This document shows, piece by piece, positions 1 through 64,000 of a stretch of DNA of 64,000 nucleotides (positions are counted from its first letter, which is position 1; each line of letters starts with the position of its first letter). The stretch comes from Nitrospiraceae bacterium (GTDB taxonomy: Bacteria > Nitrospirota > Nitrospiria > Nitrospirales > Nitrospiraceae). A program made the translations under genes and the position numbers. The DNA is taken from the NCBI GenBank assembly GCA_046351115.1, contig JAXLZB010000001.1:2990570-3054569 (forward strand), read 5' to 3'. Under the pieces are notes generated by a model. That model was not told the origin of the DNA. It saw nothing but the letters and a program-made list of their open reading frames with translations, and did not search any database.

Positions 1-113
1 CTCCTCCGATGCCCCTTTGTGATGGGTATCCTGGGCCAGTCGCGGACCAATGTGACCGGCGAAGCAGTCGGACAGGTCTCCGTCTTAGGAAAGAGCAGCT
101 AAAGGATTCAACT

Positions 114-2000
114 ATGCATGAATCTCAAGGAAGCAGTCAGTGGTGTCGAGCGTCATGGAAGTTGTCCGCTCTCTGTGCGGGTATGCTTGCGATGCTTTGG
201 TTCATGATGGCAGCTCCTCAGTCGGGGCTTGCCGGGGAGTCGCCTACTGATGTGTTCTTCCACACCCCCGGAGTTCCAAGCGGGCCGGCGGCGCCGACCG
301 CGAATGAGATTCACTATCCTCAATACGGGTCGATGGATAGCCGCCTGTTGGTGTGGTTTGTCACGCAGCAGCATACGTATTTCGGGGGCTTCGTCTTGGC
401 CTTGCCGATTTTTTCCGTGTTGCTTGAATTTTTGGGGTTGATGGCCAGGAATCCTGCCCTGTCGCTGCGCTACGACGGGTTGGCTCGGGACTTACTCAAG
501 GTCGCGCTGCTTTCTCTCTCGGTGACCGCGGTGGTCGGCAGTCTGATGCTTGGGATGTTCATCACGCTCTATCCCAGTTTCATGCAGTACATGGGCTCGA
601 CTTTCAAAGTGATGATGCCGCTCTATGCCCTCGTGTTCGTGGGCACGACGCTACTGACGATTGTCTACTACTACACGTGGAATCGGCTGTCGGCTCCCGG
701 CTTGAAGTATGGCCATGCCACGATCGGATTGCTGTCGGTGGTGTTTGGAACCTCGCTGCTGCTGCTGGCCAACGCCTGGGCTGCCTTTATGATGTCTCCT
801 GCCGGTGTCGACGCGGAGGGCCGATATCTGGGAAATCCTTGGCACTTACTGCATTCGGCCTTGTGGAATCCGCTCAATGTTCATCGTTTCCTGGCTGATA
901 TCATGTCGGGCGGTGCGGTGGTCCTGGCCTATGCCTGTTACCGGTTTTTCACCGGAAAGAATCAGGAAGAGCGGGCCTATTACGATTGGGTCGGCTACAT
1001 TTTCTTGTTTGTCACTGTCTGCGCATTGCTCCCCATGCCCTTTGCCGGCTACTGGCTCATGCGGTCGGTCTATGCTTTCCGCCAGAGCATGGGAGTCACG
1101 ATGATGGGGGGGCTTTTGACCTGGCTGTTCGTGGTCCAGGCGTTGTTGATCGGGGCGTTGTTCTTGGGGGTGAACTACTATCTTTGGCAAAGCACGGGGC
1201 GCATCCGTGGTGGCGAACGCTACCAGTCCTATTACCAGTACCTGTTATTGGCCCTGCTTGGGTGCCTGTTCATTTGGCTGACGCCCCATACGTTGTTGAT
1301 GAGCGACAGCGAAGTAAAGGCCATGGGCGGTGCGCAGCATCCAGTCATCGGCAATTATGGCGTCATGTCATCGAAGAACGGCGCAGTCAACGTCATGATC
1401 TGTATCACGACGTTGAGTTATATCCTGTACCGTCGCGCCAATCGAACCATGACTATTTCCTGGGTCAAGCGGGGCAATGTGGTGCTCGGTGTCCTCTTCG
1501 GCCTTGGCATCGTGCATATTGTGTGGTTGTCGATCTACGGTTTTTACTTGCCGGCTAGCATCAGGGTCGCTTTGTCTGGCCCGCAAGCGTTGACGACGCT
1601 AACGGTAGTGGTCTTGGGTCTGGTGCTGAACCGACAAATGCTGCGGGGAGCCACGATTCACGGTCCCGTCCAATGGGGCAACATTTCAGTACGGGGCATG
1701 GTGGGGCTGTTTGGTCTCGCGGCGGCATTTTCTTGGGTGATGGGCTTGATGGGTTATATCCGTTCGTCCGGAAGACTGGCATGGCATGTCAGCGAGTTGA
1801 TGCCCGATACGTCCCCTTGGGCCTTTACGCCGACCATCGGCTTTGCGGCCAAGATGGTGACGATCAATATGGTGGTCTTTTGGGGTGTGGTGTTTTTCTT
1901 GTTTTGGGTCTGTCAGCGTGGCCAGCGACCGGTCATGCACGAAGCAGTCGATGCTGAGAAGGAGCCGGTGTTTCTGCCGACTCCTTCGCATGAGAGCTAG
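114..2000 (+). CDS. Cytochrome bd-like oxidase subunit I paralogue (CydA-like; no CydB gene nearby)
   Basis: ORF track 9..2000; preferred start is ATG 114 with aaagga upstream. Polytopic membrane protein collinear with 5537..7471 (MMSPAGVD, WHxxHxALWNPLNxH, GYIRSSxRLxWHV). Confidence 0.85.
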   Translation: MHESQGSSQWCRASWKLSALCAGMLAMLWFMMAAPQSGLAGESPTDVFFHTPGVPSGPAAPTANEIHYPQYGSMDSRLLVWFVTQQHTYFGGFVLALPIFSVLLEFLGLMARNPALSLRYDGLARDLLKVALLSLSVTAVVGSLMLGMFITLYPSFMQYMGSTFKVMMPLYALVFVGTTLLTIVYYYTWNRLSAPGLKYGHATIGLLSVVFGTSLLLLANAWAAFMMSPAGVDAEGRYLGNPWHLLHSALWNPLNVHRFLADIMSGGAVVLAYACYRFFTGKNQEERAYYDWVGYIFLFVTVCALLPMPFAGYWLMRSVYAFRQSMGVTMMGGLLTWLFVVQALLIGALFLGVNYYLWQSTGRIRGGERYQSYYQYLLLALLGCLFIWLTPHTLLMSDSEVKAMGGAQHPVIGNYGVMSSKNGAVNVMICITTLSYILYRRANRTMTISWVKRGNVVLGVLFGLGIVHIVWLSIYGFYLPASIRVALSGPQALTTLTVVVLGLVLNRQMLRGATIHGPVQWGNISVRGMVGLFGLAAAFSWVMGLMGYIRSSGRLAWHVSELMPDTSPWAFTPTIGFAAKMVTINMVVFWGVVFFLFWVCQRGQRPVMHEAVDAEKEPVFLPTPSHES

Positions 2001-2030
2001 GATCAACGTCAAACGAGTGTGGTGTAGAGG

Positions 2031-2681
2031 ATGAAGTCGTTGTTAAAAACATGGGCCCTTGCGAGCGTGTTGGTAATCGCATTCGGTGGGGTGACATCGG
2101 CGTTGGCCGGTGACAATGGCGTGATTGTGCTCGAGGATTTTCAGCACAAAGACCAGGATGGGTTTCCTGTCGACTGGCAGCATGAGAATCAACGAAGCCA
2201 GGCCAAGGGACGCGATGCATACAAGATTCAAGTGGAGGGTGGCCAGGGATTCCTAGCCGCTCGTGATGCCGGGCAGCGGGTCAAGAAGCGAAAAATCGAT
2301 TGGGATCCCAAGGCCTATCCAGTTCTGACCTGGCGGTGGCGGTTGCATAAGGCTCCCGGCGGGTCTGAGCCGGTCGCAGCGCTGTATGCGTCGCTCGACA
2401 CCGATTTGATGTTCATTCCCGTGTTTACCAAGTACATCTGGAGTGGTACCAAGCCGGAAGGGACTATTGTGGAAGGCGGGATGTTCAGCGGATCGGAAAT
2501 CGTGGTGCAGAGTGGGACGGCCGCTCTCAACGAATGGGTCGAGGAGCGGATCAATGTCTATGAAGATTTCAAGCGGCTACATCAGCATGAGCCGGCTGAG
2601 AAGGCCTGGGGTATTTCCATCTATGCCGGTCCAGGAGTCGAAATCGATTTTGGGACGATAACTGTCAGCAGAGGGAAGTGA
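2031..2681 (+). CDS. Secreted protein of unknown function (possibly DUF3047-like)
   Basis: 216-aa ORF with an N-terminal signal peptide (ALASVLVIAFGGVTSALAGD) and a gtagagg RBS. The family assignment is from memory only. Confidence 0.6.
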   Translation: MKSLLKTWALASVLVIAFGGVTSALAGDNGVIVLEDFQHKDQDGFPVDWQHENQRSQAKGRDAYKIQVEGGQGFLAARDAGQRVKKRKIDWDPKAYPVLTWRWRLHKAPGGSEPVAALYASLDTDLMFIPVFTKYIWSGTKPEGTIVEGGMFSGSEIVVQSGTAALNEWVEERINVYEDFKRLHQHEPAEKAWGISIYAGPGVEIDFGTITVSRGK

Positions 2682-2718
2682 TCGGCACGATGTTCGAGCC
2701 GAGGTAGGTGTCCAGCCC

Positions 2719-3111
2719 ATGCCCCGAGTACCATCGAAAACCTTTATTGATATCCTTTTGGGCGTAGTCGTCATGGGGACGGTGGGGGCGCTCATCGGGA
2801 CGATCATGGGTGGAGTTTCCATGCCGCTGGCGACTGGGATTGGACTAGCCATGGGCGCAGTCGTCGGTTTTCTCGGTGGTCGGCGATTCTTGATCAGCAT
2901 CCTGGTGGGTTCCCTTCTGGGCGGGGCTCTGGCCTGGATGATTGCAGGGTGGGAAAAGGTTTCGTTCGGAGCAGGCGCGGGGGCGGCGATGGGCGGGTTC
3001 CTGGGTGTGCAAATCTCGATGCTCTTGGACATGCGGGCGGCCCGAAAGGCGGCTACGCTTCAACCGCCGGTGGATAATTCCACGGAGACTCCAGCCGGCA
3101 TCAATTCGTGA
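2719..3111 (+). CDS. Small glycine-zipper membrane protein
   Basis: 130-aa ORF rich in GxxxG/GxxxA repeats (GTVGALIGTIMGG, GIGLAMGAVVGFLGG), co-directional with its neighbours. Confidence 0.55.
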   Translation: MPRVPSKTFIDILLGVVVMGTVGALIGTIMGGVSMPLATGIGLAMGAVVGFLGGRRFLISILVGSLLGGALAWMIAGWEKVSFGAGAGAAMGGFLGVQISMLLDMRAARKAATLQPPVDNSTETPAGINS

Positions 3112-3126
3112 AGGGCGTGTAGCGAA

Positions 3127-4041
3127 ATGGAAAACAGAGCTGTGTTGATCGGGTCCATCATTTTCGTGTTCGGATCCTTTATCGCGACGATTGTCGGGCT
3201 TGTGTACGAGTCCTATAAGGCCAAGCAGATGCGAGAATTGGCCATGTCGATTAAGACGGAAACAAAGGCGACCGTGGTGGCTGAGAAGCAGGACTTTTCC
3301 ATGTACAAAACCCTCATCGGTGATGACGGTCGGGAGATGGTGCAGATTGCTGAGGGTCCGTTCGTGATGGGGAGCCGCGACAATGACAGCGATCCGGACG
3401 AGAAGCCTGAGCACCAGGTCTACCTCAAGGCATATTTCATCGATAAGAAGGAGGTTTCTCAGGACGAATTTGATCGTTTCGCCAAGATGACGAAGCGGGC
3501 CAAACGAAAGATCGAAGTATTTGAGGACGACCCGGCCAAGCTCCTCAAGCCGGAGAACCCGGCGATCGCCGTGACGTGGGACGACGCCGAAGCGTACTGC
3601 CGGTGGGCAGGAAAGCGGTTGCCGACGGAGGCAGAGTGGGAAAAGGCCGCTCGGGGCGAAAGCAAGCGGCGATATCCATGGGGGGATGAGTTTGTTGTCG
3701 GCTATGCGAACATCGATGGAACCGAGGATGGGTTTCAGTATCTGGCGCCCCCAGGAACGTTTGAGCCAGGCCGAAGTCCATTTGGAGTTTATGACATGAC
3801 CGGGAACGTGGCTGAGTGGGTTGCCGATTTCTACGAAGAGAATTACTACCAAAAAGCGACTTATAGGGATCCGAAGGGGCCCGATCAAGGTGAGCAACGC
3901 GTTATTCGCGGTGGCTCATGGCGTGAAACCAAGCGTAATGCAAGGCCTTCAAAGCGATTTCAGGCGAAGCCCTGGCGGCACGACATTACGATTGGATTTC
4001 GATGTGCAAAGGATGTCGAACTGGAGTCGCTGGCCAAGTAA
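3127..4041 (+). CDS. Membrane-anchored FGE-sulfatase (SUMF1 / formylglycine-generating enzyme) family protein
   Basis: N-terminal TM helix, then LPTEAEWEKAARG, RGGSW and GFRCAKD motifs typical of the FGE-sulfatase fold. Confidence 0.8.
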   Translation: MENRAVLIGSIIFVFGSFIATIVGLVYESYKAKQMRELAMSIKTETKATVVAEKQDFSMYKTLIGDDGREMVQIAEGPFVMGSRDNDSDPDEKPEHQVYLKAYFIDKKEVSQDEFDRFAKMTKRAKRKIEVFEDDPAKLLKPENPAIAVTWDDAEAYCRWAGKRLPTEAEWEKAARGESKRRYPWGDEFVVGYANIDGTEDGFQYLAPPGTFEPGRSPFGVYDMTGNVAEWVADFYEENYYQKATYRDPKGPDQGEQRVIRGGSWRETKRNARPSKRFQAKPWRHDITIGFRCAKDVELESLAK

Positions 4042-4052
4042 TTGGTCGTGTC

Positions 4053-5006
4053 ATGCTGGAAAGTAAGTTCAAGATCGCGCTCCTCCTTGTTGTGCTGGCG
4101 GCTGCCAGCCTTCCTGTCATGGGCATTATCAGGGGCACTATTCTTCCCCCATTCGAGCAAGATACCGCTCATCAAGGCGCTGGTTCTGCGGAGCAGTCTT
4201 CCCAGTTCGCCTCGGATGAGGCTCCGGTCGGGGAAGAAATGGTGTTGGTTCCGGCCGGCACGTTCATAAGGGGAACGGATCAGGGCGGTTTCGATGAGCA
4301 GCCTAAGCGGGAGATTTTCCTCGATTCGTTCATGATTGATCGGAACGAGGTGACCAACGCGCAGTATGCCGCTTTTGTGGCTGCCACTGGCCATCGTAAG
4401 TCAGGCCCCCCGTCACGCTATGCGAAAAATATGGGCAAAATGCGAGGGGTGAATCAGCCGGTGGTATATGTCTCCTGGGAAGACGCCGAGGCCTATTGTC
4501 AATGGGCTGGGCGCCGATTGCCTACTGAAGCAGAGTGGGAAAAGGCCATGCGAGGAACGGATGGGCGGCTCTGGCCTTGGGGCAACGTGGAGCTTCCAGG
4601 TGGAGCGAATTGGGCGCGAATCGATGATGGTTTTGAGGCTTCGGCACCTGTCGGACAGTTTAAGAGCGATGCGAGTCCCTACGGAGTGATGGACGGGGCG
4701 GGAAATGTGCTTGAGTGGGTGGAGGATTGGTATCAGGAGAGCGCCTATGCGGAGGCTGAACCTAGAAACCCCCATAGCCCTGAACATGGGACATTTCGGG
4801 TGTTGAGGGGAGCTGGTTATACCAGCGCGGGGTCCGACCTCCGTATTACCAGCCGGAGCAAAATGATGGCCGATTTCCGGGATGAAACAATCGGCTTCCG
4901 CTGCGCACGATCAGTGGATCAAAATGAGGATTCCGGTGGGTCGGTGCGGCCTGGGAAAATCACAGGAAATCAAAGTAGTAGAGGATTAGGAACACGGCCA
5001 AAATGA
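4053..5006 (+). CDS. Membrane-anchored FGE-sulfatase family protein (tandem paralogue)
   Basis: ORF track 4002..5006; ATG 4053 avoids overlap with the upstream gene. TM helix, LPTEAEWEKAMRG, GFRCARS. Confidence 0.8.
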   Translation: MLESKFKIALLLVVLAAASLPVMGIIRGTILPPFEQDTAHQGAGSAEQSSQFASDEAPVGEEMVLVPAGTFIRGTDQGGFDEQPKREIFLDSFMIDRNEVTNAQYAAFVAATGHRKSGPPSRYAKNMGKMRGVNQPVVYVSWEDAEAYCQWAGRRLPTEAEWEKAMRGTDGRLWPWGNVELPGGANWARIDDGFEASAPVGQFKSDASPYGVMDGAGNVLEWVEDWYQESAYAEAEPRNPHSPEHGTFRVLRGAGYTSAGSDLRITSRSKMMADFRDETIGFRCARSVDQNEDSGGSVRPGKITGNQSSRGLGTRPK

Positions 5007-5008
5007 TA

Positions 5009-5037
5009 TTGACAACCATTCCAGCCAAAACTATAAT
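5009..5037 (+). promoter_or_regulatory. Sigma-70 promoter, exact consensus TTGACA-N17-TATAAT
   Basis: TTGACA at 5009..5014, 17-nt spacer, TATAAT at 5032..5037. Lies in an AT-rich intergenic region 3 nt after the upstream stop codon. Confidence 0.6.
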
Positions 5038-5166
5038 GTCGAACACTTTTGAGTTTTTTGCCATAAAAATTCCTATTTTTGCGCGCTCGCGTGAGAAATT
5101 TTGTCTAACACAGAGCAGAGAGTGTGTCAATTAGATTTACGTAACTAAACCGTTAGGAGAGTCACG

Positions 5167-5295
5167 ATGGGAACGGAAGCTGCTCAGGCTCAGGACGACG
5201 TCAAGCTTAAGATCGGCAAGATGATTTTCTATCTCACCTGCGCGATCAGTCTTTGGTTTTTCTACTGGTTCGGTGGGATTCAGTGCCCGTGCTGA
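5167..5295 (+). CDS. Micro-ORF, 42-aa single-TM peptide ending in CPC
   Basis: AGGAGA 6 nt before the ATG. Translation MGTEAAQAQDDVKLKIGKMIFYLTCAISLWFFYWFGGIQCPC. Below the ORF-track size cutoff. Confidence 0.5.
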   Translation: MGTEAAQAQDDVKLKIGKMIFYLTCAISLWFFYWFGGIQCPC

Positions 5296-5346
5296 GTCCT
5301 CACCCTTCTTTTCACGCTCAGTTGATTAAGTTGAGGGGGGTTTGAG

Positions 5347-5469
5347 ATGGGCCAAACAATTGTGTATGTGCTGGTGTCCGTCGCGATCTGCGTCGCCTAC
5401 TTCACCGCTGTCGATCACTTCCTGATGGACGCGCAGGGGTTGGACTTCTGGTATCTCTTCCGGAAGTAG
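5347..5469 (+). CDS. Micro-ORF, 40-aa single-TM peptide
   Basis: GAGGGGGG 6 nt before the ATG. Translation MGQTIVYVLVSVAICVAYFTAVDHFLMDAQGLDFWYLFRK. Below the ORF-track size cutoff. Confidence 0.5.
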   Translation: MGQTIVYVLVSVAICVAYFTAVDHFLMDAQGLDFWYLFRK

Positions 5470-5536
5470 TTTTCCGGGAGGCGGAGAGATTTTGAGGATT
5501 GTTTTTCATATTCGTGATGTATCAAGGAGGTAACCC

Positions 5537-7471
5537 ATGGGTCCGGTAACCCGCAAGAAGTTGATGTCGATTATGGCGCTCAGCGCGATGATCGGCCTCC
5601 TCCTTCTGCCTGTCCTGGTTTCGATACCTGCGCTCGCCAGTGGTGGCGGAGGAGCTGCCCCAGCCGCTCCCGCTGATTCCGCCAAGAAGGACGGTGGTGA
5701 GGCGAAGGTTGAGAAGGGTAAGGATGTGTACTACAAGACGGAGGGTATTGTCTCAGGCCCTCCGGCCCCAAAGACGACCGACGGGGAGAAGGACTATCCT
5801 CGGTACAATTTTGAGAGCCGCGTCCTCCTCTGGTTTGCTAACCAGCAGCACCTCTATTATGGAAGCTTTGTGCTCGCGGTTCCGATCTTTTGCATGATCA
5901 TTGAGTTCATGGGGGTGGTAACTAAGGATAAAGCCCTCGCCAAGCGATATGATCAATTGGCTTATGACTTTATCAAGATCAGTCTGACGGCCTACTCTCT
6001 GACGGCAATCTTGGGTGGTATTCTGATCTTCACCTTCCTGACTCTCTATCCCGCATTCTTCCAGTACCTCTCGAACATTTTCCGGCCGGTCATGCATATT
6101 TATGCGCTGACCTTCGTCGCAGAGAGCGGTACCCTCTACATTTATTATTACGGATGGGACAAGATGAAGGAGGGATTCCTTAAGTGGATCCACCTCAGCA
6201 TGTCTGTCATCCTGAACGTCATCGGCACCCTCCTGATGTTCCTGGCGAACTCGTGGATCGGCTTCATGATGTCGCCGGCCGGTGTTGATGAGCAGGGCCG
6301 ATTCCTGGGGAATATCTGGCACGTCATCCACACCGCCTTGTGGAACCCGTTGAACCTGCACCGTATTCTTGGCAACATGGCCTTCGGCGGCGGCGTCGTG
6401 GCGGCCTACGCCGCCTATCGGTTCTTGTCTGCGAAGACCGACGAAGAGCGGGCGCACTATGACTGGATGGGCTACATCGCGATGGCCCTCGGTGTGTCGT
6501 TCTTAATTCCTCTTCCTTTTGCCGGGTACTGGTTGATGCGTGAAGTCTATGCCTATCGTCAGCAGATGGGCATCACGCTGATGGGCGGTCTGCTTGCGTG
6601 GTTGTTCATCATTCAGGCAACCATGATCGGCATTCTCTTCCTCAGCACCAATTATTACCTGTGGCAAGCGTTGGGTCGGATGCGCGGCGCTGAAAAATAT
6701 CAGCGCTATATCAAGTATCTGGTGTTTCTGCTGTGCTGTGGGTACTTGGTGTTTATCACCCCGCACACGATGGTCATGACCCCGGCCGAACTGAAGGCAA
6801 TGGGTGGTCAGCAGCATCCTGTGTTGGGTAACTACGGTGTCATGTCGGCCAAAAACGGTGGCATTAACGTCATCATCACCACAACGGTGTTGAGCTTCGT
6901 CTGGTACATGCGAGGCAACAAAGTCTCGACTGTGTCGTGGGCGAAATTCGGTAACATCTTCATGGGCTGTTTCTTCTTCTTTGCATATATCAATATTATC
7001 TGGCTGGCGATTTACGGATACTACATTCCTGCAAACGTACGTGTAGGGTTATCCGTGCCCCAGGTGGCTACGACGCTCTCGTGTCTCTTCTTCATGTTCG
7101 CCTTGAACAGCGTCATGATGAAGGGCGCCAAGCAGACGGGCGCAATCGAGTGGGGTAAAATCTCTGCGCGATCACAATATGCGCTGATTATGCTTGCGAC
7201 GGCGTTTACCTGGATGATGGGCTTGATGGGCTACATCCGCTCTTCGGTCCGGTTGTTCTGGCACGTGAACGAAATCATGCGTGACAATTCTCCGTGGGCC
7301 TATACGCACACGGTCGGATTCGCTGCGAACATGATTTCCGCCAACGTGTTGTTCTTCTGGATCAGTATCATGTTCGTATTCTGGCTTGGTACGCTAGGAG
7401 CGAAAAAAGCCCCCGTTGAGGCCAAAGCTGGAGCCCCTGGGAGAGCCCCAGAACCGGCTGTCGGTCACTAA
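5537..7471 (+). CDS. Cytochrome bd-like oxidase subunit I (CydA-like; no CydB)
   Basis: 644-aa polytopic protein with an aaggagg RBS. N-terminal signal/anchor plus an Ala/Gly/Pro-rich linker. Paralogue of 114..2000. Confidence 0.9.
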   Translation: MGPVTRKKLMSIMALSAMIGLLLLPVLVSIPALASGGGGAAPAAPADSAKKDGGEAKVEKGKDVYYKTEGIVSGPPAPKTTDGEKDYPRYNFESRVLLWFANQQHLYYGSFVLAVPIFCMIIEFMGVVTKDKALAKRYDQLAYDFIKISLTAYSLTAILGGILIFTFLTLYPAFFQYLSNIFRPVMHIYALTFVAESGTLYIYYYGWDKMKEGFLKWIHLSMSVILNVIGTLLMFLANSWIGFMMSPAGVDEQGRFLGNIWHVIHTALWNPLNLHRILGNMAFGGGVVAAYAAYRFLSAKTDEERAHYDWMGYIAMALGVSFLIPLPFAGYWLMREVYAYRQQMGITLMGGLLAWLFIIQATMIGILFLSTNYYLWQALGRMRGAEKYQRYIKYLVFLLCCGYLVFITPHTMVMTPAELKAMGGQQHPVLGNYGVMSAKNGGINVIITTTVLSFVWYMRGNKVSTVSWAKFGNIFMGCFFFFAYINIIWLAIYGYYIPANVRVGLSVPQVATTLSCLFFMFALNSVMMKGAKQTGAIEWGKISARSQYALIMLATAFTWMMGLMGYIRSSVRLFWHVNEIMRDNSPWAYTHTVGFAANMISANVLFFWISIMFVFWLGTLGAKKAPVEAKAGAPGRAPEPAVGH

Positions 7472-7497
7472 CCCAGAGAAACGCAAACAAATCGTGT

Positions 7498-7536
7498 GGG
7501 AAGGCCATTAAGGTATGTGCTCGAGATGGCCTTCCC
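7498..7536 (+). other. Intercistronic RNA hairpin (11-bp perfect stem, 17-nt loop)
   Basis: gggaaggccat (7498..7508) pairs with atggccttccc (7526..7536). No U-tract. Followed by aggagg and the GTG start at 7557. Confidence 0.5.
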
Positions 7537-7556
7537 CTCCGCAGGAGGTTTGAGCT

Positions 7557-8873
7557 GTGATTGAATTGATTAAAGAGGCCCTATCAATGGGGTGGCCTGC
7601 ATTAGGGGTTCTTATCGCCCTAATGTTCTATTTCAAGGCTTCCATCCAGGATCCCGCCGCCAGCAAGCGGGCGGTTTTCAAGACCTTCATCGGCATTCTC
7701 GGGGCGTTTCTCTTGTTCATGGCCATCGCCAACTACAAGATGAACTTCTTCGGTGAGTCCCGGCTCTTGCCGGTCTCTCTGGTCTTGATCACTTCCATGA
7801 CTTTTATGATGGCGGTGTATTTCACCAACATCAGTGCGCTGCTCCGTATCGGTGGATTCATGTTCTTTATCGCCGCTGCTCTGTCCGGGTATGGAAACTG
7901 GCTTCCGCAGGTGGAGGGTGGTTTTCCACCGAAGGAAGAGAAAAAAGATTTCAGCAACATGCCGCAGTCTGAATTGGCCGACGAAGGTGAGAAAATTATT
8001 TTCGGCGGTGTTGGGCAAAACAAGGTTCAGGGTGCAATCGGTAAGGGCCAGTGCCCACTTTGCCATGCATTCCATAAGGGTATGTTGGGCGAGCGTGCTC
8101 CAAATCTCGACGGGATTCCTGAGCGTGCAGATAAGGAAAGACTTGAAGATCCCCGCTATCACCGGGGCAAACCGGCGGATCGTGACTCTTCAATGAAAGA
8201 GGCATTCGCTGGCTCTGGTACTGCTGAGAACGGAATTGAGTATATTGCTGAATCCCATGCCTGCCCCAGCTGCTTCGTCGTGGCGGGGTATGGCGTGAAG
8301 GGTACGAATGACAAAGAGAGCCCGATGCCGGCTATTCACAAGCCGCCAATTTCTCTTTCCCTCCCGGAGCTTGCCGCTGTCGATACGTGGCTGTACGTCC
8401 GTGAAGGTAAGGAAGCGCCGGGCTTTGACGAAATCATCAAGGCCTATGAAAAATTCGTTCCGGAATCAGATCGGCCGAAGCCGGCTGATGCGGGAGCTGC
8501 ACCTGCAGGGGCAACCGCGTTAATGGCCGACGGAACCGAGCCGGTGGATCAGATTTTCGCCAAGGCTCAGTGCGTGGCCTGCCACACGATCCCTGGCATT
8601 GCTGGAGCCACTGGAACCATCGGTCCGAAACTGGTCGAGGGAACGACTGCTCCTCAGCGGATCAAGGACAAGGATTATAAAGGCAAGGCTAAGAGTGGAC
8701 CTGAATACATCATGGAGTCGATCGTGGAACCTAGCGCGTTCGTCGTGAAGGGTTTCCCGGACAACACTATGCCGAAGGTGTTCGGTCAGAAGCTCAGCGC
8801 CGGTGCCTTGAAGAAGATTGTCGAGTACCTGTCTCAGGTACAGGAGGGGAAAGAGCCACCCAAGGCTTCGTAG
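7557..8873 (+). CDS. Membrane-anchored dihaem cytochrome c
   Basis: GTG start after aggagg. About four N-terminal TM helices, then two CxxCH motifs (CPLCH, CVACH). Confidence 0.8.
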   Translation: MIELIKEALSMGWPALGVLIALMFYFKASIQDPAASKRAVFKTFIGILGAFLLFMAIANYKMNFFGESRLLPVSLVLITSMTFMMAVYFTNISALLRIGGFMFFIAAALSGYGNWLPQVEGGFPPKEEKKDFSNMPQSELADEGEKIIFGGVGQNKVQGAIGKGQCPLCHAFHKGMLGERAPNLDGIPERADKERLEDPRYHRGKPADRDSSMKEAFAGSGTAENGIEYIAESHACPSCFVVAGYGVKGTNDKESPMPAIHKPPISLSLPELAAVDTWLYVREGKEAPGFDEIIKAYEKFVPESDRPKPADAGAAPAGATALMADGTEPVDQIFAKAQCVACHTIPGIAGATGTIGPKLVEGTTAPQRIKDKDYKGKAKSGPEYIMESIVEPSAFVVKGFPDNTMPKVFGQKLSAGALKKIVEYLSQVQEGKEPPKAS

Positions 8874-8930
8874 TCTAAGACGTAAACCCTGGGAGCTGGT
8901 TTCCACTTCGGATTAAAGGGAGATGATGAA

Positions 8931-9968
8931 ATGAAAGCATTAATGTCAGTCGGCGCCCTGATCGGTGTCGTCGGACTGCTCATGTTGATCGGCATGATCT
9001 TCGGAGTGGTCCCATCGAACACGGTCAGGTTGGTTGAGGGCTACATGCCCATGCAGATGTTGAGCGAGCTGGCGATTTTCGTCGCCGGTTTCACTGGTAT
9101 CAGCTATCTGCTCAACTCGATGGGGATGCCCCTTCCTCGATTTTGGCAAGGCATCCTCTTTTGGGTTTTTGTACAGATGTATTTGAAGTTTCGGGTGTAT
9201 CCCCCTATCCCATTCAGCGTGCGAGCGATGTATGGGACTGTGATCATGGTGGCCGTATTCATGTGGGTGTCGGCAAACGAAGAAGATTGGAAGAAGTTCA
9301 AGCAGCCAATCTATAACGTTCTGGATGCCAATACCGGCTTCCACAAGGCATTGCGCACCATGTACCTCGTTCTCTTGCCGATTTTGATCGGCGGCTTCTC
9401 TTTTCTTTCCATGAAGCCGAGCATCGATGAGCCGATCGAATTGCGTACGGTGCACCCGGCCCCTCCGGCGAGCACCAAGGTGCACGGGAAGACCTACACC
9501 CTGCAGACTTCGCAGAACCCCTATCGTGTCAACCCAGAGGGGAAGTACGATCAGGAATACAGCAACAAGATGATCGTCGAGCAGTCAATGGGACGCCTGA
9601 TGGCCCCGAATGCCAACCCTTGGGACGAAAAGGCTGAAGGGTATCTGAAGTATGTGCGTGAAGGCGGTGAGATTTTCTTCCAGAACTGCCACTTCTGCCA
9701 CGGTGACAATTTGAATGGACGCGGTCTCCATGCGTTCGCCTTCAATCCGATTCCGGCGAACTTTACCGACCCAGGGACGATCGCTCAGCTCCAGGAAACC
9801 TTCATCTTCTGGCGTGTGGCCAAGGGGGGCATCGGCCTTCCCAATGAAGGCTTCCCCTGGGCCTCCGTGATGCCGCCATGGGAACAGCACCTGACCACGG
9901 ATGAAATCTGGAAGGTCATTCTGTTCGAGTACTGGCACACGGGCTACTATCCACGTACTTGGGACTAA
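8931..9968 (+). CDS. Membrane-anchored monohaem cytochrome c
   Basis: About five TM helices, then a class-I-like domain with CHFCHGDNLNG. RBS aaagggaga. Confidence 0.8.
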   Translation: MKALMSVGALIGVVGLLMLIGMIFGVVPSNTVRLVEGYMPMQMLSELAIFVAGFTGISYLLNSMGMPLPRFWQGILFWVFVQMYLKFRVYPPIPFSVRAMYGTVIMVAVFMWVSANEEDWKKFKQPIYNVLDANTGFHKALRTMYLVLLPILIGGFSFLSMKPSIDEPIELRTVHPAPPASTKVHGKTYTLQTSQNPYRVNPEGKYDQEYSNKMIVEQSMGRLMAPNANPWDEKAEGYLKYVREGGEIFFQNCHFCHGDNLNGRGLHAFAFNPIPANFTDPGTIAQLQETFIFWRVAKGGIGLPNEGFPWASVMPPWEQHLTTDEIWKVILFEYWHTGYYPRTWD

Positions 9969-10015
9969 TCGCGAATCTTACAAACAACCTGGGAGAACAG
10001 GTGGTGAGGTTAACA

Positions 10016-11800
10016 ATGAGGAATCTGAGGAAGAAAGTGAAGCCGGCGTTGATCGTCGGTGCCGCCGTGGGGGCTTTGCTCTTCACGGCAAGCATGGGGA
10101 TGGTCGCTCACGCTGCCGATGTCCCTGAAGGCTTCAAATCTGGAGAATTGGCACCGGCACCTCCTGCTGACATGATTGAAGCAGGTAAGCGTGTCTATTT
10201 CACGAAGTGTGTCTGGTGTCATGGCGTGGATGGAGCCGGTGATGGCCCTGGTGCCGACCGCCTGTGGCCCCGTCCGCGCAACTTCAATCAGGGTACGTTC
10301 AAGATTCGCCACACGGCGAGTGGTGAGTTGCCCTTGTTCAACTACAATGAGAAGGCTGTCGACTCTGGCAAGAACGACTTGCTGGATACGGTGACTCACG
10401 GTTTGCCTGGCTCGGCTATGCCGCCGTGGGAAGGTATCTTGACTGAGGAACAGCGTATCCAAGTCTTGGCCTATGTGACGACTCAGCTGGTCAAGGATCG
10501 GAAGTTTACGGACAAGGCTTCTGAAACTCAGACGGTGCTGCAGCTCAGCACGTTGAAGCCTTCTGAGCCAACTGAAGAAAGCGTGAAGCGCGGTGGCGAA
10601 CTGATCGTTGAGAAGAAATGTATTGAGTGCCACGGCCTTGAGGGGCGCGGCGATGGCAACGCCTTCAACCTGAAGGACGACTGGGGCTTTTCCATCCAAC
10701 CGGCGAACTGGCACAAGTGCTGGAACTTCCGGGGAAGCAGGCAGGATCCTTACAACGTTCGGAACATTTTCCGAACGTTCTCGACCGGTCTGAACGGTAC
10801 GCCAATGCCGTCCTTCGCCGACAGTACTTCGGTGGAGGAGCGCTGGAACATTGCGAATTTTGTAAATTCGTTGTGCGAGCGCGACGGTGAAGGCAAGCCC
10901 CTCGGTATCGATCCTCTGACGGATAAGCCGAAGATCAACTTCGTAGTGCCGTCCTCTCCGGTCGAAGGGGATATTTCCGACGATCCTGAGAGTGAAATGT
11001 GGAAGAAGCAGGGGCGCCGTTACGTTGCGATGGGCGGTCAGATCACCCACAAGCCGCGTAACTTCGTCAATCGTATCGACGACGTCTGGGTTAAGTCTCT
11101 CTACAACGAGAAGCAAGTGGTGTATCTGATTCAGTGGGACGATCGGACCAAGAGCGTGGCAGAGGGCAAGTTGCCCTGGGCTCCGACTCAAGTCAACGTC
11201 GAAAACTTTGGTGTGAAGGAACAGGCACCGAAGACTGGCGAAGAAGGTTCCATTGCCGCTGCTCAGAACAATTACACCACGTACAACGACGCGATTGCGT
11301 TCCAATTCCCGATCAAGTGGCAGGAAATTCCCGCTCCGTTCAAGCCGCGGTACCTCTGGGGCGATGCGAAGTTCAATGCCGACATCATCAAGTGGGAAGC
11401 TGACGGGTCCCTGCGTTCCTTCAAGGGAACGGGATGGGATCAGGACTTTGAAGAGCGCGATGACTTCGAAGAGAAGATCAAGCTCATGAAGTCTGAGTGG
11501 AAGAACGGCCGTTGGACAGTCATGATCTCCCGTCCGCTTACTGGTAGTAAGGACGATTATGACGAGTACACCCGGTTTGATGTCGGGAAGTACATTCCGA
11601 TGGTCTTCTTTGCTTGGGATGGTCACAATGGTGATGCCGGACGTAAGATGGCCGTGTCGGCCTTCTACTACACGATTCTGGAACCGCCGATCCCTCGTGA
11701 GGTCTATATCTATCCGGCGATCATCGCCGTCGGTGTGGTCATTCTCGAGGGTTGGGTGCTGACTCGTCGCGCCAACAGGAAGAAGGGCAAGAGCCTGTAG
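10016..11800 (+). CDS. Dihaem cytochrome c fused to an EB_dh / NxrC-type haem-b domain, with a C-terminal TM anchor
   Basis: ORF track 9959..11800 (TTG); ATG 10016 follows ggtgagg. Motifs CVWCHGVDGAGDG and CIECHGLEGRGDG. The C-terminal part is collinear with 28507..29460 and 35232..36074 (AFQFP, IKWEADG, GRWTVMISRPL, VFFAWDGHNGDAGRKMAVS). Confidence 0.8.
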   Translation: MRNLRKKVKPALIVGAAVGALLFTASMGMVAHAADVPEGFKSGELAPAPPADMIEAGKRVYFTKCVWCHGVDGAGDGPGADRLWPRPRNFNQGTFKIRHTASGELPLFNYNEKAVDSGKNDLLDTVTHGLPGSAMPPWEGILTEEQRIQVLAYVTTQLVKDRKFTDKASETQTVLQLSTLKPSEPTEESVKRGGELIVEKKCIECHGLEGRGDGNAFNLKDDWGFSIQPANWHKCWNFRGSRQDPYNVRNIFRTFSTGLNGTPMPSFADSTSVEERWNIANFVNSLCERDGEGKPLGIDPLTDKPKINFVVPSSPVEGDISDDPESEMWKKQGRRYVAMGGQITHKPRNFVNRIDDVWVKSLYNEKQVVYLIQWDDRTKSVAEGKLPWAPTQVNVENFGVKEQAPKTGEEGSIAAAQNNYTTYNDAIAFQFPIKWQEIPAPFKPRYLWGDAKFNADIIKWEADGSLRSFKGTGWDQDFEERDDFEEKIKLMKSEWKNGRWTVMISRPLTGSKDDYDEYTRFDVGKYIPMVFFAWDGHNGDAGRKMAVSAFYYTILEPPIPREVYIYPAIIAVGVVILEGWVLTRRANRKKGKSL

Positions 11801-11827
11801 TCTTCTTGTCGGCATGAGGTAAGTATA

Positions 11828-11866
11828 CGAGGGGGTGAGGAAACTCACCCCCTCGTTGTTTTTGTT
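11828..11866 (+). terminator. Rho-independent terminator
   Basis: cgagggggtgag / ctcaccccctcg 12-bp stem with a gaaa loop, followed by ttgtttttgtt. Confidence 0.85.
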
Positions 11867-11903
11867 CTCGGGGACGACCGAGGAAGAAGTGACACAGCTG
11901 CCC

Positions 11904-12512
11904 ATGATTTCAGACGTTGCTGGTGTTCTGATCGCTGGGGGAAAGAGCCGACGTATGGGGCGTGACAAACGCTTTCTGGCAGTGTCTGGCCGATCCTTGT
12001 TTGATCGCACGTTGGATGTCTTGGAGTCGGTGTTCAAAGAGATCATCGTGGTGCTGGCCGAGCCAGTTCCCGAATTGGATGTCAGGGGATTTCAGGTGGT
12101 TTATGATGCAATCCCGAATTGCGGGAGCCTCGGCGGGTTATATACGGGATTGCGATCCACCCCATTGCCGCGCGTTTTCGCAGTGGCGTGTGACATGCCG
12201 TTTCTCAATCCCAGCCTCGTCAGGTACTTCTCCAAGTTCGACTCGTCCGCGGACATTGTCGTCGCTGAGCTGGCGACCGGTGTCCATCCCATGCATGCGG
12301 TGTATTCGCAGAAGTGTCGACCACTACTTGAGGCTATGGCGCAGCGGGGGGATCTGAAGATTCAACGGTTGTTCCTCGAACCCGACTTACTAGTCCGGGT
12401 CGTGCGTGAGGCGGAACTGGCACCGCTGGACCCTGGCTTGCGCTCATTTCAGAACATCAATACACCGCAAGATTTGGCATTGGCCGAGTCTCTCCTCCCG
12501 CCGGTTTCATAA
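11904..12512 (+). CDS. mobA: Molybdenum cofactor guanylyltransferase
   Basis: GVLIAGGKSRRMGRDKRFL signature. The ORF-track start 11835 lies inside the upstream terminator, so ATG 11904 is preferred. Confidence 0.85.
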   Translation: MISDVAGVLIAGGKSRRMGRDKRFLAVSGRSLFDRTLDVLESVFKEIIVVLAEPVPELDVRGFQVVYDAIPNCGSLGGLYTGLRSTPLPRVFAVACDMPFLNPSLVRYFSKFDSSADIVVAELATGVHPMHAVYSQKCRPLLEAMAQRGDLKIQRLFLEPDLLVRVVREAELAPLDPGLRSFQNINTPQDLALAESLLPPVS

Positions 12513-13525
12513 TGGTCGCCCCGCGGCCCTCGTCGATCCGTCCCGGCGTGCTTCTGATTCATCCTGGGACGTTGGGCGATGTCCTGCTTGCTCGCCCCGC
12601 CATTGCTCTCCTGCGTCGCCAATTTCCTGAACATGAACTGGCGCTTGTCTCGGCAGAGGCTGTCGGACAAGTGTTGCTACATGCTCATGAGATTGATCGT
12701 CTGTTTTCCTTGGAGCGGAACCATTTGGGCGAGCTCTATGCAGGGGAGCAGGACATGACCGGAGAGTTTCAGATTTGGCTGAGCCGCTGCGTATTGGGAA
12801 TTGCTTGGCTAAGCGATGCAGATGAGAGGATCCAGCGGACGCTGCATGAGGTTGGCGTGCAGACGGTCGTTATGAAATCCCCCGCCTCCAGCGATCTTGC
12901 ATCGCTCCATCAGACGGCACGCTTCATCGAAACGATCCTCGGGTCGGAGGGGGGCGCTCCCATAGTCTCCAGGTTAACAGTATCTGAGATCCACAAAGGC
13001 TTGGGGTGCGATCTGTTGAGCGATGTGGGCCTGAAAAACCAATCCGGTCTTGTGGCTGTCCATGTTGGGAGCGGGAGCCGACACAAATGCCTTTCCCCAG
13101 CAGTGCTTTCCCATGTAGTTGGGCAGCTGAGTGAGGAGGGGAAGAGGCCATTCCTGCTGGCAGGGCCGGCGGATGGTGAGTCGCTGCAGGCTGTACGAAC
13201 GCACATGAGGAAACTGGTTCCGGCAATTGAGGGTGCGGAACTCGCTGCGGTGGCGGGATTGCTCTCAATGGTAGATCTCTACGTTGGGCATGATTCCGGA
13301 CTGACCCACTTGGCTGCCGCAGTCGGTCGGCCTACTGTCGCCTGCTTCGGGCCGACCGATGCTCAGCGGTGGCGGCCTCTTGGCGAGCATGTGCGCACGG
13401 TAATCGGGCCGCGCTGTGTCTGCAGCAGCTGGTCAACAGTTCAGGCCTGTCGTGACAAGCCGTGCTTGGCGATTCCGCCGGAGCAAATTCTGGCCGCCTG
13501 CCGGGAGATTTCGGCGCCTTGGTAA
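12512..13525 (+). CDS. Glycosyltransferase family 9 (heptosyltransferase-like)
   Basis: LLIHPGTLGDVLLARPAI N-terminus and DSGLTHLAAAVGRPTVACFGPT motif. The start overlaps the mobA stop (TAATG). Confidence 0.75.
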   Translation: MVAPRPSSIRPGVLLIHPGTLGDVLLARPAIALLRRQFPEHELALVSAEAVGQVLLHAHEIDRLFSLERNHLGELYAGEQDMTGEFQIWLSRCVLGIAWLSDADERIQRTLHEVGVQTVVMKSPASSDLASLHQTARFIETILGSEGGAPIVSRLTVSEIHKGLGCDLLSDVGLKNQSGLVAVHVGSGSRHKCLSPAVLSHVVGQLSEEGKRPFLLAGPADGESLQAVRTHMRKLVPAIEGAELAAVAGLLSMVDLYVGHDSGLTHLAAAVGRPTVACFGPTDAQRWRPLGEHVRTVIGPRCVCSSWSTVQACRDKPCLAIPPEQILAACREISAPW

Positions 13526-13624
13526 GCACCAGTCTTCCTGCCTAGTGATCTTGTCTCTGGTTGGCCGGTGTGTTAGATTGCCGATTTACTTTTCTCTTTT
13601 TCCACGCAGAGTTAGGGGATTCGG

Positions 13625-15370
13625 GTGAGTCAGAGTGTCGTGCAAGATAAGGTGATCGGCGCGTTGGTTCGCGCCATTGAACGAGCCCAACAACAGGGGT
13701 GCCTGAAGGGTACCGCTCTTCCTGCCGTGACCCTTGATGCCCCGAAGCGCCCGGAATGGGGGGATCTCGCTTCGACCGTTGCGATGTCGATGTCGGCATC
13801 CGAGAAGCGGGCTCCGTTTGAGATCGCGCAAATCATCATCGATCACATAGAGCAACGAGACGCGCTGTTCGAGCGAGTAGACATCGCCCGGCCCGGTTTT
13901 CTCAACCTTACCCTCAAGCGGCAGGTGTGGTTCGATGTCCTTCGTGAGATCGAATTCCTGGGGGCGGCATACGGTGAATCCAGCATCGGGAAAGGCCGAC
14001 GGGTTTTGGTCGAGTATGTGAGCGCCAATCCTACCGGCCCCTTGCATGTAGGCCACGGGCGAGGAGCGGCGGTTGGCCAAGCGTTGGTCCGCCTGTTGCG
14101 GGCCACAGGGCACGATGTCGCAAGCGAATACTACATCAATGACGCGGGCCGTCAGATGAAAATGTTGGGCCTCTCCGTGTTTGCGCGCTACATGGAATTG
14201 GCTGGAACGCCGGTCCCATTTCCGGAGGATGGATACCAGGGCGAGTATATCCGCGAATTGGCCGGTCGCATCAAGGCTGTGAAGGGGGATGCCCTATCAA
14301 CGCTGCCGGCGCCGGAAGCCGAGGGGCAAGCCAGGGATCTTGCCTATCGTGAACTGCTGGATCTAATTCGCCGGGACCTTGAGACATTCGGCATCACATT
14401 CGAATCCTGGTTCAGCGAAGCCTCGCTGCTGTCTTCAGGAGCGGTCGCCCAGTCGCTGGCCGAACTCACCAGGCAGGGCCTGCTGTTTGAGCAGGATGGC
14501 GCGCTGTGGTTTCGCTCTTCTGCCTATGGAGATGAGAAAGACCGCGTCGTACGGAAACAGGAAGGTGACTTTACATACCTGGCGTCGGACATGGCCTACC
14601 ACCGCGACAAGCTCAAGCGTGGCTACGATCTGCTGGTGGATGTCTGGGGGGCCGACCACCATGGGTATATCCCCCGTATGCAGGCGGTGGTACAGGCCTT
14701 TGGGTATCCCAAGGAACGCCTGAAGGTCGTGCTCGTGCAAATGGTGAATCTGCTCCGCGGCGGGAAGAAGGTGGAAATGTCCAAGCGGGCGGGGGAGTTT
14801 ATAACCTTGCGCGAGGTTATGGATGAAGTCGGGGCCGATGCGGCAAAGTTCTTTTTCCTGATGCGGGATTCGAATTCACATCTGGATTTCGATCTTGAAC
14901 TGGCTAAGCAACAGTCCCAGGAGAACCCGGTCTACTACGTGCAGTACGCCCACGCGAGAATCGCAAGCCTGCGCCGCGTGGCCGCGTCACGAGGGGTCGC
15001 CTGTCCGTTGCCCACCCAGGCGGAATTGGACTGTCTGGGGGATCCGGACGAACTCGCCATTATCCGAAAATTGTCTGCCTATCCGATGGTAGTGGAAGCC
15101 AGTGCGATGGGGCTGGAGCCGCACCGGATCGCCTACTACCTGCGCGAATTGGCCGGGATGGTGCATCCGTTCTACAACAAGCATCGAATTCTCCCCTCCG
15201 CCAGCGAAGGGGATGCCGACGATGCCGCCGGCGCAACCGGCGAAGGGCGCAAGCAGGAGGCACCCAATCCAGGTTTGACCGGTGCGCGTCTCGCGTTGAT
15301 GTGGAGCGTCCAGCAGGTGATCCGCAACGGCCTAGGGGTCTTGGGCGTCGAGGCCCCAGATCAGATGTAG
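13625..15370 (+). CDS. argS: Arginine--tRNA ligase
   Basis: SANPTGPLHVGHGRGA (HIGH-type) and MSKR motifs. 581 aa, GTG start. Confidence 0.95.
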   Translation: MSQSVVQDKVIGALVRAIERAQQQGCLKGTALPAVTLDAPKRPEWGDLASTVAMSMSASEKRAPFEIAQIIIDHIEQRDALFERVDIARPGFLNLTLKRQVWFDVLREIEFLGAAYGESSIGKGRRVLVEYVSANPTGPLHVGHGRGAAVGQALVRLLRATGHDVASEYYINDAGRQMKMLGLSVFARYMELAGTPVPFPEDGYQGEYIRELAGRIKAVKGDALSTLPAPEAEGQARDLAYRELLDLIRRDLETFGITFESWFSEASLLSSGAVAQSLAELTRQGLLFEQDGALWFRSSAYGDEKDRVVRKQEGDFTYLASDMAYHRDKLKRGYDLLVDVWGADHHGYIPRMQAVVQAFGYPKERLKVVLVQMVNLLRGGKKVEMSKRAGEFITLREVMDEVGADAAKFFFLMRDSNSHLDFDLELAKQQSQENPVYYVQYAHARIASLRRVAASRGVACPLPTQAELDCLGDPDELAIIRKLSAYPMVVEASAMGLEPHRIAYYLRELAGMVHPFYNKHRILPSASEGDADDAAGATGEGRKQEAPNPGLTGARLALMWSVQQVIRNGLGVLGVEAPDQM

Positions 15371-15388
15371 TGTGAGAGGATCGCGCTG

Positions 15389-16528
15389 ATGCTCAGGTTT
15401 GACATCGTCCATGAAGATCATGAGTCCAAGGCTAGGCTGGGACGACTACAGACCAACCGGAGTACCGTTGATACTCCGGCTTTCATGCCGGTCGGGTCGT
15501 TGGGAAATGTGCGGGGGGTGGATGTCGACGAACTGCAGAAGATTGGGTACGGCCTGATCCTGAACAATGCTTACCACATGTATTTACGGCCCGGCCACAA
15601 GATCGTTCAAGAATTGGGAGGGCTTCACGGATTTACCGGTTGGCCGCATTCGATCCTGACCGATAGCGGAGGCTTCCAGGTGTTCAGCCTGGCGAAGTTT
15701 TGCAAGGTGACCGACGAGGGCGTGACGTTCCAATCGCACATCGACGGATCGGCGCGGTTCATCAGCCCGGAAACCTCCATCGAGATTCAGGAATCTTTGG
15801 GTGCGGACATTATCATGGCATTCGACCACGTGGTGGCGTTGCCCGCGTCGGCCGACCACGTACAGGATGCCGCGCGTCGTACGTCCTTGTGGGCACGGCG
15901 TTGTCTGACGGCCAAGCGGCGAACGGATCAGTCCTTGTTCGGCATCGTGCAAGGGGGGCTGGATCCTGCGGCCCGTGTCGCGTCGGCGCGCGATCTCGTG
16001 TCCTTGGCGTTCGACGGCTATGCCGTCGGCGGCTTGTCGGTCGGTGAAGAGAAGGCCGATATGTACGCGATGCTTGACGTGACGGTGCCGGAACTCCCGA
16101 GTGCCAAACCGCGGTACCTGATGGGAGTCGGTATGCCTGAAGACCTCGTGGAGGGAGTTGCCAGGGGCATCGACATGTTCGACTGTGTGGTGCCGTCGCG
16201 ACACGGGCGCACCGGCTGGCTGTTCACGTCATTCGGGCGTGTCGTTATCAAGCAGGCGCAGTACCTTCGGGATGAACAGCCCATCGATCCGGCTTGCCCC
16301 TGTCCCGTCTGTGCCAAATATTCTCGGGCCTACCTGCATCATCTCTTCGGAATTAAGGAGATGCTGGGAGCCCGGTTGAATACGATTCACAATCTATGGT
16401 TTTTCGCTCGGTTGATGCAGGACATCCGGGATGCGATCAAAGAAGGCCGGTTCAACGAGTTTCGCCGGCGGTTTTACGAAATGTATAAGCCCGACCAGCC
16501 GGCGGGAGAGTCCCGAATCGACCTGTAG
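15389..16528 (+). CDS. tgt: Queuine tRNA-ribosyltransferase
   Basis: TPAFMPVG, FDCVVPSRHGRTG and the CPCPVC zinc site. Confidence 0.95.
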   Translation: MLRFDIVHEDHESKARLGRLQTNRSTVDTPAFMPVGSLGNVRGVDVDELQKIGYGLILNNAYHMYLRPGHKIVQELGGLHGFTGWPHSILTDSGGFQVFSLAKFCKVTDEGVTFQSHIDGSARFISPETSIEIQESLGADIIMAFDHVVALPASADHVQDAARRTSLWARRCLTAKRRTDQSLFGIVQGGLDPAARVASARDLVSLAFDGYAVGGLSVGEEKADMYAMLDVTVPELPSAKPRYLMGVGMPEDLVEGVARGIDMFDCVVPSRHGRTGWLFTSFGRVVIKQAQYLRDEQPIDPACPCPVCAKYSRAYLHHLFGIKEMLGARLNTIHNLWFFARLMQDIRDAIKEGRFNEFRRRFYEMYKPDQPAGESRIDL

Positions 16529-16561
16529 GCGAGACTGGGCGACAGGAGGACGAACGACATT

Positions 16562-16882
16562 ATGTGGGAATCGGTCGCGTGGGCGCAGGGAACATCCGGA
16601 GGCACGGGGCCGGGAAGCAGTTTGCTGTCCCTGGTTCCCTTCGTGCTGATCTTCGTCATTTTTTATTTCATGCTGATTTTGCCGCAACAAAAGCGCCAGA
16701 AGCAGCTCAAGTCGATGATTGAAGGGTTGAAGAAGGGTGACAAGGTGGTCACGGCGTCCGGCATCTGGGGAACCATTACCAATATGGGCAAAGAGACGGT
16801 GACCCTGCAGATCGCGGATAACACCAAAATCAAAATCCAAAAAGAGCATATTGCTCGGCTGCGCGGCGAGGAAGAAGACTAG
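16562..16882 (+). CDS. yajC: Preprotein translocase subunit YajC
   Basis: FYFMLILPQQKRQK motif, in the conserved tgt-yajC-secDF order. Confidence 0.9.
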   Translation: MWESVAWAQGTSGGTGPGSSLLSLVPFVLIFVIFYFMLILPQQKRQKQLKSMIEGLKKGDKVVTASGIWGTITNMGKETVTLQIADNTKIKIQKEHIARLRGEEED

Positions 16883-16918
16883 ACGCAGGCTATCGATGGG
16901 AGAAGGGTTGGCGGACGT

Positions 16919-18568
16919 ATGAAGAAAGTTGGCGGACGGTTGTTAGCCTTGGTGACGATGGTCGTCGCCTCGGTCATCTTTTTCTTGCCCTCGTATCAAC
17001 CGCTGTATCAGGAATTGCCGCGGTGGGTGCGGAATATTTTGCCGGATAAGGGCATCACGCTCGGCTTGGACCTGCAGGGCGGTATTCACTTGGTGCTCGA
17101 GGTGGAAGAGGACCGGGCGGTGGAGATTGCCGTGGAGCGGACGGTGGTGGCGCTCCAAGATCACTTGGTCGAGAAGAAAATTCCTGCAGAATCAGTCAAG
17201 CGGACCGGGGCCTCACGAATCACGATCGGGTTCCAGAACGCAGAGCTGAAGGCCCAGATCCAGAAGCTGCTGGATGATTTCCCGACCTACCTCGAAGTCG
17301 AGTCGGCCGGGTCCGGCAATTCGGTTGTGTGGGACTTGCGCGAGGCGGAGATCAAGCGGATCAAGGATTCCGCCATCAACCAAGCATTGGAAACCATTCG
17401 CAATCGCATCGACCAGTTCGGTGTGGCCGAGCCGCTCATTCAGCGCCAGGGGCTCAAACAACTCGTTGTCCAGTTACCGGGGATCAAGGATCCCAAGCTG
17501 GCTAAGGACCTGATCAAGCAGACCGCATTGCTCGAATTCAAGCTGCTCGATGAGGAGAACCAGCTCAAAGTGGATATGCCCGGGCGTATCCAGAAGGGCA
17601 AGGAGCGAGAAGAGGCCTTTTTCAAGCAGGTGGAAGGCAAGGTGCCGGAAGGCGATCAAATTCTCTTTGAACGCGTGACGGACAAGGACGGAGGCCAGGA
17701 ATGGCTGGTGCCTTACCTGGTCAAGAAGCGGGTGATGTTGGCCGGAGACGTGCTGAGCGATGCCCGGGTGTCCATCGGACAATTCAACGAGCCCTATGTG
17801 TCGATCACCTTCGATGCGAAGGGTGCACGGGAGTTCGATCGGATTACGGGCGAGAGCGTGAAGCGGCGTATGGCCATCGTGCTCGACAACAATATTTACT
17901 CCGCCCCTGTGATCCAGGAGCGCATCACCGGCGGACGGGCGCAGATCACCGGCACCTTCTCAATGGAAGAAGCCAACAATCTGGCCATCGTCCTCCGCGC
18001 CGGCGCCCTGCCGGCTCCGCTGAAGATCATTCAGGACCTCACCGTCGGACCATCCCTGGGACGAGACTCGATTGAGAAAGGCGTGCATGCGACATTGTTC
18101 GCCGGTCTGCTTGTCGTCGTCTTCATGGCCATCTATTACCGGTTGTCCGGCGTGATTGCCGACTTCGCGCTGCTGTTGAACCTGATCTGCTTGATCGGGT
18201 CCCTCGCCGCGCTGAATGCGACCCTCACGCTCCCTGGCATCGCCGGCATCATTTTGACGATCGGAATGGGCGTCGATTCCAACGTGCTGATCTTCGAGCG
18301 CATTCGGGAAGAGTTGCGACAGGGCAAACCGGTCCGGCTCGCGATTGACGGCGGATACGATAAGGCGTTGCTGACGATCGTCGATTCCCACGTCACGACC
18401 CTGATCACCGGCTTTGCGCTGTTCCTCTTCGGCACCGGACCGATCAAAGGATTTGCCGTGACGCTTTGTCTCGGCATCGCGATCAACCTCTTTACCGCCC
18501 TGGTCGGGACCAAGGTCGTCTTCGACCTGTTGAACCAGCGCAAGAAAATCGAGCAGCTGAGTATTTAG
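16919..18568 (+). CDS. secD: Protein translocase subunit SecD
   Basis: LGLDLQGG motif, large periplasmic loop, C-terminal 6-TM bundle. Confidence 0.95.
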   Translation: MKKVGGRLLALVTMVVASVIFFLPSYQPLYQELPRWVRNILPDKGITLGLDLQGGIHLVLEVEEDRAVEIAVERTVVALQDHLVEKKIPAESVKRTGASRITIGFQNAELKAQIQKLLDDFPTYLEVESAGSGNSVVWDLREAEIKRIKDSAINQALETIRNRIDQFGVAEPLIQRQGLKQLVVQLPGIKDPKLAKDLIKQTALLEFKLLDEENQLKVDMPGRIQKGKEREEAFFKQVEGKVPEGDQILFERVTDKDGGQEWLVPYLVKKRVMLAGDVLSDARVSIGQFNEPYVSITFDAKGAREFDRITGESVKRRMAIVLDNNIYSAPVIQERITGGRAQITGTFSMEEANNLAIVLRAGALPAPLKIIQDLTVGPSLGRDSIEKGVHATLFAGLLVVVFMAIYYRLSGVIADFALLLNLICLIGSLAALNATLTLPGIAGIILTIGMGVDSNVLIFERIREELRQGKPVRLAIDGGYDKALLTIVDSHVTTLITGFALFLFGTGPIKGFAVTLCLGIAINLFTALVGTKVVFDLLNQRKKIEQLSI

Positions 18569-18580
18569 GAAGGAGCGGGC

Positions 18581-19498
18581 ATGTTCCAGATTCTGGGAAA
18601 GACGAATGTCGATTTCATGGGCAAGCGCAACATCGCGTTTGCCTTCTCTGGAGTACTAGTTCTCCTGGGCATCATTGCGGTCATTCAGATTGCGCGTGGG
18701 GCCGCCAATCTGGGGATCGATTTCGCCGGCGGAACGGCGGTGCAATTGAAGTTTGAGCAGCCGATTCGAATCGATGAAGCGCGCAAGGCCTTGGAAGCCA
18801 ACGGGCTTGGAACGGCGGAGTTGCAGGAGTTCGCGCAGGATAACAAGTTGCTGATCCGGATGAAGGCCTCGACCACCATCGAGGAAAAAGTCGCGGAGCG
18901 GGTGACGGCGGTCTTCACCAAAGAATTTCCGGGCAACAAATTCGTGATCGACTCGAGCACCGAGATCGGTCCTACGATCGGGAAGAAGCTGCAGGAAGAT
19001 GCGCTCATCGCGGTGTTGATTTCATTCGTCGGCATCATCTTGTACATCGCCGTGCGCTTCGAGCTCCGATTTGGGGTCGCCGCTGCGCTCGCCACGTTTC
19101 ACGACGTACTGGCGGTGCTCGGGGCGTTCTACATACTGGATCGGGAGATTACGCTGCTCGTGATTACCGCGTTATTGACGTTGGCCGGGTATTCGCTCAC
19201 GGACACTGTTGTGGTGTTCGACCGCATCCGTGAGAATTTGCGGACGCGCCGGCGCGAGCAGGAAGGCGAGATCATCAACAACGCCATCAATCAGGTTCTC
19301 AGCCGCACCATCGTGACGAGTCTCACGGTGGTGATCGTGCTGATCCCGCTCACCCTGTCCGGCGGCGAAGTGCTGCACGACTTCTCCCTCGCTCTGCTGT
19401 GGGGGGTAATTTTTGGAACCTACTCCTCCGTATTCGTGGCCAGCCCCTTGTTGCTGCTGTGGCCAGGCAGCGCCGGCAGCTTGATCAAGCGCGCATAG
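18581..19498 (+). CDS. secF: Protein translocase subunit SecF
   Basis: GIDFAGGT motif and C-terminal TM bundle. Confidence 0.95.
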   Translation: MFQILGKTNVDFMGKRNIAFAFSGVLVLLGIIAVIQIARGAANLGIDFAGGTAVQLKFEQPIRIDEARKALEANGLGTAELQEFAQDNKLLIRMKASTTIEEKVAERVTAVFTKEFPGNKFVIDSSTEIGPTIGKKLQEDALIAVLISFVGIILYIAVRFELRFGVAAALATFHDVLAVLGAFYILDREITLLVITALLTLAGYSLTDTVVVFDRIRENLRTRRREQEGEIINNAINQVLSRTIVTSLTVVIVLIPLTLSGGEVLHDFSLALLWGVIFGTYSSVFVASPLLLLWPGSAGSLIKRA

Positions 19499-19527
19499 CC
19501 GTCGCGGGGTTGGGGCAGCCGTCGTAC

Positions 19528-19555
19528 GCTCCCTCCATGGTAGAGTGGAGGGAGC
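19528..19555 (+). terminator. GC-rich hairpin after secF (no U-tract)
   Basis: gctccctcca / tggagggagc 10-bp stem with an 8-nt loop. Confidence 0.35.
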
Positions 19556-19579
19556 CTAGCCAGAGGCGGGATCGCATCC

Positions 19580-22500
19580 ATGTCGTTCTGGAGCCGGTCG
19601 CACAGCCTCCAGCGGAAGATCATTGCAGCCATCGTGCTGGTGGGTCTCCTACCGGTCTGTTTGTCCCTCGTACTGACCTATATCGAAGAGCGCCGGGCGC
19701 TTCGGGAAACGCTCGGGGCCAACTTTAAAGAAGTGGCCGTTGAGACGGCCCGCCGGATCGAGATGCAAGTGAGCCGGGGGGTCAATGAGGCCCAGCAGCT
19801 CGCGGCCACGCCGTTCCTTCGCACTGCGGTCACGGAAGCCAACCGCACCTACCACGAAAAAGACGAGAAGGCGATCCAGTCCATGATCAAGGACTGGCAG
19901 CAGCGTTGGCGGCAGCGTGACAAGAAAAGCGAATTTCCCCTCTTCATCAACCGGATCGTCACGAATTATCTGATTCGGTGGCACGATATCCGGAAGGCCG
20001 ACTACGTCGGCATTTTCGTGACCGACAATCACGGCGCGTTGGTCGTGAGTTCCATCCCGCAGGTCGAATACTATTACGGCAAGACGAATTGGTGGCAGGC
20101 GATCATGCATCGCCGTGGCCAGGTCTATGTGGGCGACATCGCCTTCGATCCTTCCTTCGGGACTCACGTCGTCAACGTCACGGCTCCCATTCTCGACGAT
20201 GAGCAGCGCGCAACGATCGGGGCTGTCACGGTTTTGCTTCGCCGCGACACGCTTTTTCACTCGGTCGCCGAAGCCACCGTGGGACGGTCGGGGCATGCCA
20301 TGCTGTTCAGTTCGGACGGTGCGCCTCTGATCTGTCCGATCTTGGCGCCCGAGGAGCATTCCGTGACTCCGGAACTGGTCACAGCCTTGGGCTCCAGCCA
20401 GGCCGGGTGGGCGACCGCCGCCAATGATTCTCACGGCGCACAACAGGCCTTGGTTGGCTACGCCCCGGTTCGGCTCGGCGAGGGCTTGGCGCCGGAAAGC
20501 ATGGGGGGGAAGCGATGGGTGGCGTTCGTCCGTCAGGATCCCGAGGAAACGTTCGCACCCCTTTCCCAGTTGGTCCTCAAAGTGACCGTCTATGGACTAT
20601 GCGTACTGGCGGTCTTGCTCGTCACAGGGTTTGCCGTCGCGCGGCGGATCGCCCGTCCGATCGGGTTGTTGCACGAGGGCGTGCTGCGTATCGGCAGCGG
20701 GAGCTTGGATCAGCGGCTGGAGCTTCACACCGGTGATGAAATTGAGCACCTGGCCGAGGCCTTCAACAGGATGGCCGCCAACCTCCGACTCTCCTTCGGG
20801 CAGATTGAGCAGCGAATGGAGGAGGTGCGCCGACTGGAAGAAAAATATCGCGACCTGATCGAGCATTCCCCCGAGATGATCTATCAGCTCAATAAGGCAG
20901 GGCAGTTCGTCCACGTGAACAAGACGGGGCTCGACAAGCTGGGCTATGCGCTGGACGAAATGCTGAAAATGCGCCTGTGGGAGCTCGTGCCGAAGGGGCG
21001 GGAAGCCGATATTCTCGTCTATCTCGAGCGACTAGTCTCGCAGGGGCGGAGTTCGATTGAAACCGTCTTCCTGGCGCGAGACGGCCACCCGATCGACGTG
21101 GAAATCCATGCCACGGCCTTGTTCGATAGCGGCGGCGGCGGTTTGGTGCATTCCCGCGCGTTCGTGCGCGACATCACAGAACGACGCATTTTGGAAGCGC
21201 AGGTCCAGCGGTATACCACGCAGTTGGAGCAGGCTGTCAATGAGCGGACGCAGCAGCTGGTCGCCTCGCAGGAACGCTACAAGGCCCTGTTTGATCTGGT
21301 GGCCGATTCCGTCTTCATGGTAGGTGAGGACGGCGGGATTGTCGCGGTCAATAAGCGTGAAGAGCAGGCCTTGGGGTATGCGGCGGCGCAGGTGGTCGGC
21401 CGCAGCATCTTTGACGTGGTGGATGTCGCCTACCATGACGAGATGAAGGCGTTGTTGGCGGAGATCATCGGCGGGACGCGGCGTGTGCCGACGCAGGAGG
21501 TTACGGTCCACGACGCCGCGGGGGAAGAGCGGCCGGTGGAAATGGATTTGATTCAGGTGCGCGGCAGCGACCATACCTGGGTCATGGTGCAATTGCGCGA
21601 CATTACCGACCGGAAGCGGCTTGAGCGGCAGATGCAGATCTATCAGGCCGAGTTGGAAACCAAAGTCCGCGAGCGGACGCGTGAGATCGAGGAAACAAAG
21701 CAATACTTGGAGAATCTGCTCGAGAATGCCAACGACGTCATTTATACGCTCGACGGCAGTCAATGTTTCACCTATGTGAACAGCAAAATTCAGGCTTGGG
21801 GGTATCAGAAAGAGCATTTGCTCGGACGGCCCTACTTGGCGCTTCTCTCCAAGCGGCACCGCGGTAGGCGTCTGAAATCGACGTTGGATATCGGCGTGAA
21901 GCAGGTCTACGAAGTCGAGGTGCTTACGAGGACCGGGGAGCCGAGGCTGGTCATGGTCAGCGTGTCCCCGCTGCAGGGGGCAGACGGTACGATCCTGGGG
22001 GTACTGGGCATCGCGCGTGACATGACTGATACCAAGAAACTGGAACAGCAAATACGAAATTCCGAGAAGCTGGCCTCCGTCGGTAAGTTGGCGGCGGGCG
22101 TCGCCCACGAGATCAACAACCCCTTGGGTGGCATCCTCAATTGTTTGTACAATCTTCGTAAGGGCACATTGTCGCCGGCCCGTCAGGAAGAGTATCTTGC
22201 CTCGATGGAGGACGGCTTGCGCCGTGTGCAGAAGATTGTGCGCCAACTGCTCGATTTCTCTCAGCAGCACAATCCTGAGTTGGCGTTGGCCGACATCAAT
22301 CAGGTCGTGAACCGGGTGTTACTATTGACGGACCACCTGTTCAGTCCGCACCGCGTGGTCCTCGAGACTGATTTGGATCCCGACGTGCCCGAGTTGATGA
22401 TCGATCGCCACATGATGGAACAGGTCTTGATGAACCTGGTGTTGAATGCGATTCAAGCAATGCGCACGGGTGGATTGCTGAAGATCCGGACCTTCGTGGA

Positions 22501-22756
22501 TGGGACGAATTGCATGGTGGAGATCAAGGACACGGGGTGCGGTATTCCCGCTTCCGTGCTGCCGAAGATTTTTGATCCGTTCTTCACCACAAAAAGCGAG
22601 GGGGAGGGGACAGGTTTGGGCCTATCCGTCAGTTTGGGCATCGTAGAGCGGCACGGCGGAAAGATTTTCGTGGACAGCGAAGTGGGGCGAGGCACCACCT
22701 TTACGCTGTCGATTCCGTTGACATCTGAACGTTACGCCATCGGGAGGTTTTCGTGA
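19580..22756 (+). CDS. Sensor histidine kinase (Cache-like periplasmic domain, HAMP, multiple PAS, HisKA, HATPase)
   Basis: Two TM helices flank a ~300-aa periplasmic domain. HAMP (ARPIGLLHEG...EAFNRMAANL), repeated PAS-like modules, H-box AAGVAHEINNPL, G-box GEGTGLGLS. Confidence 0.9.
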   Translation: MSFWSRSHSLQRKIIAAIVLVGLLPVCLSLVLTYIEERRALRETLGANFKEVAVETARRIEMQVSRGVNEAQQLAATPFLRTAVTEANRTYHEKDEKAIQSMIKDWQQRWRQRDKKSEFPLFINRIVTNYLIRWHDIRKADYVGIFVTDNHGALVVSSIPQVEYYYGKTNWWQAIMHRRGQVYVGDIAFDPSFGTHVVNVTAPILDDEQRATIGAVTVLLRRDTLFHSVAEATVGRSGHAMLFSSDGAPLICPILAPEEHSVTPELVTALGSSQAGWATAANDSHGAQQALVGYAPVRLGEGLAPESMGGKRWVAFVRQDPEETFAPLSQLVLKVTVYGLCVLAVLLVTGFAVARRIARPIGLLHEGVLRIGSGSLDQRLELHTGDEIEHLAEAFNRMAANLRLSFGQIEQRMEEVRRLEEKYRDLIEHSPEMIYQLNKAGQFVHVNKTGLDKLGYALDEMLKMRLWELVPKGREADILVYLERLVSQGRSSIETVFLARDGHPIDVEIHATALFDSGGGGLVHSRAFVRDITERRILEAQVQRYTTQLEQAVNERTQQLVASQERYKALFDLVADSVFMVGEDGGIVAVNKREEQALGYAAAQVVGRSIFDVVDVAYHDEMKALLAEIIGGTRRVPTQEVTVHDAAGEERPVEMDLIQVRGSDHTWVMVQLRDITDRKRLERQMQIYQAELETKVRERTREIEETKQYLENLLENANDVIYTLDGSQCFTYVNSKIQAWGYQKEHLLGRPYLALLSKRHRGRRLKSTLDIGVKQVYEVEVLTRTGEPRLVMVSVSPLQGADGTILGVLGIARDMTDTKKLEQQIRNSEKLASVGKLAAGVAHEINNPLGGILNCLYNLRKGTLSPARQEEYLASMEDGLRRVQKIVRQLLDFSQQHNPELALADINQVVNRVLLLTDHLFSPHRVVLETDLDPDVPELMIDRHMMEQVLMNLVLNAIQAMRTGGLLKIRTFVDGTNCMVEIKDTGCGIPASVLPKIFDPFFTTKSEGEGTGLGLSVSLGIVERHGGKIFVDSEVGRGTTFTLSIPLTSERYAIGRFS

Positions 22757-24207
22757 AAGGGTTTCGGGTGTTGATCGTCGATGATGAGCCGCTTATGCGG
22801 CTCTCTATGGTGGACGCCCTCGAAGGGATTGGGTGCGAGGTGACGGCCGCCGCGACGGGGACGGAAGGCCTGCATGTATTGGCTACGCGTCCGTTTGATC
22901 TCGTCATCACCGATTTGCGTTTGCCCGGGGCCGACGGGTTGACGGTCCTCAAGACCAGCAAGGAACGGTCTCCCACGACCGAGGTGATCGTGATTACGGC
23001 GCATGGCTCGGTCGATACGGCCGTGGGGGCGATGAAGCTCGGCGCCTATGACTACGTGACGAAGCCCTTTCAGATGGATGAACTGCTGCTAGTGGTCGAA
23101 CGTGCGGGCAAGATCCTGGGCCTGCGCCGGGAAAACTTGGATCTCAAGGAGACGCTGGAAGAACGATTCAGCTTCGGAGGAATTCTCGGGCGCAATAACT
23201 ACATGCGGGCGTTGCTCGAGAAGATAAAGCTCGTAGCTGCCACCGATTCGACGGTCTTGATCATCGGTGAGAGCGGCACGGGGAAGGAATTGGTGGCCAA
23301 TGCTCTGCACCAGAACAGCCCTCGTCGAGATCAGCCGCTCATCAAAGTGAGCTGTGCCGCATTGCCGGAAACCTTGTTGGAAGCCGAATTGTTTGGACAT
23401 GAGAAGGGTGCCTTCACCGGCGCGCTTCGCCAGCGGCGCGGCCGGTTCGAGTTGGCTCATCGCGGCACGTTGTTCCTGGATGAGATCGGTGAAATTTCTC
23501 CCGTGGTCCAAGTCAAACTGTTGCGCGTGCTACAGGAGCGCCAGTTCGAACGAGTCGGGGGAAATGAGACGATTGAAAGCGACGTGCGCGTGGTCTGTGC
23601 GACGCAGAAAGATCTCCGTAAAGAAGTGGCGCACGGCCGGTTTCGAGAAGATTTGTACTATCGGCTCAATGTCGTCCAAATCATCGTGCCGCCGTTGCGG
23701 GAACGCCGAGAAGACGCGCTGCTGATTGCCGAGCATGTGTTGCAAACGCGTTCGACGAAGCTCTGTAAGAGTCTCAAGGGATTTGCGCAACCCAGCCGGG
23801 AATTGCTCCTGAAATACTCGTTTCCCGGCAACGTGCGTGAATTGGAGAACATGGTGGAGCGCGCCGTGGCGCTCGGGCGCGAGGGGGAGTCGGTGCAGCC
23901 CTGGGACCTGTGCGGATTTCAGTCCTGTCCGTATCTCGGAGGGGCGCCGCAGGAATCCTGCGGGTTCTGTAGCGAGGGACTGGCCATTGGCACGAAGCGC
24001 CCGGCAGAGGGCGTGACCTCGACGCTCGCGGCCGCCCGCGAACAATTTGAGCGGGACTTCATCCTGGAGGTGCTGAAAAAGGTTGATGGGAGCCGCACCA
24101 ACGCCGCCCATCTCCTGGGGCTGTCGCGAAAGGCTTTGTGGGAGAAGTGCAAACGCTACGGCATCGCATCCGCAAGGGAGGAAGCCGACGATGACGACGG
24201 CTCGTGA
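22753..24207 (+). CDS. Sigma-54-dependent response regulator (NtrC family)
   Basis: REC domain ([11 protein letters not shown]), Walker [15 protein letters not shown] loop, C-terminal Fis-type HTH. The GTG start overlaps the kinase stop (GTGA). Confidence 0.9.
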
Positions 24208-24218
24208 CTGAACTGAGG

Positions 24219-24241
24219 GCGGCCCCATCATAAGGGGCCGC
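24219..24241. terminator. Hairpin between convergent genes
   Basis: gcggcccc / ggggccgc 8-bp GC stem with a 7-nt loop, between the regulator stop and the WD40 stop. Confidence 0.4.
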
Positions 24242-24269
24242 ATCGCTCGCAACGGTTACCGAGGACTGA

Positions 24270-25361
24270 CTACTCGGCCGATTCCGGCCCGCCTTCCCAG
24301 AGCTTCACCGTGCGATCCCACGAAGCACTCGCCAATCGTAGGCCGTCCGGTGAGAAACACAGGCCCCGCACAGGCCCCGAGTGGCCTTTGAGTGTTCGGA
24401 AGTTTCGCCCAGTGGAGATGTCCCAGAAGCGAATCGTCTGGTCGTCGCTCGCGCTGACCAGCACCTTGCCGTCCGGTGAAACCGTCAGGGCGCGGACCCA
24501 GCCGGTGTGGCCCCGCAGCACTCTGAGTTCGGACATGGCGGGCATTTCGAAAAAGCGAATGGTCGTATCGCGGCTGCCTGTGATCAATAATTTGGCGTCC
24601 GGCGTAAAGGTCATAGCCCCGATCCAGTACTCCATCGGCTTCTGGAATCCGCCGTCATCTTCGATGAAGTAGCCTCGGGTTTCCGTCGAGTCTTCAGCCG
24701 ACTCCTGCCAATGGCCGTTGTGCAGGATCTTTTCTTCGCCGCTGGGCAACACTTCCCAGATCTTGATCTTACCGATGTCGCTGCCGCTGGCCAAGTGGAT
24801 GCCGTCGGGAGAAAACGCGACACACACCGACCAATGGTGGTCGTACTGATCTTTCCCGAGCAAAGTCATCAACTCAGTGCCGGTCGTGACTTCCCAAATC
24901 TTGATGTCCTTATTGTGGCTACCGCGGGCGAGCATCAAGCCATCGGGCGACAATGAGAGGCTGCAGACATTGTGGTCGTAACGCGTGAATAGCAGCTTGG
25001 TGGATTCGCCCGTCTTGGGGTTCCACAAACGGATGGTGCGATCCTCGCTTCCGGTCGCCAGGGTTTGACCATCAGGTGTATACACGATGGCGCGAATATC
25101 ATTAGTATGGCCGCGGAGTGAGCGCAGGAGACGCCCGGTCTCGATATCCCAAATGCGTACATAGCGATCAACGCCGCCACTGGCGAGCGACAAGCCGTCC
25201 GGTGCGTAAGCGACGGCCCACACGCCATGAGAATGACCGCGAAACGTATTCAATTCGCGGATGCCGGCCTTCCAATGCTCGAGATAATCGACGGGTGCGG
25301 CGCCGGGCGCACCCGTCTGAGTGGGCTGCGGAGTTGGAGGAATTGTGGCTTGGTTGCTCAT
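24270..25361 (-). CDS. WD40-repeat beta-propeller protein
   Basis: Seven or so repeats of the GH...SPDG...ASGS.D.TI(K/R)(I/L)W(D/E) type. Confidence 0.85.
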   Translation of the reverse strand: MSNQATIPPTPQPTQTGAPGAAPVDYLEHWKAGIRELNTFRGHSHGVWAVAYAPDGLSLASGGVDRYVRIWDIETGRLLRSLRGHTNDIRAIVYTPDGQTLATGSEDRTIRLWNPKTGESTKLLFTRYDHNVCSLSLSPDGLMLARGSHNKDIKIWEVTTGTELMTLLGKDQYDHHWSVCVAFSPDGIHLASGSDIGKIKIWEVLPSGEEKILHNGHWQESAEDSTETRGYFIEDDGGFQKPMEYWIGAMTFTPDAKLLITGSRDTTIRFFEMPAMSELRVLRGHTGWVRALTVSPDGKVLVSASDDQTIRFWDISTGRNFRTLKGHSGPVRGLCFSPDGLRLASASWDRTVKLWEGGPESAE

Positions 25362-25425
25362 AGCGATGGTTGCCTCTGGCGGAGCCCCGGCTCGTGTCGC
25401 CGGACGCCTGTCTGTCCCGCGTGGT

Positions 25426-25455
25426 TTGCAAATCCCGCGAGGGGGTTTGTATAAT
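25426..25455 (+). promoter_or_regulatory. Candidate sigma-70 promoter (TTGCAA-N18-TATAAT)
   Basis: -35 at 25426..25431 and an exact TATAAT at 25450..25455, about 100 nt upstream of ATG 25557. Confidence 0.35.
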
Positions 25456-25556
25456 TCTCGGTCCCAGTCTGGGATCGTAAGAGAGTGAGCCGGGGCAAGT
25501 CAAGCGCACCGCCCCCCAGATCGCATTATCCAGGCCTCTCGACAAAGGAAGGTATT

Positions 25557-26588
25557 ATGGCAACGGGAGTCGAGGTATCCAGGTCACAGATGGAAATTCG
25601 CTTTCAACCCGCCTTACTGCAGGAGGTCATCGATTCGTTCATCGAGAAGACCGAGCGCGAAGGGGACCCGACCTACTATAAAGAGTTTCATGAGCTGGCA
25701 GATCCGATCTATGAAAAATTCACGCTCGATGATCGCGAGGCGGAATTCAAGAAGCTGTATCAGTATCTATTCGGGACCTGGGGATTCTCTGACATCATCC
25801 GAGACGCCTTCAACGAATACCCTGAGCTCAAACAGCGGGTCGGGATCGTCCTGGTCAAGGGCGTCCTGAAAGAAGACCAAGAGGGCGTCGACATTCTTCG
25901 CAAATGGGGATCGGTGGAGCACGAACTGGCCAAGAGCTTCGAAGAGAAGGGGCTCAAGGGCGTGGGGATCAAGCTGATTCCGCGGCGCTTCTATGACCCG
26001 GCTCTGACGCGCTACTGCCGGCATGAGTTGATGCATATCCACGATATGCTAGACCCGGCATTCGGCTATGATCCTGATACGAGGGTCGGTCAAAATCCCG
26101 GCGAAGAAACACTTATTCTGCATCGCTATCGCGTGTTGTGGAATCTGAGCGTCGACAGCCGGCTCATTGCCGCCGGGCGCGAGCCGATGCTTTCCAAAGA
26201 GGATCGCTTCAAAGAATTTCGTTCCTGGTATCGCAAGATTCCACCCGCCCAGCTGAAGTCGGTGTTCGAAGGCCTCTGGCAAATGAGCTATTTCACCCAC
26301 TCCGAACTGGTGGAAATGGCGACGGATACCTTGCGCGTGATGGACCATGCGGTCGACGTCGAAGGCGGCGAGGTGCCCGAGACGACCAACAAAGTCATGC
26401 TGATGCCGGGGTTCCCTTGTCCGCTCTGCCGCTTTCCGACCTACTCGTGGGTCGAGGATTTGGGGACAAAAGTGGAAAGCTACGTGCTGGATTTCATCCG
26501 CGAGAACCATCCGGGCTGGGACATCGAGTTCGGAGCGTGTGATCGCTGCGTGGAAGTGTATAAGCTGCGCGCCGACGGCGTAATGTAA
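25557..26588 (+). CDS. Conserved hypothetical protein with an HExxH motif and a C-terminal CxxC...CxxC zinc ribbon
   Basis: ORF track 25485..26588; ATG 25557 follows aaggaagg. HELMH at 26022..26036. C-terminal CPLC and CDRC. Confidence 0.7.
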   Translation: MATGVEVSRSQMEIRFQPALLQEVIDSFIEKTEREGDPTYYKEFHELADPIYEKFTLDDREAEFKKLYQYLFGTWGFSDIIRDAFNEYPELKQRVGIVLVKGVLKEDQEGVDILRKWGSVEHELAKSFEEKGLKGVGIKLIPRRFYDPALTRYCRHELMHIHDMLDPAFGYDPDTRVGQNPGEETLILHRYRVLWNLSVDSRLIAAGREPMLSKEDRFKEFRSWYRKIPPAQLKSVFEGLWQMSYFTHSELVEMATDTLRVMDHAVDVEGGEVPETTNKVMLMPGFPCPLCRFPTYSWVEDLGTKVESYVLDFIRENHPGWDIEFGACDRCVEVYKLRADGVM

Positions 26589-26601
26589 CAACGAGGACAC
26601 G

Positions 26602-27207
26602 GTGGGGGGCGATCCCAAATACGGACGGCGAGACTTCCTCAAGGATTCGGTCGTCTCGGTTGCAAAGGCCGCGCGGGAATTTTCTATCCACAAAGATGCG
26701 GTGCGTGAGCCGGTGGCTGCACCCCCGCGGGTCGATTGGCTGCGCCCGCCTGGAGCAGTGGCGGAGGCTCTCTTCCTCGAACGGTGCACCAGTTGTGGCG
26801 ACTGCGTGAAGGCCTGCCCTCCGGCCGCGATTGTGACGGATGCAGCCAATGGCTCACCGGTGATTTTCCCGAGTGATACCGCCTGTGAGCTCTGTGAGGA
26901 GTTTCCCTGTATTGCGGCTTGTGCGACGGAGGCACTCCTGCCGGTCGAAGATCTATTTGCGGTCCGCATGGGCGTCGCGGCGGTTTCGCACCGGGTCTGC
27001 ACGGCAGGGCAAGGATGCCATGCGTGTGTATCGAAGTGTCCGACTGACGCGCTCTCGACCGATTTCGAGGCGTTTCGCCTCGTCGTATCGGCTCAGCGTT
27101 GTGTCGGTTGCGGACTCTGTGAGCAGGTCTGTAAAACGGTCAATGATCATATTGCGATCAAGGTGACCCCGGCCAGACATTGTGCGACAGGCGCGGTCGG
27201 ATTGTGA
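26602..27207 (+). CDS. NapF-like polyferredoxin (four 4Fe-4S-type Cys motifs, Tat-like RRDFLK at the N-terminus)
   Basis: GTG start after gagga. Motifs CTSCGDCVKACP, CELCEEFPCIAAC, CHACVSKCP, CVGCGLCEQVC. RRDFLK is followed by only a weak hydrophobic region. Confidence 0.8.
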   Translation: MGGDPKYGRRDFLKDSVVSVAKAAREFSIHKDAVREPVAAPPRVDWLRPPGAVAEALFLERCTSCGDCVKACPPAAIVTDAANGSPVIFPSDTACELCEEFPCIAACATEALLPVEDLFAVRMGVAAVSHRVCTAGQGCHACVSKCPTDALSTDFEAFRLVVSAQRCVGCGLCEQVCKTVNDHIAIKVTPARHCATGAVGL

Positions 27208-27309
27208 CGATTATGGCCGCCGAACGGTCTCGCAAGATGAGTGAACAGCGCCCTCAGCGTGCGAAAACCAAGATACTTGAGGCAAGTGATAGGGGGGACC
27301 AGTTCATGC

Positions 27310-27338
27310 TTGACATCCCCGCCACCTTTACCTATCAT
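27310..27338 (+). promoter_or_regulatory. Candidate sigma-70 promoter (TTGACA-N17-TATCAT)
   Basis: -35 at 27310..27315 and -10 at 27333..27338, within the 221-nt gap before the chaperone gene. Confidence 0.4.
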
Positions 27339-27428
27339 ACGCCTCCTGTGTCGCAGGACTCTTGTGTTGTGTGGTCGGTGTTTGAGATCGAAACACGCAA
27401 CATATTGAGGTGAGGAGAAAAAGTACGT

Positions 27429-28406
27429 ATGACCTCGAAACAAGTCGTGCAATCAACCTCCCCCTCCTCCACGGTCGTGGCTCCCACGCAAAGCGTCGCC
27501 ATAAAAGATTCCCCATCGGTTGAGCGTGCATTGAATCGAAGCAAAGTCTATTTGCTTCTGTCTTGGAGCTTGCTCTATCCCGAAGACGATGAATTCCTGG
27601 ACTATTTGCAGTGCGGAGAATTCGTCGAAGACGGGCGGGCGGCACTCGAGGCGTTGCGTGTCGCGCTGGACGGGATCGGCGGAGAGCGGGCAAAGCAGAA
27701 GATCGGCCTGCTCAACAAGCAGTTCGATTTGATCGAGAAATTGGTCGCGGCTGAATGTGTCAATTGGCAGCTGAGCGATCTGCAGACGGAACATCGCCGG
27801 GTCTTCACCAACGTGATCACGTTGGATTGCCCGCCGTATGAAACGTTGTTCGGGAACGATCACGTGTTTGCGCAGTCCCATGTGATGGGGGACATTGCAG
27901 GGTTCTACAAGGCGTTCGGCGTCGAGCTCTCGAAGGACATCCATGAGCGCTTGGACCATCTGAGCGTCGAGTTCGAATTCATGCATTTCCTCACCTACAA
28001 GGAATCGTACTCGCGTTGCCACGACGGTCTGGAGAAGACTGAAATCGTCGTAGATGCGCAGAAGAAATTCGTCAAGAATCACATCGGTCGATGGGTGCCG
28101 CTGTTTTGTCGCATGCTGGCCAAGAAGGCGGACGCGGGCTTGTTCAAAATTATGGCCGATTGCATGTCTGAGTGGATGGATTTTGAGGTCGCCTTCCTCG
28201 GGGTGAATCCGCAACCCTACTCCGAGGCGGATTATCGGCCGGCTACCTTCAATGCTCCGGAAGGTCAAACCTACGAGTGTGGGGCGCAGGATCAAGGGAA
28301 TGAGCTGAGCATGTTGCTGAGCGAGGTCGGGGCCCAGTCTTTCATGGACCAGAAGGACAAAGAGAAAGACGGCAAAAAAGATGAGGGTCCCGTCGGAACT
28401 GCGTAG
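27429..28406 (+). CDS. TorD/NarJ/DmsD-family redox-enzyme maturation chaperone (NxrD-like)
   Basis: LLSWSLLYPEDDEF, EHRRVFT and DHLSVEFEFMHFL motifs typical of the family. RBS ggtgaggag. Confidence 0.8.
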   Translation: MTSKQVVQSTSPSSTVVAPTQSVAIKDSPSVERALNRSKVYLLLSWSLLYPEDDEFLDYLQCGEFVEDGRAALEALRVALDGIGGERAKQKIGLLNKQFDLIEKLVAAECVNWQLSDLQTEHRRVFTNVITLDCPPYETLFGNDHVFAQSHVMGDIAGFYKAFGVELSKDIHERLDHLSVEFEFMHFLTYKESYSRCHDGLEKTEIVVDAQKKFVKNHIGRWVPLFCRMLAKKADAGLFKIMADCMSEWMDFEVAFLGVNPQPYSEADYRPATFNAPEGQTYECGAQDQGNELSMLLSEVGAQSFMDQKDKEKDGKKDEGPVGTA

Positions 28407-28506
28407 GGGTTCACGTTTGTTGGGTGCTGTGCGTTTGGGTTTTCAGTAGGCGTTATAAGGTCTCAGTTCTTTAATCCATTAATCTTTTTAGAGGAGGGCA
28501 TACGCA

Positions 28507-29460
28507 ATGAGACTGATGCAGACACGCAACAAGCGTTTGGTGTTTGGCATTCTGCTCTCTGCCCTTATCGTCGGCGTTATGTTGACGATCGGGCAGGTGC
28601 CCCTCGCGGTCAGCCAACCGGTGACCATTCCCGCGAAGGCGATCAAGGGGCCTATCCCAATGGACGGTGCGAACCCCATTTGGGAAGGAGTGCCAGGGGT
28701 CATTATCCCGCTGAGCGGGCAGACCATCACCACGCCGATGCACCCGAATATTTCGGTGAAGTCGGTGTTCGTGAAGGCAATGACCAACGGGAAGGAGCTT
28801 GGGCTGCGCTTGGAGTGGAGCGACCAGACCAAGAATGACACGGCGATCGGACCGCAGGACTTCCGCGATCAGACCGCCATCATGTTCCCGGTGAACACCG
28901 CCGGGGCGCCGCCGTTCCAGTGTATGGGTCAGTCCGGTGGCACCGTCAATATTTGGCGGTGGAACGCGGAGTGGCAGAAGGACATCGGAAAGGACAGCGC
29001 AGGGTTGTGGGACGTGGACGACCAGTATCCTGGCATCTTCTGGGACTACTACTTCGAAGAGCCGGCCGGTGGGGTGACCTACCCGGATCGTATCGGTCGC
29101 AGCCTTGGCCCATTCAACTCCGGTATCTGGTCTGGCAACATCATGTCTGACCCGACGCTGCGGGTCAGCTCCGTCGAGGATCTGAGCGCCAATGGGTTCA
29201 GCACGTTGACCACGCAGGCCCATCAGGATGTGATCGGGAACGGCGTGTGGGAACCGTCAGGCTCCGTCAAGGGCGGTGGTTACACTGGCCCGACCTGGCG
29301 TGTGGTCATTAAGCGTTCGCTGGAGACCAGCGATGCGAACGACACCCAGTTCAAGGCGGGTATGTCTGTGCCCATCGCGTTCGCGGTGTGGGACGGCTCG
29401 AACATCGAACGGAACGGTATGAAGGCGCTCTCCACCTGGTTCACGCTGAAGTTGCCGTGA
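28507..29460 (+). CDS. NxrC-type haem-b subunit candidate (EB_dh domain), exported
   Basis: Signal peptide. LRLEWSDQTKND, NIWRWNAEWQKD, WRVVIKRSL, AFAVWDGSNIERNGMKALSTW. Confidence 0.8.
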   Translation: MRLMQTRNKRLVFGILLSALIVGVMLTIGQVPLAVSQPVTIPAKAIKGPIPMDGANPIWEGVPGVIIPLSGQTITTPMHPNISVKSVFVKAMTNGKELGLRLEWSDQTKNDTAIGPQDFRDQTAIMFPVNTAGAPPFQCMGQSGGTVNIWRWNAEWQKDIGKDSAGLWDVDDQYPGIFWDYYFEEPAGGVTYPDRIGRSLGPFNSGIWSGNIMSDPTLRVSSVEDLSANGFSTLTTQAHQDVIGNGVWEPSGSVKGGGYTGPTWRVVIKRSLETSDANDTQFKAGMSVPIAFAVWDGSNIERNGMKALSTWFTLKLP

Positions 29461-29528
29461 TCCAAGTGGCCTGAGTGAACTCAAGCCTCTCCCGGCGTCG
29501 GGTGAGGCAGCGTTCCTAGGTCGTAACT

Positions 29529-29575
29529 GAAGGCCCCGAATCAGTGTCCGCAAGGGCATGTGGTTCGGGGCCTTC
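29529..29575 (+). terminator. Hairpin after the NxrC-like gene
   Basis: gaaggccccgaa / ttcggggccttc 12-bp stem with a 23-nt loop, followed by gtgcatttt. Confidence 0.4.
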
Positions 29576-29735
29576 GTGCATTTTGAGCATGCAAGTGCAT
29601 TCGCTTGTGCACAGTCGAGGAGCGGAGCTTTTGGCGGTGCGCACGGTTGCATTTGAGCGGAGACGGAGTGTATAAACCGAGGTGGGGTAATGTCATCAAC
29701 ACACTGATTTTTCCATCACATATAAAGATATATTT

Positions 29736-31517
29736 ATGAAAGTGTCATTGCTGTTTCCTCCGACCTGGCACCCATCACAACCATATCTGAGTCTTCCTTC
29801 TCTCACCGGTTTTCTCGCTCAAGCAGGCGTCAAAAACGTCTCACAGCGTGACCTTGGCATTGAGCTGTTGGATAAGGTATTGACTCAGTCTTTTGCGGAA
29901 GGGATCTATCAGCAGCTTGTCGATAAACAGCAGGGTCTCGAGCGAACTCGGGCCGGTGAGACTGGGCCAGGCAGCGCCGAGCACCTCTCGCGGGTTGTTG
30001 AGTCCCTGGACCGGTTTCCCTACCTGCACGAACGCATCGAGCTGGCCAAAGAAACGTTGCGTGGGGAGGGGTTCTACGATATCGAGGCTTACCGCAACAG
30101 CCTGTTCTTGATCGATAAATGGCTCGAAGTGGTGTCGTCACTCTACTTTCCCACGCGTTTGACGGTGGTCGATAACCAATTCGGTGACTATTCGATTTAT
30201 TCATCCAAGGATTTGACCAAAGTCATTCGCGATGATACGCAGAACCCCTATATTGGATTGTTTCGGGAGTTGTTCCTGCCATCTATTCTGGCGGACCGCC
30301 CTGACCTCGTCGGCGTGTCGATTACGGCCACTTCGCAGATCATCCCTGGGCTGACCTTGTGTCGTTTGCTCAAGGAGGCCGCGCCGGATGTCCATATTAC
30401 GGTGGGCGGCAGCATCTTCACACGCCTGGTGGACAACTTGCGCCGATGCCAGTGGCTCTTCGACATTACGGATGATTTTGTAGTGTTCGAAGGCGAGACG
30501 GCTTTACTGGAACTCGTCAACCAAATGGAAGGGAAACGGGATTTCAGCAAGGTGCCGAATCTGATTTACCGCCAGAACGGCAAGATCACGGTCAACCAGC
30601 CCTTCTATTCTGAAAACATCAACCAGCTGACCGCGCCCAATTATGACGGGTTCCCGCTCGATCTGTACTTATCGCCGGAGCCCGTGCTACCCGTGCAATT
30701 TTCGCGTGGCTGTTACTACAAAGACTGCGCGTTCTGCGCGCTCACGCTGGATCATCAAAACTTCCGGCAGCGTGACCCCGGTAAGACGGTGGACGATTTG
30801 GAATGGCTTAAGGCACGTTATGGCGCCGAGTTCTTTTTCTTTACCGACGAATGCTTCGCGTTGTCGCCGACCAAGCGCCTCTGTCAGCAGATGATCGATC
30901 GACAATTGAACGTGAAGTGGACGTGCGAGCTGCGTTTTGAAAAGAACTTGAGCCGCGAACTCCTGACGCAAATGCGCGATGCCGGTTGTTTGAAGATCGT
31001 CTTTGGTCTGGAATCCTTCAACCAGCGGGTAATGGATTTCATGAAGAAGGGGATCAAGCAGGAGTGGGTCCGCCGAATCGCTGACGACTGTGTGGATCTC
31101 GGCATCGCCATGCACTGCTATGTGATCGTCGGGTTCCCGACCGAGAAGGAAGAGGAAGCGCTGGAGACGATGAACTTTATCGTCGAGAACAAGAAGCTGA
31201 ACGAGTCCTATGGCTTTTCCTGCCAGCCCTGCTTGTTCGATTTGGAGAAAGAAGCGCCGATCATGAACGATCCGGGCAGCTATGGCATCCGGCGCATCAT
31301 GCGGCCTTCGTCTGAAGACCTCAGTCTGGGGTTCTTCTACGAGGTGCAGGAAGGTATGACGCCGCCCCAGGCGGAACAGCTGTATCAGCACGTGTACGAG
31401 AAGATCAGCGAAGTCGTGTGCGAATTGCCCTTCAATTACTCGATGGCAGATGGGTTGCTGTACATTGCTCGGGAAAAATCACAAGCCGTGCGGGTGCCGC
31501 AACCTGCCGGATCGTAG
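29736..31517 (+). CDS. B12-binding-domain radical SAM protein (class B)
   Basis: N-terminal LLFPPTWHPSQPYLSLPSLTGFL (B12-domain type). Cys triad SRGCYYKDCAFC. No obvious SD before the ATG. Confidence 0.85.
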   Translation: MKVSLLFPPTWHPSQPYLSLPSLTGFLAQAGVKNVSQRDLGIELLDKVLTQSFAEGIYQQLVDKQQGLERTRAGETGPGSAEHLSRVVESLDRFPYLHERIELAKETLRGEGFYDIEAYRNSLFLIDKWLEVVSSLYFPTRLTVVDNQFGDYSIYSSKDLTKVIRDDTQNPYIGLFRELFLPSILADRPDLVGVSITATSQIIPGLTLCRLLKEAAPDVHITVGGSIFTRLVDNLRRCQWLFDITDDFVVFEGETALLELVNQMEGKRDFSKVPNLIYRQNGKITVNQPFYSENINQLTAPNYDGFPLDLYLSPEPVLPVQFSRGCYYKDCAFCALTLDHQNFRQRDPGKTVDDLEWLKARYGAEFFFFTDECFALSPTKRLCQQMIDRQLNVKWTCELRFEKNLSRELLTQMRDAGCLKIVFGLESFNQRVMDFMKKGIKQEWVRRIADDCVDLGIAMHCYVIVGFPTEKEEEALETMNFIVENKKLNESYGFSCQPCLFDLEKEAPIMNDPGSYGIRRIMRPSSEDLSLGFFYEVQEGMTPPQAEQLYQHVYEKISEVVCELPFNYSMADGLLYIAREKSQAVRVPQPAGS

Positions 31518-31530
31518 CCGACGACCGGCG

Positions 31531-31560
31531 TTGACCGGGATTTTTCTGCAGGGCTATAAT
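31531..31560 (+). promoter_or_regulatory. Candidate sigma-70 promoter (TTGACC-N18-TATAAT)
   Basis: -35 at 31531..31536 and an exact TATAAT at 31555..31560, 25 nt before ATG 31586. Confidence 0.45.
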
Positions 31561-31585
31561 CACCTTCCCCTTCAGGGAGCATCGA

Positions 31586-32707
31586 ATGTCCGCTGTTGCG
31601 ACGACAATCGAGCGTGCCACGGGCCGGGTCGAAGACCAGGGGTTGCTGTTCGAGTACACCATCAAGATGGTGCTGCTTGTCGGCTTTCTCGAACTGGTGC
31701 TCTACCGGCTGGTGTCGCGCTTGGGCATGCATATCAGTAAGATTGCCGCTCAACATGAGTGGGTCGGGACGACATTCCGTTGGCTGTCGTCGATCGGCTT
31801 CGTCTTGCTGAACGTGGTGGCGATCTTCGTGTTTCTTGCCTTGCTGGTGCTCCTGCTCAATCGGATTAAAGCCAAGGGCCTGAGCGGCTATAATGTGGTT
31901 ACTCTGCCCTGCGTCGGGCTGCTCTTGGTATTGACGGCGGCATTTCTCGTCGTCCCTCCGGGGATGTTGGGATCGATTGCCTACAACGTTGTCACCGTGA
32001 TCGCCCTGACCGCACTCATGCTGGAATATTGGTCGCTGCACCGCGACCGGCTCCAACGTATTCTGGCAGTCACGTACTATTTCGGCATCTCGGGATGGCT
32101 GTATTACCAAATCGTTTCCACCGCGTACGGCTGGATGGGAGCGTTGGCGGCTCCTCCGCTCGTCTACGAAGCGAACCGGATCGGTGAGGCCTTGATGGTC
32201 ATTGCCAGCATGCTGGTCTTCTGGGCTTACGGACGCGGCCTGTCGTTTCGGACCAGGAACCGCCAACAGCGCCGTCGGGCCGTCTGGTTCTGGTCCGTGG
32301 CGGGTGTGGTATTTTTCGGGCTGTTGTTCATGGATTATTTCCTCAGCATCTACAATCCCGTGCTGGCCACCTCGATGCGTAAGGCAGGCGAGGGGATCAG
32401 TTGGATTTTCCAGATGGGCATGGGCTACACATTCTATCTGCCCTTCGCGTTTTATGTGGCGGGTCTGCTGTGCTGGTCCTACACGGTCATCCGATTGGTG
32501 ACGATGGGACGTGTGGCCGGATATGGTCTCGGGCTCATGTTCATCGCGGGGTATGCCTTGTTGGTATCCAGTCTGACGCTGATGGTGATATTGGGTGTCA
32601 TGTTGCTCACGCTCGATCGTCCGAGGGGAGCCGTGGCCGAACAAGAGTCAGTGCCGAATGAGCCGCTGGTTGGAGCGCAAGAATCGCTCGCCGGGGGGCA
32701 GGTCTAG
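31586..32707 (+). CDS. Polytopic membrane protein of unknown function
   Basis: 373 aa with about 9-10 hydrophobic helices. RBS gggag. Confidence 0.7.
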   Translation: MSAVATTIERATGRVEDQGLLFEYTIKMVLLVGFLELVLYRLVSRLGMHISKIAAQHEWVGTTFRWLSSIGFVLLNVVAIFVFLALLVLLLNRIKAKGLSGYNVVTLPCVGLLLVLTAAFLVVPPGMLGSIAYNVVTVIALTALMLEYWSLHRDRLQRILAVTYYFGISGWLYYQIVSTAYGWMGALAAPPLVYEANRIGEALMVIASMLVFWAYGRGLSFRTRNRQQRRRAVWFWSVAGVVFFGLLFMDYFLSIYNPVLATSMRKAGEGISWIFQMGMGYTFYLPFAFYVAGLLCWSYTVIRLVTMGRVAGYGLGLMFIAGYALLVSSLTLMVILGVMLLTLDRPRGAVAEQESVPNEPLVGAQESLAGGQV

Positions 32708-32736
32708 TAGTCTAATTTCCTAGAGGATATGGTGTT

Positions 32737-33549
32737 ATGGACGAACAGAAACACACAGCCGGTGCAGAGCAGGGTAGTGCGGCGGTCGATCCTGGCGATC
32801 AGCCCTTGAGCCCCGACGAGGAAATTGCCGAGATTGAAAAAATGCTGGCAACCGAGCCGGATGATTTCCAGGCGCGGTGCCGGTTGGGCGAACTCTATTT
32901 CAGCAAGGGCCGATTGGATGATGCCCTGACTGAGGTCAAGAAGTCGATCGAAATGGCCGAGGGGCTCCGCACCGAAATGAACCGGTCGCTGGCCATGTAT
33001 TACTCCAACCTCGGTACCATCTACGCCACCAAGGGTATGATGGAAGAGGCGGAAACCGAATTCAAACACGCGTTGGAGGTGCACGCATACGACGTGCTCG
33101 CGCTCTTCAATCTGGGGCGCGTCCAGGCGGACAAGAAGAAATTCATGGACGCCAAAGGGTATTATGAACGGTTAGTCGAGATCACGCCGGACGATCCCAT
33201 CGCGTGGTACAACCTGGCCGGCGTCTACGTCGAACTCGACAACCCGCAGGTGTCCGATTACAACACGATGGATATGGCGATCCAGTGTTATCTTCGTGTC
33301 TTGGAACTGGATCCGAAACACTTGGAAGCAAGCTTCAAATTGATGGAAATTGCCCTCAACCACAAGAAGACCGATTTGGCCGTCAAGGTGATGGAAAGTG
33401 CGGTCGAGCACAGTCCGGATGAGCCGCTGGCGTATTACAATTTGATCAGCGTGTACGACAAGTGCAAGATGTTTGAACAGGCCGAACAAGCCCGTCAGCG
33501 TCTCAAAGAGCGGTTTGCCAAGAAGGCCAAAGAGGGTGCCACAACCTGA
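32737..33549 (+). CDS. TPR-repeat protein
   Basis: Repeated 34-aa TPR-like units (LGELYFSKGRLDDAL, LGTIYATKGMMEEAE, YNLAGVY, YNLISVYDKC). Confidence 0.8.
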   Translation: MDEQKHTAGAEQGSAAVDPGDQPLSPDEEIAEIEKMLATEPDDFQARCRLGELYFSKGRLDDALTEVKKSIEMAEGLRTEMNRSLAMYYSNLGTIYATKGMMEEAETEFKHALEVHAYDVLALFNLGRVQADKKKFMDAKGYYERLVEITPDDPIAWYNLAGVYVELDNPQVSDYNTMDMAIQCYLRVLELDPKHLEASFKLMEIALNHKKTDLAVKVMESAVEHSPDEPLAYYNLISVYDKCKMFEQAEQARQRLKERFAKKAKEGATT

Positions 33550-33573
33550 ACTTGTGACCAAAGGAGACACACC

Positions 33574-33852
33574 ATGTTTGGGAGTCTGGGTTTTACAGAA
33601 TTGATCCTGATTCTGTTCATCGTGCTGATTATTTTCGGCGCGGGAAAATTGCCGCAATTAGGTGAGGGTCTCGGAAAAGCGATCAAGGGCTTCAAGAAGT
33701 CGGTGCACGAGGCGGACGCCATCGAAGCTGAGGCGCAGGCGCAGCAAGCGGCGACCCAGGCTCAGGCCATCCAAGCTCCGGCCCCGCAGATGCAGGTGCC
33801 CACGGTGGAGCAGCAACCGGCCGTCGCGGCTCCCCCGGCATCCCACGCTTAG
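33574..33852 (+). CDS. tatA: Twin-arginine translocase subunit TatA/E
   Basis: [42 protein letters not shown]. Low-complexity A/Q-rich tail. Confidence 0.9.
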
Positions 33853-33899
33853 GTGCCGCGGTCGCTTCGTAAGCCACGCACGAATGGATTGACGAGAAT

Positions 33900-35150
33900 A
33901 TGGATACTGAACTGCAGTTGGCGTCCGGGTACATCGAGACCTTCGCTGGAAACGGCAAGGCCCGCAGCACAGGCGACGGCAAGCGCGCGGTGAAAGCGGG
34001 GATCCCGCTTCCTCACCATGTGGCTCTCGACCGGGAAGAGCGGTGGCTCTATTTTGCCGAATCCGGGTCGGACCGCATTCGACGGGTCAATCTAGCGGAA
34101 GGAACGGTCCACAACTTTGCCGGCATCGGCGAGACCTGCTACAGCGGAGACGAGGGGCCATGCGGCGAGGCTGGGCTGTATCTTCCCCTTGATGTCGCGT
34201 TCGACTCCCGGAACGACTTGTATATTTGTGATTCCGGCAGCAACCGAATCCGCAAGGTCGATCACGAGACCGGAATCATCACCACCGTCGTCGGGACCGG
34301 CGAGCACGGGTTCAACGGGGATGGTTTGGCGCTCGAGGTCAATCTCACGTGGCCGGCCGCGATCGCCTTCGATGCCGAAGACGTCATGTATATTGCCGAT
34401 ACGCAGGCGCACCGCATTCGTCGGTTCGATTCCCGAACCGGTCGGGTGGAGACCATCGCTGGAACCTGGACGTCGGAAGATGAGGCCCGCGAGCAGCCGC
34501 TTGTGGCGCGCAATCTCGTGGTGTTGTCCGGAGATGCGATCGGCATCGACTTCAGCGACGACAACGGCTGGCTCATGCCGGTTTGTTCGGACGGACTCGA
34601 CCTGTCGCTCTACCTGGACGACGGCCGGCCGGCCGTAGAGTCTCGCCTCTATGACCTGGTCGGGATTGCAGTGGACCGCGCGGGGGATGTGTATGTGGTC
34701 GACAAGGCCAGCAACCGCGTGCGGCGTATCGACCGGAATACCGGCATCATCACGACGCTGGCAGGGGTGTGTCGGTATGGGTTTGACGGCGATGGAAAGC
34801 CTGCGGCCAAGTCCATGCTGCATGCACCGGAAGCCATCGTATTCGACGACCACAATCATGCCTACGTGTCGGACACCGGAAACCATCGTGTGCGCAAGAT
34901 TGAAGCCGGCACGGGGCTGATCAGCACGGTTGCAGGTAACGGTGACAGTGGTTATGAAGACAAGAACATGGGCGGCTGCGGCGCCGCTCGGTTTGTGGCC
35001 AAAGATGCTGCTGGTGCGTTGAAGCACGGTGACGGCTTGCTGGCGGTTGAGGCGGTGGTCAATTCCCCCGTCGGACTGGCGATCGACCGGCAGGGTCAGC
35101 TGTATATTTGTGAGCGAGGGGAAAACAAGATTCGTCGGGTCAAGCTGTAA
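33900..35150 (+). CDS. NHL-repeat beta-propeller protein
   Basis: Repeated (D/E)SG(S/N)(N/H)R(I/V)R(K/R)(V/I) units. No signal peptide seen. Confidence 0.8.
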   Translation: MDTELQLASGYIETFAGNGKARSTGDGKRAVKAGIPLPHHVALDREERWLYFAESGSDRIRRVNLAEGTVHNFAGIGETCYSGDEGPCGEAGLYLPLDVAFDSRNDLYICDSGSNRIRKVDHETGIITTVVGTGEHGFNGDGLALEVNLTWPAAIAFDAEDVMYIADTQAHRIRRFDSRTGRVETIAGTWTSEDEAREQPLVARNLVVLSGDAIGIDFSDDNGWLMPVCSDGLDLSLYLDDGRPAVESRLYDLVGIAVDRAGDVYVVDKASNRVRRIDRNTGIITTLAGVCRYGFDGDGKPAAKSMLHAPEAIVFDDHNHAYVSDTGNHRVRKIEAGTGLISTVAGNGDSGYEDKNMGGCGAARFVAKDAAGALKHGDGLLAVEAVVNSPVGLAIDRQGQLYICERGENKIRRVKL

Positions 35151-35160
35151 GCGACCTGCG

Positions 35161-35191
35161 CCCGCCGATCCGGACATGCCGGATCGGCGGG
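35161..35191 (+). terminator. Strong GC hairpin after the NHL gene (13-bp perfect stem)
   Basis: cccgccgatccgg / ccggatcggcggg with a 5-nt loop. No U-tract. Confidence 0.45.
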
Positions 35192-35231
35192 GTCAACCTA
35201 CCTACCGCCGAAAGGCAGACGCGACCGAGGC

Positions 35232-36074
35232 ATGGGGCGAATGACATCGGTCCCAATTTCGCGAACACCTCTATTGGCATTGCTGGCTGGTCTCTTCGTG
35301 GTCGCCCTGTTGCTGGGAGGATTCGGTATTCCCATCGTCAGTTCCGAGGGCATGATCATCCGTGCACAAGCGGTTTCGGGAGATGTGCCGCTCGCTCCGG
35401 AAGATCCCGCCTGGCAGAAGATTCCTCCCATGACATTGCCCTTGAGCGGGCAAATCATCACCCGTCCGGTCTGGCCCGAACCTACTGCGCGCGCATTGAC
35501 CGTGCGGGCGGTTCATAATGGAACCGATATTGCGTTTTTGCTCGAGTGGCAGGACAACACCAAGAATGATCGACTGACTCCAGGAACGTTTCGCGACGGT
35601 GTTGCGATCGGGCTTCCCCTCGGTGACGCCCCGGCCTTCTTCTGCATGGGGCAGCTTGATCACTACATCAACATTTGGCACTGGAAGGCAGATTGGCAGA
35701 GTGACATCGACCGGCGCGCCGCGCGGACCACAGAAAAGGACAAGTCGGGAAGTGGTGAGCCTCGGCGTTTCGAAGTGATCCCCAGACGCGCCTCCTCCGT
35801 CGAGGACTTGATCGGAGGCGGTTTCAGTACCCTGACGACGAAGGAAAAGCAGGGTCGGGTTCAGGGTAAAGCTTACTGGAAGGATGGAACCTGGCACGTT
35901 GTGATGCGGCGCCCATTGTCTAGCGAAGAGCAGGACAACGAAGCCAAGTTGATCCCTGGGCGAATCCAGGCCGTCTCTTTCGCGGTATGGAACGGTGAGA
36001 ATAAGGAGCGCAACGGGCAGAAGGCCGTTGCTCCCTGGTTCCAGCTGTCGTTGGACCCAAGCGTGAAGAGTTAA
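35232..36074 (+). CDS. NxrC-type haem-b subunit candidate (EB_dh domain), second paralogue
   Basis: Signal/anchor. FLLEWQDNTKND, NIWHWKADWQSD, WHVVMRRPL, SFAVWNGENKERNGQKAVAPW. Confidence 0.8.
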   Translation: MGRMTSVPISRTPLLALLAGLFVVALLLGGFGIPIVSSEGMIIRAQAVSGDVPLAPEDPAWQKIPPMTLPLSGQIITRPVWPEPTARALTVRAVHNGTDIAFLLEWQDNTKNDRLTPGTFRDGVAIGLPLGDAPAFFCMGQLDHYINIWHWKADWQSDIDRRAARTTEKDKSGSGEPRRFEVIPRRASSVEDLIGGGFSTLTTKEKQGRVQGKAYWKDGTWHVVMRRPLSSEEQDNEAKLIPGRIQAVSFAVWNGENKERNGQKAVAPWFQLSLDPSVKS

Positions 36075-36102
36075 CCTAGCCCTGCTTGCAGGGTGGGAGG
36101 GA

Positions 36103-36573
36103 ATGATTTTCGACCGACGATGCCCGTTCACAGGAGCCCTTTCTCGCGGAAGGGCTTTTTTTGTGGGTATGATCATGCTGGCGGGCGTCTTTTGCGTCGC
36201 CGGGGCCGGATTGGCGGCCGACAACGGCCAGATGACGGCGGACGAAGCGGTGCAACTGGGTGAAGAATTCGGCATCGCGGTGGGGGAAGTCGACGAAGAA
36301 ATTCAACGGGAATTGAAACTCCAGCGTCCGGAAGGCGTAGCGGTGTTCGAAGTGATCGGCAATTCCCGGGCCGACTATGCCGGGATCAAGGTCCGTTCCG
36401 TCATCAAAGAAATCGATAAGAAGGAAGTGCGCAACCTGATCGATTTCGGCAAAGCCATCAAGGTCGCAATGAAGGAATGCAATTTCACGGTGGGCACCTA
36501 TGAACCGGCCGACCCCGGCGATCCAGTCGGGTGGGGCGTGAACTTTCATTTTGTCGGCTGCAAACGAGACTAA
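36103..36573 (+). CDS. Exported PDZ-domain protein
   Basis: Signal peptide (MIMLAGVFCVAGAGLAA), then a PDZ-like GVAVFEVIGNSRADYAGIKVRSVIKEIDKKEV. Confidence 0.65.
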   Translation: MIFDRRCPFTGALSRGRAFFVGMIMLAGVFCVAGAGLAADNGQMTADEAVQLGEEFGIAVGEVDEEIQRELKLQRPEGVAVFEVIGNSRADYAGIKVRSVIKEIDKKEVRNLIDFGKAIKVAMKECNFTVGTYEPADPGDPVGWGVNFHFVGCKRD

Positions 36574-36590
36574 GAGGAGCACCGGGTCGC

Positions 36591-37898
36591 GTGATACGTC
36601 CAGGCAAGGGTATTCAACGAGTGGCGATGGGTCTGCTGCTGCTGGGCCTGTCGGTGCTCAATATCACCTTCCATGAACGAGCGATCGCCCAGAAGACCGA
36701 TGGGCAGGCGCCTGCCGAGTGGGTCGACGAGATCGAGAAGATTTTTATCCGCTCTGAGGATTGCAAGCAGTGCCATGATCGACACTATGAAGAGTGGAAG
36801 GGGGTGCGCGAGCAGACGCCAGACTTGAAGACTTTCGGCCGGGTCGATGCGGCGCTGCTCCATGGCACATCCTTTGAGTCGCCGGTTTTCCGAACCGTCC
36901 TCGGTGTGTGGATGCAGACGAATCCGACATTGGACGAACGGCAGCGCTGTCTCTCCTGCCACGCGCCTGCGGTGACGGTGTTTCCGCAACATGCCGAAAA
37001 GATTGCAGCGCAGGTGCTCTCCGGCAAACCCCAAGTCGAGGGGATCGGCTGTGCCTCCTGTCACCTCATCAATGCCGTCGAGAAGACGCCGCTTCCTCCG
37101 CCGACCTTCAAGGTACAGCCGGGGTCGATGCTGTACGGACCCTATGCCGATCCTGAAGAAAATCTCGTACATCCGGCGTCGCAATCCGATCTGTTCCGCG
37201 GGGCGAATTTCTGTGCCTCTTGTCATTTCGACAAGGTGAAAGACGTGACGCAGAAGGACCTGCCGGGAGAAATTCTTCAGGGGACCATCTGTCAGGATTG
37301 TCACATGGAGCCGTCGACCGGCAGTTCCACCTCCAAACGTGGCGCGATGACGCGAGCCATCGGGCGTCACTGGTTCCGCGGGGTGGTGATTCCCGGGACG
37401 CTGCTCAAGAATAGAAACTTGCAAGCGGAATGGATGCCGCGTCTCGACATTGAAACAACGAAGTCGGCGTCCGCTGTTGAAGGCACCGTGTTGGTCAAGA
37501 TCGGCAGTCTGCCCCATAGCTTCCCCGACGGAGATCCGGTGCTCAAACAATTTTCCCTATCCATCAGCGTGAAAGATGCGGATGGGAATGTGTTGAGCGA
37601 AGAGGTGAAGCGGTTCGGCTTGCCGTACGACAAGATTCTGCGTGGGCCGATTCCCGACCCCTTTATCAAGGGCGGCAATACGAGGCGGGTGCCGTTCACG
37701 CAAACGTTGAAGCCCGGTGCGGCCCCGGCGACCATCGAAGTCGTCTTGAGCTATGCGCTGATTCCGGAGCCCGACGCGGCGTTGAAAGACAAGTATCTTG
37801 CGACGTTGGCCACGGAACAGGAGCGTGCCATGGCGAAGAAGGTAATCGAGGAATACGTGCAGCCTCGCGTGCTGACCTATCGCGCCAAGCCCTTGTGA
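36591..37898 (+). CDS. Pentahaem cytochrome c
   Basis: Five CxxCH motifs (CKQCH, CLSCH, CASCH, CASCH, CQDCH). Start is GTG 36591 or ATG 36627; the ORF-track start 36531 overlaps the PDZ gene. Confidence 0.8.
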   Translation: MIRPGKGIQRVAMGLLLLGLSVLNITFHERAIAQKTDGQAPAEWVDEIEKIFIRSEDCKQCHDRHYEEWKGVREQTPDLKTFGRVDAALLHGTSFESPVFRTVLGVWMQTNPTLDERQRCLSCHAPAVTVFPQHAEKIAAQVLSGKPQVEGIGCASCHLINAVEKTPLPPPTFKVQPGSMLYGPYADPEENLVHPASQSDLFRGANFCASCHFDKVKDVTQKDLPGEILQGTICQDCHMEPSTGSSTSKRGAMTRAIGRHWFRGVVIPGTLLKNRNLQAEWMPRLDIETTKSASAVEGTVLVKIGSLPHSFPDGDPVLKQFSLSISVKDADGNVLSEEVKRFGLPYDKILRGPIPDPFIKGGNTRRVPFTQTLKPGAAPATIEVVLSYALIPEPDAALKDKYLATLATEQERAMAKKVIEEYVQPRVLTYRAKPL

Positions 37899-37955
37899 GG
37901 TTGGCCTCGTTCTGCATGGTGGGTGAGATCTGCGGGGACAGGAGGAAAAGCGACG

Positions 37956-39194
37956 GTGACGCATCATCGGAAGCGGGTGGCGTGGACGGTCATCGGGTTG
38001 ATGCTGGGGCTCTGCATGGGGCTAGCCTATGGAGTTCAGCAGGGACTGGCCCAGGATCAAAAATCGGCTCTTTCAATCGACAAAGCATTTCCCAGTTCCA
38101 GCAAGTGCAAGCGCTGTCATGAACGTGTATTCGAAGAATGGGAAACCTCGCCGCTTTCCCGGTCCATCCATACACCAACCTTTCGGGCGGCCCTCGACGC
38201 ATACCTGAATTCCCCGGCCGGCAAAGACAAGGCGTTGTGTTTTCGTTGCCATGCGCCGCACGTCCGGGAGTTCACCGATCAGGCCCAACAGTTCGTTGCC
38301 CAAGCTCAGTCCGGTGAGCCCACGTTCGATGGAGTGGCTTGCGCCCAATGCCATCTGATCAAGCAGGTCGACCGGACGAAACAACCGCCAGAGCCCAAGT
38401 ACGACGTCGGCAGTAAGACCATGTATGGCCCATACAAGGACTTCGCTCAGAATTTGGCCCACCAGTCGATGGAACTCGGTCTCTTCCAGAAGTCCGATCT
38501 CTGTTTGAACTGTCATCAGGTGGTGCCGGCGGCAGCGGACCTCGGCAAGAGCAATGATTTGTTGGGCAACTGGGACCAAAGCAAGGCCGTCAAGTCCGGC
38601 AAGGAATGCCAGGCCTGTCATATGCCGGAGCAGGTCGGAGAATCTGCGAACGGTGAACGGAAACGGAAGGTGGCGAACCATACCTTCCCGGGCCGTATCG
38701 GGCAGCTTCGACAGGAGGCTGTCAAGCTCGAAGTGACCACCAAGGTCGAGGGTGAGAAGACGCTCGTGACGGTCACGGTGCAGAGCTTGGTCCCTCATAA
38801 TCTTCCGACCACGCATCCGGGCTGGGCCAGCGTCGTCCTTGAACTTGATATCAAGGGGAAGAATCTCAAGACGGTCTTCAACGAGAAGCGGATCTATGGA
38901 CGCGCCTACGCCGACGCCAAGGGCCAGAAGACCGTGTTTGATTTTGAAGCCACGAAGGTGCTGGAAGACACCGTCTTGAAGCCGGAAGAAAAGCGTGTGG
39001 AGACCTTCTCATTTCCCACACCGAAGGACACGAAGACGTTCGACGTCGAGGCCAGTCTCAGCTATGCCCCCGTGACCGGTCCCGCTCCGTTCCTGCAGCG
39101 CATCGAGGCAGAATCCTCCAAAGGCGCGCAGGACCCGGTGTTCCAACCGATTCCCATCGTCAAATTCAGCGAGAATATTCCGGTCAATAAATGA
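37956..39194 (+). CDS. Pentahaem cytochrome c (tandem paralogue)
   Basis: Five CxxCH motifs (CKRCH, CFRCH, CAQCH, CLNCH, CQACH), collinear with 36591..37898. GTG 37956 follows ggagga; the ORF-track start is 37923. Confidence 0.8.
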   Translation: MTHHRKRVAWTVIGLMLGLCMGLAYGVQQGLAQDQKSALSIDKAFPSSSKCKRCHERVFEEWETSPLSRSIHTPTFRAALDAYLNSPAGKDKALCFRCHAPHVREFTDQAQQFVAQAQSGEPTFDGVACAQCHLIKQVDRTKQPPEPKYDVGSKTMYGPYKDFAQNLAHQSMELGLFQKSDLCLNCHQVVPAAADLGKSNDLLGNWDQSKAVKSGKECQACHMPEQVGESANGERKRKVANHTFPGRIGQLRQEAVKLEVTTKVEGEKTLVTVTVQSLVPHNLPTTHPGWASVVLELDIKGKNLKTVFNEKRIYGRAYADAKGQKTVFDFEATKVLEDTVLKPEEKRVETFSFPTPKDTKTFDVEASLSYAPVTGPAPFLQRIEAESSKGAQDPVFQPIPIVKFSENIPVNK

Positions 39195-39276
39195 CGTCGA
39201 TCGTATCTCGTCGTGCGAGCACGGCGGGATGCATACGTATGGGCTGTGAGACGAGTGACGGCCGTGCGTTGCGGAG

Positions 39277-39531
39277 CTACTCGGCGACGATTTTCGAGCC
39301 AGGCGATTTCATCTTGAAGATTTGAATCGCGCTGTAGATGCCCTTGGCGGGATGATTGAGGATGAGCCGAGAATTGGTGATGTGAGTGTCGATCAGCTCG
39401 TACTGCCCCCCGCTGTAGAAGATGTCGCAGTCGTCGATCTGGCAGTTTTTGTAGACGTGGTTGTCCAGGCAGAGCTTGGCCTTACTGAAGTTCTGCTGAT
39501 CCACGATGATGTAGGTCGGTTCCAGTCCCAT
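39277..39531 (-). CDS. Hypothetical 84-aa protein
   Basis: gagagga SD 4-6 nt before the ATG. No recognisable motif. Confidence 0.5.
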   Translation of the reverse strand: MGLEPTYIIVDQQNFSKAKLCLDNHVYKNCQIDDCDIFYSGGQYELIDTHITNSRLILNHPAKGIYSAIQIFKMKSPGSKIVAE

Positions 39532-39651
39532 TGGTTCCTCTCGGTCGCGGCACTATAACAAACCCCTTCGGTCTCCGCAAATCTTCACCTCATTGACCGA
39601 GCGCCTCACCCGCAATGCTGCGTCACAGGCGGGGCGCCGGGATTTTTCGTC

Positions 39652-39680
39652 TTGATCCGCTCCTGTCACCTGTATAGAAT
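39652..39680 (+). promoter_or_regulatory. Candidate sigma-70 promoter (TTGATC-N17-TAGAAT)
   Basis: -35 at 39652..39657 and -10 at 39675..39680. Would give a ~210-nt leader for hppA. Confidence 0.4.
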
Positions 39681-39896
39681 GGCGCCACTTTTCCAGTAGT
39701 TAGCGGTCGGAGTCAGCCCCGCACCACCCCGCGGTTTCCGCCGTCCCGACGCATACGCATTCGATGACACATATGCACGGGCGACCGTGTCACAAAGGAC
39801 CTGCACGTTGCATCAAACACCATACTGAATCGAGTTCATTCCTGCGATGCCGATTCTCCTGTCGGATCGGTATCACGCCAACAAAAGGAGCGCACT

Positions 39897-41954
39897 GTGA
39901 GTGACTCAGCGATTATCACCTTTGCATTGATTGCTGCTGCAGCGGGGATCGCGTATGGGCTCTATCTGGCGATGTGGGTGTTCAAGCTGAACGCCGGCAA
40001 TGCCAAGATGCAGGAGATCGCGAAAGCGATTCAGGAAGGCGCCAGCGCCTACATGAACCGTCAGTATAGGATGGTCGGTATGGTGGCGGCGGGTCTTTTC
40101 GTGGTGCTCTGGGGAGCCGGAGCCGTATCGGATAAGTTCGGATTTCTGACGGCAATTGGATTTCTCGTCGGTGCCGGCGCATCGGCGATCGCCGGCTATG
40201 TCGGCATGATCATCGCCGTGCGAGCCAATGTCCGAACGGCACAGGCGGCGCACGATGGAATGAATGCGGCTCTGACCGTGGCTTTCCGTGGCGGTGCCGT
40301 GACCGGTCTTCTGTTGATCGGTCTGGGCTTGCTGGCGATCACGGGGTTCTACACGCTGGCTACACAAATGGCCGGCCAGGAGAAGGCAATCCATGCGCTG
40401 CTGAGCCTTGGATTCGGTGGTAGTTTGATTTCGGTGTTTGCGCGGGTTGGCGGCGGGATCTATACGAAGGCCGCCGACGTGGGCGCAGACTTGGTCGGGA
40501 AAGTCGAAGCGGGAATTCCGGAAGACGACCCTCGCAACCCGGCGGTCATCGCCGATAACGTCGGGGACAATGTCGGCGATTGCGCCGGCATGGCGGCGGA
40601 CCTCTTCGAGACCTACGCGGTGACGACGGTCGCGGCGATGGTACTCGCCTTCACGATGTTCAAGGGACAAAGCGCTCCGATTCTCTATCCACTGGCGTTG
40701 GGTGCTGTCACGATTTTCGCCACGATCATCGGTATTCTATTCGTGAAGGTGAGCCCTGGCGGAGAGATCATGCCGGCCCTCTATAAAGGCCTGTTCGTCG
40801 CCGGTGGGATCGCAGCGGTGGCCTTCTTCCCGATCACGACGAAGGTGATGGAAGGGGTCGGGGGAGTCAGCGGCGTCAGCTACTACATCGCTGCGCTCCT
40901 CGGCTTGATCGTGACGCTGGCCCTGGTATTCATCACCGACTACTACACCTCGAAGAGCTATGCACCGGTGAAGGACATCGCTAAGGCGAGCGAGACGGGG
41001 CATGCGACGAACATCATCGCCGGCTTAGCCGTCGGCATGCAGTCGACGGCCGCGCCGGTGGTGGTGATCGCGGCGGCGATCTTGATCAGCTTCTGGATCT
41101 GCGGCGGGGCGGCCTCCGGCGGTTTGTACGGTGTGGCGGTGGCGGCGGTCTCGATGTTGTCGATGGCCGGGATCGTGGTCGCGATCGACGCATTCGGTCC
41201 GATCACCGACAACGCGGGCGGGATTGCGGAAATGTCTCACTTGGGAAAAGCCGTTCGCGACATTACCGATCCGTTGGATGCGGTCGGCAATACGACCAAA
41301 GCGGTCACGAAGGGCTACGCGATCGGCTCGGCCGGACTTGCGGCGGTGGTGTTGTTTGCCGAGTATTCACGCGAGGTCGCAGCGCATAATCCAGCCCTGG
41401 CGGCTTTTGACCTATCCGATCCAAAGGTGTTGGTCGGATTGTTCTTGGGCGGAATGTTGCCGTTTTTATTCGGCGCGCTCTGCATGAAAGCGGTGGGGCA
41501 GGCAGGCGGCTTGATTGTCGAGGAGGTTCGTCGCCAGTTCCGCACGATTAAGGGCATCATGGAAGGAACGGGGAAACCGGAATACGGGACGTGTGTCGAC
41601 ATCGTGACCCAGGCGGCGATCCAAAAGATGATGATCCCTGGCTTGATTCCGGTCGCTTCGCCGATTGTGATCGGACTCGTGCTTGGACCTCAGGCACTGG
41701 GAGGCATGCTGGTCGGCAGCATCGTGACCGGGCTTTTCGTGGCCATTTCCATGACGAGCGGGGGTGGCGCCTGGGACAATGCGAAGAAGTACATCGAAGA
41801 GCAGGGATTGAAGGGGTCGGATACCCACAAGGCTGCGGTGACCGGCGATACGGTCGGTGACCCCTACAAAGATACCGCTGGGCCTGCCGTCAATCCGATG
41901 ATCAAAGTCATCAATATCGTCGCGCTGTTGATCGTCTCACTGATCGTGCGATAG
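39897..41954 (+). CDS. hppA: Membrane-bound ion-translocating pyrophosphatase
   Basis: [18 protein letters not shown] and [15 protein letters not shown] signatures. 685 aa, GTG start after aaggag. Confidence 0.95.
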
Positions 41955-41984
41955 GGCGAGGCAGAGCCGGATCTCGTGTGTCAG

Positions 41985-42034
41985 GTCTCATTGAGCCGGG
42001 CAATTGTCCCGGCTCAATGAGACTTGTTGCTTTG
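41985..42034 (+). terminator. Rho-independent terminator
   Basis: gtctcattgagccggg / cccggctcaatgagac 16-bp perfect stem with a 7-nt loop, then ttgttgctttg. Confidence 0.85.
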
Positions 42035-42140
42035 AGGCGAGTCGGCCTTTCCTTCAATGGCTTGACGGCTTTACGAACCCTGGGGTAAGGTGACAATAGA
42101 GTGTGGAACAGCCGTGCTCAGTCCACTGGGAGGTGCTCCG

Positions 42141-42338
42141 ATGGAGAAACAAGAGAGGAGACCGGAATCCAGGAAGGAATCCCATAGCAAAGAAGAAGTA
42201 AAGCCGAATCCGAAAGTCGTCGAGTCCGGCAAGAAGATGAAAGAGGACATCGATAAGTTGGTCGATGAAATCGACGACGTGCTCGAAAAAAATGCGGAAG
42301 AATTCGTGAAAAATTACGTGCAAAAAGGGGGCGAATAG
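42141..42338 (+). CDS. pup: Prokaryotic ubiquitin-like protein Pup (C-terminal GGE)
   Basis: 65 aa. DIDKLVDEIDDVLEKNAEEFVKNYVQKGGE matches the conserved Pup C-terminal half. gggaggtg SD. The ORF-track start 42090 is less likely. Confidence 0.85.
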   Translation: MEKQERRPESRKESHSKEEVKPNPKVVESGKKMKEDIDKLVDEIDDVLEKNAEEFVKNYVQKGGE

Positions 42339-42479
42339 CCGCCCCCCCGTTCCGTCTCCCTTCAGCAGCGCCTCCATCCCCCAAACCCTCCCTGAGGTCG
42401 TGCCGCAGTTCTCCGGTCCTTTCCGATGAGTTCCTGCATCGCTGTGCAGGCCGGCGTGTTCAGATGAGATCTGAGTGGT

Positions 42480-42508
42480 TTGACAATCCGTAAGCGAGCC
42501 GATAACAT
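42480..42508 (+). promoter_or_regulatory. Candidate sigma-70 promoter (TTGACA-N17-TAACAT)
   Basis: -35 at 42480..42485 and -10 at 42503..42508, upstream of recJ. Confidence 0.35.
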
Positions 42509-42553
42509 TCCCCTTACTTCTCAGTCACTTCTGACTGTTCAAGCCGCAGACAG

Positions 42554-44269
42554 GTGGTCATGCGACAAAAGCTTTGGGTCTTTCGTCCGTCAAATCCCGC
42601 ACTCCAGATGAATCTGTCTCGAGCCTTGTCAATTTCCCCTGTCACAGCCTCGATCTTGATGGCAAGGGGCGTGACGTCGGCGGATGAGGCGACGCGCTGG
42701 ATGTCCGGAGATCAAGGTGGGCTCCATGATCCTTTCCTGTTGCCGGATATGGAGGCGGCGATCGATCGGCTCCAACGGGCTTTGCGCGGAAATGAGCGTG
42801 TCTGTTTTTACGGCGACTATGATGTGGACGGAGTCTCGGCTACCAGTTTGTATCTTTCGTTTTACCGGGGGCTTGGGGGGCAGGCGATACCCTACATCCC
42901 CCATCGGGTGCAGGAAGGATATGGGCTCAACGAAGCCGCGATACGGCACTTGTCGCAAGAGGGGGTGACGCTGCTCATCACGTCCGATTGCGGGACGACT
43001 TCGCATCGGGAAATCGCGCTGGCGGCGCAACTCGGAATCGATGTCGTGGTGACGGATCACCATCAAACCGACGAGACGATGCCATCTGCGGTCGCGGTAT
43101 TGAACCCGCATCGCCGCGACGCGCGCTATCCGTTTCGTGGACTCTGCTCGGCTGGGCTGGCCTACAAGGTCGTATCGGCCTACTGCAGGAAATACGGTGC
43201 CGGTGAATTGCCGCCGGAATCCTTTCTGGATTTGATGGCGTTGGCCACGGTGGCGGATGTCGTCCCGTTGCAGGATGAAAACCGCATCCTCGTCCGTGAA
43301 GGACTGGCGCAGCTCACACGCGGCGCGCGCTGTGGGGTGCGGGCCCTCAAGCAGGTCGCCGGTATTACAAAACCTTGCACGGCCGAGACCGTTGCGTTTC
43401 GTTTGGGCCCGCGACTGAATGCGGCCGGTCGTCTGGATCATGCGCTTGCCTGCGTTCGACTACTTACGACCGAGTCCGACTATGAAGCCAAAGAGCTTGC
43501 CGACCACCTGGAGCAACTGAATCGGCGGCGACAAGAAATCGAAGAAGACATCACTCGGGAAGCGGGCGAGCAATTGGCGCAGGACGAGTCTCGATCGGCG
43601 ATCGTGTTGGCGTCCTCGAAATGGCACTTGGGCGTGGTGGGGATCGTCGCGGCCCGTCTTGTCGACCGGTTCCACAAACCGAGCATCGTCATGGCCATCA
43701 ACGAGAAGGGGCTCGGGAAGGGGTCGGCGCGGACGGTCGAGGGGTTCGATTTGTACCAGGGGTTGACGGCTTGCCGCGAGCTCCTCGATGCTTACGGCGG
43801 ACACCCAAGCGCGGCCGGCCTTACGATTCAGGCCTCGCGGATCGAAGAGTTCCGCCGGCGCTTCGATGAGGTGGCCACTGCCTGGGCGGGGGCGGCTCCC
43901 TCGCAGCCGACTCTGCACGTTGATGCGGAGGTCAATCTGACGGACGTGAATTTCGGGCTCATCCGGGAATTGGAGTCGCTGCACCCATTCGGCGCGGGCA
44001 ATCCCGAGCCGACGCTGGCTGTGCGGGGATTGCAGGTGTTGGAGGCCCGGGTGGTGGGCGAGAAACACCTCAAGTTGCGGGTTCGTCAAGGCCGGTCCTT
44101 GACGTTCGACAGCATCGGGTTTCGCATGGGATCGTTTGAGGAGTTGGGGCTCACAACGAGCAAGCCGGTGGATCTGGCCTTTAGTCCGGAGCGGAATCAT
44201 TGGAACGGCTACGACCGTCTGCAATTGCGTATCAGAGCATTGCGGATGACGGAGGGAGTGTCCTCGTAA
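42554..44269 (+). CDS. recJ: Single-stranded-DNA-specific exonuclease RecJ
   Basis: FYGDYDVDGVSA and VTDHH (DHH family) motifs. Confidence 0.9.
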   Translation: MVMRQKLWVFRPSNPALQMNLSRALSISPVTASILMARGVTSADEATRWMSGDQGGLHDPFLLPDMEAAIDRLQRALRGNERVCFYGDYDVDGVSATSLYLSFYRGLGGQAIPYIPHRVQEGYGLNEAAIRHLSQEGVTLLITSDCGTTSHREIALAAQLGIDVVVTDHHQTDETMPSAVAVLNPHRRDARYPFRGLCSAGLAYKVVSAYCRKYGAGELPPESFLDLMALATVADVVPLQDENRILVREGLAQLTRGARCGVRALKQVAGITKPCTAETVAFRLGPRLNAAGRLDHALACVRLLTTESDYEAKELADHLEQLNRRRQEIEEDITREAGEQLAQDESRSAIVLASSKWHLGVVGIVAARLVDRFHKPSIVMAINEKGLGKGSARTVEGFDLYQGLTACRELLDAYGGHPSAAGLTIQASRIEEFRRRFDEVATAWAGAAPSQPTLHVDAEVNLTDVNFGLIRELESLHPFGAGNPEPTLAVRGLQVLEARVVGEKHLKLRVRQGRSLTFDSIGFRMGSFEELGLTTSKPVDLAFSPERNHWNGYDRLQLRIRALRMTEGVSS

Positions 44270-46452
44270 TGCCGCACGAGACGGTGACCCGGCTCGACCA
44301 ACTGATCGAGCGTGTCAAAAGCTACAACGTCGACGCAGATCTGGACCTGGTAAAGCAGGCCTATGAATTTTCCGCCAGGGCTCATGAAGGCCAGACCCGG
44401 CGGTCGGGAGAGCCGTATCTTCAACATCCACTGGCCGTCGCGGGCCTCCTGACGCATCTCAAGACCGATGTGGCCGCGATTGTGGCGGGGCTGTTGCATG
44501 ACACGCTGGAGGATACGCTGGCGACGCCGGCCGAACTCGAACAGCGGTTCGGCAAGGATGTGGTCCACCTGGTGGACGGCGTCACGAAGATCGGAAAAAT
44601 TACCTTCCGGAGCTACGAGGAAAAGCAGGCCGAAAATTTTCGCAAGATGGTCCTCTCGATGGCGGACGACATCAGGGTCGTCCTCATTAAGCTGGCCGAC
44701 CGGCTGCACAACATGCGCACGCTCGAGTACCTGAGCGAGCGCAAGCGGCATGAGATCGCCCAGGAAACGCTCGAAATTTACGCCCCGCTGGCGAATCGGT
44801 TGGGGATCGGTTGGATCAAGAACGAACTCGAGGACCTCTGTCTCAAGCATTTGAAGCCGGAGGTGTATGAGCAGCTGCGGATTCGCGTGGCGAAGCGGGA
44901 TGAAGATCGCCAGCAGTACATTCAGGAAGTGATCGAGGTGGTGAAGGGTGCCATTGCCGAAGCGGGCCTCACCGGCGATGTCTATGGGAGGCCGAAGCAT
45001 CTGTACGGCATCTACCAGAAGATGGAAAAGCAATCGATTACCTTCGAGGAGGTCTACGACCTCGCGGCGCTTCGGATCATCACCGATACCAAGATGAGCT
45101 GTTATGCCCTGTTGGGGGTCATCCATTCGCTCTGGCGGCCGCTGCCCGGCCGCTTCAAGGACTACATTGCGATTCCCAAGTCCAACCTGTATCAGTCCCT
45201 GCATACCACTGTAGTTGGCCCAAAAGGTGAGCACGTGGAGTTCCAGATCCGCACGGAGGAAATGCATCGCGTGTCGGAGCACGGCATCGCCGCCCATTGG
45301 AAGTACAAAGAGCAGGGCCGCATCGACGAAAAAGACGGCAAGGTGTTCAGTTGGTTGCGGCAGTTCGTGGAATGGCATCAGGATCTTCCGGACAACCGGC
45401 AATTCATGGATTCCGTGAAGCTCGATCTGTTTCACGACGTGGTCTACGTGTTTACGCCCAAGGGCATGGTCAAGGAGTTGCCCAAAGGGTCGACGCCGGT
45501 CGATTTTGCCTATTCGATCCATACCGAGATCGGAGACCATTGCGTCGGCGCCAAGGTCAACGGGAAGATCGTGCCGCTGAAGCATTCGATGGAGAGCGGT
45601 GATACCATTGAAATTTTGACCTCGCCCAACCAAACGCCGCACAAGGATTGGCTGAAGTTCGTCCGTACGTCTCGGGCCAAGACCAAGATCAAACATTGGA
45701 TCAAGGCGGAAGAGCAGGCGCGGAGCGTGGAAATCGGCAAACGCCTACTGGAGGCCGAGTTCCGTCGCCACGGGCTGGCACCGGCCCAGATGATTCGCTC
45801 GGAACAGCTGCTGGAGGTGGCGAAGCAGGCCGGGTATGAAACGACCGAAGAGTTGGCTGCCGCCGTGGGATTCGGGCATCTCCCGACCTCTCAAATCATC
45901 AGCAAGTTCACCTCCACGGTGCCGGCCGAGACGCAGCCGACGCAAGTCGAGCCGGAGTCGCCCCAGAAACCCGTCGCGGGCAAAGCCGACCATCAAGGTG
46001 TTCAAGTCAAAGGCGCGCGCGATCTTCTCATGCAGCTTTCACGTTGCTGCAACCCCGTTCCCGGTGATCGAATTTTGGGTTACATCACGAGAGGGCGTGG
46101 GCTTACGATTCACACTATCGATTGTCCGAATCTCGAGGCGTTGGACTACGATAAGAACCGGTTGGTGGAAGTCGAGTGGGATTTGGCCATGCCGGGGACC
46201 CATGCAGTCAAGGTCTCGGTCATCGCGGTCGATAGGACGGGCGTGTTGGCAAACGTGTCGGCAGCCATTGCCGAATGTTCCGCCAACATCAGTCGTGCGG
46301 AAATCACAACCAGGGAAGACCGTAAGGCTGTCCTCGATTTCGTCATCGAGATTACGGATACGGCCCATTTGCATCGGGTCCTGAAGACAATCGAAAAGGT
46401 CGATGGTGTCATCACTGCCCGCCGAGTTCGGTCGTGGCAGGAGCGGGCATGA
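44269..46452 (+). CDS. rel: Bifunctional (p)ppGpp synthetase/hydrolase (RelA/SpoT homologue)
   Basis: HD domain (HPLAVAG...HDTLEDT), synthetase YQSLHTTV, TGS and ACT regions. ATG 44269 overlaps the recJ stop (TAATG); the ORF-track start is 44200. Confidence 0.9.
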   Translation: MPHETVTRLDQLIERVKSYNVDADLDLVKQAYEFSARAHEGQTRRSGEPYLQHPLAVAGLLTHLKTDVAAIVAGLLHDTLEDTLATPAELEQRFGKDVVHLVDGVTKIGKITFRSYEEKQAENFRKMVLSMADDIRVVLIKLADRLHNMRTLEYLSERKRHEIAQETLEIYAPLANRLGIGWIKNELEDLCLKHLKPEVYEQLRIRVAKRDEDRQQYIQEVIEVVKGAIAEAGLTGDVYGRPKHLYGIYQKMEKQSITFEEVYDLAALRIITDTKMSCYALLGVIHSLWRPLPGRFKDYIAIPKSNLYQSLHTTVVGPKGEHVEFQIRTEEMHRVSEHGIAAHWKYKEQGRIDEKDGKVFSWLRQFVEWHQDLPDNRQFMDSVKLDLFHDVVYVFTPKGMVKELPKGSTPVDFAYSIHTEIGDHCVGAKVNGKIVPLKHSMESGDTIEILTSPNQTPHKDWLKFVRTSRAKTKIKHWIKAEEQARSVEIGKRLLEAEFRRHGLAPAQMIRSEQLLEVAKQAGYETTEELAAAVGFGHLPTSQIISKFTSTVPAETQPTQVEPESPQKPVAGKADHQGVQVKGARDLLMQLSRCCNPVPGDRILGYITRGRGLTIHTIDCPNLEALDYDKNRLVEVEWDLAMPGTHAVKVSVIAVDRTGVLANVSAAIAECSANISRAEITTREDRKAVLDFVIEITDTAHLHRVLKTIEKVDGVITARRVRSWQERA

Positions 46453-46499
46453 GGAGTGCACCTTTCCGGCTGGTCGTCTCCTAGAAGGATATTTCTAGT

Positions 46500-48011
46500 A
46501 TGAGTCTTGGCATGGTGGTCGGCGGAGGGATCGGGTTGGTCGCCGCTGTCCTCTTGCCTCTCCTCGGTGTCGCCTACCTCTCCTATCGCCGTGGGCGAAA
46601 CATTCCCATTCTCGTGCTGCTGGCAGGCCCGCTGGCGTTGCTGCTGGGCGGGGTCGCCATCTTCATCCACAGCGAGGCAGGTCCCGATCTCTCTCCGTTG
46701 GCTCGCTCGGCCGTCAATGTTGCGGCAGCGATGGGCGCGGCGTTTTTCCTCTTTACTATCCTCGATTTCCTGATCATCGGCGAATTCCTGATCGAGCGTG
46801 GAAACCGGTATATCCCCGACGTCGTCCGCCAAATTCTGATCGGCGTGGAGGTGGTCGCTGCGGGGGTGTTGTTCCTCTGGCTCATCATGGGCATCAACCT
46901 TGTTGCCTTGGTCGCGTTGCCCACCGTGGCGGCGGCTGTGGTTGGTGTGGCGTTGAAGGATACGTTGGCGCGATTCTTCGCCGGGATTGAACTTGGCAAG
47001 GTGGTCAAGGTCGGCGATTGGATCTCGACCATGGAGAAGGAAGGGCTGGTCACGCATATCGGTATGGAGCATGTCACGCTGAAGACGCGCGAGCAGGATA
47101 CGATCTCGCTCCCGAACGACAGCGTGATTAGTGCCGGGGTGACGAACTATAACCGACCTACGACGACGCATCTCTGCTCAGTCTATGTCGATGCGGCCTA
47201 TCGGACTCCCCCGGAAATCGTCTGCGAGACGCTGGTCGAGGCCGCGTCCGCAGCCCCGGGTGTGCTGGCCGAACCCAAGCCTTATTCAATGGTCACGAAC
47301 TTCGGCGAATCGGCTATTCAATATCGCGTCAAGTTTCCAATCTCCGATTACGCCCGCTATCCGGTCATCGAAAGCCAAGTGCGGACCTACATCTGGCATG
47401 CCTTTGCCAGACGAGGGATCGAGATTCCATTCCCGCAGCGCGTGTTGCATCAAACGTCGGAGGCGCCGAGCGATCCACTCGACAAGACCATCCACCGTAT
47501 CGTCGGCCGCCTGACGGTAATCGATTTCTTAGCTGCGCTGGATGAAAAGCAACTGGAAACTTTGGCCCGTGAGGCTCGGCTGGAAAGCTATCTGCCGGGT
47601 GAGCGGGTGGTGCGACAGGGCGACCCCGGACAAGACCTGTTTGTCATCGTATCCGGCAAGGCTGATGTGCGGCTGGAGCAGGGCGGGTTGAGTTCAGTGG
47701 TGACGACGCTGGGAGCCGGGCAGTTTTTTGGAGAAATGTCGCTCCTGACCGGTGAACCCCGGTCTGCGACGGTGGTAGCTGCTGAGACTCTGCAGGTGAT
47801 TGCGGTCGGCAAGGATGCCCTTCTTCAGGTGGTGCAACAGGATCGACGACTGGTTGAGCAAATTGGCGAGGTCGTGGCCCGTCGGCATGCCGCCACGGCT
47901 GCAGCGAAGGCACAGCTATCCAAGGAGGCCGCGGCGTTGGCCGCCTCCTCGCAAGCAAAGTCATTGGTTGAACGGATTCAGAATTTTCTCTGGGGACCGA
48001 AGAGCCATTAG
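46500..48011 (+). CDS. MscS-family mechanosensitive channel with a C-terminal cyclic-nucleotide-binding domain
   Basis: TM bundle, MscS beta-domain (VGDWISTMEKEGLVTHIGMEHVTLKT), and a cNMP-binding FFGEMSLLTGEPRSATVVA. Confidence 0.85.
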   Translation: MSLGMVVGGGIGLVAAVLLPLLGVAYLSYRRGRNIPILVLLAGPLALLLGGVAIFIHSEAGPDLSPLARSAVNVAAAMGAAFFLFTILDFLIIGEFLIERGNRYIPDVVRQILIGVEVVAAGVLFLWLIMGINLVALVALPTVAAAVVGVALKDTLARFFAGIELGKVVKVGDWISTMEKEGLVTHIGMEHVTLKTREQDTISLPNDSVISAGVTNYNRPTTTHLCSVYVDAAYRTPPEIVCETLVEAASAAPGVLAEPKPYSMVTNFGESAIQYRVKFPISDYARYPVIESQVRTYIWHAFARRGIEIPFPQRVLHQTSEAPSDPLDKTIHRIVGRLTVIDFLAALDEKQLETLAREARLESYLPGERVVRQGDPGQDLFVIVSGKADVRLEQGGLSSVVTTLGAGQFFGEMSLLTGEPRSATVVAAETLQVIAVGKDALLQVVQQDRRLVEQIGEVVARRHAATAAAKAQLSKEAAALAASSQAKSLVERIQNFLWGPKSH

Positions 48012-48463
48012 GGCACTTTGAAATCAAGGCGCATGCCGCGCTGCAATTCAAGCGCCTCCGCCCGCCCGCTGCCGAGTTCCAGGACATACAGCGCGCCGAT
48101 ATTCGGCCGGTATTGGGGGCAGCTGTCGTCTTGGTAGGTACAAATCGGGACGTTGTGCTCGATATGGACGATCTTCTTCCTGTCGTCCATCCAGATAATA
48201 TCCAGCGGGATTTTCGTGTTCTTCATCCAGAAGGTGTGGGGCTGCGCGTCTCCGAAGGTGAACAACATCCCTCGATCATCCGCCAGGTGTTCTCGAAACA
48301 TCAGACCTTTCGCCCGTTTCATGGGCGTGTCAGCCAACTCAGCCGATATCGTCGCGCCTTTGGGCGTTTTCACGGCAATGAGTGTTTCCGGCTCTTCCGC
48401 GGGGCTCAAGGAGGCCAACATTAGCGTCACTATCACGCCAAGGATCGAGAATCTGATACGCAT
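48008..48463 (-). CDS. DUF192-family exported protein
   Basis: Signal peptide. GLMFR...MLFTF...FWMKNTKIPLDIIWMD pattern. Confidence 0.75.
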   Translation of the reverse strand: MRIRFSILGVIVTLMLASLSPAEEPETLIAVKTPKGATISAELADTPMKRAKGLMFREHLADDRGMLFTFGDAQPHTFWMKNTKIPLDIIWMDDRKKIVHIEHNVPICTYQDDSCPQYRPNIGALYVLELGSGRAEALELQRGMRLDFKVP

Positions 48464-48599
48464 AGGCGCATCCTAGCGAGGCCGGTATAGGGTCGTCAAG
48501 GCAGCGGACTTCCGTGAGACCGCCGTCGGACCTTGCCTTGCATTTCGCTCAATGCGTGTGCCATCCTCATCACCCTGCGATGTCCAAGGAGGCTCCGTT

Positions 48600-48785
48600 A
48601 TGAAAGAAAAGCGCCGGGTGCTGTACAAGAAGGGCGTGTTTGTGTGCCCGAAATGCCGTCAATCCTATGTGCAGGAAAAGTGGATCGAGGAGTTTCGAAT
48701 CCGCTGCCACAAGTGCGACTACCGAGGTACGTTGACCGAGGTGTCCGTCGAAGAGCACATGGACGAGGAAACGGTTCGCTACTAG
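48600..48785 (+). CDS. Small zinc-ribbon protein (61 aa)
   Basis: aaggagg SD. CPKC...CHKC pairs. The ORF-track start is 48552. Confidence 0.5.
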   Translation: MKEKRRVLYKKGVFVCPKCRQSYVQEKWIEEFRIRCHKCDYRGTLTEVSVEEHMDEETVRY

Positions 48786-48847
48786 GGAAGACACTGTTCC
48801 CGTCGGCCATCGTGAGTTCAGCCCCGTTGCAAAGGGGCGTGCCGATC

Positions 48848-48875
48848 GCGCCTCAGTCACCTCGCACTGAGGCGC
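48848..48875 (+). terminator. Hairpin after the zinc-ribbon gene
   Basis: gcgcctcagt / actgaggcgc 10-bp stem with an 8-nt loop, then agctttc. Confidence 0.45.
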
Positions 48876-49001
48876 AGCTTTCATACCTCCTGTTGAGTTG
48901 ACTTATTCTTAGGCATTGGGCCCTGTCTGTTTCTTCCAATCGTCTCCATCCAGCCGCATCCGCGTCGGGAGCGGTTTCTAACTTTGTGAATGAGGCCTGA
49001 T

Positions 49002-49604
49002 ATGAACAAGTGGATCTCGTGCATCCTGCTGTGCATCGGCTGGTTGATGGGAGCGGCAGATCCTGGATTGGCCGATTCGCCGGAACCGGTCCTCCATGTT
49101 CTGGTAGCTTACCATTCTCTTTCCGGTCAGACGGAAAAGATGGCGGAGGCCGTTGCTCATGGAGCTCGCGGAGTCGCTCGGACCGAAGTCATTCTGAAAC
49201 GTGTGCGGCAGGTGACGGCCGAAGATCTATTCGGGGCAGATGCCATCGTCCTGGGGTCGCCGGTGTATTGGTCCAATATGGCAGGGGAGGTGAAAGCGTT
49301 CATCGACGATTGGCAATTCAAGTTCGGCGTGTTTCCCGAATTCAAGCTGAAGAATCGGGTCGGCGCGGCATTCGCTACCGGTGGACAGATCTCGAGCGGC
49401 AAGGAATTGACGATGCTCTCGATTCTCGCGGCGATGCTCGGCAACTATATGATCGTGGTGAGCGGGGGCGGTGCATTTGGGGCATCTGCTACGACGGAAG
49501 GGGACAGCCCTGGCATTGATGAGAAAGAATTGGCTGCGGCCCGTGAGCTCGGGCAACGGGTGGCCGAGGTGGCTTGGGCTGTGAAAAAAGGCTTCGGCCG
49601 GTAG
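49002..49604 (+). CDS. Flavodoxin-like fold / WrbA-type FMN protein with an N-terminal signal peptide
   Basis: MNKWISCILLCIGWLMGAADPGLA, then LVAYHSLSGQTEKMAEAVA and GSPVYWSNMAGEVKAFID. Confidence 0.75.
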   Translation: MNKWISCILLCIGWLMGAADPGLADSPEPVLHVLVAYHSLSGQTEKMAEAVAHGARGVARTEVILKRVRQVTAEDLFGADAIVLGSPVYWSNMAGEVKAFIDDWQFKFGVFPEFKLKNRVGAAFATGGQISSGKELTMLSILAAMLGNYMIVVSGGGAFGASATTEGDSPGIDEKELAAARELGQRVAEVAWAVKKGFGR

Positions 49605-49649
49605 CGCTACTGGTAGGCAGGTAACAATCGGGAACGAGCAGAGGAGAGG

Positions 49650-49853
49650 TCAGGACGCGATCTTATTTCCCAAACCGTCCAAGTGGCTCTGAGCCAGCGC
49701 GACAAGCTCGTGGATGTTCTTGGCGCAGCGACCGCAACATCCCTTGTCGCGAAGTCCGAACTCAGCGATAAGCTGGCGGGTCGTCACGCAGCCTGTTCGG
49801 CCAGCTTCCCGCACATCCGATTCAGTCAACCCTTTGCAGAGGCACACATACAT
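49650..49853 (-). CDS. bfd: Bacterioferritin-associated ferredoxin ([2Fe-2S] Bfd-like)
   Basis: 67 aa, MYVCLCKGLTE...CCGRC. ggaaggag SD. Only the 3' third of ORF 49650..50339 is credible. Confidence 0.8.
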   Translation of the reverse strand: MYVCLCKGLTESDVREAGRTGCVTTRQLIAEFGLRDKGCCGRCAKNIHELVALAQSHLDGLGNKIAS

Positions 49854-49894
49854 AATTCGTGCTCCTTCCGACCGGGTCAATTCAGCTGCATGGC

Positions 49895-49913
49895 GATTAT
49901 GAGAAGCATTCTC
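49895..49913. promoter_or_regulatory. Fur-box-like operator
   Basis: GATTATGAGAAGCATTCTC matches GATAATGATAATCATTATC at 15 of 19 positions. Lies just downstream of the bfd -10 element. Confidence 0.5.
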
Positions 49914-49923
49914 AACTGTGCAA

Positions 49924-49952
49924 AGTATACCGCCCATCCCCGGATCTGTCAA
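49924..49952 (-). promoter_or_regulatory. Candidate sigma-70 promoter of bfd (TTGACA-N17-TATACT)
   Basis: Minus-strand TTGACA at 49952..49947 and TATACT at 49929..49924. Confidence 0.5.
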
Positions 49953-50245
49953 TCGCGCATCCGTCCGCTTCCAGCCTCTTTTCTCCGCAGCGGCAGCTAG
50001 GGCCTTGAAAGGTGCATCTAATGAGCTCGTGGATTGCAAGTGATTGATTATGCATGAAAATATTCTATGTTGACCCGCAGTCGGTTGGCGGCCCTGAACC
50101 AAGGGCAGTGGAAATGCTGAAGCGACTCGAGATTTCATCCAGGAATGGTGATAGACTGCGCCTCTCCTGCACTCATTGAAATTGCAGCCTGTGGCAGAAC
50201 TGCTCTCTTGAATCTTCGATCCATATCTTCCGGAACCTGCGCTCA

Positions 50246-50755
50246 ATGGCTCGCGGCGTTTCACGGATGATGCGACCTCGTTCAACCTTCCTGATCTGGG
50301 GCTCTTTCGCTCTTGCTTGGGGACTCCTTGCTCCCGCACCGGCCTTCTCCCTCGCCACCGCCGTCACGCCATATGGTCCGGCCACGATACTCGGTTGCCA
50401 TGACGGTGACACCTGCACCATCAGTATTCCTTCCTTGCCGAGTTTGTTCGGGGAGAAATTGCCCATGCGCCTGGTGGGTATTGATACGCCGGAGATCAAC
50501 GGAGCCTGTGAATTCGAGCGTCAACTGGCAATCAGGGCTAGACAGTTTCTCCTTTCCAAGTTGCAAGGCGGAGGTCGGGTGGAAATCCAGCCAGTCGCGC
50601 GGGATAAGTATTTTCGGATTCTCGCCTTGGTATCCGTCGATGGGCAGGATCTGGCGGATGAAATGGTCTCGGCCGGACTGGCCGTCTCCTACAGCGGTGG
50701 AACGAAACGTCCCTGGTGTCCTCCTAGCAATCGCCCTTCCCATCCAGTCCCATAG
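50246..50755 (+). CDS. Exported thermonuclease (SNase-like) protein
   Basis: Signal peptide, then HDGDTCTI and MRLVGIDTPEI motifs. Confidence 0.75.
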   Translation: MARGVSRMMRPRSTFLIWGSFALAWGLLAPAPAFSLATAVTPYGPATILGCHDGDTCTISIPSLPSLFGEKLPMRLVGIDTPEINGACEFERQLAIRARQFLLSKLQGGGRVEIQPVARDKYFRILALVSVDGQDLADEMVSAGLAVSYSGGTKRPWCPPSNRPSHPVP

Positions 50756-50860
50756 AGGTCGCACCACCGCGTTCCGATCCCTTGTAGCTGCCTGTTGTTG
50801 CTGCGAGGTCAGACATACTCTGTTGAAGGCATGGCGCCTGACCGTCGCGGCTGCAATCGG

Positions 50861-51499
50861 TTAGGAGCGGGCAGAGAGAGAATTCGGTTGTGTGGGAGCG
50901 AAGGCTCGCGCCACCGAAAAGCATGTGAGCACTGCCGCTGTGTCGAGCAGTAACAGTTGCCACCCGGTTCGCCAGGACCAGACTTCGTGGTCCGACTCCT
51001 CCAAAGGAATTTCGTGGTCGACTCGGGACTCAAAGTCCTTGAAGGCTTTATCGATGGTCAAGAAAAGGGCTCGTCCATCTCCGACTTTGACATAGAGATC
51101 TACCTGGTCTCGTTGGCCGTTCTCCGCGATGGTCGTGAGGCGATTCTTGCTGGCTACGAACTCTGTGACCCTGGCGTGTAACAGCCCTATGCCTCCCTGA
51201 AGCCGTTGGTCACCCGCGGTCAGCATCATCAACCGGTCGGTAATGGAGGTCAATTGCGCTTCAGCTGACTGGAGTGGCTCCAAGAATGTTTTCTGTCCCG
51301 CCAAGAGATAGCCACGAAAACTGGTTTCTACCTCCACCACCAGGCGTTCAAGGCGGAGGATCTGCTCGATGATCAGGGCGCGCTTGAGTTGGGCGTTTGA
51401 TCGTGATTTCCACTGCCCGAACAATGTCACGTGCCCGAGCAGAAACAGTATAAGGACGGCGGTCATGGCGGGAAGAAACCAGAAAGATCGAGGATACAT
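50861..51499 (-). CDS. Stand-alone CHASE3-domain membrane protein (no output domain)
   Basis: TM helix, CHASE3-type ETSFRGYLLAGQKTFLEPLQSA, second TM helix, then stop. ATG 51499 preferred over the ORF-track start 51589. Confidence 0.7.
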   Translation of the reverse strand: MYPRSFWFLPAMTAVLILFLLGHVTLFGQWKSRSNAQLKRALIIEQILRLERLVVEVETSFRGYLLAGQKTFLEPLQSAEAQLTSITDRLMMLTAGDQRLQGGIGLLHARVTEFVASKNRLTTIAENGQRDQVDLYVKVGDGRALFLTIDKAFKDFESRVDHEIPLEESDHEVWSWRTGWQLLLLDTAAVLTCFSVARAFAPTQPNSLSARS

Positions 51500-51593
51500 G
51501 GTTGCGTCTAAGCCGGTGCGTAGAATCGGATGAATCGCATTGCGAGTCACAATATGCTGCGCGGGGCTGTGTGAACGTACCCTCAACATGGGC

Positions 51594-51625
51594 GGTGGGG
51601 GCAGAACGTTGTCTCCGCCCCCACC
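51594..51625 (-). terminator. Hairpin about 40 nt after the nxrB stop
   Basis: ggtgggggc / gcccccacc 9-bp GC stem with a 14-nt loop. No U-tract. Confidence 0.35.
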
Positions 51626-51664
51626 TGCAGGTAGGCTTGTCTCCTATCCTGCTATACCCATGTC

Positions 51665-52954
51665 TTAGAGCCAGTTGACCCGTTCTGCGGGTCGGATGTA
51701 GATCGGCTCTTCGACCTGAATGCGCGCCACTTCCTTGCCCGACTTGTTGAAGCCCAGCACGGTGTCGTTATACATGTCGAATCGCTTCCCGTGGATCTGG
51801 GTTTCGAACACTTTCGGGCCCGGAATGACGTCGTACCGGAAGATGATCTGCTGGCTGGCGCGCCACAATTGCAGCACCGCCAACAGTTCGCGGCTCGGCA
51901 CGAGATACTTCTCGATCGCATTGTCGACGCCCGGCCCGAACATCTGCCGGTTGTAGCCCCGCGGCGCGTGCCGCGGCGGAATATAGTACCCGTTGGGCTC
52001 CGTCCCCCATTGCGGGAACAGCGGCAAGGCCACCTGCTCCACGCGGATCGTGTAGTACAGGGGATGCCACCGGTCTTCCGCCCAGAGGCCGTCTTCGCCG
52101 ATGCGCACCAGGCTCTGCATGCGAATCTTGCCCACGCAGGCCGCCATACAGCGCGTTTCCATCGGCTCGCCGCCCGTCAAGGGGTCTTTGCCCTCGATGC
52201 GCGGATAGCACGCAATGCACTTTTCCGACACCCGGGTCGTGCCCCGGTACATCGGCTTCTTGAACGGGCACTGTTCCACGCACTTCTTGTACCCGCGGCA
52301 CCGGTTCTGGTCGATCAACACGATGCCGTCTTCCGGCCGCTTGTAGATCGCCTTGCGCGGGCAGGCTGCCAAGCAGCCCGGATACGTGCAGTGGTTGCAA
52401 ATGCGCTGGAGGTAGAAGAAGTACGTCTCGTGTTCCGGCAAGCTTGAGCCGGAGAGCCGCCACGGTTCGTCCCGGGAGAACCCGGATTTATCGATGTTTT
52501 CCACGAGCGCCCGCATCGAGGTCGCCGTGTCTTCATAGATGTTGACGAACCGCCACTCCTGGTCCGTCGGGATGTAGCCGATCGCCGCCTGGCCCACCTT
52601 GGCGCCCGCGTCGAAAATGGTCATCCCTTCGAACACCCCGTACGGGGCATGGTGCTTGCGGCCGACCCGCACGTTCCATACCTGGCCGCCCGGGTTCACC
52701 TGCTCGATGAGCTGGGTGATCTTCACGTCGTAGAACTGGGGATACCCGCCGTACGGCTTGGTCTCCACGTTGTTCCACCACATATACTCCTGGCCCTTGG
52801 AGAACAGCCAGGTCGACTTGTCCGCCATCGAACAGGTCTGACAGGCCAAACAGCGATTGATGTTGAACACAAAGGCAAACTGCCACTTCGGATGCCGCTC
52901 CTCGTAGGGATACAGCATCTTTCGTCCCAGGTGCCAGTTATACACTTCAGGCAT
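51665..52954 (-). CDS. nxrB: Nitrite oxidoreductase beta subunit (Nitrospira type)
   Basis: 429 aa, MPEVYNWHLGRKMLYPYEERHPKWQFAFVFNINRCLACQTCSMADK. Fe-S motifs CNHCTYPGCLAACP and CRGYKKCVEQCP. No signal peptide. Confidence 0.95.
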   Translation of the reverse strand: MPEVYNWHLGRKMLYPYEERHPKWQFAFVFNINRCLACQTCSMADKSTWLFSKGQEYMWWNNVETKPYGGYPQFYDVKITQLIEQVNPGGQVWNVRVGRKHHAPYGVFEGMTIFDAGAKVGQAAIGYIPTDQEWRFVNIYEDTATSMRALVENIDKSGFSRDEPWRLSGSSLPEHETYFFYLQRICNHCTYPGCLAACPRKAIYKRPEDGIVLIDQNRCRGYKKCVEQCPFKKPMYRGTTRVSEKCIACYPRIEGKDPLTGGEPMETRCMAACVGKIRMQSLVRIGEDGLWAEDRWHPLYYTIRVEQVALPLFPQWGTEPNGYYIPPRHAPRGYNRQMFGPGVDNAIEKYLVPSRELLAVLQLWRASQQIIFRYDVIPGPKVFETQIHGKRFDMYNDTVLGFNKSGKEVARIQVEEPIYIRPAERVNWL

Positions 52955-53025
52955 TGGAAATCCTCCTTCTCATGATCAGATGGTTGTCTGTTGTGAGCTT
53001 CCTCAAGGCTTCCATCGCTCGTCGT

Positions 53026-53059
53026 GCGTGAAGCGTGGTTTGCGATCGACGCTTCACGC
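53026..53059 (-). other. Intercistronic hairpin between nxrA and nxrB
   Basis: gcgtgaagcgt / acgcttcacgc 11-bp perfect stem with a 12-nt loop, 10 nt after the nxrA stop. Confidence 0.45.
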
Positions 53060-53068
53060 GCGCCGCCG

Positions 53069-56000
53069 TTAGACTTTGATCTTGATGTGCTCGCCTTTGA
53101 GCCACTTGATCATGAACTCGTTTTCCTGACCCGGCGTGAAGCCCGTCCGGACCGGTTCCCACGGCCCACGCGCCCCGATGCCGCCGTCTTCCGCCTTGGT
53201 GATGCGGATCAAGCATTCCTTCGGGACCGTGTTGATCGCGTGGTGGTCGACCTGATAGCCCCACTTGAACTTCCAGGCAATCGCGTGTTTGCCCGGCAGC
53301 GAGTCGGTTTGGTGCATCGGCATCAACCAGTTCCGGGTAAAGGACTGTTGGGCCCCATACCGGAAGTTGGACTGATAGCCGGTGTCCACCGCGATGGCGC
53401 GGCCGTCCGGTCGCGTCTCGTGGCCCTTCACCGACTTCGGCGTCGACACGTACGGGGCGTGCTTCGCCATCGTGACGTGGTACGGATACGCCGGGTTGTA
53501 CTTGGCGCGGATCATCAAGCGCGCGACCTTGTAGTACGGATCCGAGGGCTTCCAGCCGCGGTACGGCCGGTCCACCGGGTTGCCGTCGACATACACGTAG
53601 TCGCCGTCGTTGATGCCGCGATCCTTCGCGGCCTGCGGGTTGATGTGGATCTGGTGCTCGCCGACGCCCGGCGTCCGCTTGTCCATGCGGTAGGGATCGC
53701 CGAAGTTCGACTCGTAAATCTGCACCCAGTCGTTCACCGACCACTGGCTGTGGACCCGGTGGCGGGTCTTCGGGGTGACGCAGTAGAACTGGTACCCTTT
53801 TTCCCACAACGGGTTCGCATGCCGTTTGATTTCTCCCCACGGCAACTTGATGTTGCGCACGTGTTTGTCGTCATGGTGCTGCGCCGTGATCGGAATCCCG
53901 TAGTCGTCCGGGCGGACGTACGGGTTGCTCGTCATGATCGCGTTCGGGAGGTAGGGCGTACATTCCGGCCCTTCCCGATGGACGACGAAGTTTTCGCCGT
54001 ACTCGATCGCCTCCGGTTCGATCCGGTAGGTCTCGATCCGGCCCGACCGCGTCCACTGAGGTTTCGACTCGTTGGTTTCTTCCCAGAGCGGATGGCGCGG
54101 ATAGGTGCGGCCCATGACCATCCAGCCCTTTTCCGACTTCAACATGACGTCGGCGCTGTATCCGTAGCAGGTTGAGCTGGCGTCCAGCATCCGCTGCGGG
54201 TACACATCGACGCGGTTCATATAGACGAAATGGAACACGCCGCGGAAGCGGGCATCGCCCGTTATCTCCGTCAACTTGGATGCGACACCGGCGAATGTGT
54301 CGGCATCGTTGCGGGTGTCGTACAACGGCCGGATGCCGCCCTTCCAGATCTGCACCCACGGATTGGACACCGTGGCCGTCATTTCCGGATAGGTGAATTC
54401 CATCCAGCTGTTGCAGGCAAACGCCACATCGGCGTGGTTGACGTCGGATGTCATCTCGATGTCCTGGGTCACGATCATCTCGATGTTCGGGTCGACGTTC
54501 TTCACCATGTCGTAGTGGTGTTTCGCGTTGTTCAGGATGTTCACATTCGTGACCCACCGGACCTTGCTGGGGCTCGGCATGTGGGTCTTGCCGGTGAACA
54601 CCTTGCGTCCGTACTTCGGCGTGTTGACGATCAAGGCCGTGTCGCCGTGGTTCCAGTACCCGACCTCTTCGCCGTAGTAGTACGACTTGGTCTTGATTTC
54701 CTTGCCATGGGCATTGGGGTCCAACGTAAGGTTGAACGGATCTTCTCCCGTATGCACGGCGAGGCCGGCGCCGGACCACGGCACCGCGTTCCAGATGCCG
54801 GCTTTGTAGTTGCCGGACCAGGTGTGGCATCCGGTGCCGAACTTGCCGATATTCCCGGTCAGAGTGAGCACCATGGCTGCCGCACGCCCCATTTCCGTCA
54901 TGTGGAAGTAGTGGCAGACGCCTTCGCCGTTGTGCATCGCGGCCGGCTTGACCGTGCCCGAGTCGCGCGCCCACCGGACAATGAGATCCTTCGGCGCCCG
55001 GGTGATTTGATGCGTCGTATCCAGGTCGTAGTCCTGGAGGTGGACCAAGTACAGCTGGTAGATCGACATGACGTCGACCTCCCGACCGTTCAAGAGCTTC
55101 ACGCGGAACGTCCCGGTCAGGGCCGGGTCGATACCGCTGGCCTTGAAATGAACTCCGACCATTTCACGATGGATGGGGACCGCCTTGCCCTTGGCCAGAT
55201 CCCACACCATCATCCCGCCGAGCCGCTCGATCTGGTCCGGCTTGAGGGATTGGATGCGTCCGGAATAGCTCTTGGAAAAATCCGGCAGCTTGTAGTCCGC
55301 GATGACGTCGCGCGGATCGAGGTATTGCAGCGTATCCGTGCGGACGAGAAGCGGGAGGTCCGTGAAATCCTTGATGTAGTCGATATCCTGCATGTTCTCG
55401 TCGAGAATGATCTTGCAGGCACCGAGGAAGTGTGCGGCATCGGTTTCTGGCCGCAGCGGAATCCAATAGTCGGCCCGATAGGCCGTCGGATTGTATTCCG
55501 GCGTGATGACGACGATCCGGGCGCCGCGCTCGATCGACTCGAGTTTCCAGTGGGCTTCCGGCATCTTGTTCTCGACGAAGTTCTTCCCCCAGCTGGTGTT
55601 CAGTTTGGAGAAGCGCATGTCGTTGAGATCGATGTCGCAGTTCTGCGTGCCGTTCCACCAGGGGTGGGACGGGTCCTGGTCGCCGTGCCAGGTGTAATTC
55701 GAGTAATACTTGCCGCCTTGCGCTTTATCCGGATCAACCTTCCGGATGAATGTGTCGAGGAGAGGCAGGCATCCGCCGTTAAACCTGGTGTTCATCATCT
55801 TGCCGACGATGCCCAGCACCGGCATGCCCGCGCGATGCTTGAAGCACCGCACGCCCGCGCCCTTCATCATCTCGATCATTTCCGGGGCATAGCCCTGCTC
55901 GCGCAACCGCCTCGCACCGGACTCCCCGCTGTACCGCGTCGCGATCACGATGCAGGCCTTGGCCACATACGTAAACGCCGTGTCCCAGGAGACCCGATTC

Positions 56001-56512
56001 ATGTCGTCGAGGAAGCGGCTGTCGAATTTGTATTTGCGTTTGACGTCCGGCGTCAGCTCGGGGGAGCCGTCGTCCATCCACTGCTTCCAGCCCTTCCGCA
56101 TTAACGGCCCCTTCAACCGATAGGGTCCGTACACGCGGCGATGGAAGGTGAACCCCTTCAGGCACATGCGCGGGTTGTGCGCGAATGTCCCGCGATTGCC
56201 GTAGAGGTCCTCATAGGTTTGGTGATCGTAGTTCTGCTCGACCCGCATGACGACGCCGTTCCGGACGAAGGCCCGGACGCGACAGCCGTGGGTATCATTC
56301 GGCGAGCAGCACCACGTAAACGACGAGTCATACCGGTACTGGTCATGGTAGACGCGCTCCCACGACCGGTCCGGATACTCGCCCAGCGGGTTCCCGACTT
56401 CCACGACCGGCTGCAGCGCGGTCAGCGCCAGGACTTTATCCGCCACGGCGATCGCCGCGACGGTTCCCACCGTCACTTTGAGAAATTGTCTCCGTGAAAC
56501 GGAAACGTGCAT
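53069..56512 (-). CDS. nxrA: Nitrite oxidoreductase alpha subunit (periplasmic, Mo-bis-MGD, Tat-exported)
   Basis: MHVSVSRRQFLKVTVGTVAAIAVADKVLA Tat signal. WCCSPNDTHGCR Fe-S motif. About 1147 aa. ATG 56512 with aaggagg 8 nt upstream; the ORF-track TTG is at 56518. Confidence 0.95.
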   Translation of the reverse strand: MHVSVSRRQFLKVTVGTVAAIAVADKVLALTALQPVVEVGNPLGEYPDRSWERVYHDQYRYDSSFTWCCSPNDTHGCRVRAFVRNGVVMRVEQNYDHQTYEDLYGNRGTFAHNPRMCLKGFTFHRRVYGPYRLKGPLMRKGWKQWMDDGSPELTPDVKRKYKFDSRFLDDMNRVSWDTAFTYVAKACIVIATRYSGESGARRLREQGYAPEMIEMMKGAGVRCFKHRAGMPVLGIVGKMMNTRFNGGCLPLLDTFIRKVDPDKAQGGKYYSNYTWHGDQDPSHPWWNGTQNCDIDLNDMRFSKLNTSWGKNFVENKMPEAHWKLESIERGARIVVITPEYNPTAYRADYWIPLRPETDAAHFLGACKIILDENMQDIDYIKDFTDLPLLVRTDTLQYLDPRDVIADYKLPDFSKSYSGRIQSLKPDQIERLGGMMVWDLAKGKAVPIHREMVGVHFKASGIDPALTGTFRVKLLNGREVDVMSIYQLYLVHLQDYDLDTTHQITRAPKDLIVRWARDSGTVKPAAMHNGEGVCHYFHMTEMGRAAAMVLTLTGNIGKFGTGCHTWSGNYKAGIWNAVPWSGAGLAVHTGEDPFNLTLDPNAHGKEIKTKSYYYGEEVGYWNHGDTALIVNTPKYGRKVFTGKTHMPSPSKVRWVTNVNILNNAKHHYDMVKNVDPNIEMIVTQDIEMTSDVNHADVAFACNSWMEFTYPEMTATVSNPWVQIWKGGIRPLYDTRNDADTFAGVASKLTEITGDARFRGVFHFVYMNRVDVYPQRMLDASSTCYGYSADVMLKSEKGWMVMGRTYPRHPLWEETNESKPQWTRSGRIETYRIEPEAIEYGENFVVHREGPECTPYLPNAIMTSNPYVRPDDYGIPITAQHHDDKHVRNIKLPWGEIKRHANPLWEKGYQFYCVTPKTRHRVHSQWSVNDWVQIYESNFGDPYRMDKRTPGVGEHQIHINPQAAKDRGINDGDYVYVDGNPVDRPYRGWKPSDPYYKVARLMIRAKYNPAYPYHVTMAKHAPYVSTPKSVKGHETRPDGRAIAVDTGYQSNFRYGAQQSFTRNWLMPMHQTDSLPGKHAIAWKFKWGYQVDHHAINTVPKECLIRITKAEDGGIGARGPWEPVRTGFTPGQENEFMIKWLKGEHIKIKV

Positions 56513-56684
56513 AGCCAATACCTCCTTGTAAGGCAGATCAATGATTCATGGTGCTGTTCGTGCCATCGAGTCGGCCGGTCCGCAGAACATCTGTGATCAC
56601 CTCCCTTCGCGTGGTCGGATGGAAACATCTCGTTGCGGAACCGGTTGTAATCGTGCGAACAGCGCATGACGGGGTATGGGAATA

Positions 56685-56699
56685 TCAAGTGACGTGCCG
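56685..56699 (-). promoter_or_regulatory. Weak sigma-54 -24/-12 candidate (CGGCAC-N5-TTGAT)
   Basis: Minus-strand CGGCACGTCACTTGA. GG and spacing fit TGGCAC-N5-TTGCW, but the -12 C is an A. About 170 nt upstream of the nxrA ATG. Confidence 0.25.
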
Positions 56700-56965
56700 C
56701 GGGTGAGGTCTCGCGCCAGCCGTCGTCGCGCGGAAGGAGACTGATGGAAATTCAGTATGTTGTGAAAATCGGCCGGAAGTCGACGGGCGCTTGGAAGGAA
56801 TTGCGGCTTGGGCTCTGTCAGCAAGGGCTGACGCGCTGGTACATGCTCTTGGCTAAGTTATGGAAATGATGGGGCGATCTGGTGTCCGAAATCACGGACA
56901 CTAGGGCTGGATTCGCCAATACCCACGCCAGACGAGGAGTTCAGCGGGTTTCGTACAACGCAGCG

Positions 56966-58402
56966 TCAGGATTTACTGACGTCCTGCCCGGCATCTTTGA
57001 GATAGCGCCGCATGATTTCATGAAAATAAGAGCGAGGGAGGCCGGCCTCCTGTGCGGCGTGGGTGACATTGCCGTGATGGATCGAGAGCTTGGCGGAGAT
57101 GTATCGATGGTTGAATGCGGCGAGGATCTGCTCCTTGGCCTTCGCATATGGAAGGTGAAGGTAATCTTCCATTCCGTCCGCTCCTCGCCGGTCGGGAGAC
57201 TGCAGCAGCCCTGAGACGTCTGTCACGGCGATTCGATTGCTCTTGGCCAGCATGACCGCGCGCTCCATGACGTTGCGGAGCTCGCGCACGTTACCGGGCC
57301 AGGGATAGGCAACCAATTCGGTGACGGCCGACGGATGAATATCGTCGGTGTGCTTGCTGAATTCCTTGGCATAGCGCGACATGAAATGCCGAGCCAAGAC
57401 GGGGATGTCTTCCGGCCGTTCGCGCAGGGGCGGGACGCGGATGACCATGACGTTGAGCCTGAAAAACAGGTCCTTGCGAAATTCGTTGCGCTTGACCTTT
57501 TCGGCCAGGTCCTGGTTCGTGGCTGCGACGAACCGGACATTCACCTTCTTTTGCTGGGTGCTGCCGACTGCTCGAACCTCGCCCTCTTCCAGCACCCGTA
57601 GGAGCTTGGCTTGCAAGTTGGCGGGTAGGTCTCCGATCTCGTCGAGAAAGACCGTGCCGCGGCTTCCGGACTCGATCAGGCCGGTCTTGTCCGACACCGC
57701 CCCAGTGAATGCCCCGCGCACATGGCCGAAGAGTTCGCTTTCGACGGTGCCCTCGGCAAATGTCGTGCAGTCGACCACTTGAAAGGGGCCGTCACGCTCG
57801 GCGCTGCGCTCATGGATGGCCTTTGCGATCAACTCTTTTCCGGTACCGGTTTCACCGATGATGAGCGTGGTCGAAGGGACTTTGGCGATGGCTTCGATCA
57901 TCTGCATCACGTTCTTGATCGGCGGGCTGACTCCGACCAGATCCTTGAACGGCATCGGCTGGCTGTCGGTCCCGTTGGGCTCGGTGTGCCGAAGAATATC
58001 GGCCATGCGCATGGCACGGTGGATGCGGGCGGCCAGATCCATCGCGTCGAACGGTTTGACCACGTAATCGAACGCGCCGTGGCGCATGGCATCGATTGCG
58101 GTATCGACCGCATTGACCCAGCTGACGACGATGACCGGGATGCGGCGGTTCATATCCTGGACCCGCCGGAGCAACTCGATGCCGCTCATCCCGGGTAACC
58201 GAACGTCCGTGATGATGAGGTCGATCGGTTCGTGGGAGAGGCGCTCCAATCCACCTTCAGCCGTTGCGTTGATCAATAATTCCACTTCCTCATCCTCATG
58301 GCGAGGCAGTTCGTGTTCCACGGCGCGAAGGAACATCTCGACGTCGCCGCCGTTGTCCTCGATCAACAGGATGGTGAAGGTTGAGGGCTTGGTCGTGGGC
58401 AT
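56966..58402 (-). CDS. Sigma-54-dependent response regulator (NtrC family)
   Basis: REC (DLIITDVRLPG), Walker A GETGTGKE, GAFTGA, C-terminal HTH. Confidence 0.9.
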   Translation of the reverse strand: MPTTKPSTFTILLIEDNGGDVEMFLRAVEHELPRHEDEEVELLINATAEGGLERLSHEPIDLIITDVRLPGMSGIELLRRVQDMNRRIPVIVVSWVNAVDTAIDAMRHGAFDYVVKPFDAMDLAARIHRAMRMADILRHTEPNGTDSQPMPFKDLVGVSPPIKNVMQMIEAIAKVPSTTLIIGETGTGKELIAKAIHERSAERDGPFQVVDCTTFAEGTVESELFGHVRGAFTGAVSDKTGLIESGSRGTVFLDEIGDLPANLQAKLLRVLEEGEVRAVGSTQQKKVNVRFVAATNQDLAEKVKRNEFRKDLFFRLNVMVIRVPPLRERPEDIPVLARHFMSRYAKEFSKHTDDIHPSAVTELVAYPWPGNVRELRNVMERAVMLAKSNRIAVTDVSGLLQSPDRRGADGMEDYLHLPYAKAKEQILAAFNHRYISAKLSIHHGNVTHAAQEAGLPRSYFHEIMRRYLKDAGQDVSKS

Positions 58403-58404
58403 GG

Positions 58405-60447
58405 CTAGCCTCTTTCAGCTTGATAGGACAGGTTGGAGAGCAGGGATGCAGATTGGGGCGAGCCAGTTCCACGTTCGGCGGACTTACCGCCGGGAACCGG
58501 GAGACGGAACTGGAATCGGCTGCCGATGCCTGGCGTGGAATCGACCCAGATGGCCCCCTCGTACTGTTCGACCACGGTCTTGACGATAGACAATCCGATG
58601 CCTGCGCCGGGGATATCGGCGGTGCAGAGCCGTTGAAACGGCTCGAAGATCCTTGCCGTCATCGCGGGATCGATGCCCATGCCGTTGTCGTCTACATAGA
58701 TCACCGCGCCGTGCGGGGAGGGATCCCAACCGATGTCCACACGCGGATGCGGCTGCGTACCCATATATTTGATGGCGTTCCCGATTAAATTTTCCAGCAC
58801 CTGTTTGAGGTGGATACGGCGGCAGGCCAGCCGCGGAAGATTGTCAGCAATCGTCACGGTTACCCTGGCCGCCTGGGCCAGGGGCGCGAGTAAATCCAGC
58901 ACTTCCTTCACGACCGCCTGCGTATCGACGCTTTCCAACGGGCTGGGAACCGCCGTGATGCGAGCCAGGTCCAATGTGCGTTCCGCCAGCTGTGCGAGAT
59001 CGCGTCCCTCCTTCTTGATCCATTCGAGATAGCGCCGTCCTTTGTCGTCCAGTCGGCTGCCGTAGTCCGATTCGATCCAGGATGCGAATTCCGCGACGCG
59101 GCCGGCTGGCGCCTTCACCTCGTGAGTCAGCTCCGCGACGTTGCGTTCGACGGCGTGCAGCTTCGCGCGGAGGAGATGTGACTCGGACTGCAGCGCGTCG
59201 AACAGCCGTGCATTCTCGATGGTGACCGCCGCATAGGCCGCGAATTGCTGCGCCAGCCTGATATCCCATTCGCTGAAGGACCGCTGGGTCCCAGTGCTCA
59301 GGAGGGTCAGCACGCCGATGCAGTCGTGCGGCCCGAGCAGCGGGACGGCCAGATAGCTTTGTGCTCCGAACTCGTCGCGAAAGTGAATCAGGCGATCATG
59401 GCAGCTGCCGACATCGGCGACCACGACCGGACGTTTGGTCTCGTACGCTTCGTTGGAAAATGGGGTTTCTTCGGTGAGGAGAATCTGTTTGCGGATGGTG
59501 TCGAAGGCTTGTCCTGATGCGGCCTCCACGATCCAACATTCCAAGACGGAGTGGCGGACCATAATGACGGCCATGTCTACCCGGACGAGGTCGGCTGCGC
59601 GGTCGACGATACGTCGCAGCACCTGCTCGATACCTCCGATGCCGAGTGTGCTGATCTCTTGGCCGGTCGCATGGAGCGCTTCCAGCTCCTCGATGCCCTG
59701 CCTGGTTCGCTGCGCCATATGTTCGAAAGTGCGGGCTAGGCGACCGAGCTCGTTCGACGACTGCACGGCAAGCGTGGTGTTCAGGTCTCCCGCCGCAAGC
59801 CGCTCGGCTCCCCGGGTCAGTTCCTGGAATGGTCGGCGGATCGTCCGGTGGAACAGGATGAAGGCGCCTCCCAGCAGTCCGGCCGACAGGATTAGAAAAA
59901 GAATTTGTAGGGCATAGAGGGTCTTCGTTCTCGCTGCGGCATTGCGTTCGAGGCTGTGCACCATGACCGAAAGGGCATCGACGAATTCATCGGCGTGCCG
60001 GAGGTATTCCTGCTGAGCCAGTTCCAGTTGCATCCCGGATGCTCTGGTTGCCGATTCGATCGACGGGCGGAGCTGCAGGTCCCAACGGTCTTGCAGCCCC
60101 TGAATCTGCCCCATCACCGAGGGCTCGATCTCGCCGATCGGGGCATGATCGGCCGTGCCGTATCGCAAGCCGGTCAGGACTTTCTCCCATCGTGCCGTTT
60201 CCTGGGTAATGAGGTCGCGAAGTGTCGCTTCCTGCTGGGGGGCCGACAGTTGCAGCAGCAGCGAAGCCAGCCGGTAGATACGCATCCGTTCCGTTCCGGC
60301 TTGATCGATCGCGGTACTGATTCCGATCAGCTGTGCCGCCATGTAGGAGGAAACGAGCAACAGGGCGCTGTACATGAGGAACACCAGGAGGAAGGTGGCA
60401 CCGATCTGAGCGATCAACGAAGAGCGGAAGGTTCGGAATCGGCGCAT
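58405..60447 (-). CDS. Sensor histidine kinase with a NarX/NarQ-type periplasmic P-box domain, HAMP, GAF, HisKA, HATPase
   Basis: Start ATG 60447 (the ORF-track extension to 60930 overlaps the upstream gene). P-box AIDQAGTERMRIYRL, HAMP, GAF, H-box THEVKAP, G-box GAGIGLS. Confidence 0.85.
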   Translation of the reverse strand: MRRFRTFRSSLIAQIGATFLLVFLMYSALLLVSSYMAAQLIGISTAIDQAGTERMRIYRLASLLLQLSAPQQEATLRDLITQETARWEKVLTGLRYGTADHAPIGEIEPSVMGQIQGLQDRWDLQLRPSIESATRASGMQLELAQQEYLRHADEFVDALSVMVHSLERNAAARTKTLYALQILFLILSAGLLGGAFILFHRTIRRPFQELTRGAERLAAGDLNTTLAVQSSNELGRLARTFEHMAQRTRQGIEELEALHATGQEISTLGIGGIEQVLRRIVDRAADLVRVDMAVIMVRHSVLECWIVEAASGQAFDTIRKQILLTEETPFSNEAYETKRPVVVADVGSCHDRLIHFRDEFGAQSYLAVPLLGPHDCIGVLTLLSTGTQRSFSEWDIRLAQQFAAYAAVTIENARLFDALQSESHLLRAKLHAVERNVAELTHEVKAPAGRVAEFASWIESDYGSRLDDKGRRYLEWIKKEGRDLAQLAERTLDLARITAVPSPLESVDTQAVVKEVLDLLAPLAQAARVTVTIADNLPRLACRRIHLKQVLENLIGNAIKYMGTQPHPRVDIGWDPSPHGAVIYVDDNGMGIDPAMTARIFEPFQRLCTADIPGAGIGLSIVKTVVEQYEGAIWVDSTPGIGSRFQFRLPVPGGKSAERGTGSPQSASLLSNLSYQAERG

Positions 60448-60578
60448 AGATGCCGCTCGCCTCCGTGGTGACAAACCAACACTCCGTCCCGCGTGGCGGA
60501 TGCGGGACGATCGGCTCGGGCCTAGATACCCTATCGTAGGAGGGGACCTATCGCTAATCAACCCCCCATCAACTTGCA

Positions 60579-61742
60579 TCACTTCTCGAATAACAACATA
60601 AGATAAGCCAGAAACAGCAGCAGGTGGACGGCTCCGAGCAGGACGTTGGTGCGGCGCGCCGCAAACGTCAGCATGCTGAGGACGACCGTGAGGAGGAGGA
60701 GTGTCGTATCGACCTCGTCGAGCCCCAGGATGATTGTGGATCCTCGGAGGAAGCCGATGGTGAGCACGGCGGGAATCGTGAGGCCGATGCTCGCCAGGAC
60801 GGAGCCGAGGAGGATGTTTACGGATCGTTGCAGCTGATTGGCCAAGGCCGCCCGCACGGCACCAAAGGATTCCGGCGCCAGCACCATCGCTGCGACCAAC
60901 ACGCCCCCCAATGCAGGCGGAGCTTGCCATTGATGGAGAAAGTAGTCGATCGGCACCGCGGCATGCTCGGCTAAGAGGACAAGCGGGACCAGATACCCCA
61001 GCAACAGGGCTCCATGGGCCCAGAGCGGTTTGGCTGGGGCGCCGTCCCGTTGCGGCTGTCGGGGAAACGCCCGTCCGGATCGCTTGGGGGCGAGAAAGTA
61101 GTCACGATGGCGTAGGTTTTGAATAGCCAGGAATACGCCATAGAGGCCCAGCGACATGACGATCAAGAACGCCGACAGTCTGGGTGAGTAGGTGGGACCC
61201 GGTGAGGAGAGCGTATAGTTCGGCATGACGAGTCCGAGGACTGCGAGCGGCACAATCACGGCCAGAAAGGCATTGGCCCCTTGCAGGTTATAGCTTTGCT
61301 CATGGTAGCGAAGCCCGCCGAGCACCAGCGAGAGGCCCACCATTCCGTTCAGCACGATCATCACCACCGCGAACATCGCGTCGCGTGCCAACGAGGGGTT
61401 GCCTGATTCCGTATACATGAAGGCGCTGATCATCACGACTTCGATGCCGGTAACGGAGAGGGTGAGGATGACGGTTCCGACCGGTTCCCCCAGCCTGGTG
61501 GCCAGGGCTTCGGCATGGTGGATGGCCGAGAAGGCCGAGGTCAGGATGGCAAACAGCAGCCAAGCCAATAGGGCCATGAGTTGGAGCGGACGGTCGAAGT
61601 CGCTGAGCCACTCGTCGCCGTATGCGACGAACAACAGGGCCGTCGTAATCGGGAGTATCAGCAGTGCTTGCCCGAACGACCCTGTTCTTTGGCCGGCGGG
61701 CGGGACCTCGGGGAGGGCTGCTGTGTCGGCCGGTTTGATCAT
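60579..61742 (-). CDS. chaA: Cation/proton antiporter, CaCA family (ChaA-like)
   Basis: 11-TM protein. AIHHAEALATRLGEPVGTVILTLSVTGIEVVMISAF resembles the ChaA signature region. Confidence 0.75.
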   Translation of the reverse strand: MIKPADTAALPEVPPAGQRTGSFGQALLILPITTALLFVAYGDEWLSDFDRPLQLMALLAWLLFAILTSAFSAIHHAEALATRLGEPVGTVILTLSVTGIEVVMISAFMYTESGNPSLARDAMFAVVMIVLNGMVGLSLVLGGLRYHEQSYNLQGANAFLAVIVPLAVLGLVMPNYTLSSPGPTYSPRLSAFLIVMSLGLYGVFLAIQNLRHRDYFLAPKRSGRAFPRQPQRDGAPAKPLWAHGALLLGYLVPLVLLAEHAAVPIDYFLHQWQAPPALGGVLVAAMVLAPESFGAVRAALANQLQRSVNILLGSVLASIGLTIPAVLTIGFLRGSTIILGLDEVDTTLLLLTVVLSMLTFAARRTNVLLGAVHLLLFLAYLMLLFEK

Positions 61743-61803
61743 GGTGATAGGAACTAGGGTGACCTGCGCGGCTCACTCATGGTTTCGACGAGCCCAATCG
61801 GAT

Positions 61804-62118
61804 TCATGACGAGGCCCTCAGGCCGAGAATCCCGGCGACGATCAGGAGGAGGGAAATCAGGCGCGTGGCCGAGGCCGATTCAGCGAACAATACCATTCCC
61901 AGTACTGCGGTCCCGGCGATGCCGATGCCGGTCCAGATCGCGTAGCCCGTTCCAACGGGAATGCTTTTGAGGGCAAGGGCAAGCAGTCCCATGCTGGCGC
62001 AGATCGAGAGTATCGTGATCATCGAGGGCCACGGCCTGGTGAAGCCATCGGAATATTTCAACCCAACGGCCCACGCAACCTCGAAGAGCCCTGCCAGCAC
62101 CAAGTATCCCCAGGCCAT
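61804..62118 (-). CDS. sugE: SMR-family transporter (SugE/Gdx-like)
   Basis: 104 aa, [23 protein letters not shown]. gggaggaag SD. The ORF-track start is 62229. Confidence 0.85.
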
Positions 62119-62180
62119 AGATTGGCTTCCTCCCTGCGGTCCACACAGCCGGGTCGCGTCGCTGCAGCAACCCGCCGGCC

Positions 62181-64000
62181 TTAATGCCGGTCGCGTCCGC
62201 TCTGCAACGCGAGCCCTTCCTCTGCCCATCCGGCCTCGCCCTCTCGCCCTTCCCCCTGTGGGGATGTCGGCCTGGTGTGGCTTTCATCCGACCGGTCGAG
62301 CCAGCGGTACAGCACCGGCAAGACGACAAGCGTCAACAGGGTGGAGCTCACTAGACCGCCGATGACGACGATCGCGAGCGGCCGTTGCACTTCCGAGCCG
62401 ATGCCGTGGGCGACAGCCAACGGAACTAGTCCGAGTAAGGCCACCGTTGCCGTCATGAGCACCGGCCTGAGTCGCAGGAGGCAACCGGTCACCACGGCCT
62501 CGTGGCTGCTCAATCCATCCGCCCGCAGCTGATTGAAGTAGGACACCAGGACGATGCCGTTGAGCACCGCGACGCCGAACAGATTGATGAACCCGACTGA
62601 AGCGGGGACGCTGAGGTATTCACCGGAAAGCCACAGGGCGACGATGCCGCCGATCATGGCGAACGGTAGGTTCAGAATGATCAGCGCGGCGTGCCGGACC
62701 GAGTTGAAGGAGGCAAAGAGCAGCAGGAAGATCAGGCCGATGGTGATCGGGACGATGATTCTCAAACGAGCCATCGCCCGCTGCATATTTTCGAACGAGC
62801 CGCCCCACACGAGGTGATAACCGGACGGCATGGGTACCTGCGCCGCGATCTTGCTTTGGGCTTCGGCGACGATGCTTTCGATGTCACGGCCGAGTGTGTT
62901 GAAGCCGACGTAGATGCGACGCTGCAGGCCTTCTCGGCTGATCTGGGCCGGCCCTTCGCGCAATTCCACCGTGGCGAGTTCCCCCAGCGGGATCAGCGCT
63001 CCGGTGCCGGACGTCAACAGAATGTTGCTGATAGTCTGCACACTGTCGCGGTATTTCTCGGGATACCGGAACGTCAGGTCGAACCGCTTTTGTCCTTCAT
63101 ACACGACGGTCGCCGTTTCCTGGCCGATCGCGGTGGTAATGATTTCCCGAATATGTCCGACAGTGATGCCGTGCCGGGCGATCTTTTTCCGGTCGATGTC
63201 GATGGTGAGGTACGTTTGGCCGAAGAGCTGTTCGACGCGAACATCCCCGACGCCCTTGATGGAACTCATGATCCCCTGAATTTTCTCCGCCAGTGTCCGC
63301 AACATGGAGAGATCTTCCCCGAGAATCTTGACCGTGGCCTCGGATCGCACTCCGGAGAGGAGTTCGTCGACGCGTTGTTGGATCGGTTGGCTCAACAGGA
63401 AATTCGCGCCGGGAACCTGCTCGATCCGTTTCCGGATCGCATCGTCCAGTTGGGGTTTGGTCTTGGCCGTGGTCCATTCGTCCATTGGACGGAGTGTGAC
63501 GACCGGGTCGCTGGCATTCGCTTCCTGGGGATCATTCGCGAGTTCGGACCGGCCGATCTTGGAAACCACCGACCGGACTTCCGGAAATTCCAGCACGGCC
63601 CGCTGCACGTCCTTTTCGATCTCGATGGACTTGTCCAGGGCGATGCTCGGATACCGGATGATCTGCGGCGTGATGGCGGCCTCGTTGAGGATCGGAATGA
63701 ATTCCCCGCCGAGAAATGGGAATAGGGCGAGGCTGCCTCCCAAGAGTCCCACGGCGATGGCCAACACACCGAACCGATGCGTCATCGCCCACTGCAGTGT
63801 CGGTACGTAGAGCCGCTTGGCCCAGCGGAGCAAGAACGTGTCCTCCTCGCTGCCTCGCTCGAGCGCCAAGGCGCAGAGGACCGGAGAGAGTGTGAGCGAC
63901 AGCGCGAGCGAGACCATGAGCGCGATGATGATTGTATAGGCGAGGGGCTGGAACATTTTCCCCTCCATGCCCTGGAGGGTGAGGATCGGCAGGAATACCA
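62181..64000 (-). CDS. RND heavy-metal efflux pump, CzcA/CusA family (C-terminal ~600 aa; N-terminus lies beyond the window)
   Basis: [27 protein letters not shown] and C-terminal TM bundle. The reading frame stays open to the window edge. Confidence 0.9.

Follow-up and report, generated by a model that had tools for sequence, protein, structure and literature searches.

The window, meaning the whole 64-kb stretch of DNA that was analysed, carries a bd-like oxidase gene cluster in which two micro-ORFs, ORF-A and ORF-B, precede the first large gene. A third micro-ORF, ORF-C, lies on the opposite strand across the promoter of the cluster. The features of the locus, in order of their coordinates, are:

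4960..5064, − strand: ORF-C, 34 aa, MAKNSKVFDIIVLAGMVVNIILAVFLILYYFDFL and stop, with one transmembrane helix
5009..5037, + strand: operon promoter, TTGACA-17 nt-TATAAT, a perfect sigma-70 consensus (12/12)
5038..5166, + strand: leader (5' untranslated region), ~125 nt, poorly conserved except for a GTGTCAA block at 5124..5130
5102..5130, − strand: candidate ORF-C promoter, with a −35 TTGACA at 5130..5125, a 17-nt spacer, and TG-n-TAGACA at 5107..5102
5167..5295, + strand: ORF-A, 42 aa, MGTEAAQAQDDVKLKIGKMIFYLTCAISLWFFYWFGGIQCPC and stop, with one transmembrane helix and a C-terminal CPC
5347..5469, + strand: ORF-B, 40 aa, MGQTIVYVLVSVAICVAYFTAVDHFLMDAQGLDFWYLFRK and stop, with one transmembrane helix followed by a conserved tail
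5537..7471, + strand: CydA-like (OR-N type) bd-like membrane subunit, 644 aa, partial match to PF01654 (E 1.3e-20)
7557..8873, + strand: membrane-anchored c-type cytochrome, 438 aa, with cytochrome c domains and CxxCH motifs, orthologue of NITMOv2_3642
8931..9968, + strand: c-type cytochrome, 345 aa, orthologue of NITMOv2_3641
9959..11800, + strand: NxrC-like protein (alt_NxrC_2, NITMOv2_3640), with two PF00034 matches, PF09459, and TIGR03477

The gene for the 644-aa oxidase begins 67 nt past ORF-B. Its product is 88–94% identical in 80 species, and its sole relative in the PDB is a CydA, matched weakly (E 2e-6). The protein corresponds to the OR-N class of Murali et al., a type of bd-like protein with 14 helices and cytochrome c partners which is not the quinol oxidase CydAB. 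It is the orthologue of N. moscoviensis NITMOv2_3643, known as bd-like_3, and the oxidase coordinates of the N. moscoviensis locus in the compared set (L049) coincide exactly with NITMOv2_RS16745, which is NITMOv2_3643. In Mundinger et al. (PMC6606698) the genes after bd-like_3 encode two cytochromes c, dihaem in 3642 and monohaem in 3641, and then an alternative NxrC (3640). The cluster in the window also matches the description of TO_1 in Ca. Manganitrophus, with its oxidase, two cytochromes c, and alternative NxrC. TO_1 / bd-like_3 has been defined as a bd-like clade I oxidase together with two cytochromes c and a periplasmic cytochrome b / alternative NxrC. The 438-aa cytochrome is found in synteny in loci L001 and L091. 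The NxrC-like protein combines two cytochrome c domains with a DMSO-reductase type II heme-b domain, and its true start codon may lie downstream of 9959.

Nitrospira genomes encode 4–7 bd-like paralogues each, and a second one, bd-like_4, is present in the window at 9..2000 with 51% identity to the oxidase. Copper ligands have been proposed for a further paralogue, Nide0901 or bd-like_2, which is not the oxidase discussed here. Therefore, the literature links no copper to this enzyme.

Nitrospira perform most of the nitrite oxidation in soils, waters, and wastewater plants and, to our knowledge, the bd-like_3 / TO_1 complex has never been purified or solved. In N. moscoviensis all four genes rank in the top 40 by transcript level (37 for 3643, 29 for 3642, 39 for 3641, and 17 for 3640; PMC6606698). 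In the portion of that RNA-seq table which was searched, no entry matched the tags or positions expected for the micro-ORFs. In Ca. Manganitrophus, no other terminal-oxidase-like cluster is expressed as strongly as TO_1.

In each of the 78 loci whose upstream DNA extends far enough, an identical 12/12 promoter is present 125–178 nt 5' of ORF-A. Transcription of the operon in the window would start near 5044. The leader, whose conservation was assessed by alignment of 79 loci, contains a weak hairpin and a T-run at 5076..5097. An Rfam search of 4900..5600 returned a chance miRNA match alone and no known leader or riboswitch. Between ORF-A and the oxidase no further promoter-like site is predicted on the + strand, and the lone terminator-like site is a weak hairpin within ORF-B. 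With the promoter located ahead of ORF-A and no internal promoter predicted, the two micro-ORFs would be the leading cistrons of the operon. ORF-A, ORF-B, the oxidase, the two cytochromes c, and the NxrC-like protein are predicted to form one transcription unit.

Coding status and topology of ORF-A and ORF-B

The initial annotation described two micro-ORFs, each with a Shine-Dalgarno site 6 nt before its ATG and a single hydrophobic helix, and this description is accurate. The Shine-Dalgarno site of ORF-A is AGGAGA at 5155..5160 and that of ORF-B is GAGGGGGG at 5333..5340, both 6 nt 5' of the start codon and both conserved in other genomes. Each peptide contains a single hydrophobic 19-residue window, with a Kyte-Doolittle value of 1.57 for ORF-A and 2.31 for ORF-B. 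AlphaFold2 monomer models predict one long helix for ORF-A (residues 3–39, pLDDT 77), and a helix spanning residues 2–30 plus a short helix at 36–39 for ORF-B (pLDDT 91), and reveal little else.

The first 14 kb of the window hold 173 ORFs of at least 25 aa. A 40-codon ORF is unremarkable by itself in this DNA and therefore the case for ORF-A and ORF-B rests on comparison across genomes. GTDB, scanned at one genome per species, yielded ~580 oxidase relatives, of which the best 80 were compared. The resulting set consists of 80 species-level genomes, all Nitrospira / Nitrospiraceae, and one metagenome contig, giving 81 loci. Using tblastn, the order ORF-A, ORF-B, oxidase is found in all 81. Of the six reading frames, the proposed one alone is free of stops everywhere (82 of 82 sequences for ORF-A, 81 of 81 for ORF-B), and variation is concentrated at third codon positions. 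Pooled pN/pS is 0.09 for ORF-A, calculated over its core, and 0.27 for ORF-B, against 0.99–1.75 for the two shifted + frames, with synonymous sites saturated across the loci (pS ~0.75). ORF-A has a pN of 0.068, not far from the 0.034 of the highly conserved oxidase. The spacers behave differently from the coding sequences. The A–B spacer, 51 nt in the window, ranges from 43 to 158 nt across loci with no conserved sequence, and the B–oxidase spacer (67 nt in the window) varies freely in both sequence and length. These data indicate that ORF-A and ORF-B are protein-coding genes under strong purifying selection. The initial annotation had proposed conservation and synteny in other Nitrospirota as a check of its reading; in the related Nitrospira compared, both frames are kept and every one of the 81 loci is syntenic.

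The same annotation called the two micro-ORFs unannotated, which is incorrect as both have already been deposited as hypothetical proteins. Exact matches exist as U0231_17820 (ORF-A) and U0231_17825 (ORF-B) on a 4.06-Mb contig of a Nitrospiraceae MAG, and as ALA60037 / WP_274519477 (ORF-A) and ALA60036 / WP_274519476 (ORF-B) in N. moscoviensis. Some JGI records bear evidently spurious names for these peptides, such as YidC insertase or DUF106. In protein databases, ORF-A matches 12 clusters by single-sequence search and 466 by profile, and ORF-B matches 47 clusters by single-sequence search. ORF-A, ORF-B, and ORF-C belong to no Pfam or NCBIfam family, with Pfam searched even at E<=10. Profile searches of PDB chains gave no match for ORF-A and chance matches alone for ORF-B (E>=0.33). 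Literature searches by locus tags, for CydX together with Nitrospira, and for NXR or bd-like cryo-EM turned up neither the peptides nor a structure of the complex.

ORF-A is predicted to be a ~4.8 kDa single-pass inner-membrane micro-protein with an N-in/C-out orientation. This orientation is based on the flanking charges, as a K-x-K-x-G-K segment borders the N-terminal side of the helix while the C-terminal side is without charge, and on the hydrophilic N-terminal tail of the long-form paralogues discussed below. The sequence terminates in CPC-stop in 82 of 82 sequences (the 81 related loci and the window). The 82 core DNA sequences of ORF-A all differ from one another, yet of the last 30 residues 18 never vary and 23 reach at least 90% conservation. 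The invariant CPC would be placed at the periplasmic surface of the membrane.

ORF-B is predicted to be a ~4.6 kDa single-pass inner-membrane micro-protein whose tail is periplasmic. The tail has the conserved pattern V-D-H-x-L-M-D-x-Q-G-L-D-x-W-Y-L-F-R-K. Across the 81 loci S11, F19, H24, M27, Q30-G-L-D33, W35-Y36, and R39 are invariant; D23 is kept in 80 of 81, and position 28 is Asp or Glu throughout. In four loci (L055, L078, L080, and L082) ORF-B is longer, at 67–74 aa, with an additional N-terminal helix, and in L078 no start codon is present at the short-form position. The conserved tail is placed outside because these two-helix variants carry a GKK/AKSK loop ahead of the conserved helix. 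In both micro-proteins the periplasmic halves are nearly invariant and the cytoplasmic halves variable, and therefore the working surface would face the periplasm.

Distribution and likeness to known small subunits

More distant relatives of the cluster differ in their micro-ORF content. Three of them (L088, L089, and L092) have the order oxidase, cytochrome, cytochrome, NxrC-like protein, with an oxidase that is 43–47% identical. These contain no homologue of ORF-A, ORF-B, or ORF-C, and mostly have no space for micro-ORFs. Therefore, this type of complex can exist without ORF-A and ORF-B. Two 43-aa ORFs upstream in L088 were considered as analogues and rejected, being neither hydrophobic nor related. 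The micro-ORFs are also absent from the stand-alone oxidase relatives L085–L087 and from the complex-III-linked bd-like cluster L094. No micro-ORF lies directly upstream of bd-like_4, and no paralogue of ORF-A or ORF-B was found in the 64-kb window.

A long-form subfamily of ORF-A (P0012, P0323, P0293, and others) consists of proteins of 61–68 aa which keep the helix and the CPC and have an N-terminal tail of ~35 hydrophilic residues. The long-form genes stand by themselves among unrelated neighbours, far from any bd-like gene, on contigs measuring 152 and 180 kb. Neither ORF-B nor ORF-C is found near them. The A family is therefore not strictly tied to the operon, and the A fold can act, or be supplied, independently of it. 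A metagenome scan seeded with the orphan paralogue P0012 recovered one more standard locus alone, L091. As far as these comparisons reach, the trio of ORF-A, ORF-B, and ORF-C is specific to the tightly conserved Nitrospira-type cluster, while the A fold also occurs outside it.

Single-helix subunits such as CydX, CydS, and CydH are known from canonical bd oxidases (PMC4325964; bioRxiv 10.1101/2021.01.16.426971). CydX/AppX (YbgT_YccB), CydS, and CydH/CydY are likewise single transmembrane peptides of 30–40 aa encoded with a CydA-family oxidase. Like ORF-A and ORF-B, they are easily missed or left uncharacterised in annotation, and their expected effect is to stabilise the complex or its hemes. 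However, neither ORF-A nor ORF-B matches YbgT_YccB, whether in Pfam at E<=0.01 and E<=10 or in NCBIfam, and neither shows similarity to CydS or CydH(YnhF) among the solved bd oxidase chains in a search of all PDB chains. The gene arrangement also differs. CydX is typically encoded downstream of cydB in the cydAB operon, whereas ORF-A and ORF-B lie upstream of a CydA-like gene with no cydB, and occur as a pair with a third, antisense neighbour. The literature calls CydX poorly conserved; ORF-A and ORF-B show far higher conservation and, unlike the CydX-type subunits, have invariant Cys, His, and Met motifs on what is predicted to be their periplasmic side. The resemblance to CydX, CydS, and CydH is a functional analogy only.

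Other single-helix proteins offer further parallels. The copper chaperone Cox11/CtaG, which serves the CuB site, resembles ORF-A in having a single transmembrane anchor with a CxC near the outer face of the membrane, as predicted for ORF-A, and a genetic linkage to an operon of terminal-oxidase type. However, Cox11/CtaG has a soluble Ig-like domain of ~100+ residues which ORF-A lacks, and neither ORF-A nor ORF-B matches the Cox11 domain in Pfam or NCBIfam. The likeness would be one of motif. Single-helix peptides of ~30–40 aa are also found as CcoQ/CcoM in cbb3 oxidases, subunit IIa in ba3, and PetG/L/M/N in cytochrome b6f. In these 'picket-fence' arrangements several peptides, encoded together with a large membrane core that bears the cofactors, pack around it. 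Their sequences are unrelated to ORF-A and ORF-B and they belong to other enzyme superfamilies. The published descriptions of TO_1 / bd-like_3 considered here list four genes and mention no micro-ORFs. The comparisons indicate that ORF-A and ORF-B are an addition specific to the Nitrospira-type TO_1 / bd-like_3 cluster.

Candidate roles of ORF-A and ORF-B

ORF-A and ORF-B are probably dedicated to the bd-like_3 / TO_1 complex, whether they stay in it as small subunits or help to assemble it. Perfect synteny combined with strong purifying selection is the pattern expected of such proteins. The initial annotation had proposed both as accessory subunits or assembly factors of the bd-like complex, with the CydX/CydS/CydH class as its model. 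The proposal is borne out insofar as these are genuine, conserved single-pass peptides at the promoter-proximal end of an operon with 81/81 synteny, but it finds no sequence match to CydX, CydS, or CydH. In the arrangement we favour, ORF-A and ORF-B would share one very strong promoter with the bd-like_3 / TO_1 respiratory module. The CPC of ORF-A and the D-H-x-x-M-D...Q-G-L-D-x-W-Y segment of ORF-B would then sit at the periplasmic membrane surface, the side on which the partner proteins also have their heme-c and heme-b domains. This periplasm-facing interface may pack against the oxidase and the cytochromes, or may hold a cofactor or metal.

The abundance of short ORFs in this DNA would be compatible with ORF-A and ORF-B being chance ORFs in a conserved non-coding leader. 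However, variation that falls on third codon positions, a proposed frame that is the only one open in every sequence, and an A profile that matches hundreds of protein clusters make this scarcely credible. Their place after a strong promoter and ahead of the first large gene would also suit regulatory upstream ORFs, whose translation tunes expression of the oxidase while the peptide itself is functionless. In that case, conservation of the amino acids over helix and tail would not be expected, yet 18 of the last 30 ORF-A residues are invariant and pN/pS is far below 1. The products are moreover hydrophobic transmembrane helices, the spacers are not conserved, and the leader shows no conserved terminator/anti-terminator structure and no Rfam match, all of which renders this role very improbable. 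Both readings were rejected on the selection data. A different possibility is that ORF-A and ORF-B are small membrane proteins which share a transcript with the oxidase cluster but act apart from it, for example as regulators, as stress or ion-leak peptides, or together with another bd-like paralogue. The long forms of ORF-A in unrelated neighbourhoods and the lack of both peptides in distant TO_1-like clusters would fit this, and the 4–7 bd-like paralogues of each Nitrospira genome are possible alternative partners. It is nonetheless quite improbable given the strict adjacency to the oxidase, in the same order and under one promoter, in 81 of 81 loci with saturated synonymous sites. The A–B and B–oxidase spacers vary freely, yet the genes never move.

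It may also be that ORF-A and ORF-B are transient assembly or metal-delivery factors as opposed to stable subunits, which we regard as rather unlikely, although it is the strongest of the alternatives. The initial annotation had suggested, by likeness of motif, that the CPC tail might handle copper. If they deliver metal, the CPC of ORF-A, possibly with His24 and Met27 of ORF-B, could bind a soft metal of the Cu(I) type, or the periplasmic CPC could instead act as a redox-active dithiol. The metal might be passed to the oxidase or its cytochromes, or the peptides might serve in their maturation. A CPC that never varies (82/82) and that ends the protein on its predicted periplasmic side is consistent with this, as are the invariant His24, Met27, and Asp33 of ORF-B, the near-invariant Asp23 (80/81), and the Asp/Glu at position 28. 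A stand-alone long-form A with the same helix and CPC would fit a factor acting in trans. Short Cys or His motifs of this kind include the membrane-proximal CFCF motif of Cox11/CtaG for Cu(I), the transmembrane CPC of P1B-ATPases, the HCH at the end of CTR1, and the redox-active CPC of Mia40. On the other hand, searches of Pfam and NCBIfam linked the peptides to no metallochaperone family, Cox11, Sco, PCuAC, and CcoS included, and the published copper-ligand proposal concerns another paralogue, Nide0901 / bd-like_2. The periplasmic cysteines may merely form a disulfide. The very high conservation along the whole ORF-A helix (pN 0.068) suits a tightly packed structural partner better than a transient factor.

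As dedicated components of the complex, ORF-A and ORF-B would probably join the single-helix accessory proteins of respiratory complexes, as new and so far uncharacterised members of that general class. If two (or three) such micro-subunits are present, heterologous expression, purification, or structure modelling without them may fail. The Cys/His/Met motifs would also provide concrete targets for testing whether the enzyme contains a metal besides heme.

ORF-C and the predicted facing promoters

ORF-C is intact, with its stop position unchanged, in 78 of 78 loci. Its codon-position entropy (0.225/0.093/0.638) shows third-position wobble, its pN/pS is 0.13 against 1.1–3.2 in four other frames, and SD-like sites are conserved. 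The −35 and −10 hexamers of the operon promoter fall inside the ORF-C coding sequence on the opposite strand, and those hexamer bases that are wobble positions of ORF-C are invariant. ORF-C is considered to be under double constraint because these wobble bases never vary. It is a clean case of a coding sequence that holds a consensus promoter for the other strand.

A candidate promoter for ORF-C itself lies within the operon leader. Its minus-strand TTGACA is conserved in 76 of 78 loci, mostly 64–70 nt 5' of the ORF-C start, and is the sole conserved block of the leader. At 17 nt it is followed by TATTCA, TAATCA, or TATCAA (TG-n-TAWTCA). Transcription of ORF-C from this candidate would begin near 5095. 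With predicted starts at 5044 on the + strand and 5095 on the − strand, the two promoters therefore face each other with an overlap of ~50 nt, and we infer a layout of the kind known for transcriptional interference.

A more speculative proposal combines these elements. The CPC of ORF-A and the Asp-His-x-x-Met-Asp of ORF-B could jointly build, or complete, a metal centre at the outer surface of the bd-like_3 / TO_1 complex, possibly a Cys2-His-Met copper site, with the facing ORF-C promoter adding a built-in transcriptional switch. We consider this quite unlikely. If true, a redox or catalytic site would be contributed by subunits of 4–5 kDa, giving an enzyme derived from cytochrome bd a new way to accept electrons from cytochrome c or NXR, in organisms without heme-copper oxidases.

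Like its two neighbours, ORF-C already has hypothetical-protein entries in public records, N. defluvii being one example, and it is found on 795 contigs.

A minus-strand micro-ORF and facing promoters

A third conserved micro-ORF, ORF-C, lies on the strand opposite to the oxidase operon, which comprises the single-helix micro-ORFs ORF-A and ORF-B, the 644-aa CydA-like bd-like oxidase, two cytochromes c and an NxrC-like protein. Its 34-aa product has a single transmembrane helix (MAKNSKVFDIIVLAGMVVNIILAVFLILYYFDFL), and its reading frame is unbroken in all 78 related loci with a pN/pS of 0.13. In public records it appears as a hypothetical protein, N. defluvii being one example. The consensus promoter of the oxidase operon sits within the ORF-C coding sequence on the opposite strand.

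Features of the facing promoter region (window coordinates)
4960..5064, minus strand: ORF-C
5009..5037, plus strand: oxidase operon promoter, perfect TTGACA-17-TATAAT, kept in 78 loci
5102..5130, minus strand: candidate promoter, TTGACA-17-(TGn)TAWTCA, conserved in 76/78 loci

The minus-strand promoter probably serves ORF-C and points toward that of the oxidase operon. The start sites inferred for the two are ~50 nt apart, so antisense overlap of the oxidase operon and ORF-C transcripts is expected, and the two could interfere with each other.

Genes upstream of the operon

Two FGE-sulfatase paralogues, a DUF3047 protein and a 130-aa ORF are always found between the 644-aa oxidase and a second bd-like paralogue, which lies ~3.5 kb upstream. 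No micro-ORF directly precedes this second paralogue in L001, one of the related loci.

Upstream genes (window coordinates)
9..2000, plus strand: second bd-like paralogue, 663 aa (bd-like_4 of N. moscoviensis), 51% identity to the 644-aa protein
4002..5006, plus strand: second FGE-sulfatase-domain gene, compared with L001 4889..5800

The second FGE-sulfatase-domain gene of the window encodes ~30 extra aa at the C-terminus. Its convergent overlap with ORF-C spans 47 nt here, versus only ~6 nt in other loci.

Variant forms of ORF-A and ORF-B

A subfamily of long-form ORF-A paralogues (61–68 aa) carries an N-terminal tail rich in Pro, Ser, Arg and Glu, with the same helix and CPC end as ORF-A. 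These genes are solitary, distant from any bd-like oxidase and without ORF-B or ORF-C, and their neighbours vary by contig: some lie near a 79-aa two-helix ORF and others near a SCO4226-like 57-aa protein.

Long-form ORF-A paralogues (coordinates within each locus)
L083, 279..473
L096/L097, 7001..7198
L098, 175..372

ORF-B homologues in four loci (L055, L078, L080 and L082) are two-helix proteins of 67–74 aa with an additional N-terminal helix and a GKK/AKSK loop. L078 has no start codon at the short-form position, which makes use of the long form obligatory in that locus.

In a 103-aa database protein (P0244) from one 1.2-kb JGI contig, ORF-A and ORF-B appear to be fused by read-through: Trp replaces the ORF-A stop codon and the spacer is in frame. 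Seen only once, this fusion may reflect an error in sequencing; a genuine fusion would be at odds with the same orientation (N-terminus in, C-terminus out) proposed for both proteins. In L084 (ENA contig_1542), frameshifts throughout the locus split ORF-A, ORF-B and the oxidase gene. The pattern resembles an uncorrected long-read assembly rather than pseudogenes.

In a distant TO_1-like cluster (L092, 9830..11358), the NxrC-like gene is directly followed by COX2 and COX1 genes, which are heme-copper oxidase genes.

Follow-up and report, generated by a model that had tools for sequence, protein, structure and literature searches.

The route by which electrons leave the periplasmic NXR of Nitrospira, and the way in which this enzyme is tied to the membrane, are a long-standing question in nitrification bioenergetics. 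One gene of the window (the whole 64,000-nucleotide stretch of Nitrospiraceae DNA analysed here) bears directly on it, as its product joins a dihaem cytochrome c to an NxrC/EbdC-type domain and a membrane anchor, and an initial annotation proposed that it could dock NxrAB directly to an oxidase module in a membrane-anchored supercomplex. The question is whether this protein is a gamma subunit that anchors NXR or a constituent of another membrane complex.

Identity and architecture of the fusion protein

On the plus strand, the frame is open from 9959 (TTG) or 10016 (ATG) to 11800. The ATG at 10016 was taken as the true start because a Shine-Dalgarno-like GGTGAGG motif lies 5' of it and because 120 homologues of 590-597 aa align full-length, covering 100% of the 594 aa. 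The translation includes CVWCHGVDGAGDG (C65-H69), CIECHGLEGRGDG (C202-H206) and IYPAIIAVGVVILEGWVLT, the last of these followed by RRANRKKGKSL, and the following features were assigned:

10016..11800, plus strand: alt_NxrC_2-type protein, 594 aa, 66.9 kDa as precursor and 63.5 kDa when mature
10016..10111, plus strand: Sec-type signal peptide, residues 1-32 (ending VAHA/AD), with a basic n-region and a hydrophobic core, recognised by inspection; predicted helix at residues 9-30
10163..10879, plus strand: class-I cytochrome c unit with two haems (residues ~50-288): C65xxCH69 paired with Met135, C202xxCH206 with Met264
10928..11683, plus strand: EB_dh/DOMON-like beta-sandwich (residues ~305-556), in which Trp448 occupies the canonical Met site and Met545 the canonical Lys site
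11699..11797, plus strand: C-terminal TM helix (residues ~562-584; helix 562-593 in the model) and basic cytoplasmic tail RRANRKKGKSL

The fusion of dihaem unit, EB_dh-type domain and TM anchor, which the initial annotation had described, was confirmed by the motifs, by Pfam and by structure prediction. Pfam recognised Cytochrom_C twice (E 3.6e-19) and EB_dh (PF09459) significantly, at 44.2 bits (E 3.2e-11) against a gathering score of 33.3. A phmmer search of the full protein against PDB sequences retrieved cytochrome c relatives only and no EB_dh structure, the latter being reached only with a family profile of the domain alone, which matched 7b04_C (E 1.2e-24) and 2ivf_C (E 6.5e-15). The AlphaFold2 model built from a diverse alignment reached a pLDDT of 84.9 (57.9, and unusable, when 60 close homologues were supplied instead), and Foldseek matched it to Aromatoleum EbdC (PDB 2IVF chain C; E 2.1e-14, TM 0.79) and to Kuenenia stuttgartiensis NxrC (PDB 7B04 chain C; E 3.8e-12, TM 0.62), with cellobiose dehydrogenase also among the fold matches. 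The EB_dh relationship of the protein is far above chance.

In the cytochrome c unit, both CxxCH motifs and both distal Met (M135 and M264) are invariant in 115/115 and in 49/49 aligned homologues (~30% identity) and align to the haem sites of Kustc0457 (PDB 6H5L chain B), the dihaem cytochrome c partner of the HAO-like Kustc0458. Residues 50-288 align end to end with this protein (E 4.6e-41, 38% identity, TM 0.86). Kustc0457 is free-standing, soluble and bound to an octahaem enzyme, whereas the unit is here fused to the EB_dh-like domain and to the membrane anchor.

The protein is the orthologue, in another Nitrospira, of the already described alt_NxrC_2 ("alternative NxrC 2") of Nitrospira moscoviensis (NITMOv2_3640; Mundinger et al. 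2019, PMC6606698), from which it shows no substantive difference. The two proteins have in common the signal peptide, the two CxxCH motifs of the dihaem unit, the EB_dh domain, the single C-terminal TM helix and a mass of ~67/64 kDa (precursor/mature 66.9/63.5 kDa here, 66.8/63.8 kDa in N. moscoviensis). Their genes share as neighbours the bd-like gene (bd-like_3), two membrane cytochromes c and a duplicate bd-like gene a few genes off, and occupy an identical position relative to the nxrC_2-like and nxrC_1-like genes. The best database matches of the 594-aa protein have 90% identity. A related known system is the 'alternative NxrC' of Nitrospina gracilis and of the anammox nxr cluster (Lücker et al. 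2013, PMC3578206), the Nitrospina protein being reported with two TM helices as compared with one here. The idea of alt_NxrC_2 as NXR anchor or supercomplex component has been published several times (Lücker 2013, PMC3578206; Mundinger 2019, PMC6606698), alt_NxrC_2 being one of two published candidates for the NXR membrane anchor, and the finding of the initial annotation, as given, contributes nothing beyond this literature. An EbdC homologue in OR-N2 bd-like operons was likewise noted by Murali et al. 2021 (bioRxiv 10.1101/2021.01.16.426971, supplement); the dihaem fusion, the ligand substitutions and the strict four-gene order worked out here are not described there. A literature search for cryo-EM or biochemical studies of a bd-like/OR-N complex or of alt_NxrC returned none.

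The EB_dh-like domain and the canonical haem-b site

Two further EB_dh proteins and the NXR genes lie in the same window:

28507..29460, plus strand: stand-alone NxrC candidate, NxrC_2-like, 34.4 kDa, 3' of a NarJ/TorD-type chaperone gene, keeping Met (CMGQ) and Lys (NGMK)
35232..36074, plus strand: stand-alone NxrC candidate, NxrC_1-like, 30.9 kDa, with canonical Met and Lys kept
51665..56518, minus strand: nxrB (51665-52954) and nxrA (53069-56518), the presumed physiological electron source

The collinearity of the C-terminal half with both stand-alone proteins was borne out by BLASTP, which aligned residues 309-559 with residues 41-278 of the 35232-36074 product (E 4e-10) and matched the 28507-29460 product by two collinear segments (E 1e-6 and 4e-5). 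No fourth EB_dh protein was found among the other window ORFs scanned and, therefore, the number of three paralogues given in the initial annotation is correct. The stand-alone paralogues score 104.7 and 115.8 bits on Pfam EB_dh. With the type-II gamma-subunit model TIGR03477 they reach 146.4 and 155.6 bits, the fusion protein only 55.4 bits, the cutoff being 169.85.

The ligands of haem b are Met108 and Lys201 in EbdC and Met155 and Lys305 in Kuenenia NxrC. In profile alignments to these two solved gamma subunits, the Met positions fall on Trp448 and the Lys positions on Met545. Among 60 Nitrospira-type homologues, position 448 is W in 43 and F in 17 and never Met, and Met545 is invariant (60/60), being also found in 90/115 wider homologues. 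The adjacent Lys544 is invariant in the Nitrospira clade, yet stands one position off the canonical Lys in three independent alignments; its equivalence to that residue was rejected, given that the canonical Lys falls on Met545 both in BLASTP with the paralogue and in the two PDB profile alignments. The canonical Met and Lys are retained in both stand-alone paralogues of the window. The ligands that the initial annotation expected to find by alignment with EbdC are thus replaced by Trp448 and Met545, and its expectation largely fails. Judged from these alignments, the domain appears to be a diverged gamma-subunit relative whose canonical Met/Lys haem-b site has been lost.

Other residues of the domain able to bind haem are conserved within lineages. 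His345, His537 and Lys544 are invariant in the Nitrospira clade; in the wider alignment, His537 is confined to Nitrospira-type sequences and His345 mainly to them, and position 445 is His in 61/115 homologues. None of the Met, Lys or His residues of the EB_dh-like part is invariant family-wide, that is, among homologues of ~30% identity. Like Kuenenia NxrC and EbdC, which are periplasmic or anammoxosomal, the protein is predicted to be Sec-exported, and it shares their beta-sandwich. Those gamma subunits are, however, soluble, single-domain and encoded with alpha and beta subunits, and have neither the dihaem cytochrome c unit nor the TM anchor nor an operon with a bd-like gene. The fusion gene does not stand alongside alpha, beta and chaperone genes: its partners in the unit that it closes are a bd-like gene and two cytochrome c genes, the nxrBA pair is found at a distance of 40 kb on the opposite strand, and it is the paralogue at 28507 that has the NarJ/TorD-type chaperone gene in front of it. 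The label 'DMSO reductase family type II enzyme heme b subunit', automatically attached to many database entries of the alt_NxrC_2-type family, should be read with caution.

The four-gene unit and its distribution

The gene closes the following unit, near which a further bd-like copy is found:

5009..5037, plus strand: sigma-70-type promoter-like site, TTGACA-17-TATAAT, a 12/12 consensus match upstream of the four-gene unit
5537..7471, plus strand: bd-like CydA homologue (OR-N2 type), 644 aa, multi-TM; first gene
7557..8873, plus strand: membrane cytochrome c, four predicted TM helices, CxxCH at 166 and 339; second gene
8931..9968, plus strand: membrane cytochrome c, four predicted TM helices, one CxxCH at 253; third gene
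11827..11866, plus strand: intrinsic-terminator-like hairpin with a 13-bp stem, nine GC pairs and a T-rich tail, directly past the stop codon of the fusion gene
9..2000, plus strand: another bd-like gene of the OR-N2 type, lying upstream by a few genes ('bd-like_4' arrangement)

Gaps of 47-85 nt lie between the four genes, which are framed by the 12/12 sigma-70 consensus and the terminator-like hairpin. Pfam Cyt_bd_oxida_I covers the N-terminal half only of the first product, whose His105, His219 and His275 are spaced like H99, H213 and H269 of the OR-N2 reference (Murali et al. Suppl. Table 6). An OR-N2-type CydA homologue devoid of a Q-loop thus adjoins the cytochrome c genes and the alt_NxrC_2-type gene, as in the OR-N2 operons of Murali, Gennis and Hemp 2021, which also combine such a homologue with several cytochrome c genes and for which the presumed electron donor is likewise cytochrome c. 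The two bd-like copies of the window are 51% identical; a second nearby copy in the 'bd-like_4' arrangement is described for N. moscoviensis (PMC6606698) and the arrangement recurs at a further locus. The Kuenenia cluster from kustd1712 (cydA-like) to kustd1709 has the same gene order. The C-terminal cytochrome c part of the second product matches PDB 7zs0_A, 'Hypothetical (Diheme) protein' (E 1.4e-12). Kustd1711, a solved dihaem cytochrome whose haems lie at ~+350 mV, was considered as an orthologue of alt_NxrC_2 and rejected, as it matches the second gene (7557-8873) instead, and this moderately. The bd-like module and the nxrBA copy invoked in the initial annotation are both present in the window; the label 'oxidase module' is, however, an assumption, since the acceptor of this bd-like copy may be O2 or quinone.

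The four-gene module also occurs in Alpha-, Gamma- and Betaproteobacteria, SAR324, Chloroflexi, Acidobacteria, Planctomycetes and Methylomirabilales, and Rhodospirillaceae, SAR324 and Chloroflexi retain the order of bd-like gene, two cytochrome c genes and fusion. An Acidobacteria locus has the bd-like gene, one cytochrome c gene and the fusion, and on a short Methylomirabilis contig only a truncated cytochrome c gene stands directly upstream of the fusion. In a Planctomycetes locus, the bd-like gene and one cytochrome c gene are followed by a 765-aa protein apparently joining the second cytochrome c to the fusion, and other representatives with three CxxCH motifs and N-terminal TM helices are also apparent fusions of the third and fourth genes; these fusions point to one complex.

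The neighbourhood was further surveyed at 80 GTDB species loci from a scan seeded with a proteobacterial subgroup, a set that samples those lineages rather than all phyla. The bd-like gene is upstream in 75/80 loci and the cytochrome c genes are present in 76-78/80, the exceptions being cut contigs. AioAB-type (arsenite-oxidase-type) genes, which encode an enzyme without a NarH-type beta subunit, adjoin 49/80 loci, and the Chloroflexi module adjoins an aa3 oxidase operon. In this proteobacterial-subgroup-seeded set, nxrA or nxrB was found within ~10 kb at 0/80 loci and, therefore, the EB_dh-like domain is not generally a docking site for an NxrB-type beta subunit. A genome with no nxrAB within 10 kb of the module may still carry a type-II DMSO-reductase-family enzyme elsewhere.

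Proposed electron transfer through a bd-like complex

In our judgement the gene product is rather likely to be the cytochrome subunit, facing the periplasm and anchored by a single helix, of a 'cytochrome bd-like' membrane complex of the OR-N2 type with four subunits, the other three being the bd-like CydA homologue, the 4-TM dihaem cytochrome c and the 4-TM monohaem cytochrome c. As for the direction of electron flow, the acceptor, the contacts between partners and the haem content of the EB_dh-like domain, the scheme that we infer is as follows. Once the protein has been exported by Sec and has received its haem c groups, its two His/Met c-haems would be the entry point for high-potential periplasmic electrons, which in Nitrospira would come from nitrite oxidation, via the haem b of soluble NxrABC or via a soluble cytochrome c. 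The haems of both membrane cytochromes c would come next, and then the bd-like subunit, with O2 as its acceptor or else quinone, whose reduction would draw on the proton-motive force. Inside the complex, the EB_dh-like domain would most likely serve as a scaffold on the bd-like subunit; a haem ligated in a different way, via Met545, may still be present in it, and it would not replace NxrC on NxrB. Nitrite respiration of N. moscoviensis is HQNO-insensitive and azide-sensitive, hence electrons go to cytochrome c and an oxidase, and alt_nxrC_2 transcripts are 2.5- to 4-fold below those of the NXR subunits, nxrC_2 included (PMC6606698).

Had the domain instead remained a working gamma subunit, it would sit on NxrB in place of soluble NxrC and carry Fe-S electrons to the c-haems and the bd-like module, forming a membrane-bound NXR-bd-like supercomplex. 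We regard this as quite unlikely, despite the proximity of the fold to EbdC and Kuenenia NxrC, a gene among the 40 most transcribed of N. moscoviensis with a highly expressed protein, and a cluster conserved in Nitrospina and inside the anammox nxr cluster. Nitrospira NXR is also reported to be membrane-associated, and a 62-kDa band co-purified with the nitrite-oxidising system (Spieck 1998, as cited in PMC6606698); this band fits the 63.5-kDa mature mass and would favour direct NXR association. The canonical Met and Lys are nevertheless absent (W/F448, M545), both bona fide NxrC candidates of the window keep them, and with no haem at the canonical site the electrons of the NxrB [3Fe-4S] cluster would be left without a nearby acceptor. 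The score far under the gamma-subunit cutoff, the separation of the gene from nxrAB and chaperone genes, and the module's presence in many lineages with no nxrAB nearby and beside AioAB-type enzymes argue in the same direction. The docking proposal, already in the literature, is accordingly weakened, and the interpretation given in the initial annotation is partly supported overall. The Nitrospira clade has ~35% identity to non-NOB homologues and its own invariant His345, His537 and Lys544, so that NXR binding or a re-ligated haem b may have been gained in this lineage alone.

Such a haem is the core of another reading, in which the EB_dh-like domain would bind a b-type haem with re-wired axial ligation, by Met545 and a second candidate ligand (His345, His537 or Lys544 in Nitrospira, His445 in the proteobacterial group), and thereby complete a b/c/c electron wire in the OR-N2 complex. 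DOMON-type relatives such as cellobiose dehydrogenase have Met/His haem ligation, and the lineage-wise conservation of these residues is consistent with this reading. It is considered doubtful all the same, as in 50%-cluster representatives both positions vary freely, with pairs (G/R, L/R, F/R, L/G) that are unable to ligate haem, and no ligand-capable residue of the domain is invariant family-wide. The complex might also not be an oxidase at all, but a pmf-driven oxidoreductase between nitrite-derived cytochrome c and quinone with the alt_NxrC_2-type protein as electron inlet. This reverse electron transport was proposed in the literature for the bd-like_3 copy and for the anammox and Nitrospina clusters; anammox bacteria, strict anaerobes that would have little use for an O2 reductase, keep the module, and the preferred candidate for the terminal oxidase of Nitrospirales is another OR-N2 copy (NIDE0901-like). 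However, the quinol-binding Q-loop residues are missing from the bd-like proteins, the His ligand of the O2-reducing haem is conserved across all OR-N families, and the aa3 oxidase operon in Chloroflexi and the arsenite-oxidase-type neighbours in Proteobacteria fit an aerobic electron sink equally well, so that this role too is held to be unlikely.

Taken together, the alt_NxrC_2-type protein is probably not a true NXR subunit but a fixed subunit of a widespread bd-like membrane complex. The conservation of Met545 (clade-invariant, and in 90/115 wider homologues) seems hard to reconcile with a purely structural domain. As a tentative extension, one that we lean somewhat against, the domain could be a repurposed gamma fold with a re-wired haem site (Met at the old Lys position and a lineage-specific second ligand or none), built into OR-N2 bd-like complexes that are a general sink for high-potential periplasmic electrons from different molybdoenzymes. 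If so, nitrite oxidisers and anammox bacteria would feed this sink from NXR, marine Proteobacteria and SAR324 would feed it from AioAB/IdrAB-type enzymes, 'alt_NxrC' would be a misnomer, and Nitrospira NXR would be attached to the membrane via another protein or by a transient cytochrome-mediated contact. The options for the exit of electrons from NXR and for its tie to the membrane are narrowed by the missing canonical haem-b ligands, by the occurrence of the four-gene unit far outside nitrite oxidisers and by its arsenite-oxidase-type neighbours elsewhere.

The dihaem/EB_dh fusion protein and its ligand positions

The initial annotation had described the product of 10016-11800 as a dihaem cytochrome c joined to an EB_dh-like domain with a C-terminal membrane anchor, and this observation was confirmed. 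The gene is the last of a four-gene module.

Features of the module and the NXR genes (window positions)
5009-5037: sigma-70 consensus, perfect TTGACA-17-TATAAT, ~500 nt upstream of 5537-7471
5537-7471: bd-like gene, first of the module, with His105/His219/His275
7557-8873: membrane cytochrome c, 4 predicted TM helices, CxxCH at 166 and 339
8931-9968: membrane cytochrome c, 4 predicted TM helices, one CxxCH
10016-11800 (+): fusion protein, 594 aa; in-frame TTG at 9959
11827-11866: strong terminator-like hairpin (13-bp stem, T-rich tail), beginning 27 nt past the fusion gene stop codon
51665-56518 (-): nxrB and nxrA (NXR), putative electron source for the fusion protein

ATG 10016 is the true start. 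It is preceded by a GGTGAGG ribosome-binding-like motif, and homologues align over the full length, 120 database homologues of 590-597 aa covering 100% of the 594 residues. Residues 1-32 resemble a Sec signal peptide (basic n-region, hydrophobic core, AHA/AD). By calculation, the precursor has 66.9 kDa and the mature protein 63.5 kDa. The strings CVWCHGVDGAGDG and CIECHGLEGRGDG quoted in the initial annotation were both found in the translation, as was the C-terminal hydrophobic stretch IYPAIIAVGVVILEGWVLT, which is followed by RRANRKKGKSL. Two cytochrome c units were detected with Pfam (E 3.6e-19). The first (10163-10330, residues 50-104) also matches NCBIfam 'cytochrome 579' at E 9e-11, far under the model cut-off; cytochrome 579 is the periplasmic iron-oxidation cytochrome of Leptospirillum, also of the Nitrospirota.

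The C-terminal half scores 44.2 bits on the Pfam EB_dh profile, above the curated 33.3, and is collinear in BLASTP with the stand-alone NxrC-like proteins of 28507-29460 and 35232-36074 (104.7 and 115.8 bits). No further EB_dh protein was found among the remaining ORFs scanned in the window, so that the proposed count of three paralogues stands. An AlphaFold2 model from close homologues only was poor (pLDDT 57.9), and the model used was built from 115 diverse sequences (pLDDT 84.9, pTM 0.84). In Foldseek comparisons with the PDB, the N-terminal half best matched the dihaem cytochrome c Kustc0457 (6h5l_B, TM 0.86, sequence E 4.6e-41), while the C-terminal half matched EbdC (2ivf_C, E 2.1e-14, TM 0.79) and Kuenenia NxrC (7b04, E 3.8e-12, TM 0.62), CBM9 and DOMON-type domains ranking lower. 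A long C-terminal helix is predicted at 562-593.

A profile of the EB_dh-like domain built from 21 diverse family members matches Kuenenia NxrC at E 1.2e-24 and EbdC at E 6.5e-15. In Kuenenia NxrC the haem b ligands are Met155 and Lys305, 'as in EBDH' (PMC8387239); in EbdC they are reported to be Met108 and Lys201 (Kloer et al. 2006), which occupy the same pair of profile columns in the alignments as printed. Neither canonical ligand is present in the fusion protein: the Met column holds Trp448 (PRYLWGD), the residue before the invariant Gly449, and the Lys column Met545 (GRKMAVS), with BLASTP against a paralogue giving the same register. Both stand-alone paralogues retain the canonical Met (CMGQ) and Lys (NGMK, NGQK), and they score 146 and 156 bits on the NCBIfam type-II gamma-subunit model, against 55.4 for the fusion protein and a cut-off of 169.85. 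Among 60 Nitrospira-type homologues position 448 is W in 43 and F in 17, position 545 is always M, and Lys544, His345 and His537 are each found in 60/60. Across 115 diverse homologues, R (56), W (19), L (15) and M (14) occupy position 448 and M position 545 in 90. The pair varies almost freely in 103 representatives of 50%-identity clusters, being Met/Lys in only 8 and in many cases unable to ligate iron, while in none of the alignments do the two CxxCH or the two distal Met of the c-haems vary. The domain thus has the gamma-subunit fold and the canonical haem-b site is absent; given how strictly Met545 is conserved, a differently ligated haem may yet be bound.

Surroundings and distribution of the module

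The four genes are spaced by 47-85 nt. The His spacing of the bd-like gene product is that of the OR-N2 reference (His99/His213/His269). For the C-terminal cytochrome c part of 7557-8873 there is a PDB match to 7zs0_A, entered as 'Hypothetical (Diheme) protein' (E 1.4e-12), probably Kustd1711, whose haems lie at +350 mV. Kustd1711 has been examined in soluble form, whereas four N-terminal TM helices are predicted for the window protein. Directly downstream of the module lies a MobA-like NTP-transferase gene (11835-12512), separated from it by an ISL3 transposase gene in L087, another Nitrospira contig. MobA-like enzymes function in the synthesis of molybdopterin guanine dinucleotide, needed for the NxrA cofactor. 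The GTG annotated as the start of this ORF (11835) falls within the hairpin, so the ORF probably starts later, with Met at ~11904. At 9-2000 lies a second OR-N2-type bd-like gene, which shares 51% identity with 5537-7471. It lacks its own cytochrome c or EB_dh partner in the downstream part of the window and is separated from the module by DUF3047 and two FGE-sulfatase-domain genes (2031-5006), an arrangement kept in L087.

Using the EB_dh-like domain alone as query, 478 clusters at 50% identity were recovered (215 with E<=1e-10), and the family profile search returned 2324 proteins at E<=1e-10, whose source names include Methylomirabilales, Planctomycetes, Acidobacteria, Nitrospirota, Deltaproteobacteria, SAR324, Rhodospirillaceae, Paracoccaceae and Chloroflexi. 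Most full-length members have 490-620 aa, two CxxCH and, at the C-terminus, a TM helix. Of six genomic contexts examined, three show the complete series bd-like, cytochrome c, cytochrome c, fusion; the Acidobacteria locus has one cytochrome c gene between bd-like and fusion, and on a Methylomirabilis contig of only 6.3 kb all that precedes the fusion is a truncated cytochrome c gene. The module of the Chloroflexi locus adjoins an aa3-type oxidase operon. In a Planctomycete, the second cytochrome c is apparently joined to the fusion homologue in a 765-aa protein. Longer homologues of ~740-805 aa (P0281, encoded by L006:9001-11298, and P0179, P0189, P0195, P0213, P0240, P0250 and P0259) carry three CxxCH and, in most, N-terminal TM helices. 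In these, the product of the membrane monohaem cytochrome c gene that normally comes before appears joined to the dihaem/EB_dh protein, which would place both in one complex.

When GTDB species genomes were scanned with the proteobacterial subgroup as seed, at least 414 relatives were confirmed, of which 80 loci were kept. Here the module is usually tandemly duplicated, with the bd-like gene upstream in 75/80 loci and two cytochrome c genes in 76-78; nxrA or nxrB was found in 0/80, and an AioA-like gene in 49/80. In these 49 (among L001, L002 and L007-L086, e.g. L002:737-16662), mostly from marine MAGs, the duplicated module follows an AioAB-type molybdoenzyme at a distance of a few kb. The L002 enzyme passes the NCBIfam arsenite oxidase cut-offs (large subunit 434 vs 359 bits, small 128 vs 96 bits) and could instead be a related iodate reductase. 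CCP_MauG peroxidase, CarboxypepD_reg/fn3_3 proteins and Usp/PCP_red with radical-SAM/SPASM genes recur nearby, and several MAG names suggest oxygen-minimum zones.

Correspondence with alt_NxrC_2

Five NxrC candidates were listed for N. moscoviensis by Mundinger et al. 2019 (PMC6606698), among them alt_NxrC_2 (1 SP, 1 TMH, diheme cyt. c; 66.8/63.8 kDa), with which the fusion protein pairs by mass (66.9/63.5 kDa). Likewise, 28507-29460 (34.4 kDa) pairs with NxrC_2 (34.2 kDa) and 35232-36074 (30.9 kDa) with NxrC_1 (30.8 kDa). In N. moscoviensis alt_NxrC_2 forms a cluster with two membrane cytochromes c and bd-like_3, a duplicated bd-like_4 lying a few genes off (PMC6606698). The window has this gene order: bd-like, DUF3047, two FGE-sulfatase genes, bd-like, cytochrome c, cytochrome c, fusion, MobA-like, GT9, ArgRS, TGT, SecDF and histidine kinase, with NarJ-like and nxrC-like genes farther on; L087 has the same order. 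A PAS histidine kinase and sigma-54 regulator pair (19580-24207) lies between the module and the nxrC-like genes. Two multihaem cytochromes (36531-39194, c554/MtrC-like Pfam matches) directly follow the NxrC_1-like gene and fit the 'two putative pentaheme cyt. c' described in Nitrospirales for the conserved cluster associated with NXR (PMC12342949).

A Nitrospina alternative NxrC with two c-haem sites, in a cluster kept in Kuenenia and Nitrospira, was described by Lücker et al. 2013 (PMC3578206), and the same idea was restated with proteomic data by Leung et al. The protein has been described before, both as alt_NxrC_2 and, in OR-N2 operons, as the EbdC homologue, and both the observation and the docking proposal are in the literature. 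Possibly new are the substituted ligands, a four-gene order strictly kept over many phyla and the association with AioAB-type genes, which are leads for experiments, not established functions.

Probable role in a bd-like complex and relation to NXR

The initial annotation had further proposed that the protein docks NxrAB to the oxidase module, an interpretation partly supported here. The divergence of the Nitrospira clade, its own invariant His345, His537 and Lys544, and a 62-kDa band in the purified nitrite-oxidising system (PMC6606698) leave some room for such docking; the absence of the canonical haem-b site and the occurrence of the module elsewhere beside AioAB-type enzymes speak against it, and direct docking is the less likely reading. 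The reading that best accounts for its strict co-inheritance with the bd-like gene and the two membrane cytochromes, for the apparent gene fusions and for the invariance of the c-haem sites is that the protein is a fixed subunit of an OR-N2 bd-like complex, in which periplasmic electrons would enter through its c-haems. In those other lineages where the neighbouring molybdoenzyme is of AioAB type, it is without a NarH-type beta subunit, so the EB_dh-like domain cannot dock one there, and by parsimony its role in Nitrospira would also be internal to the complex.

After nxrB and nxrA, within 51665-58402 (-), come genes for a sigma-54-dependent response regulator and for a GAF/HAMP histidine kinase; the kinase and regulator of 19580-24207 form a second such pair.

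As a fixed subunit, the protein would in Nitrospira receive electrons from NxrABC (51665-56518, -), either via the exposed haem b of NxrC or via a soluble cytochrome, with O2 or quinone as putative final acceptor of the bd-like complex. This route agrees with the haem potentials of +350 mV in Kustd1711, which is related to the second gene product, and with the HQNO-insensitive, azide-sensitive nitrite respiration of N. moscoviensis (Leung et al.).

Follow-up and report, generated by a model that had tools for sequence, protein, structure and literature searches.

Nitrite oxidoreductase (NXR) makes most of Earth's nitrate. Accessory proteins have been described for other Tat-exported molybdoenzymes: NapF of E. 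coli and Rhodobacter is a cytoplasmic poly-ferredoxin acting on pre-NapA, and FdhE is an accessory protein with CxxC motifs that serves the Tat-exported formate dehydrogenases. The chaperones TorD, NarJ and DmsD, and the "NxrD" of Nitrospina and Nitromaritima, share a PF02613 domain (PMC5029188, PMC3578206). In N. moscoviensis, the adjacent genes NITMOv2_3627-3624 (999, 603, 972 and 951 bp) are annotated as a conserved unknown, a NapG ferredoxin, a putative chaperone and NxrC_2 (PMC6606698). It has been published that nxrC is unlinked from nxrAB, that a TorD-like chaperone gene lies beside it, and that the ferredoxin is annotated NapG. The literature assigns no NXR role to the first gene, here called ORF1, of the N. 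moscoviensis and N. defluvii loci.

Here, we describe a computational analysis of the same four genes, in the same order, in a 64,000-nucleotide stretch of a lineage I Nitrospira genome (the window; Table 1). The arrangement is real, strongly conserved and largely described already. We consider it probable that with these four genes Nitrospira encodes accessory proteins and the gamma subunit of its periplasmic nitrite oxidoreductase, with a maturation mechanism that involves the chaperone, the ferredoxin and ORF1. The less-described element is ORF1, which represents a large uncharacterised family encoded, in other phyla, directly before nxrA.

Conserved gene order and linkage to nxr operons

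A sequence-only reading of the window had described four co-directional genes (25557-29460) lying 22 kb from nxrAB and on the opposite strand. ORF calls bear this out, placing all four on the plus strand and nxrBA on the minus strand, with 22.2 kb between the end of the block (29460) and nxrB (51665). The same window holds a second nxrC paralogue whose synteny is conserved, an alt-nxrC cluster, and tatA, which belongs to the same conserved gene block and is found in syntenic loci; the earlier reading mentioned none of the three.

Table 1. Positions of genes and regulatory features in the window.
Feature	Coordinates	Strand	Remarks
alt-nxrC	9959-11800		Part of the alt-nxrC cluster
Histidine kinase and sigma-54 response regulator pair	19580-24207		Conserved; 1.3 kb upstream of the four genes
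Promoter P1	25426-25455	+	TTGCAA-18 nt-TATAAT; scan 10/12; serves ORF1 and ferredoxin gene
ORF1	25557-26588	+	343 aa; HExxH and C-terminal Cys4 ribbon
Ferredoxin gene	26602-27207	+	201 aa; starts 13 nt past the ORF1 stop
Promoter P2	27310-27338	+	TTGACA-17 nt-TATCAT; scan 11/12; serves TorD-like gene
TorD-like chaperone gene	27429-28406	+	325 aa; TorD/NarJ family, NxrD-like
nxrC_2-type EB_dh gene	28507-29460	+	317 aa; haem-b subunit candidate
Structured 3' region	29468-29575	+	After nxrC_2; long hairpin 29529-29575, then U-rich stretch
tatA	33574-33852	+	TIGR01411, 63.8 bits (cut-off 53.9)
Second EB_dh paralogue, NxrC_1-type	35232-36074	+	30.9 kDa
nxrB	51665-52954	-	Presumed client enzyme
nxrA	53069-56512	-	Presumed client enzyme; full Tat signal

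Synteny, which the earlier reading had put forward as a check, favours its proposal both within and beyond the genus. Essentially all of the 80 species-level Nitrospira genomes preserve the order of the four genes: the ferredoxin gene comes after ORF1 in 79, the TorD gene is next in 72 (68 loci being counted as reaching at least 1.9 kb downstream), and nxrC_2 comes next in 65 of the roughly 67 loci that reach far enough. The N. defluvii counterpart (FP929003, about 3.24 Mb) encodes an ORF1 92% identical to that of the window. Outside Nitrospira, ORF1 homologues with 26-43% identity are located inside nxr operons of Dehalococcoidia and of Planctomycetota, a Kuenenia sp. among the latter; a homologue is also present in an NC10 bacterium. 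Among 57 unique non-Nitrospira loci, 48 had enough downstream sequence to score nxrA, and in 38 of these an nxrA homologue starts no more than 400 nt downstream of the ORF1 homologue; nxrC takes that place in three more. A TorD gene stands immediately upstream in 11 of 47 loci, and altogether about 85% of the loci outside Nitrospira have nxrA or torD next to the ORF1 homologue. The NxrA homologues encoded there are 52-65% identical to NxrA of the window. The nxr operon of other phyla also encodes TorD and an ORF1 homologue, and appears to be split in Nitrospira.

Transcription of the four genes

The sequence-only reading had placed candidate promoters at 25426 and 27310, and both are found there as sigma-70-type elements. 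They are the two best matches of a promoter scan that returned 6 sites, compared with 2.4+/-1.6 in shuffled sequences. All four hexamers are at least 80%, and mostly at least 95%, conserved and the spacers are not; both P1 hexamers reach at least 95% in 80 Nitrospira species, and the P2 footprint extends over 73. No terminator-like structure was found between the ferredoxin gene and P2, and no promoter could be defined for nxrC_2. The region downstream of nxrC_2 has a minimum free energy of -73.8 kcal/mol (z=-7.55), and among 61 Nitrospira species 56 have z<-3 over the equivalent 140 nt; it is likely a terminator or 3' stabiliser. The proposal that these genes are unlinked from nxrAB and its sigma-54 control holds as far as the distance, the sigma-70-type promoters and the lack of a sigma-54 -24/-12 motif before any of the four genes are concerned. 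However, a conserved pair of histidine kinase and sigma-54 response regulator genes lies 1.3 kb upstream, so that independence from sigma-54 regulation is not proven.

Published transcript levels from N. moscoviensis agree in part with the co-expression with nxrAB that had been predicted. The orthologues of ORF1, ferredoxin, chaperone and nxrC_2 have RPKM values of 327, 328, 2,417 and 18,780, respectively (PMC6606698). The nxrC_2 transcript ranks second, level with the main nxrAB copy, and the chaperone transcript ranks 40, 7-fold above the ferredoxin, but transcripts of ORF1 and the ferredoxin gene, ranked at about 725, are modest and their levels do not follow those of nxrAB (PMC6606698). 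Transcription of the four genes is organised in three nested units that end at the structured 3' region: P1 accounts for the low expression of ORF1 and the ferredoxin gene, P2 contributes further transcription of the TorD-like gene, and nxrC_2, by far the most abundant transcript, has its own promoter or a stabilised mRNA.

The separate promoters and the 7- to 57-fold differences in expression could also mean that only TorD and nxrC_2 serve NXR, ORF1 and the ferredoxin gene making up an operon of their own that neighbours these genes by chance or serves another Fe-S or molybdenum enzyme. ORF1 is not among the NXR-related genes in the curated table of PMC6606698, and the ferredoxin gene is missing from most non-Nitrospira nxr operons, which also speaks against a single module. 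The lack of a terminator between the ferredoxin gene and torD, the order retained in essentially all of the Nitrospira species, and the adjacency of ORF1 homologues to nxrA or torD in most loci outside Nitrospira argue for one, and we regard two unrelated units as very unlikely.

Chaperone, candidate gamma subunit and ferredoxin

The third gene had been assigned to the TorD/NarJ chaperones, and its product scores well above the PF02613 cut-off (70.4 versus 22.2 bits); the match to TIGR03482, the type II DMSO-reductase chaperones, falls below threshold (78.9 versus 152.3 bits). The protein is 29-38% identical to the TorD proteins encoded in nxr operons of other phyla. The presumed client, NxrA, begins with MHVSVSRRQFLKVTVGTVAAIAVA, in which SRRQFLK and the following h-region make up a complete Tat signal.

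The description of the fourth gene product as an exported NxrC-type haem-b protein is likewise upheld. It exceeds the PF09459 cut-off (104.7 versus 33.3 bits), lies just under that of TIGR03477 (146.4 versus 169.85 bits), and has a Sec-type signal or anchor at its N-terminus. Among solved structures it is matched best by Kuenenia NXR-C (7B04_C, E=3.8e-33), whose haem ligands Met155 and Lys305 align with Met140 and Lys306, and the masses predicted for it, 34.4 and 30.5 kDa, agree with those of N. moscoviensis NxrC_2. By these features NxrC_2 is a candidate partner of NxrAB in Nitrospira. Nitrospira NXR is reported to be membrane-associated, yet NxrC_2 is predicted to be soluble, with no transmembrane helix beyond its signal (PMC6606698), and the window contains two more EB_dh genes. 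NxrC_2 might therefore be a soluble periplasmic haem-b electron carrier, the true partner being NxrC_1 or a membrane-anchored alt-NxrC; the NxrC_1-type paralogue, 41% identical to NxrC_2 and retaining the Met and Lys ligands, is itself a rival gamma-subunit candidate. [quoted passage not shown] A carrier role is in our judgement unlikely, but NxrC_1 and alt-NxrC are, beside NxrC_2, further candidates for the Nitrospira gamma subunit.

The second gene product had been called a NapF-like ferredoxin with four clusters, a description that stands for the clusters ([4Fe-4S] cysteine sets at residues 62, 95, 133 and 167) and not for the family, "NapF-like" being a functional analogy. The protein scores higher against NapG (NF007012, 101.6 bits, cut-off 269) and MauM/NapG (TIGR00397, 77.8 bits, cut-off 178.85) than against NapF (TIGR00402, 61.7 bits, cut-off 102.2), and misses all three cut-offs. 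The weak h-region noted earlier behind its RRDFLK (GRRDFLK at residues 8-14) proves to be absent altogether: the uncharged run behind the motif, SVVSVA, gives way to K, R, E, K and D. Residues 7-24 show 98.7% conservation among the 29 Nitrospira species that could be aligned, compared with 73% for the Fe-S domain, and ORF1-linked ferredoxins of other lineages retain the same type of peptide. The twin-arginine peptide is the most conserved segment of the protein despite the lack of an export-competent h-region, a point that is among the less described here.

These properties bear on whether the ferredoxin, instead of taking part in maturation, is a Tat-exported, periplasmic electron carrier of the NapG/MauM type. 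Together with NxrC_2 it would then make up a branch for electron transfer, such as reverse electron flow. The higher NapG and MauM scores, the napG annotation in N. moscoviensis, a perfect and invariant twin-arginine consensus, and a homologue beside a bd-like oxidase in one lineage would fit export. The longest uncharged run after RRDFLK, however, is usually 6-7 and at most 11 residues in every Nitrospira species examined, no Ala-x-Ala site follows a hydrophobic core, the neighbouring genes include no NapH-like partner, and every curated cut-off is missed. An exported carrier thus seems decidedly unlikely.

ORF1 and a proposed maturation pathway

The start of ORF1 is kept across species and is probably the ATG at 25590, giving the 332 residues of nearly all homologues. 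The protein had been described as combining HExxH with a zinc ribbon, and it does contain HELMH (residues 156-160) and two CxxC pairs, CPLC at 288 and CDRC at 328. CPLC and CxRC are present, with ribbon spacing, in 98-99% of 138 family representatives, and this Cys4 ribbon is a putative metal site. Searches with Pfam and NCBIfam profiles gave no match to ORF1, and the family comprises about 1,000 clusters at 50% identity. AlphaFold2 predicts the structure with confidence (pLDDT 87 for the whole protein, 93 for the N-domain), and Foldseek comparison with the PDB returned no significant fold match, zincins included; the best match is a putative zinc peptidase, 4L7A (E=0.24-0.28, TM about 0.2, not significant). 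ORF1 is a cytoplasmic protein of an uncharacterised, nxrA-linked family, among the less-described parts of this locus; as it has no recognisable family or fold, the mechanism proposed for it is read from gene neighbourhood.

Assignment of ORF1 to the zincin metallopeptidases by motif was considered and rejected: across the 138 representatives H156 is conserved in 75%, E157 in 96%, H160 in 87%, and the candidate third ligand, E183, in 38%. A family member in which VELTR replaces HExxH is still encoded directly upstream of nxrA, and a motif that varies in this way, also among the less-described features here, argues against an obligate protease. ORF1 could nonetheless be no assembly factor at all, acting instead on nxr expression or turnover as a regulator or zinc metalloprotease, for instance by cleaving a regulator or the NxrA signal. 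Most family members do carry HExxH, there is weak and non-significant likeness to M91 and M3 peptidases as well as to 4L7A, the gene is often the first after an Rrf2 regulator (10 of 47 loci), and its transcript is low, as for a regulator. The variable histidines and E183, the VELTR variant, the want of a significant zincin match, and the fact that no DNA-binding domain was detected in ORF1 make such a role doubtful.

Comparative genomics and published transcriptomics support the proposal that these genes supply assembly factors and a gamma subunit for NxrAB, and we infer a pathway for all four proteins. The TorD-like chaperone would bind the twin-arginine signal of pre-NxrA in the cytoplasm and keep it from the Tat translocase until Mo-bisMGD and the FS0 cluster are inserted and NxrB is docked. 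The ferredoxin would remain cytoplasmic, as NapF does; its invariant, signal-like RRDFLK-DSVVSVAKAA peptide may dock on the chaperone or on pre-NxrA, whereupon the protein could support Fe-S or redox maturation. ORF1 would be a further dedicated factor for NxrA assembly or quality control, most likely a metal-binding scaffold and not an obligate protease. NxrAB would then leave via Tat and NxrC_2 separately via Sec, to take up haem b by Met/Lys ligation and join periplasmic NxrAB as the electron-exit subunit.

For ORF1 we give about even chances to a broader proposition: that it belongs to an unnamed, widespread family of accessory factors that work in the cytoplasm and are specific to the Nitrospira/anammox-type NXR clade, with a confidently predicted fold, no solved relative and a Cys4 site, whose acidic (H)ExxHxxDxxD helix need not be a protease site. 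It would act in concert with TorD, joined in some lineages by a NapF-like ferredoxin; the invariant twin-arginine peptide of that ferredoxin would serve for docking, as a "decoy" signal, and not for export. If so, these factors would be the missing components for heterologous NXR assembly.

FdhE resembles ORF1 in being a cytoplasmic protein of roughly 300-330 aa whose N-domain is helical and whose C-terminal part holds CxxC metal site(s), and in its genetic tie to the catalytic subunit of a Tat-exported molybdoenzyme; the two may be functionally analogous. They share no detected similarity in sequence or fold, no FdhE structure appears among the 50 Foldseek matches listed, and ORF1, unlike FdhE, has one Cys4 site and the (H)ExxHxxDxxD motif. 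NapF and the ferredoxin have in common four cysteine clusters, a twin-arginine motif lacking an export-competent h-region, and a gene set among the accessory genes of a Tat-exported molybdoenzyme; the ferredoxin differs in its profile scores, in having the RR peptide as its best-conserved part, and in standing outside any nap operon. As in TorD/NxrD systems, whose genes lie in the nxr operons of other lineages, the client NxrA bears a Tat signal. The chaperone described here is longer (325 aa versus 245-278 aa, with N- and C-terminal extensions), falls below the TIGR03482 cut-off and is encoded 22 kb from its presumed client. NxrC_2 belongs to the same EB_dh fold family as NXR-C of Kuenenia stuttgartiensis (7B04 chain C) and the gamma subunit of ethylbenzene dehydrogenase (2IVF_C), and like them has Met/Lys haem-b ligands and an export signal at its N-terminus; its gene does not adjoin nxrAB, and the window contains at least three EB_dh paralogues, NxrC_2 included. 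Compared with the N. moscoviensis and N. defluvii loci, the window shows no difference in kind and is the orthologous copy of a lineage I Nitrospira.

Conservation of the four-gene locus in Nitrospira

Nearly all natural nitrate is made by nitrite oxidoreductase (NXR), an enzyme whose composition in Nitrospira is not settled. To our knowledge, NXR has never been produced heterologously. A sequence-only reading had assigned four co-directional genes at 25557-29460 to NXR assembly factors and a gamma subunit: ORF1, an HExxH/zinc-ribbon protein; a ferredoxin with four clusters; a TorD-like chaperone; and NxrC_2, an exported haem-b protein of the NxrC type. The reading frames, their motifs, the family matches to PF02613 and PF09459 and the solved relative 7B04_C confirm this description of the four genes, and the structural genes nxrAB, said to lie 22 kb away on the opposite strand, are found 22.2 kb away on the minus strand (Table).

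The window derives from a lineage I Nitrospira. Across 80 species-representative Nitrospira genomes the gene order is a WD40 gene on the minus strand, then ORF1, ferredoxin, TorD and NxrC_2. ORF1 is succeeded by the ferredoxin gene in all but one of the 80 genomes (79 of 80), TorD is present in 72 loci (more than the 68 counted as reaching at least 1.9 kb downstream), and NxrC_2 in 65 of the approximately 67 loci that extend far enough. ORF1 (87-93% identity) and NxrC_2 (88-95%) are best kept, and the ferredoxin is lowest (61-77%). In Nitrospira the four genes sit within a wider syntenic block that runs from a histidine kinase and a sigma-54 response regulator, through the four genes and a B12/radical-SAM gene, to NxrC_1, a further gamma-subunit candidate; the kinase/regulator pair is syntenic with the four genes in most species. 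Homologues of the radical-SAM, membrane protein and NHL genes are likewise neighbours of the ORF1 homologue on a non-Nitrospira contig, L090. Just past NxrC_1 lie two neighbouring multihaem cytochrome c genes (36531-39194; 455 and 423 aa) with c554/MtrC-like motifs.

Table. Features of the window, by position
Feature	Position	Strand	Remarks
Cytochrome bd-like oxidase	5537-7471		alt-NxrC cluster
Cytochrome c	7557-8873		alt-NxrC cluster
Dihaem-c/EB_dh fusion, alt-NxrC type	9959-11800		third gamma-subunit candidate
Cache/PAS histidine kinase (1058 aa) and sigma-54-dependent response regulator (484 aa)	19580-24207		directly upstream of four-gene module
WD40 gene	24270-25361	-	divergent from ORF1
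ORF1	25557-26588	+	HELMH, residues 156-160; CxxC pairs at 288 and 328
Ferredoxin (ORF2)	26602-27207	+	four complete [4Fe-4S] Cys motifs; peptide GRRDFLK
TorD-like chaperone (ORF3)	27429-28406	+	NarJ/TorD family PF02613, 70.4 bits
NxrC_2 (ORF4)	28507-29460	+	EB_dh haem-b family PF09459, 104.7 bits
B12-binding radical-SAM methyltransferase-like gene	29736-31517		conserved downstream block
Polytopic membrane protein, no family	31586-32707		conserved downstream block
TPR protein	32737-33549		conserved downstream block
tatA	33574-33852		conserved downstream block
NHL-repeat protein	33900-35150		conserved downstream block
NxrC_1, second EB_dh paralogue	35232-36074		conserved downstream block
nxrB	51665-52954	-	22.2 kb from four-gene module
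nxrA	53069-56512	-	complete Tat signal
Sigma-54 response regulator	56966-58402		adjacent to nxrA

The ORF1 family and its linkage to nxrA

ORF1 probably starts at ATG 25590, because nearly all homologues are 332 residues long and begin at the second methionine. An identical protein is present in assembly GCA_019637075.1, and the Ca. N. defluvii chromosome carries a 92% match. Searches of Pfam and NCBIfam returned no family for ORF1, even at E<=10, and a profile search recovered relatives in 1,081 clusters at 50% identity. The AlphaFold2 models are confident (pLDDT 87 for the full length, 93 for the N-domain). Foldseek comparison of both models with the PDB gave nothing significant; the top structure, the putative zinc peptidase 4L7A, is a non-significant match (E about 0.25, TM 0.2), and the best hit of a profile search of PDB sequences was oligoendopeptidase F, at E=0.16. 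The possibility that ORF1 corresponds to kustd1699, which opens the Kuenenia nxr cluster, was rejected, as that gene encodes a blue copper protein.

Conservation was computed over 138 family representatives. The four cysteines are 98-99% conserved, W195 is invariant (100%), and D163, R202 and F169 are each conserved at 99%. Within the HExxH motif, E157 reaches 96%, H160 87% and H156 75%, and a Planctomycete homologue that still directly precedes nxrA carries VELTR in its place. The incomplete conservation of the motif, and its replacement in a protein still linked to nxrA, argue that the conserved function of the family would not be that of a canonical zincin protease. E183, considered as a gluzincin third ligand, was rejected at 38% conservation in the same set.

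A contig scan of genomes with ORF1 returned close Nitrospira relatives only; contexts outside the genus were taken from individual protein look-ups and a metagenome scan, which added 80 loci. The combined set holds 57 unique non-Nitrospira loci, and 48 of them extend 300 nt or more past the ORF1 homologue. Among these 48 there are 38 in which an NxrA homologue (52-65% identity to the window NxrA) starts on the same strand within 400 nt downstream of the ORF1 homologue, and an NxrC-like gene does so within that distance in three more. TorD lies directly 5' of the ORF1 homologue in 11 of 47 loci. Individual operons illustrate these linkages: Rrf2 - cytochrome c/EB_dh - ORF1 - NxrA - small ORF - NxrB - TorD in a Planctomycetes MAG; bd-like oxidase - cytochrome c - cytochrome c - NxrB - TorD - ORF1 - NxrA - EB_dh in a Dehalococcoidia MAG; and ORF1 directly before an nxrA-like gene in two other metagenomic operons. 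A Kuenenia sp. MAG has the order TorD - ORF1 - NxrA-like. The adjacency to nxrA and torD outside Nitrospira thus points to ORF1 as a core accessory gene of the NXR clade, apparently split from nxrA in Nitrospira.

One lineage (L090 4573-4857, L115, L135) has the order NHL - ORF1 - Mrp/ApbC/NBP35-type Fe-S carrier ATPase - ferredoxin homologue - bd-like oxidase, with a B12/radical-SAM gene and a membrane protein near ORF1. Its full-length ferredoxin homologue is 38-39% identical to the window ferredoxin and has an N-terminus of the same type, RRxFFKE..VAK. Such a gene order may point to a role of ORF1 and the ferredoxin in delivering Fe-S clusters.

Two further features were seen outside Nitrospira. 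In many nxr operons (L091, L092, L094, L095, L099, L110, L157, L160, L167-L169 and L177; 10 of 47 loci of the combined set) an Rrf2-family (NsrR-like) regulator gene directly precedes the ORF1 homologue and nxrA, which suggests NO- or nitrite-responsive control of such operons; the Rrf2 gene is absent from this position in Nitrospira. A small Cys-free ORF of 87-112 aa separates nxrA from nxrB in L087 and L093-L095 (e.g. L094 13386-13652) and is absent from the window's 114-nt nxrA-nxrB gap.

The twin-arginine peptide of the ferredoxin

The ferredoxin had been called NapF-like. Its four clusters and its twin-arginine peptide lacking an h-region agree with that description, but HMM scores place it nearest NapG (101.6 bits, against 77.8 for MauM/NapG and 61.7 for NapF), all under the curated cut-offs, that of NapF included. 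In Nitrospira species the invariant YGRRDF[LF]K is followed by uncharged stretches of which the longest usually has 6-7 residues, and at most 11, before charged residues set in; therefore, an export-competent h-region is absent across the Nitrospira species examined, and in this respect the protein resembles NapF and not NapG.

The N-terminal peptide, YGRRDFLKDSVVSVAKAA, is under stronger constraint than the Fe-S domain: residues 7-24 are 98.7% conserved, the linker 63% and the Fe-S domain 73%. A peptide of this type, RRQFFKETFVTVAK..., is shared by ORF1-linked ferredoxins in other lineages, and the segment RRDFLKDSVVSVA resembles the start of the NxrA signal, RRQFLKVTVGTVA, the NxrA N-terminus (MHVSVSRRQFLKVTVGTVAAIAVA) being a complete Tat signal. 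We infer that the ferredoxin may use this peptide for docking, either to the TorD-like chaperone or to a pre-NxrA complex.

Transcription, gamma-subunit candidates and known NXR systems

When 24200-30000 was scanned for sigma-70-like sites, the two top hits were the promoters predicted at 25426 (P1, before ORF1; TTGCAA-18-TATAAT) and 27310 (P2, before the TorD-like gene; TTGACA-17-TATCAT). Their hexamers are at least 80% and mostly at least 95% conserved in alignments covering 80 and 73 Nitrospira species, respectively, whereas spacers and flanks are not. The interval from the ferredoxin gene to P2 shows no stable structure (z=0.52); the 140 nt past the nxrC_2 stop form long hairpins (z=-7.55), and in 56 of 61 Nitrospira species the corresponding stretch also has an unusual degree of structure. 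Alignment of 66 nxrC_2 upstream regions showed no convincing -35/-10 pair, only a conserved A/T-rich TTnAAT box and a Shine-Dalgarno sequence. The TorD-like gene ends with ten codons (28377-28406) for a low-complexity tail; their nucleotide conservation is above that expected of such a tail, and they could embed a signal for nxrC_2 expression.

P1, whose hexamers span 25426-25455, is faced by a minus-strand pair, TTGACT (25503-25498) and TACGAT (25479-25474). Each of the four hexamers falls within a block that is at least 95% conserved across 80 Nitrospira species. Only about 5 nt separate the predicted WD40 and ORF1 start sites, which makes the footprints of RNA polymerase overlap, and each unit may hinder the other.

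A -24/-12 consensus scan at 9/12 or more matches found no sigma-54 site upstream of the four genes, as would fit the proposed independence from sigma-54, although a conserved sigma-54 response regulator with its kinase lies directly upstream of them. For nxrAB, sigma-54 control is suggested by the adjacent response regulator and the literature, but not by a clean motif, since the sole sigma-54-like site upstream of nxrA (56519-56965), TGGCACGAACAGCACC at 56565, is imperfect: its -24 element is good, but the GC of its -12 element is displaced.

The N. moscoviensis orthologues were analysed by Mundinger et al. 2019 (PMC6606698). NITMOv2_3627 (ORF1, annotated unknown) and NITMOv2_3626 (the ferredoxin, annotated 'NapG') have RPKM values of 327 and 328 (transcript ranks about 729 and 725), the putative chaperone NITMOv2_3625 has 2,417 (rank 40), and nxrC_2, NITMOv2_3624, has 18,780 (rank 2), level with nxrAB. 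Two equal values followed by two steps fit the P1/P2 architecture. Together, comparative genomics and published transcripts support the reading of the four genes as NXR assembly factors and a gamma subunit.

The window encodes three EB_dh gamma-subunit candidates, starting at 28507, 35232 and 9959. The last belongs to a conserved 'alternative gamma subunit' cluster (5537-11800) discussed for Nitrospira, Nitrospina and anammox bacteria. NxrC_2 is the likeliest of the three to be the gamma subunit of Nitrospira NXR. Its closest solved relative is NXR-C of Kuenenia stuttgartiensis (7B04_C, E=3.8e-33), in the alignment its Met140 and Lys306 fall at the published haem-ligand positions Met155 and Lys305, and its predicted masses (34.4 kDa for the precursor, 30.5 kDa for the mature protein) are the same as those published for NxrC_2 (PMC6606698).

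The locus offers a defined candidate for a minimal NXR accessory set, made up of ORF1, the ferredoxin, TorD and TatA, together with the likeliest gamma subunit. That such an NXR accessory/gamma-subunit locus exists is mostly in the literature already: the nxrC candidates of Nitrospira lie apart from nxrAB, one of them has a TorD-like chaperone beside it, and a 'putative zinc finger' protein is conserved in NXR clusters from Kuenenia, Nitrospira and Nitrospina (PMC6606698; Lücker et al. 2013, PMC3578206). Not clearly described before are how large the ORF1 family is, the absence of any solved fold relative for it and the non-invariance of its HExxH; the footprinted two-promoter layout with a conserved structured 3' end; and, where the added value lies, the counted linkage of ORF1 to nxrA and torD across phyla and the strong constraint, above that of the Fe-S domain, on the probably non-exporting twin-arginine peptide of the ferredoxin.
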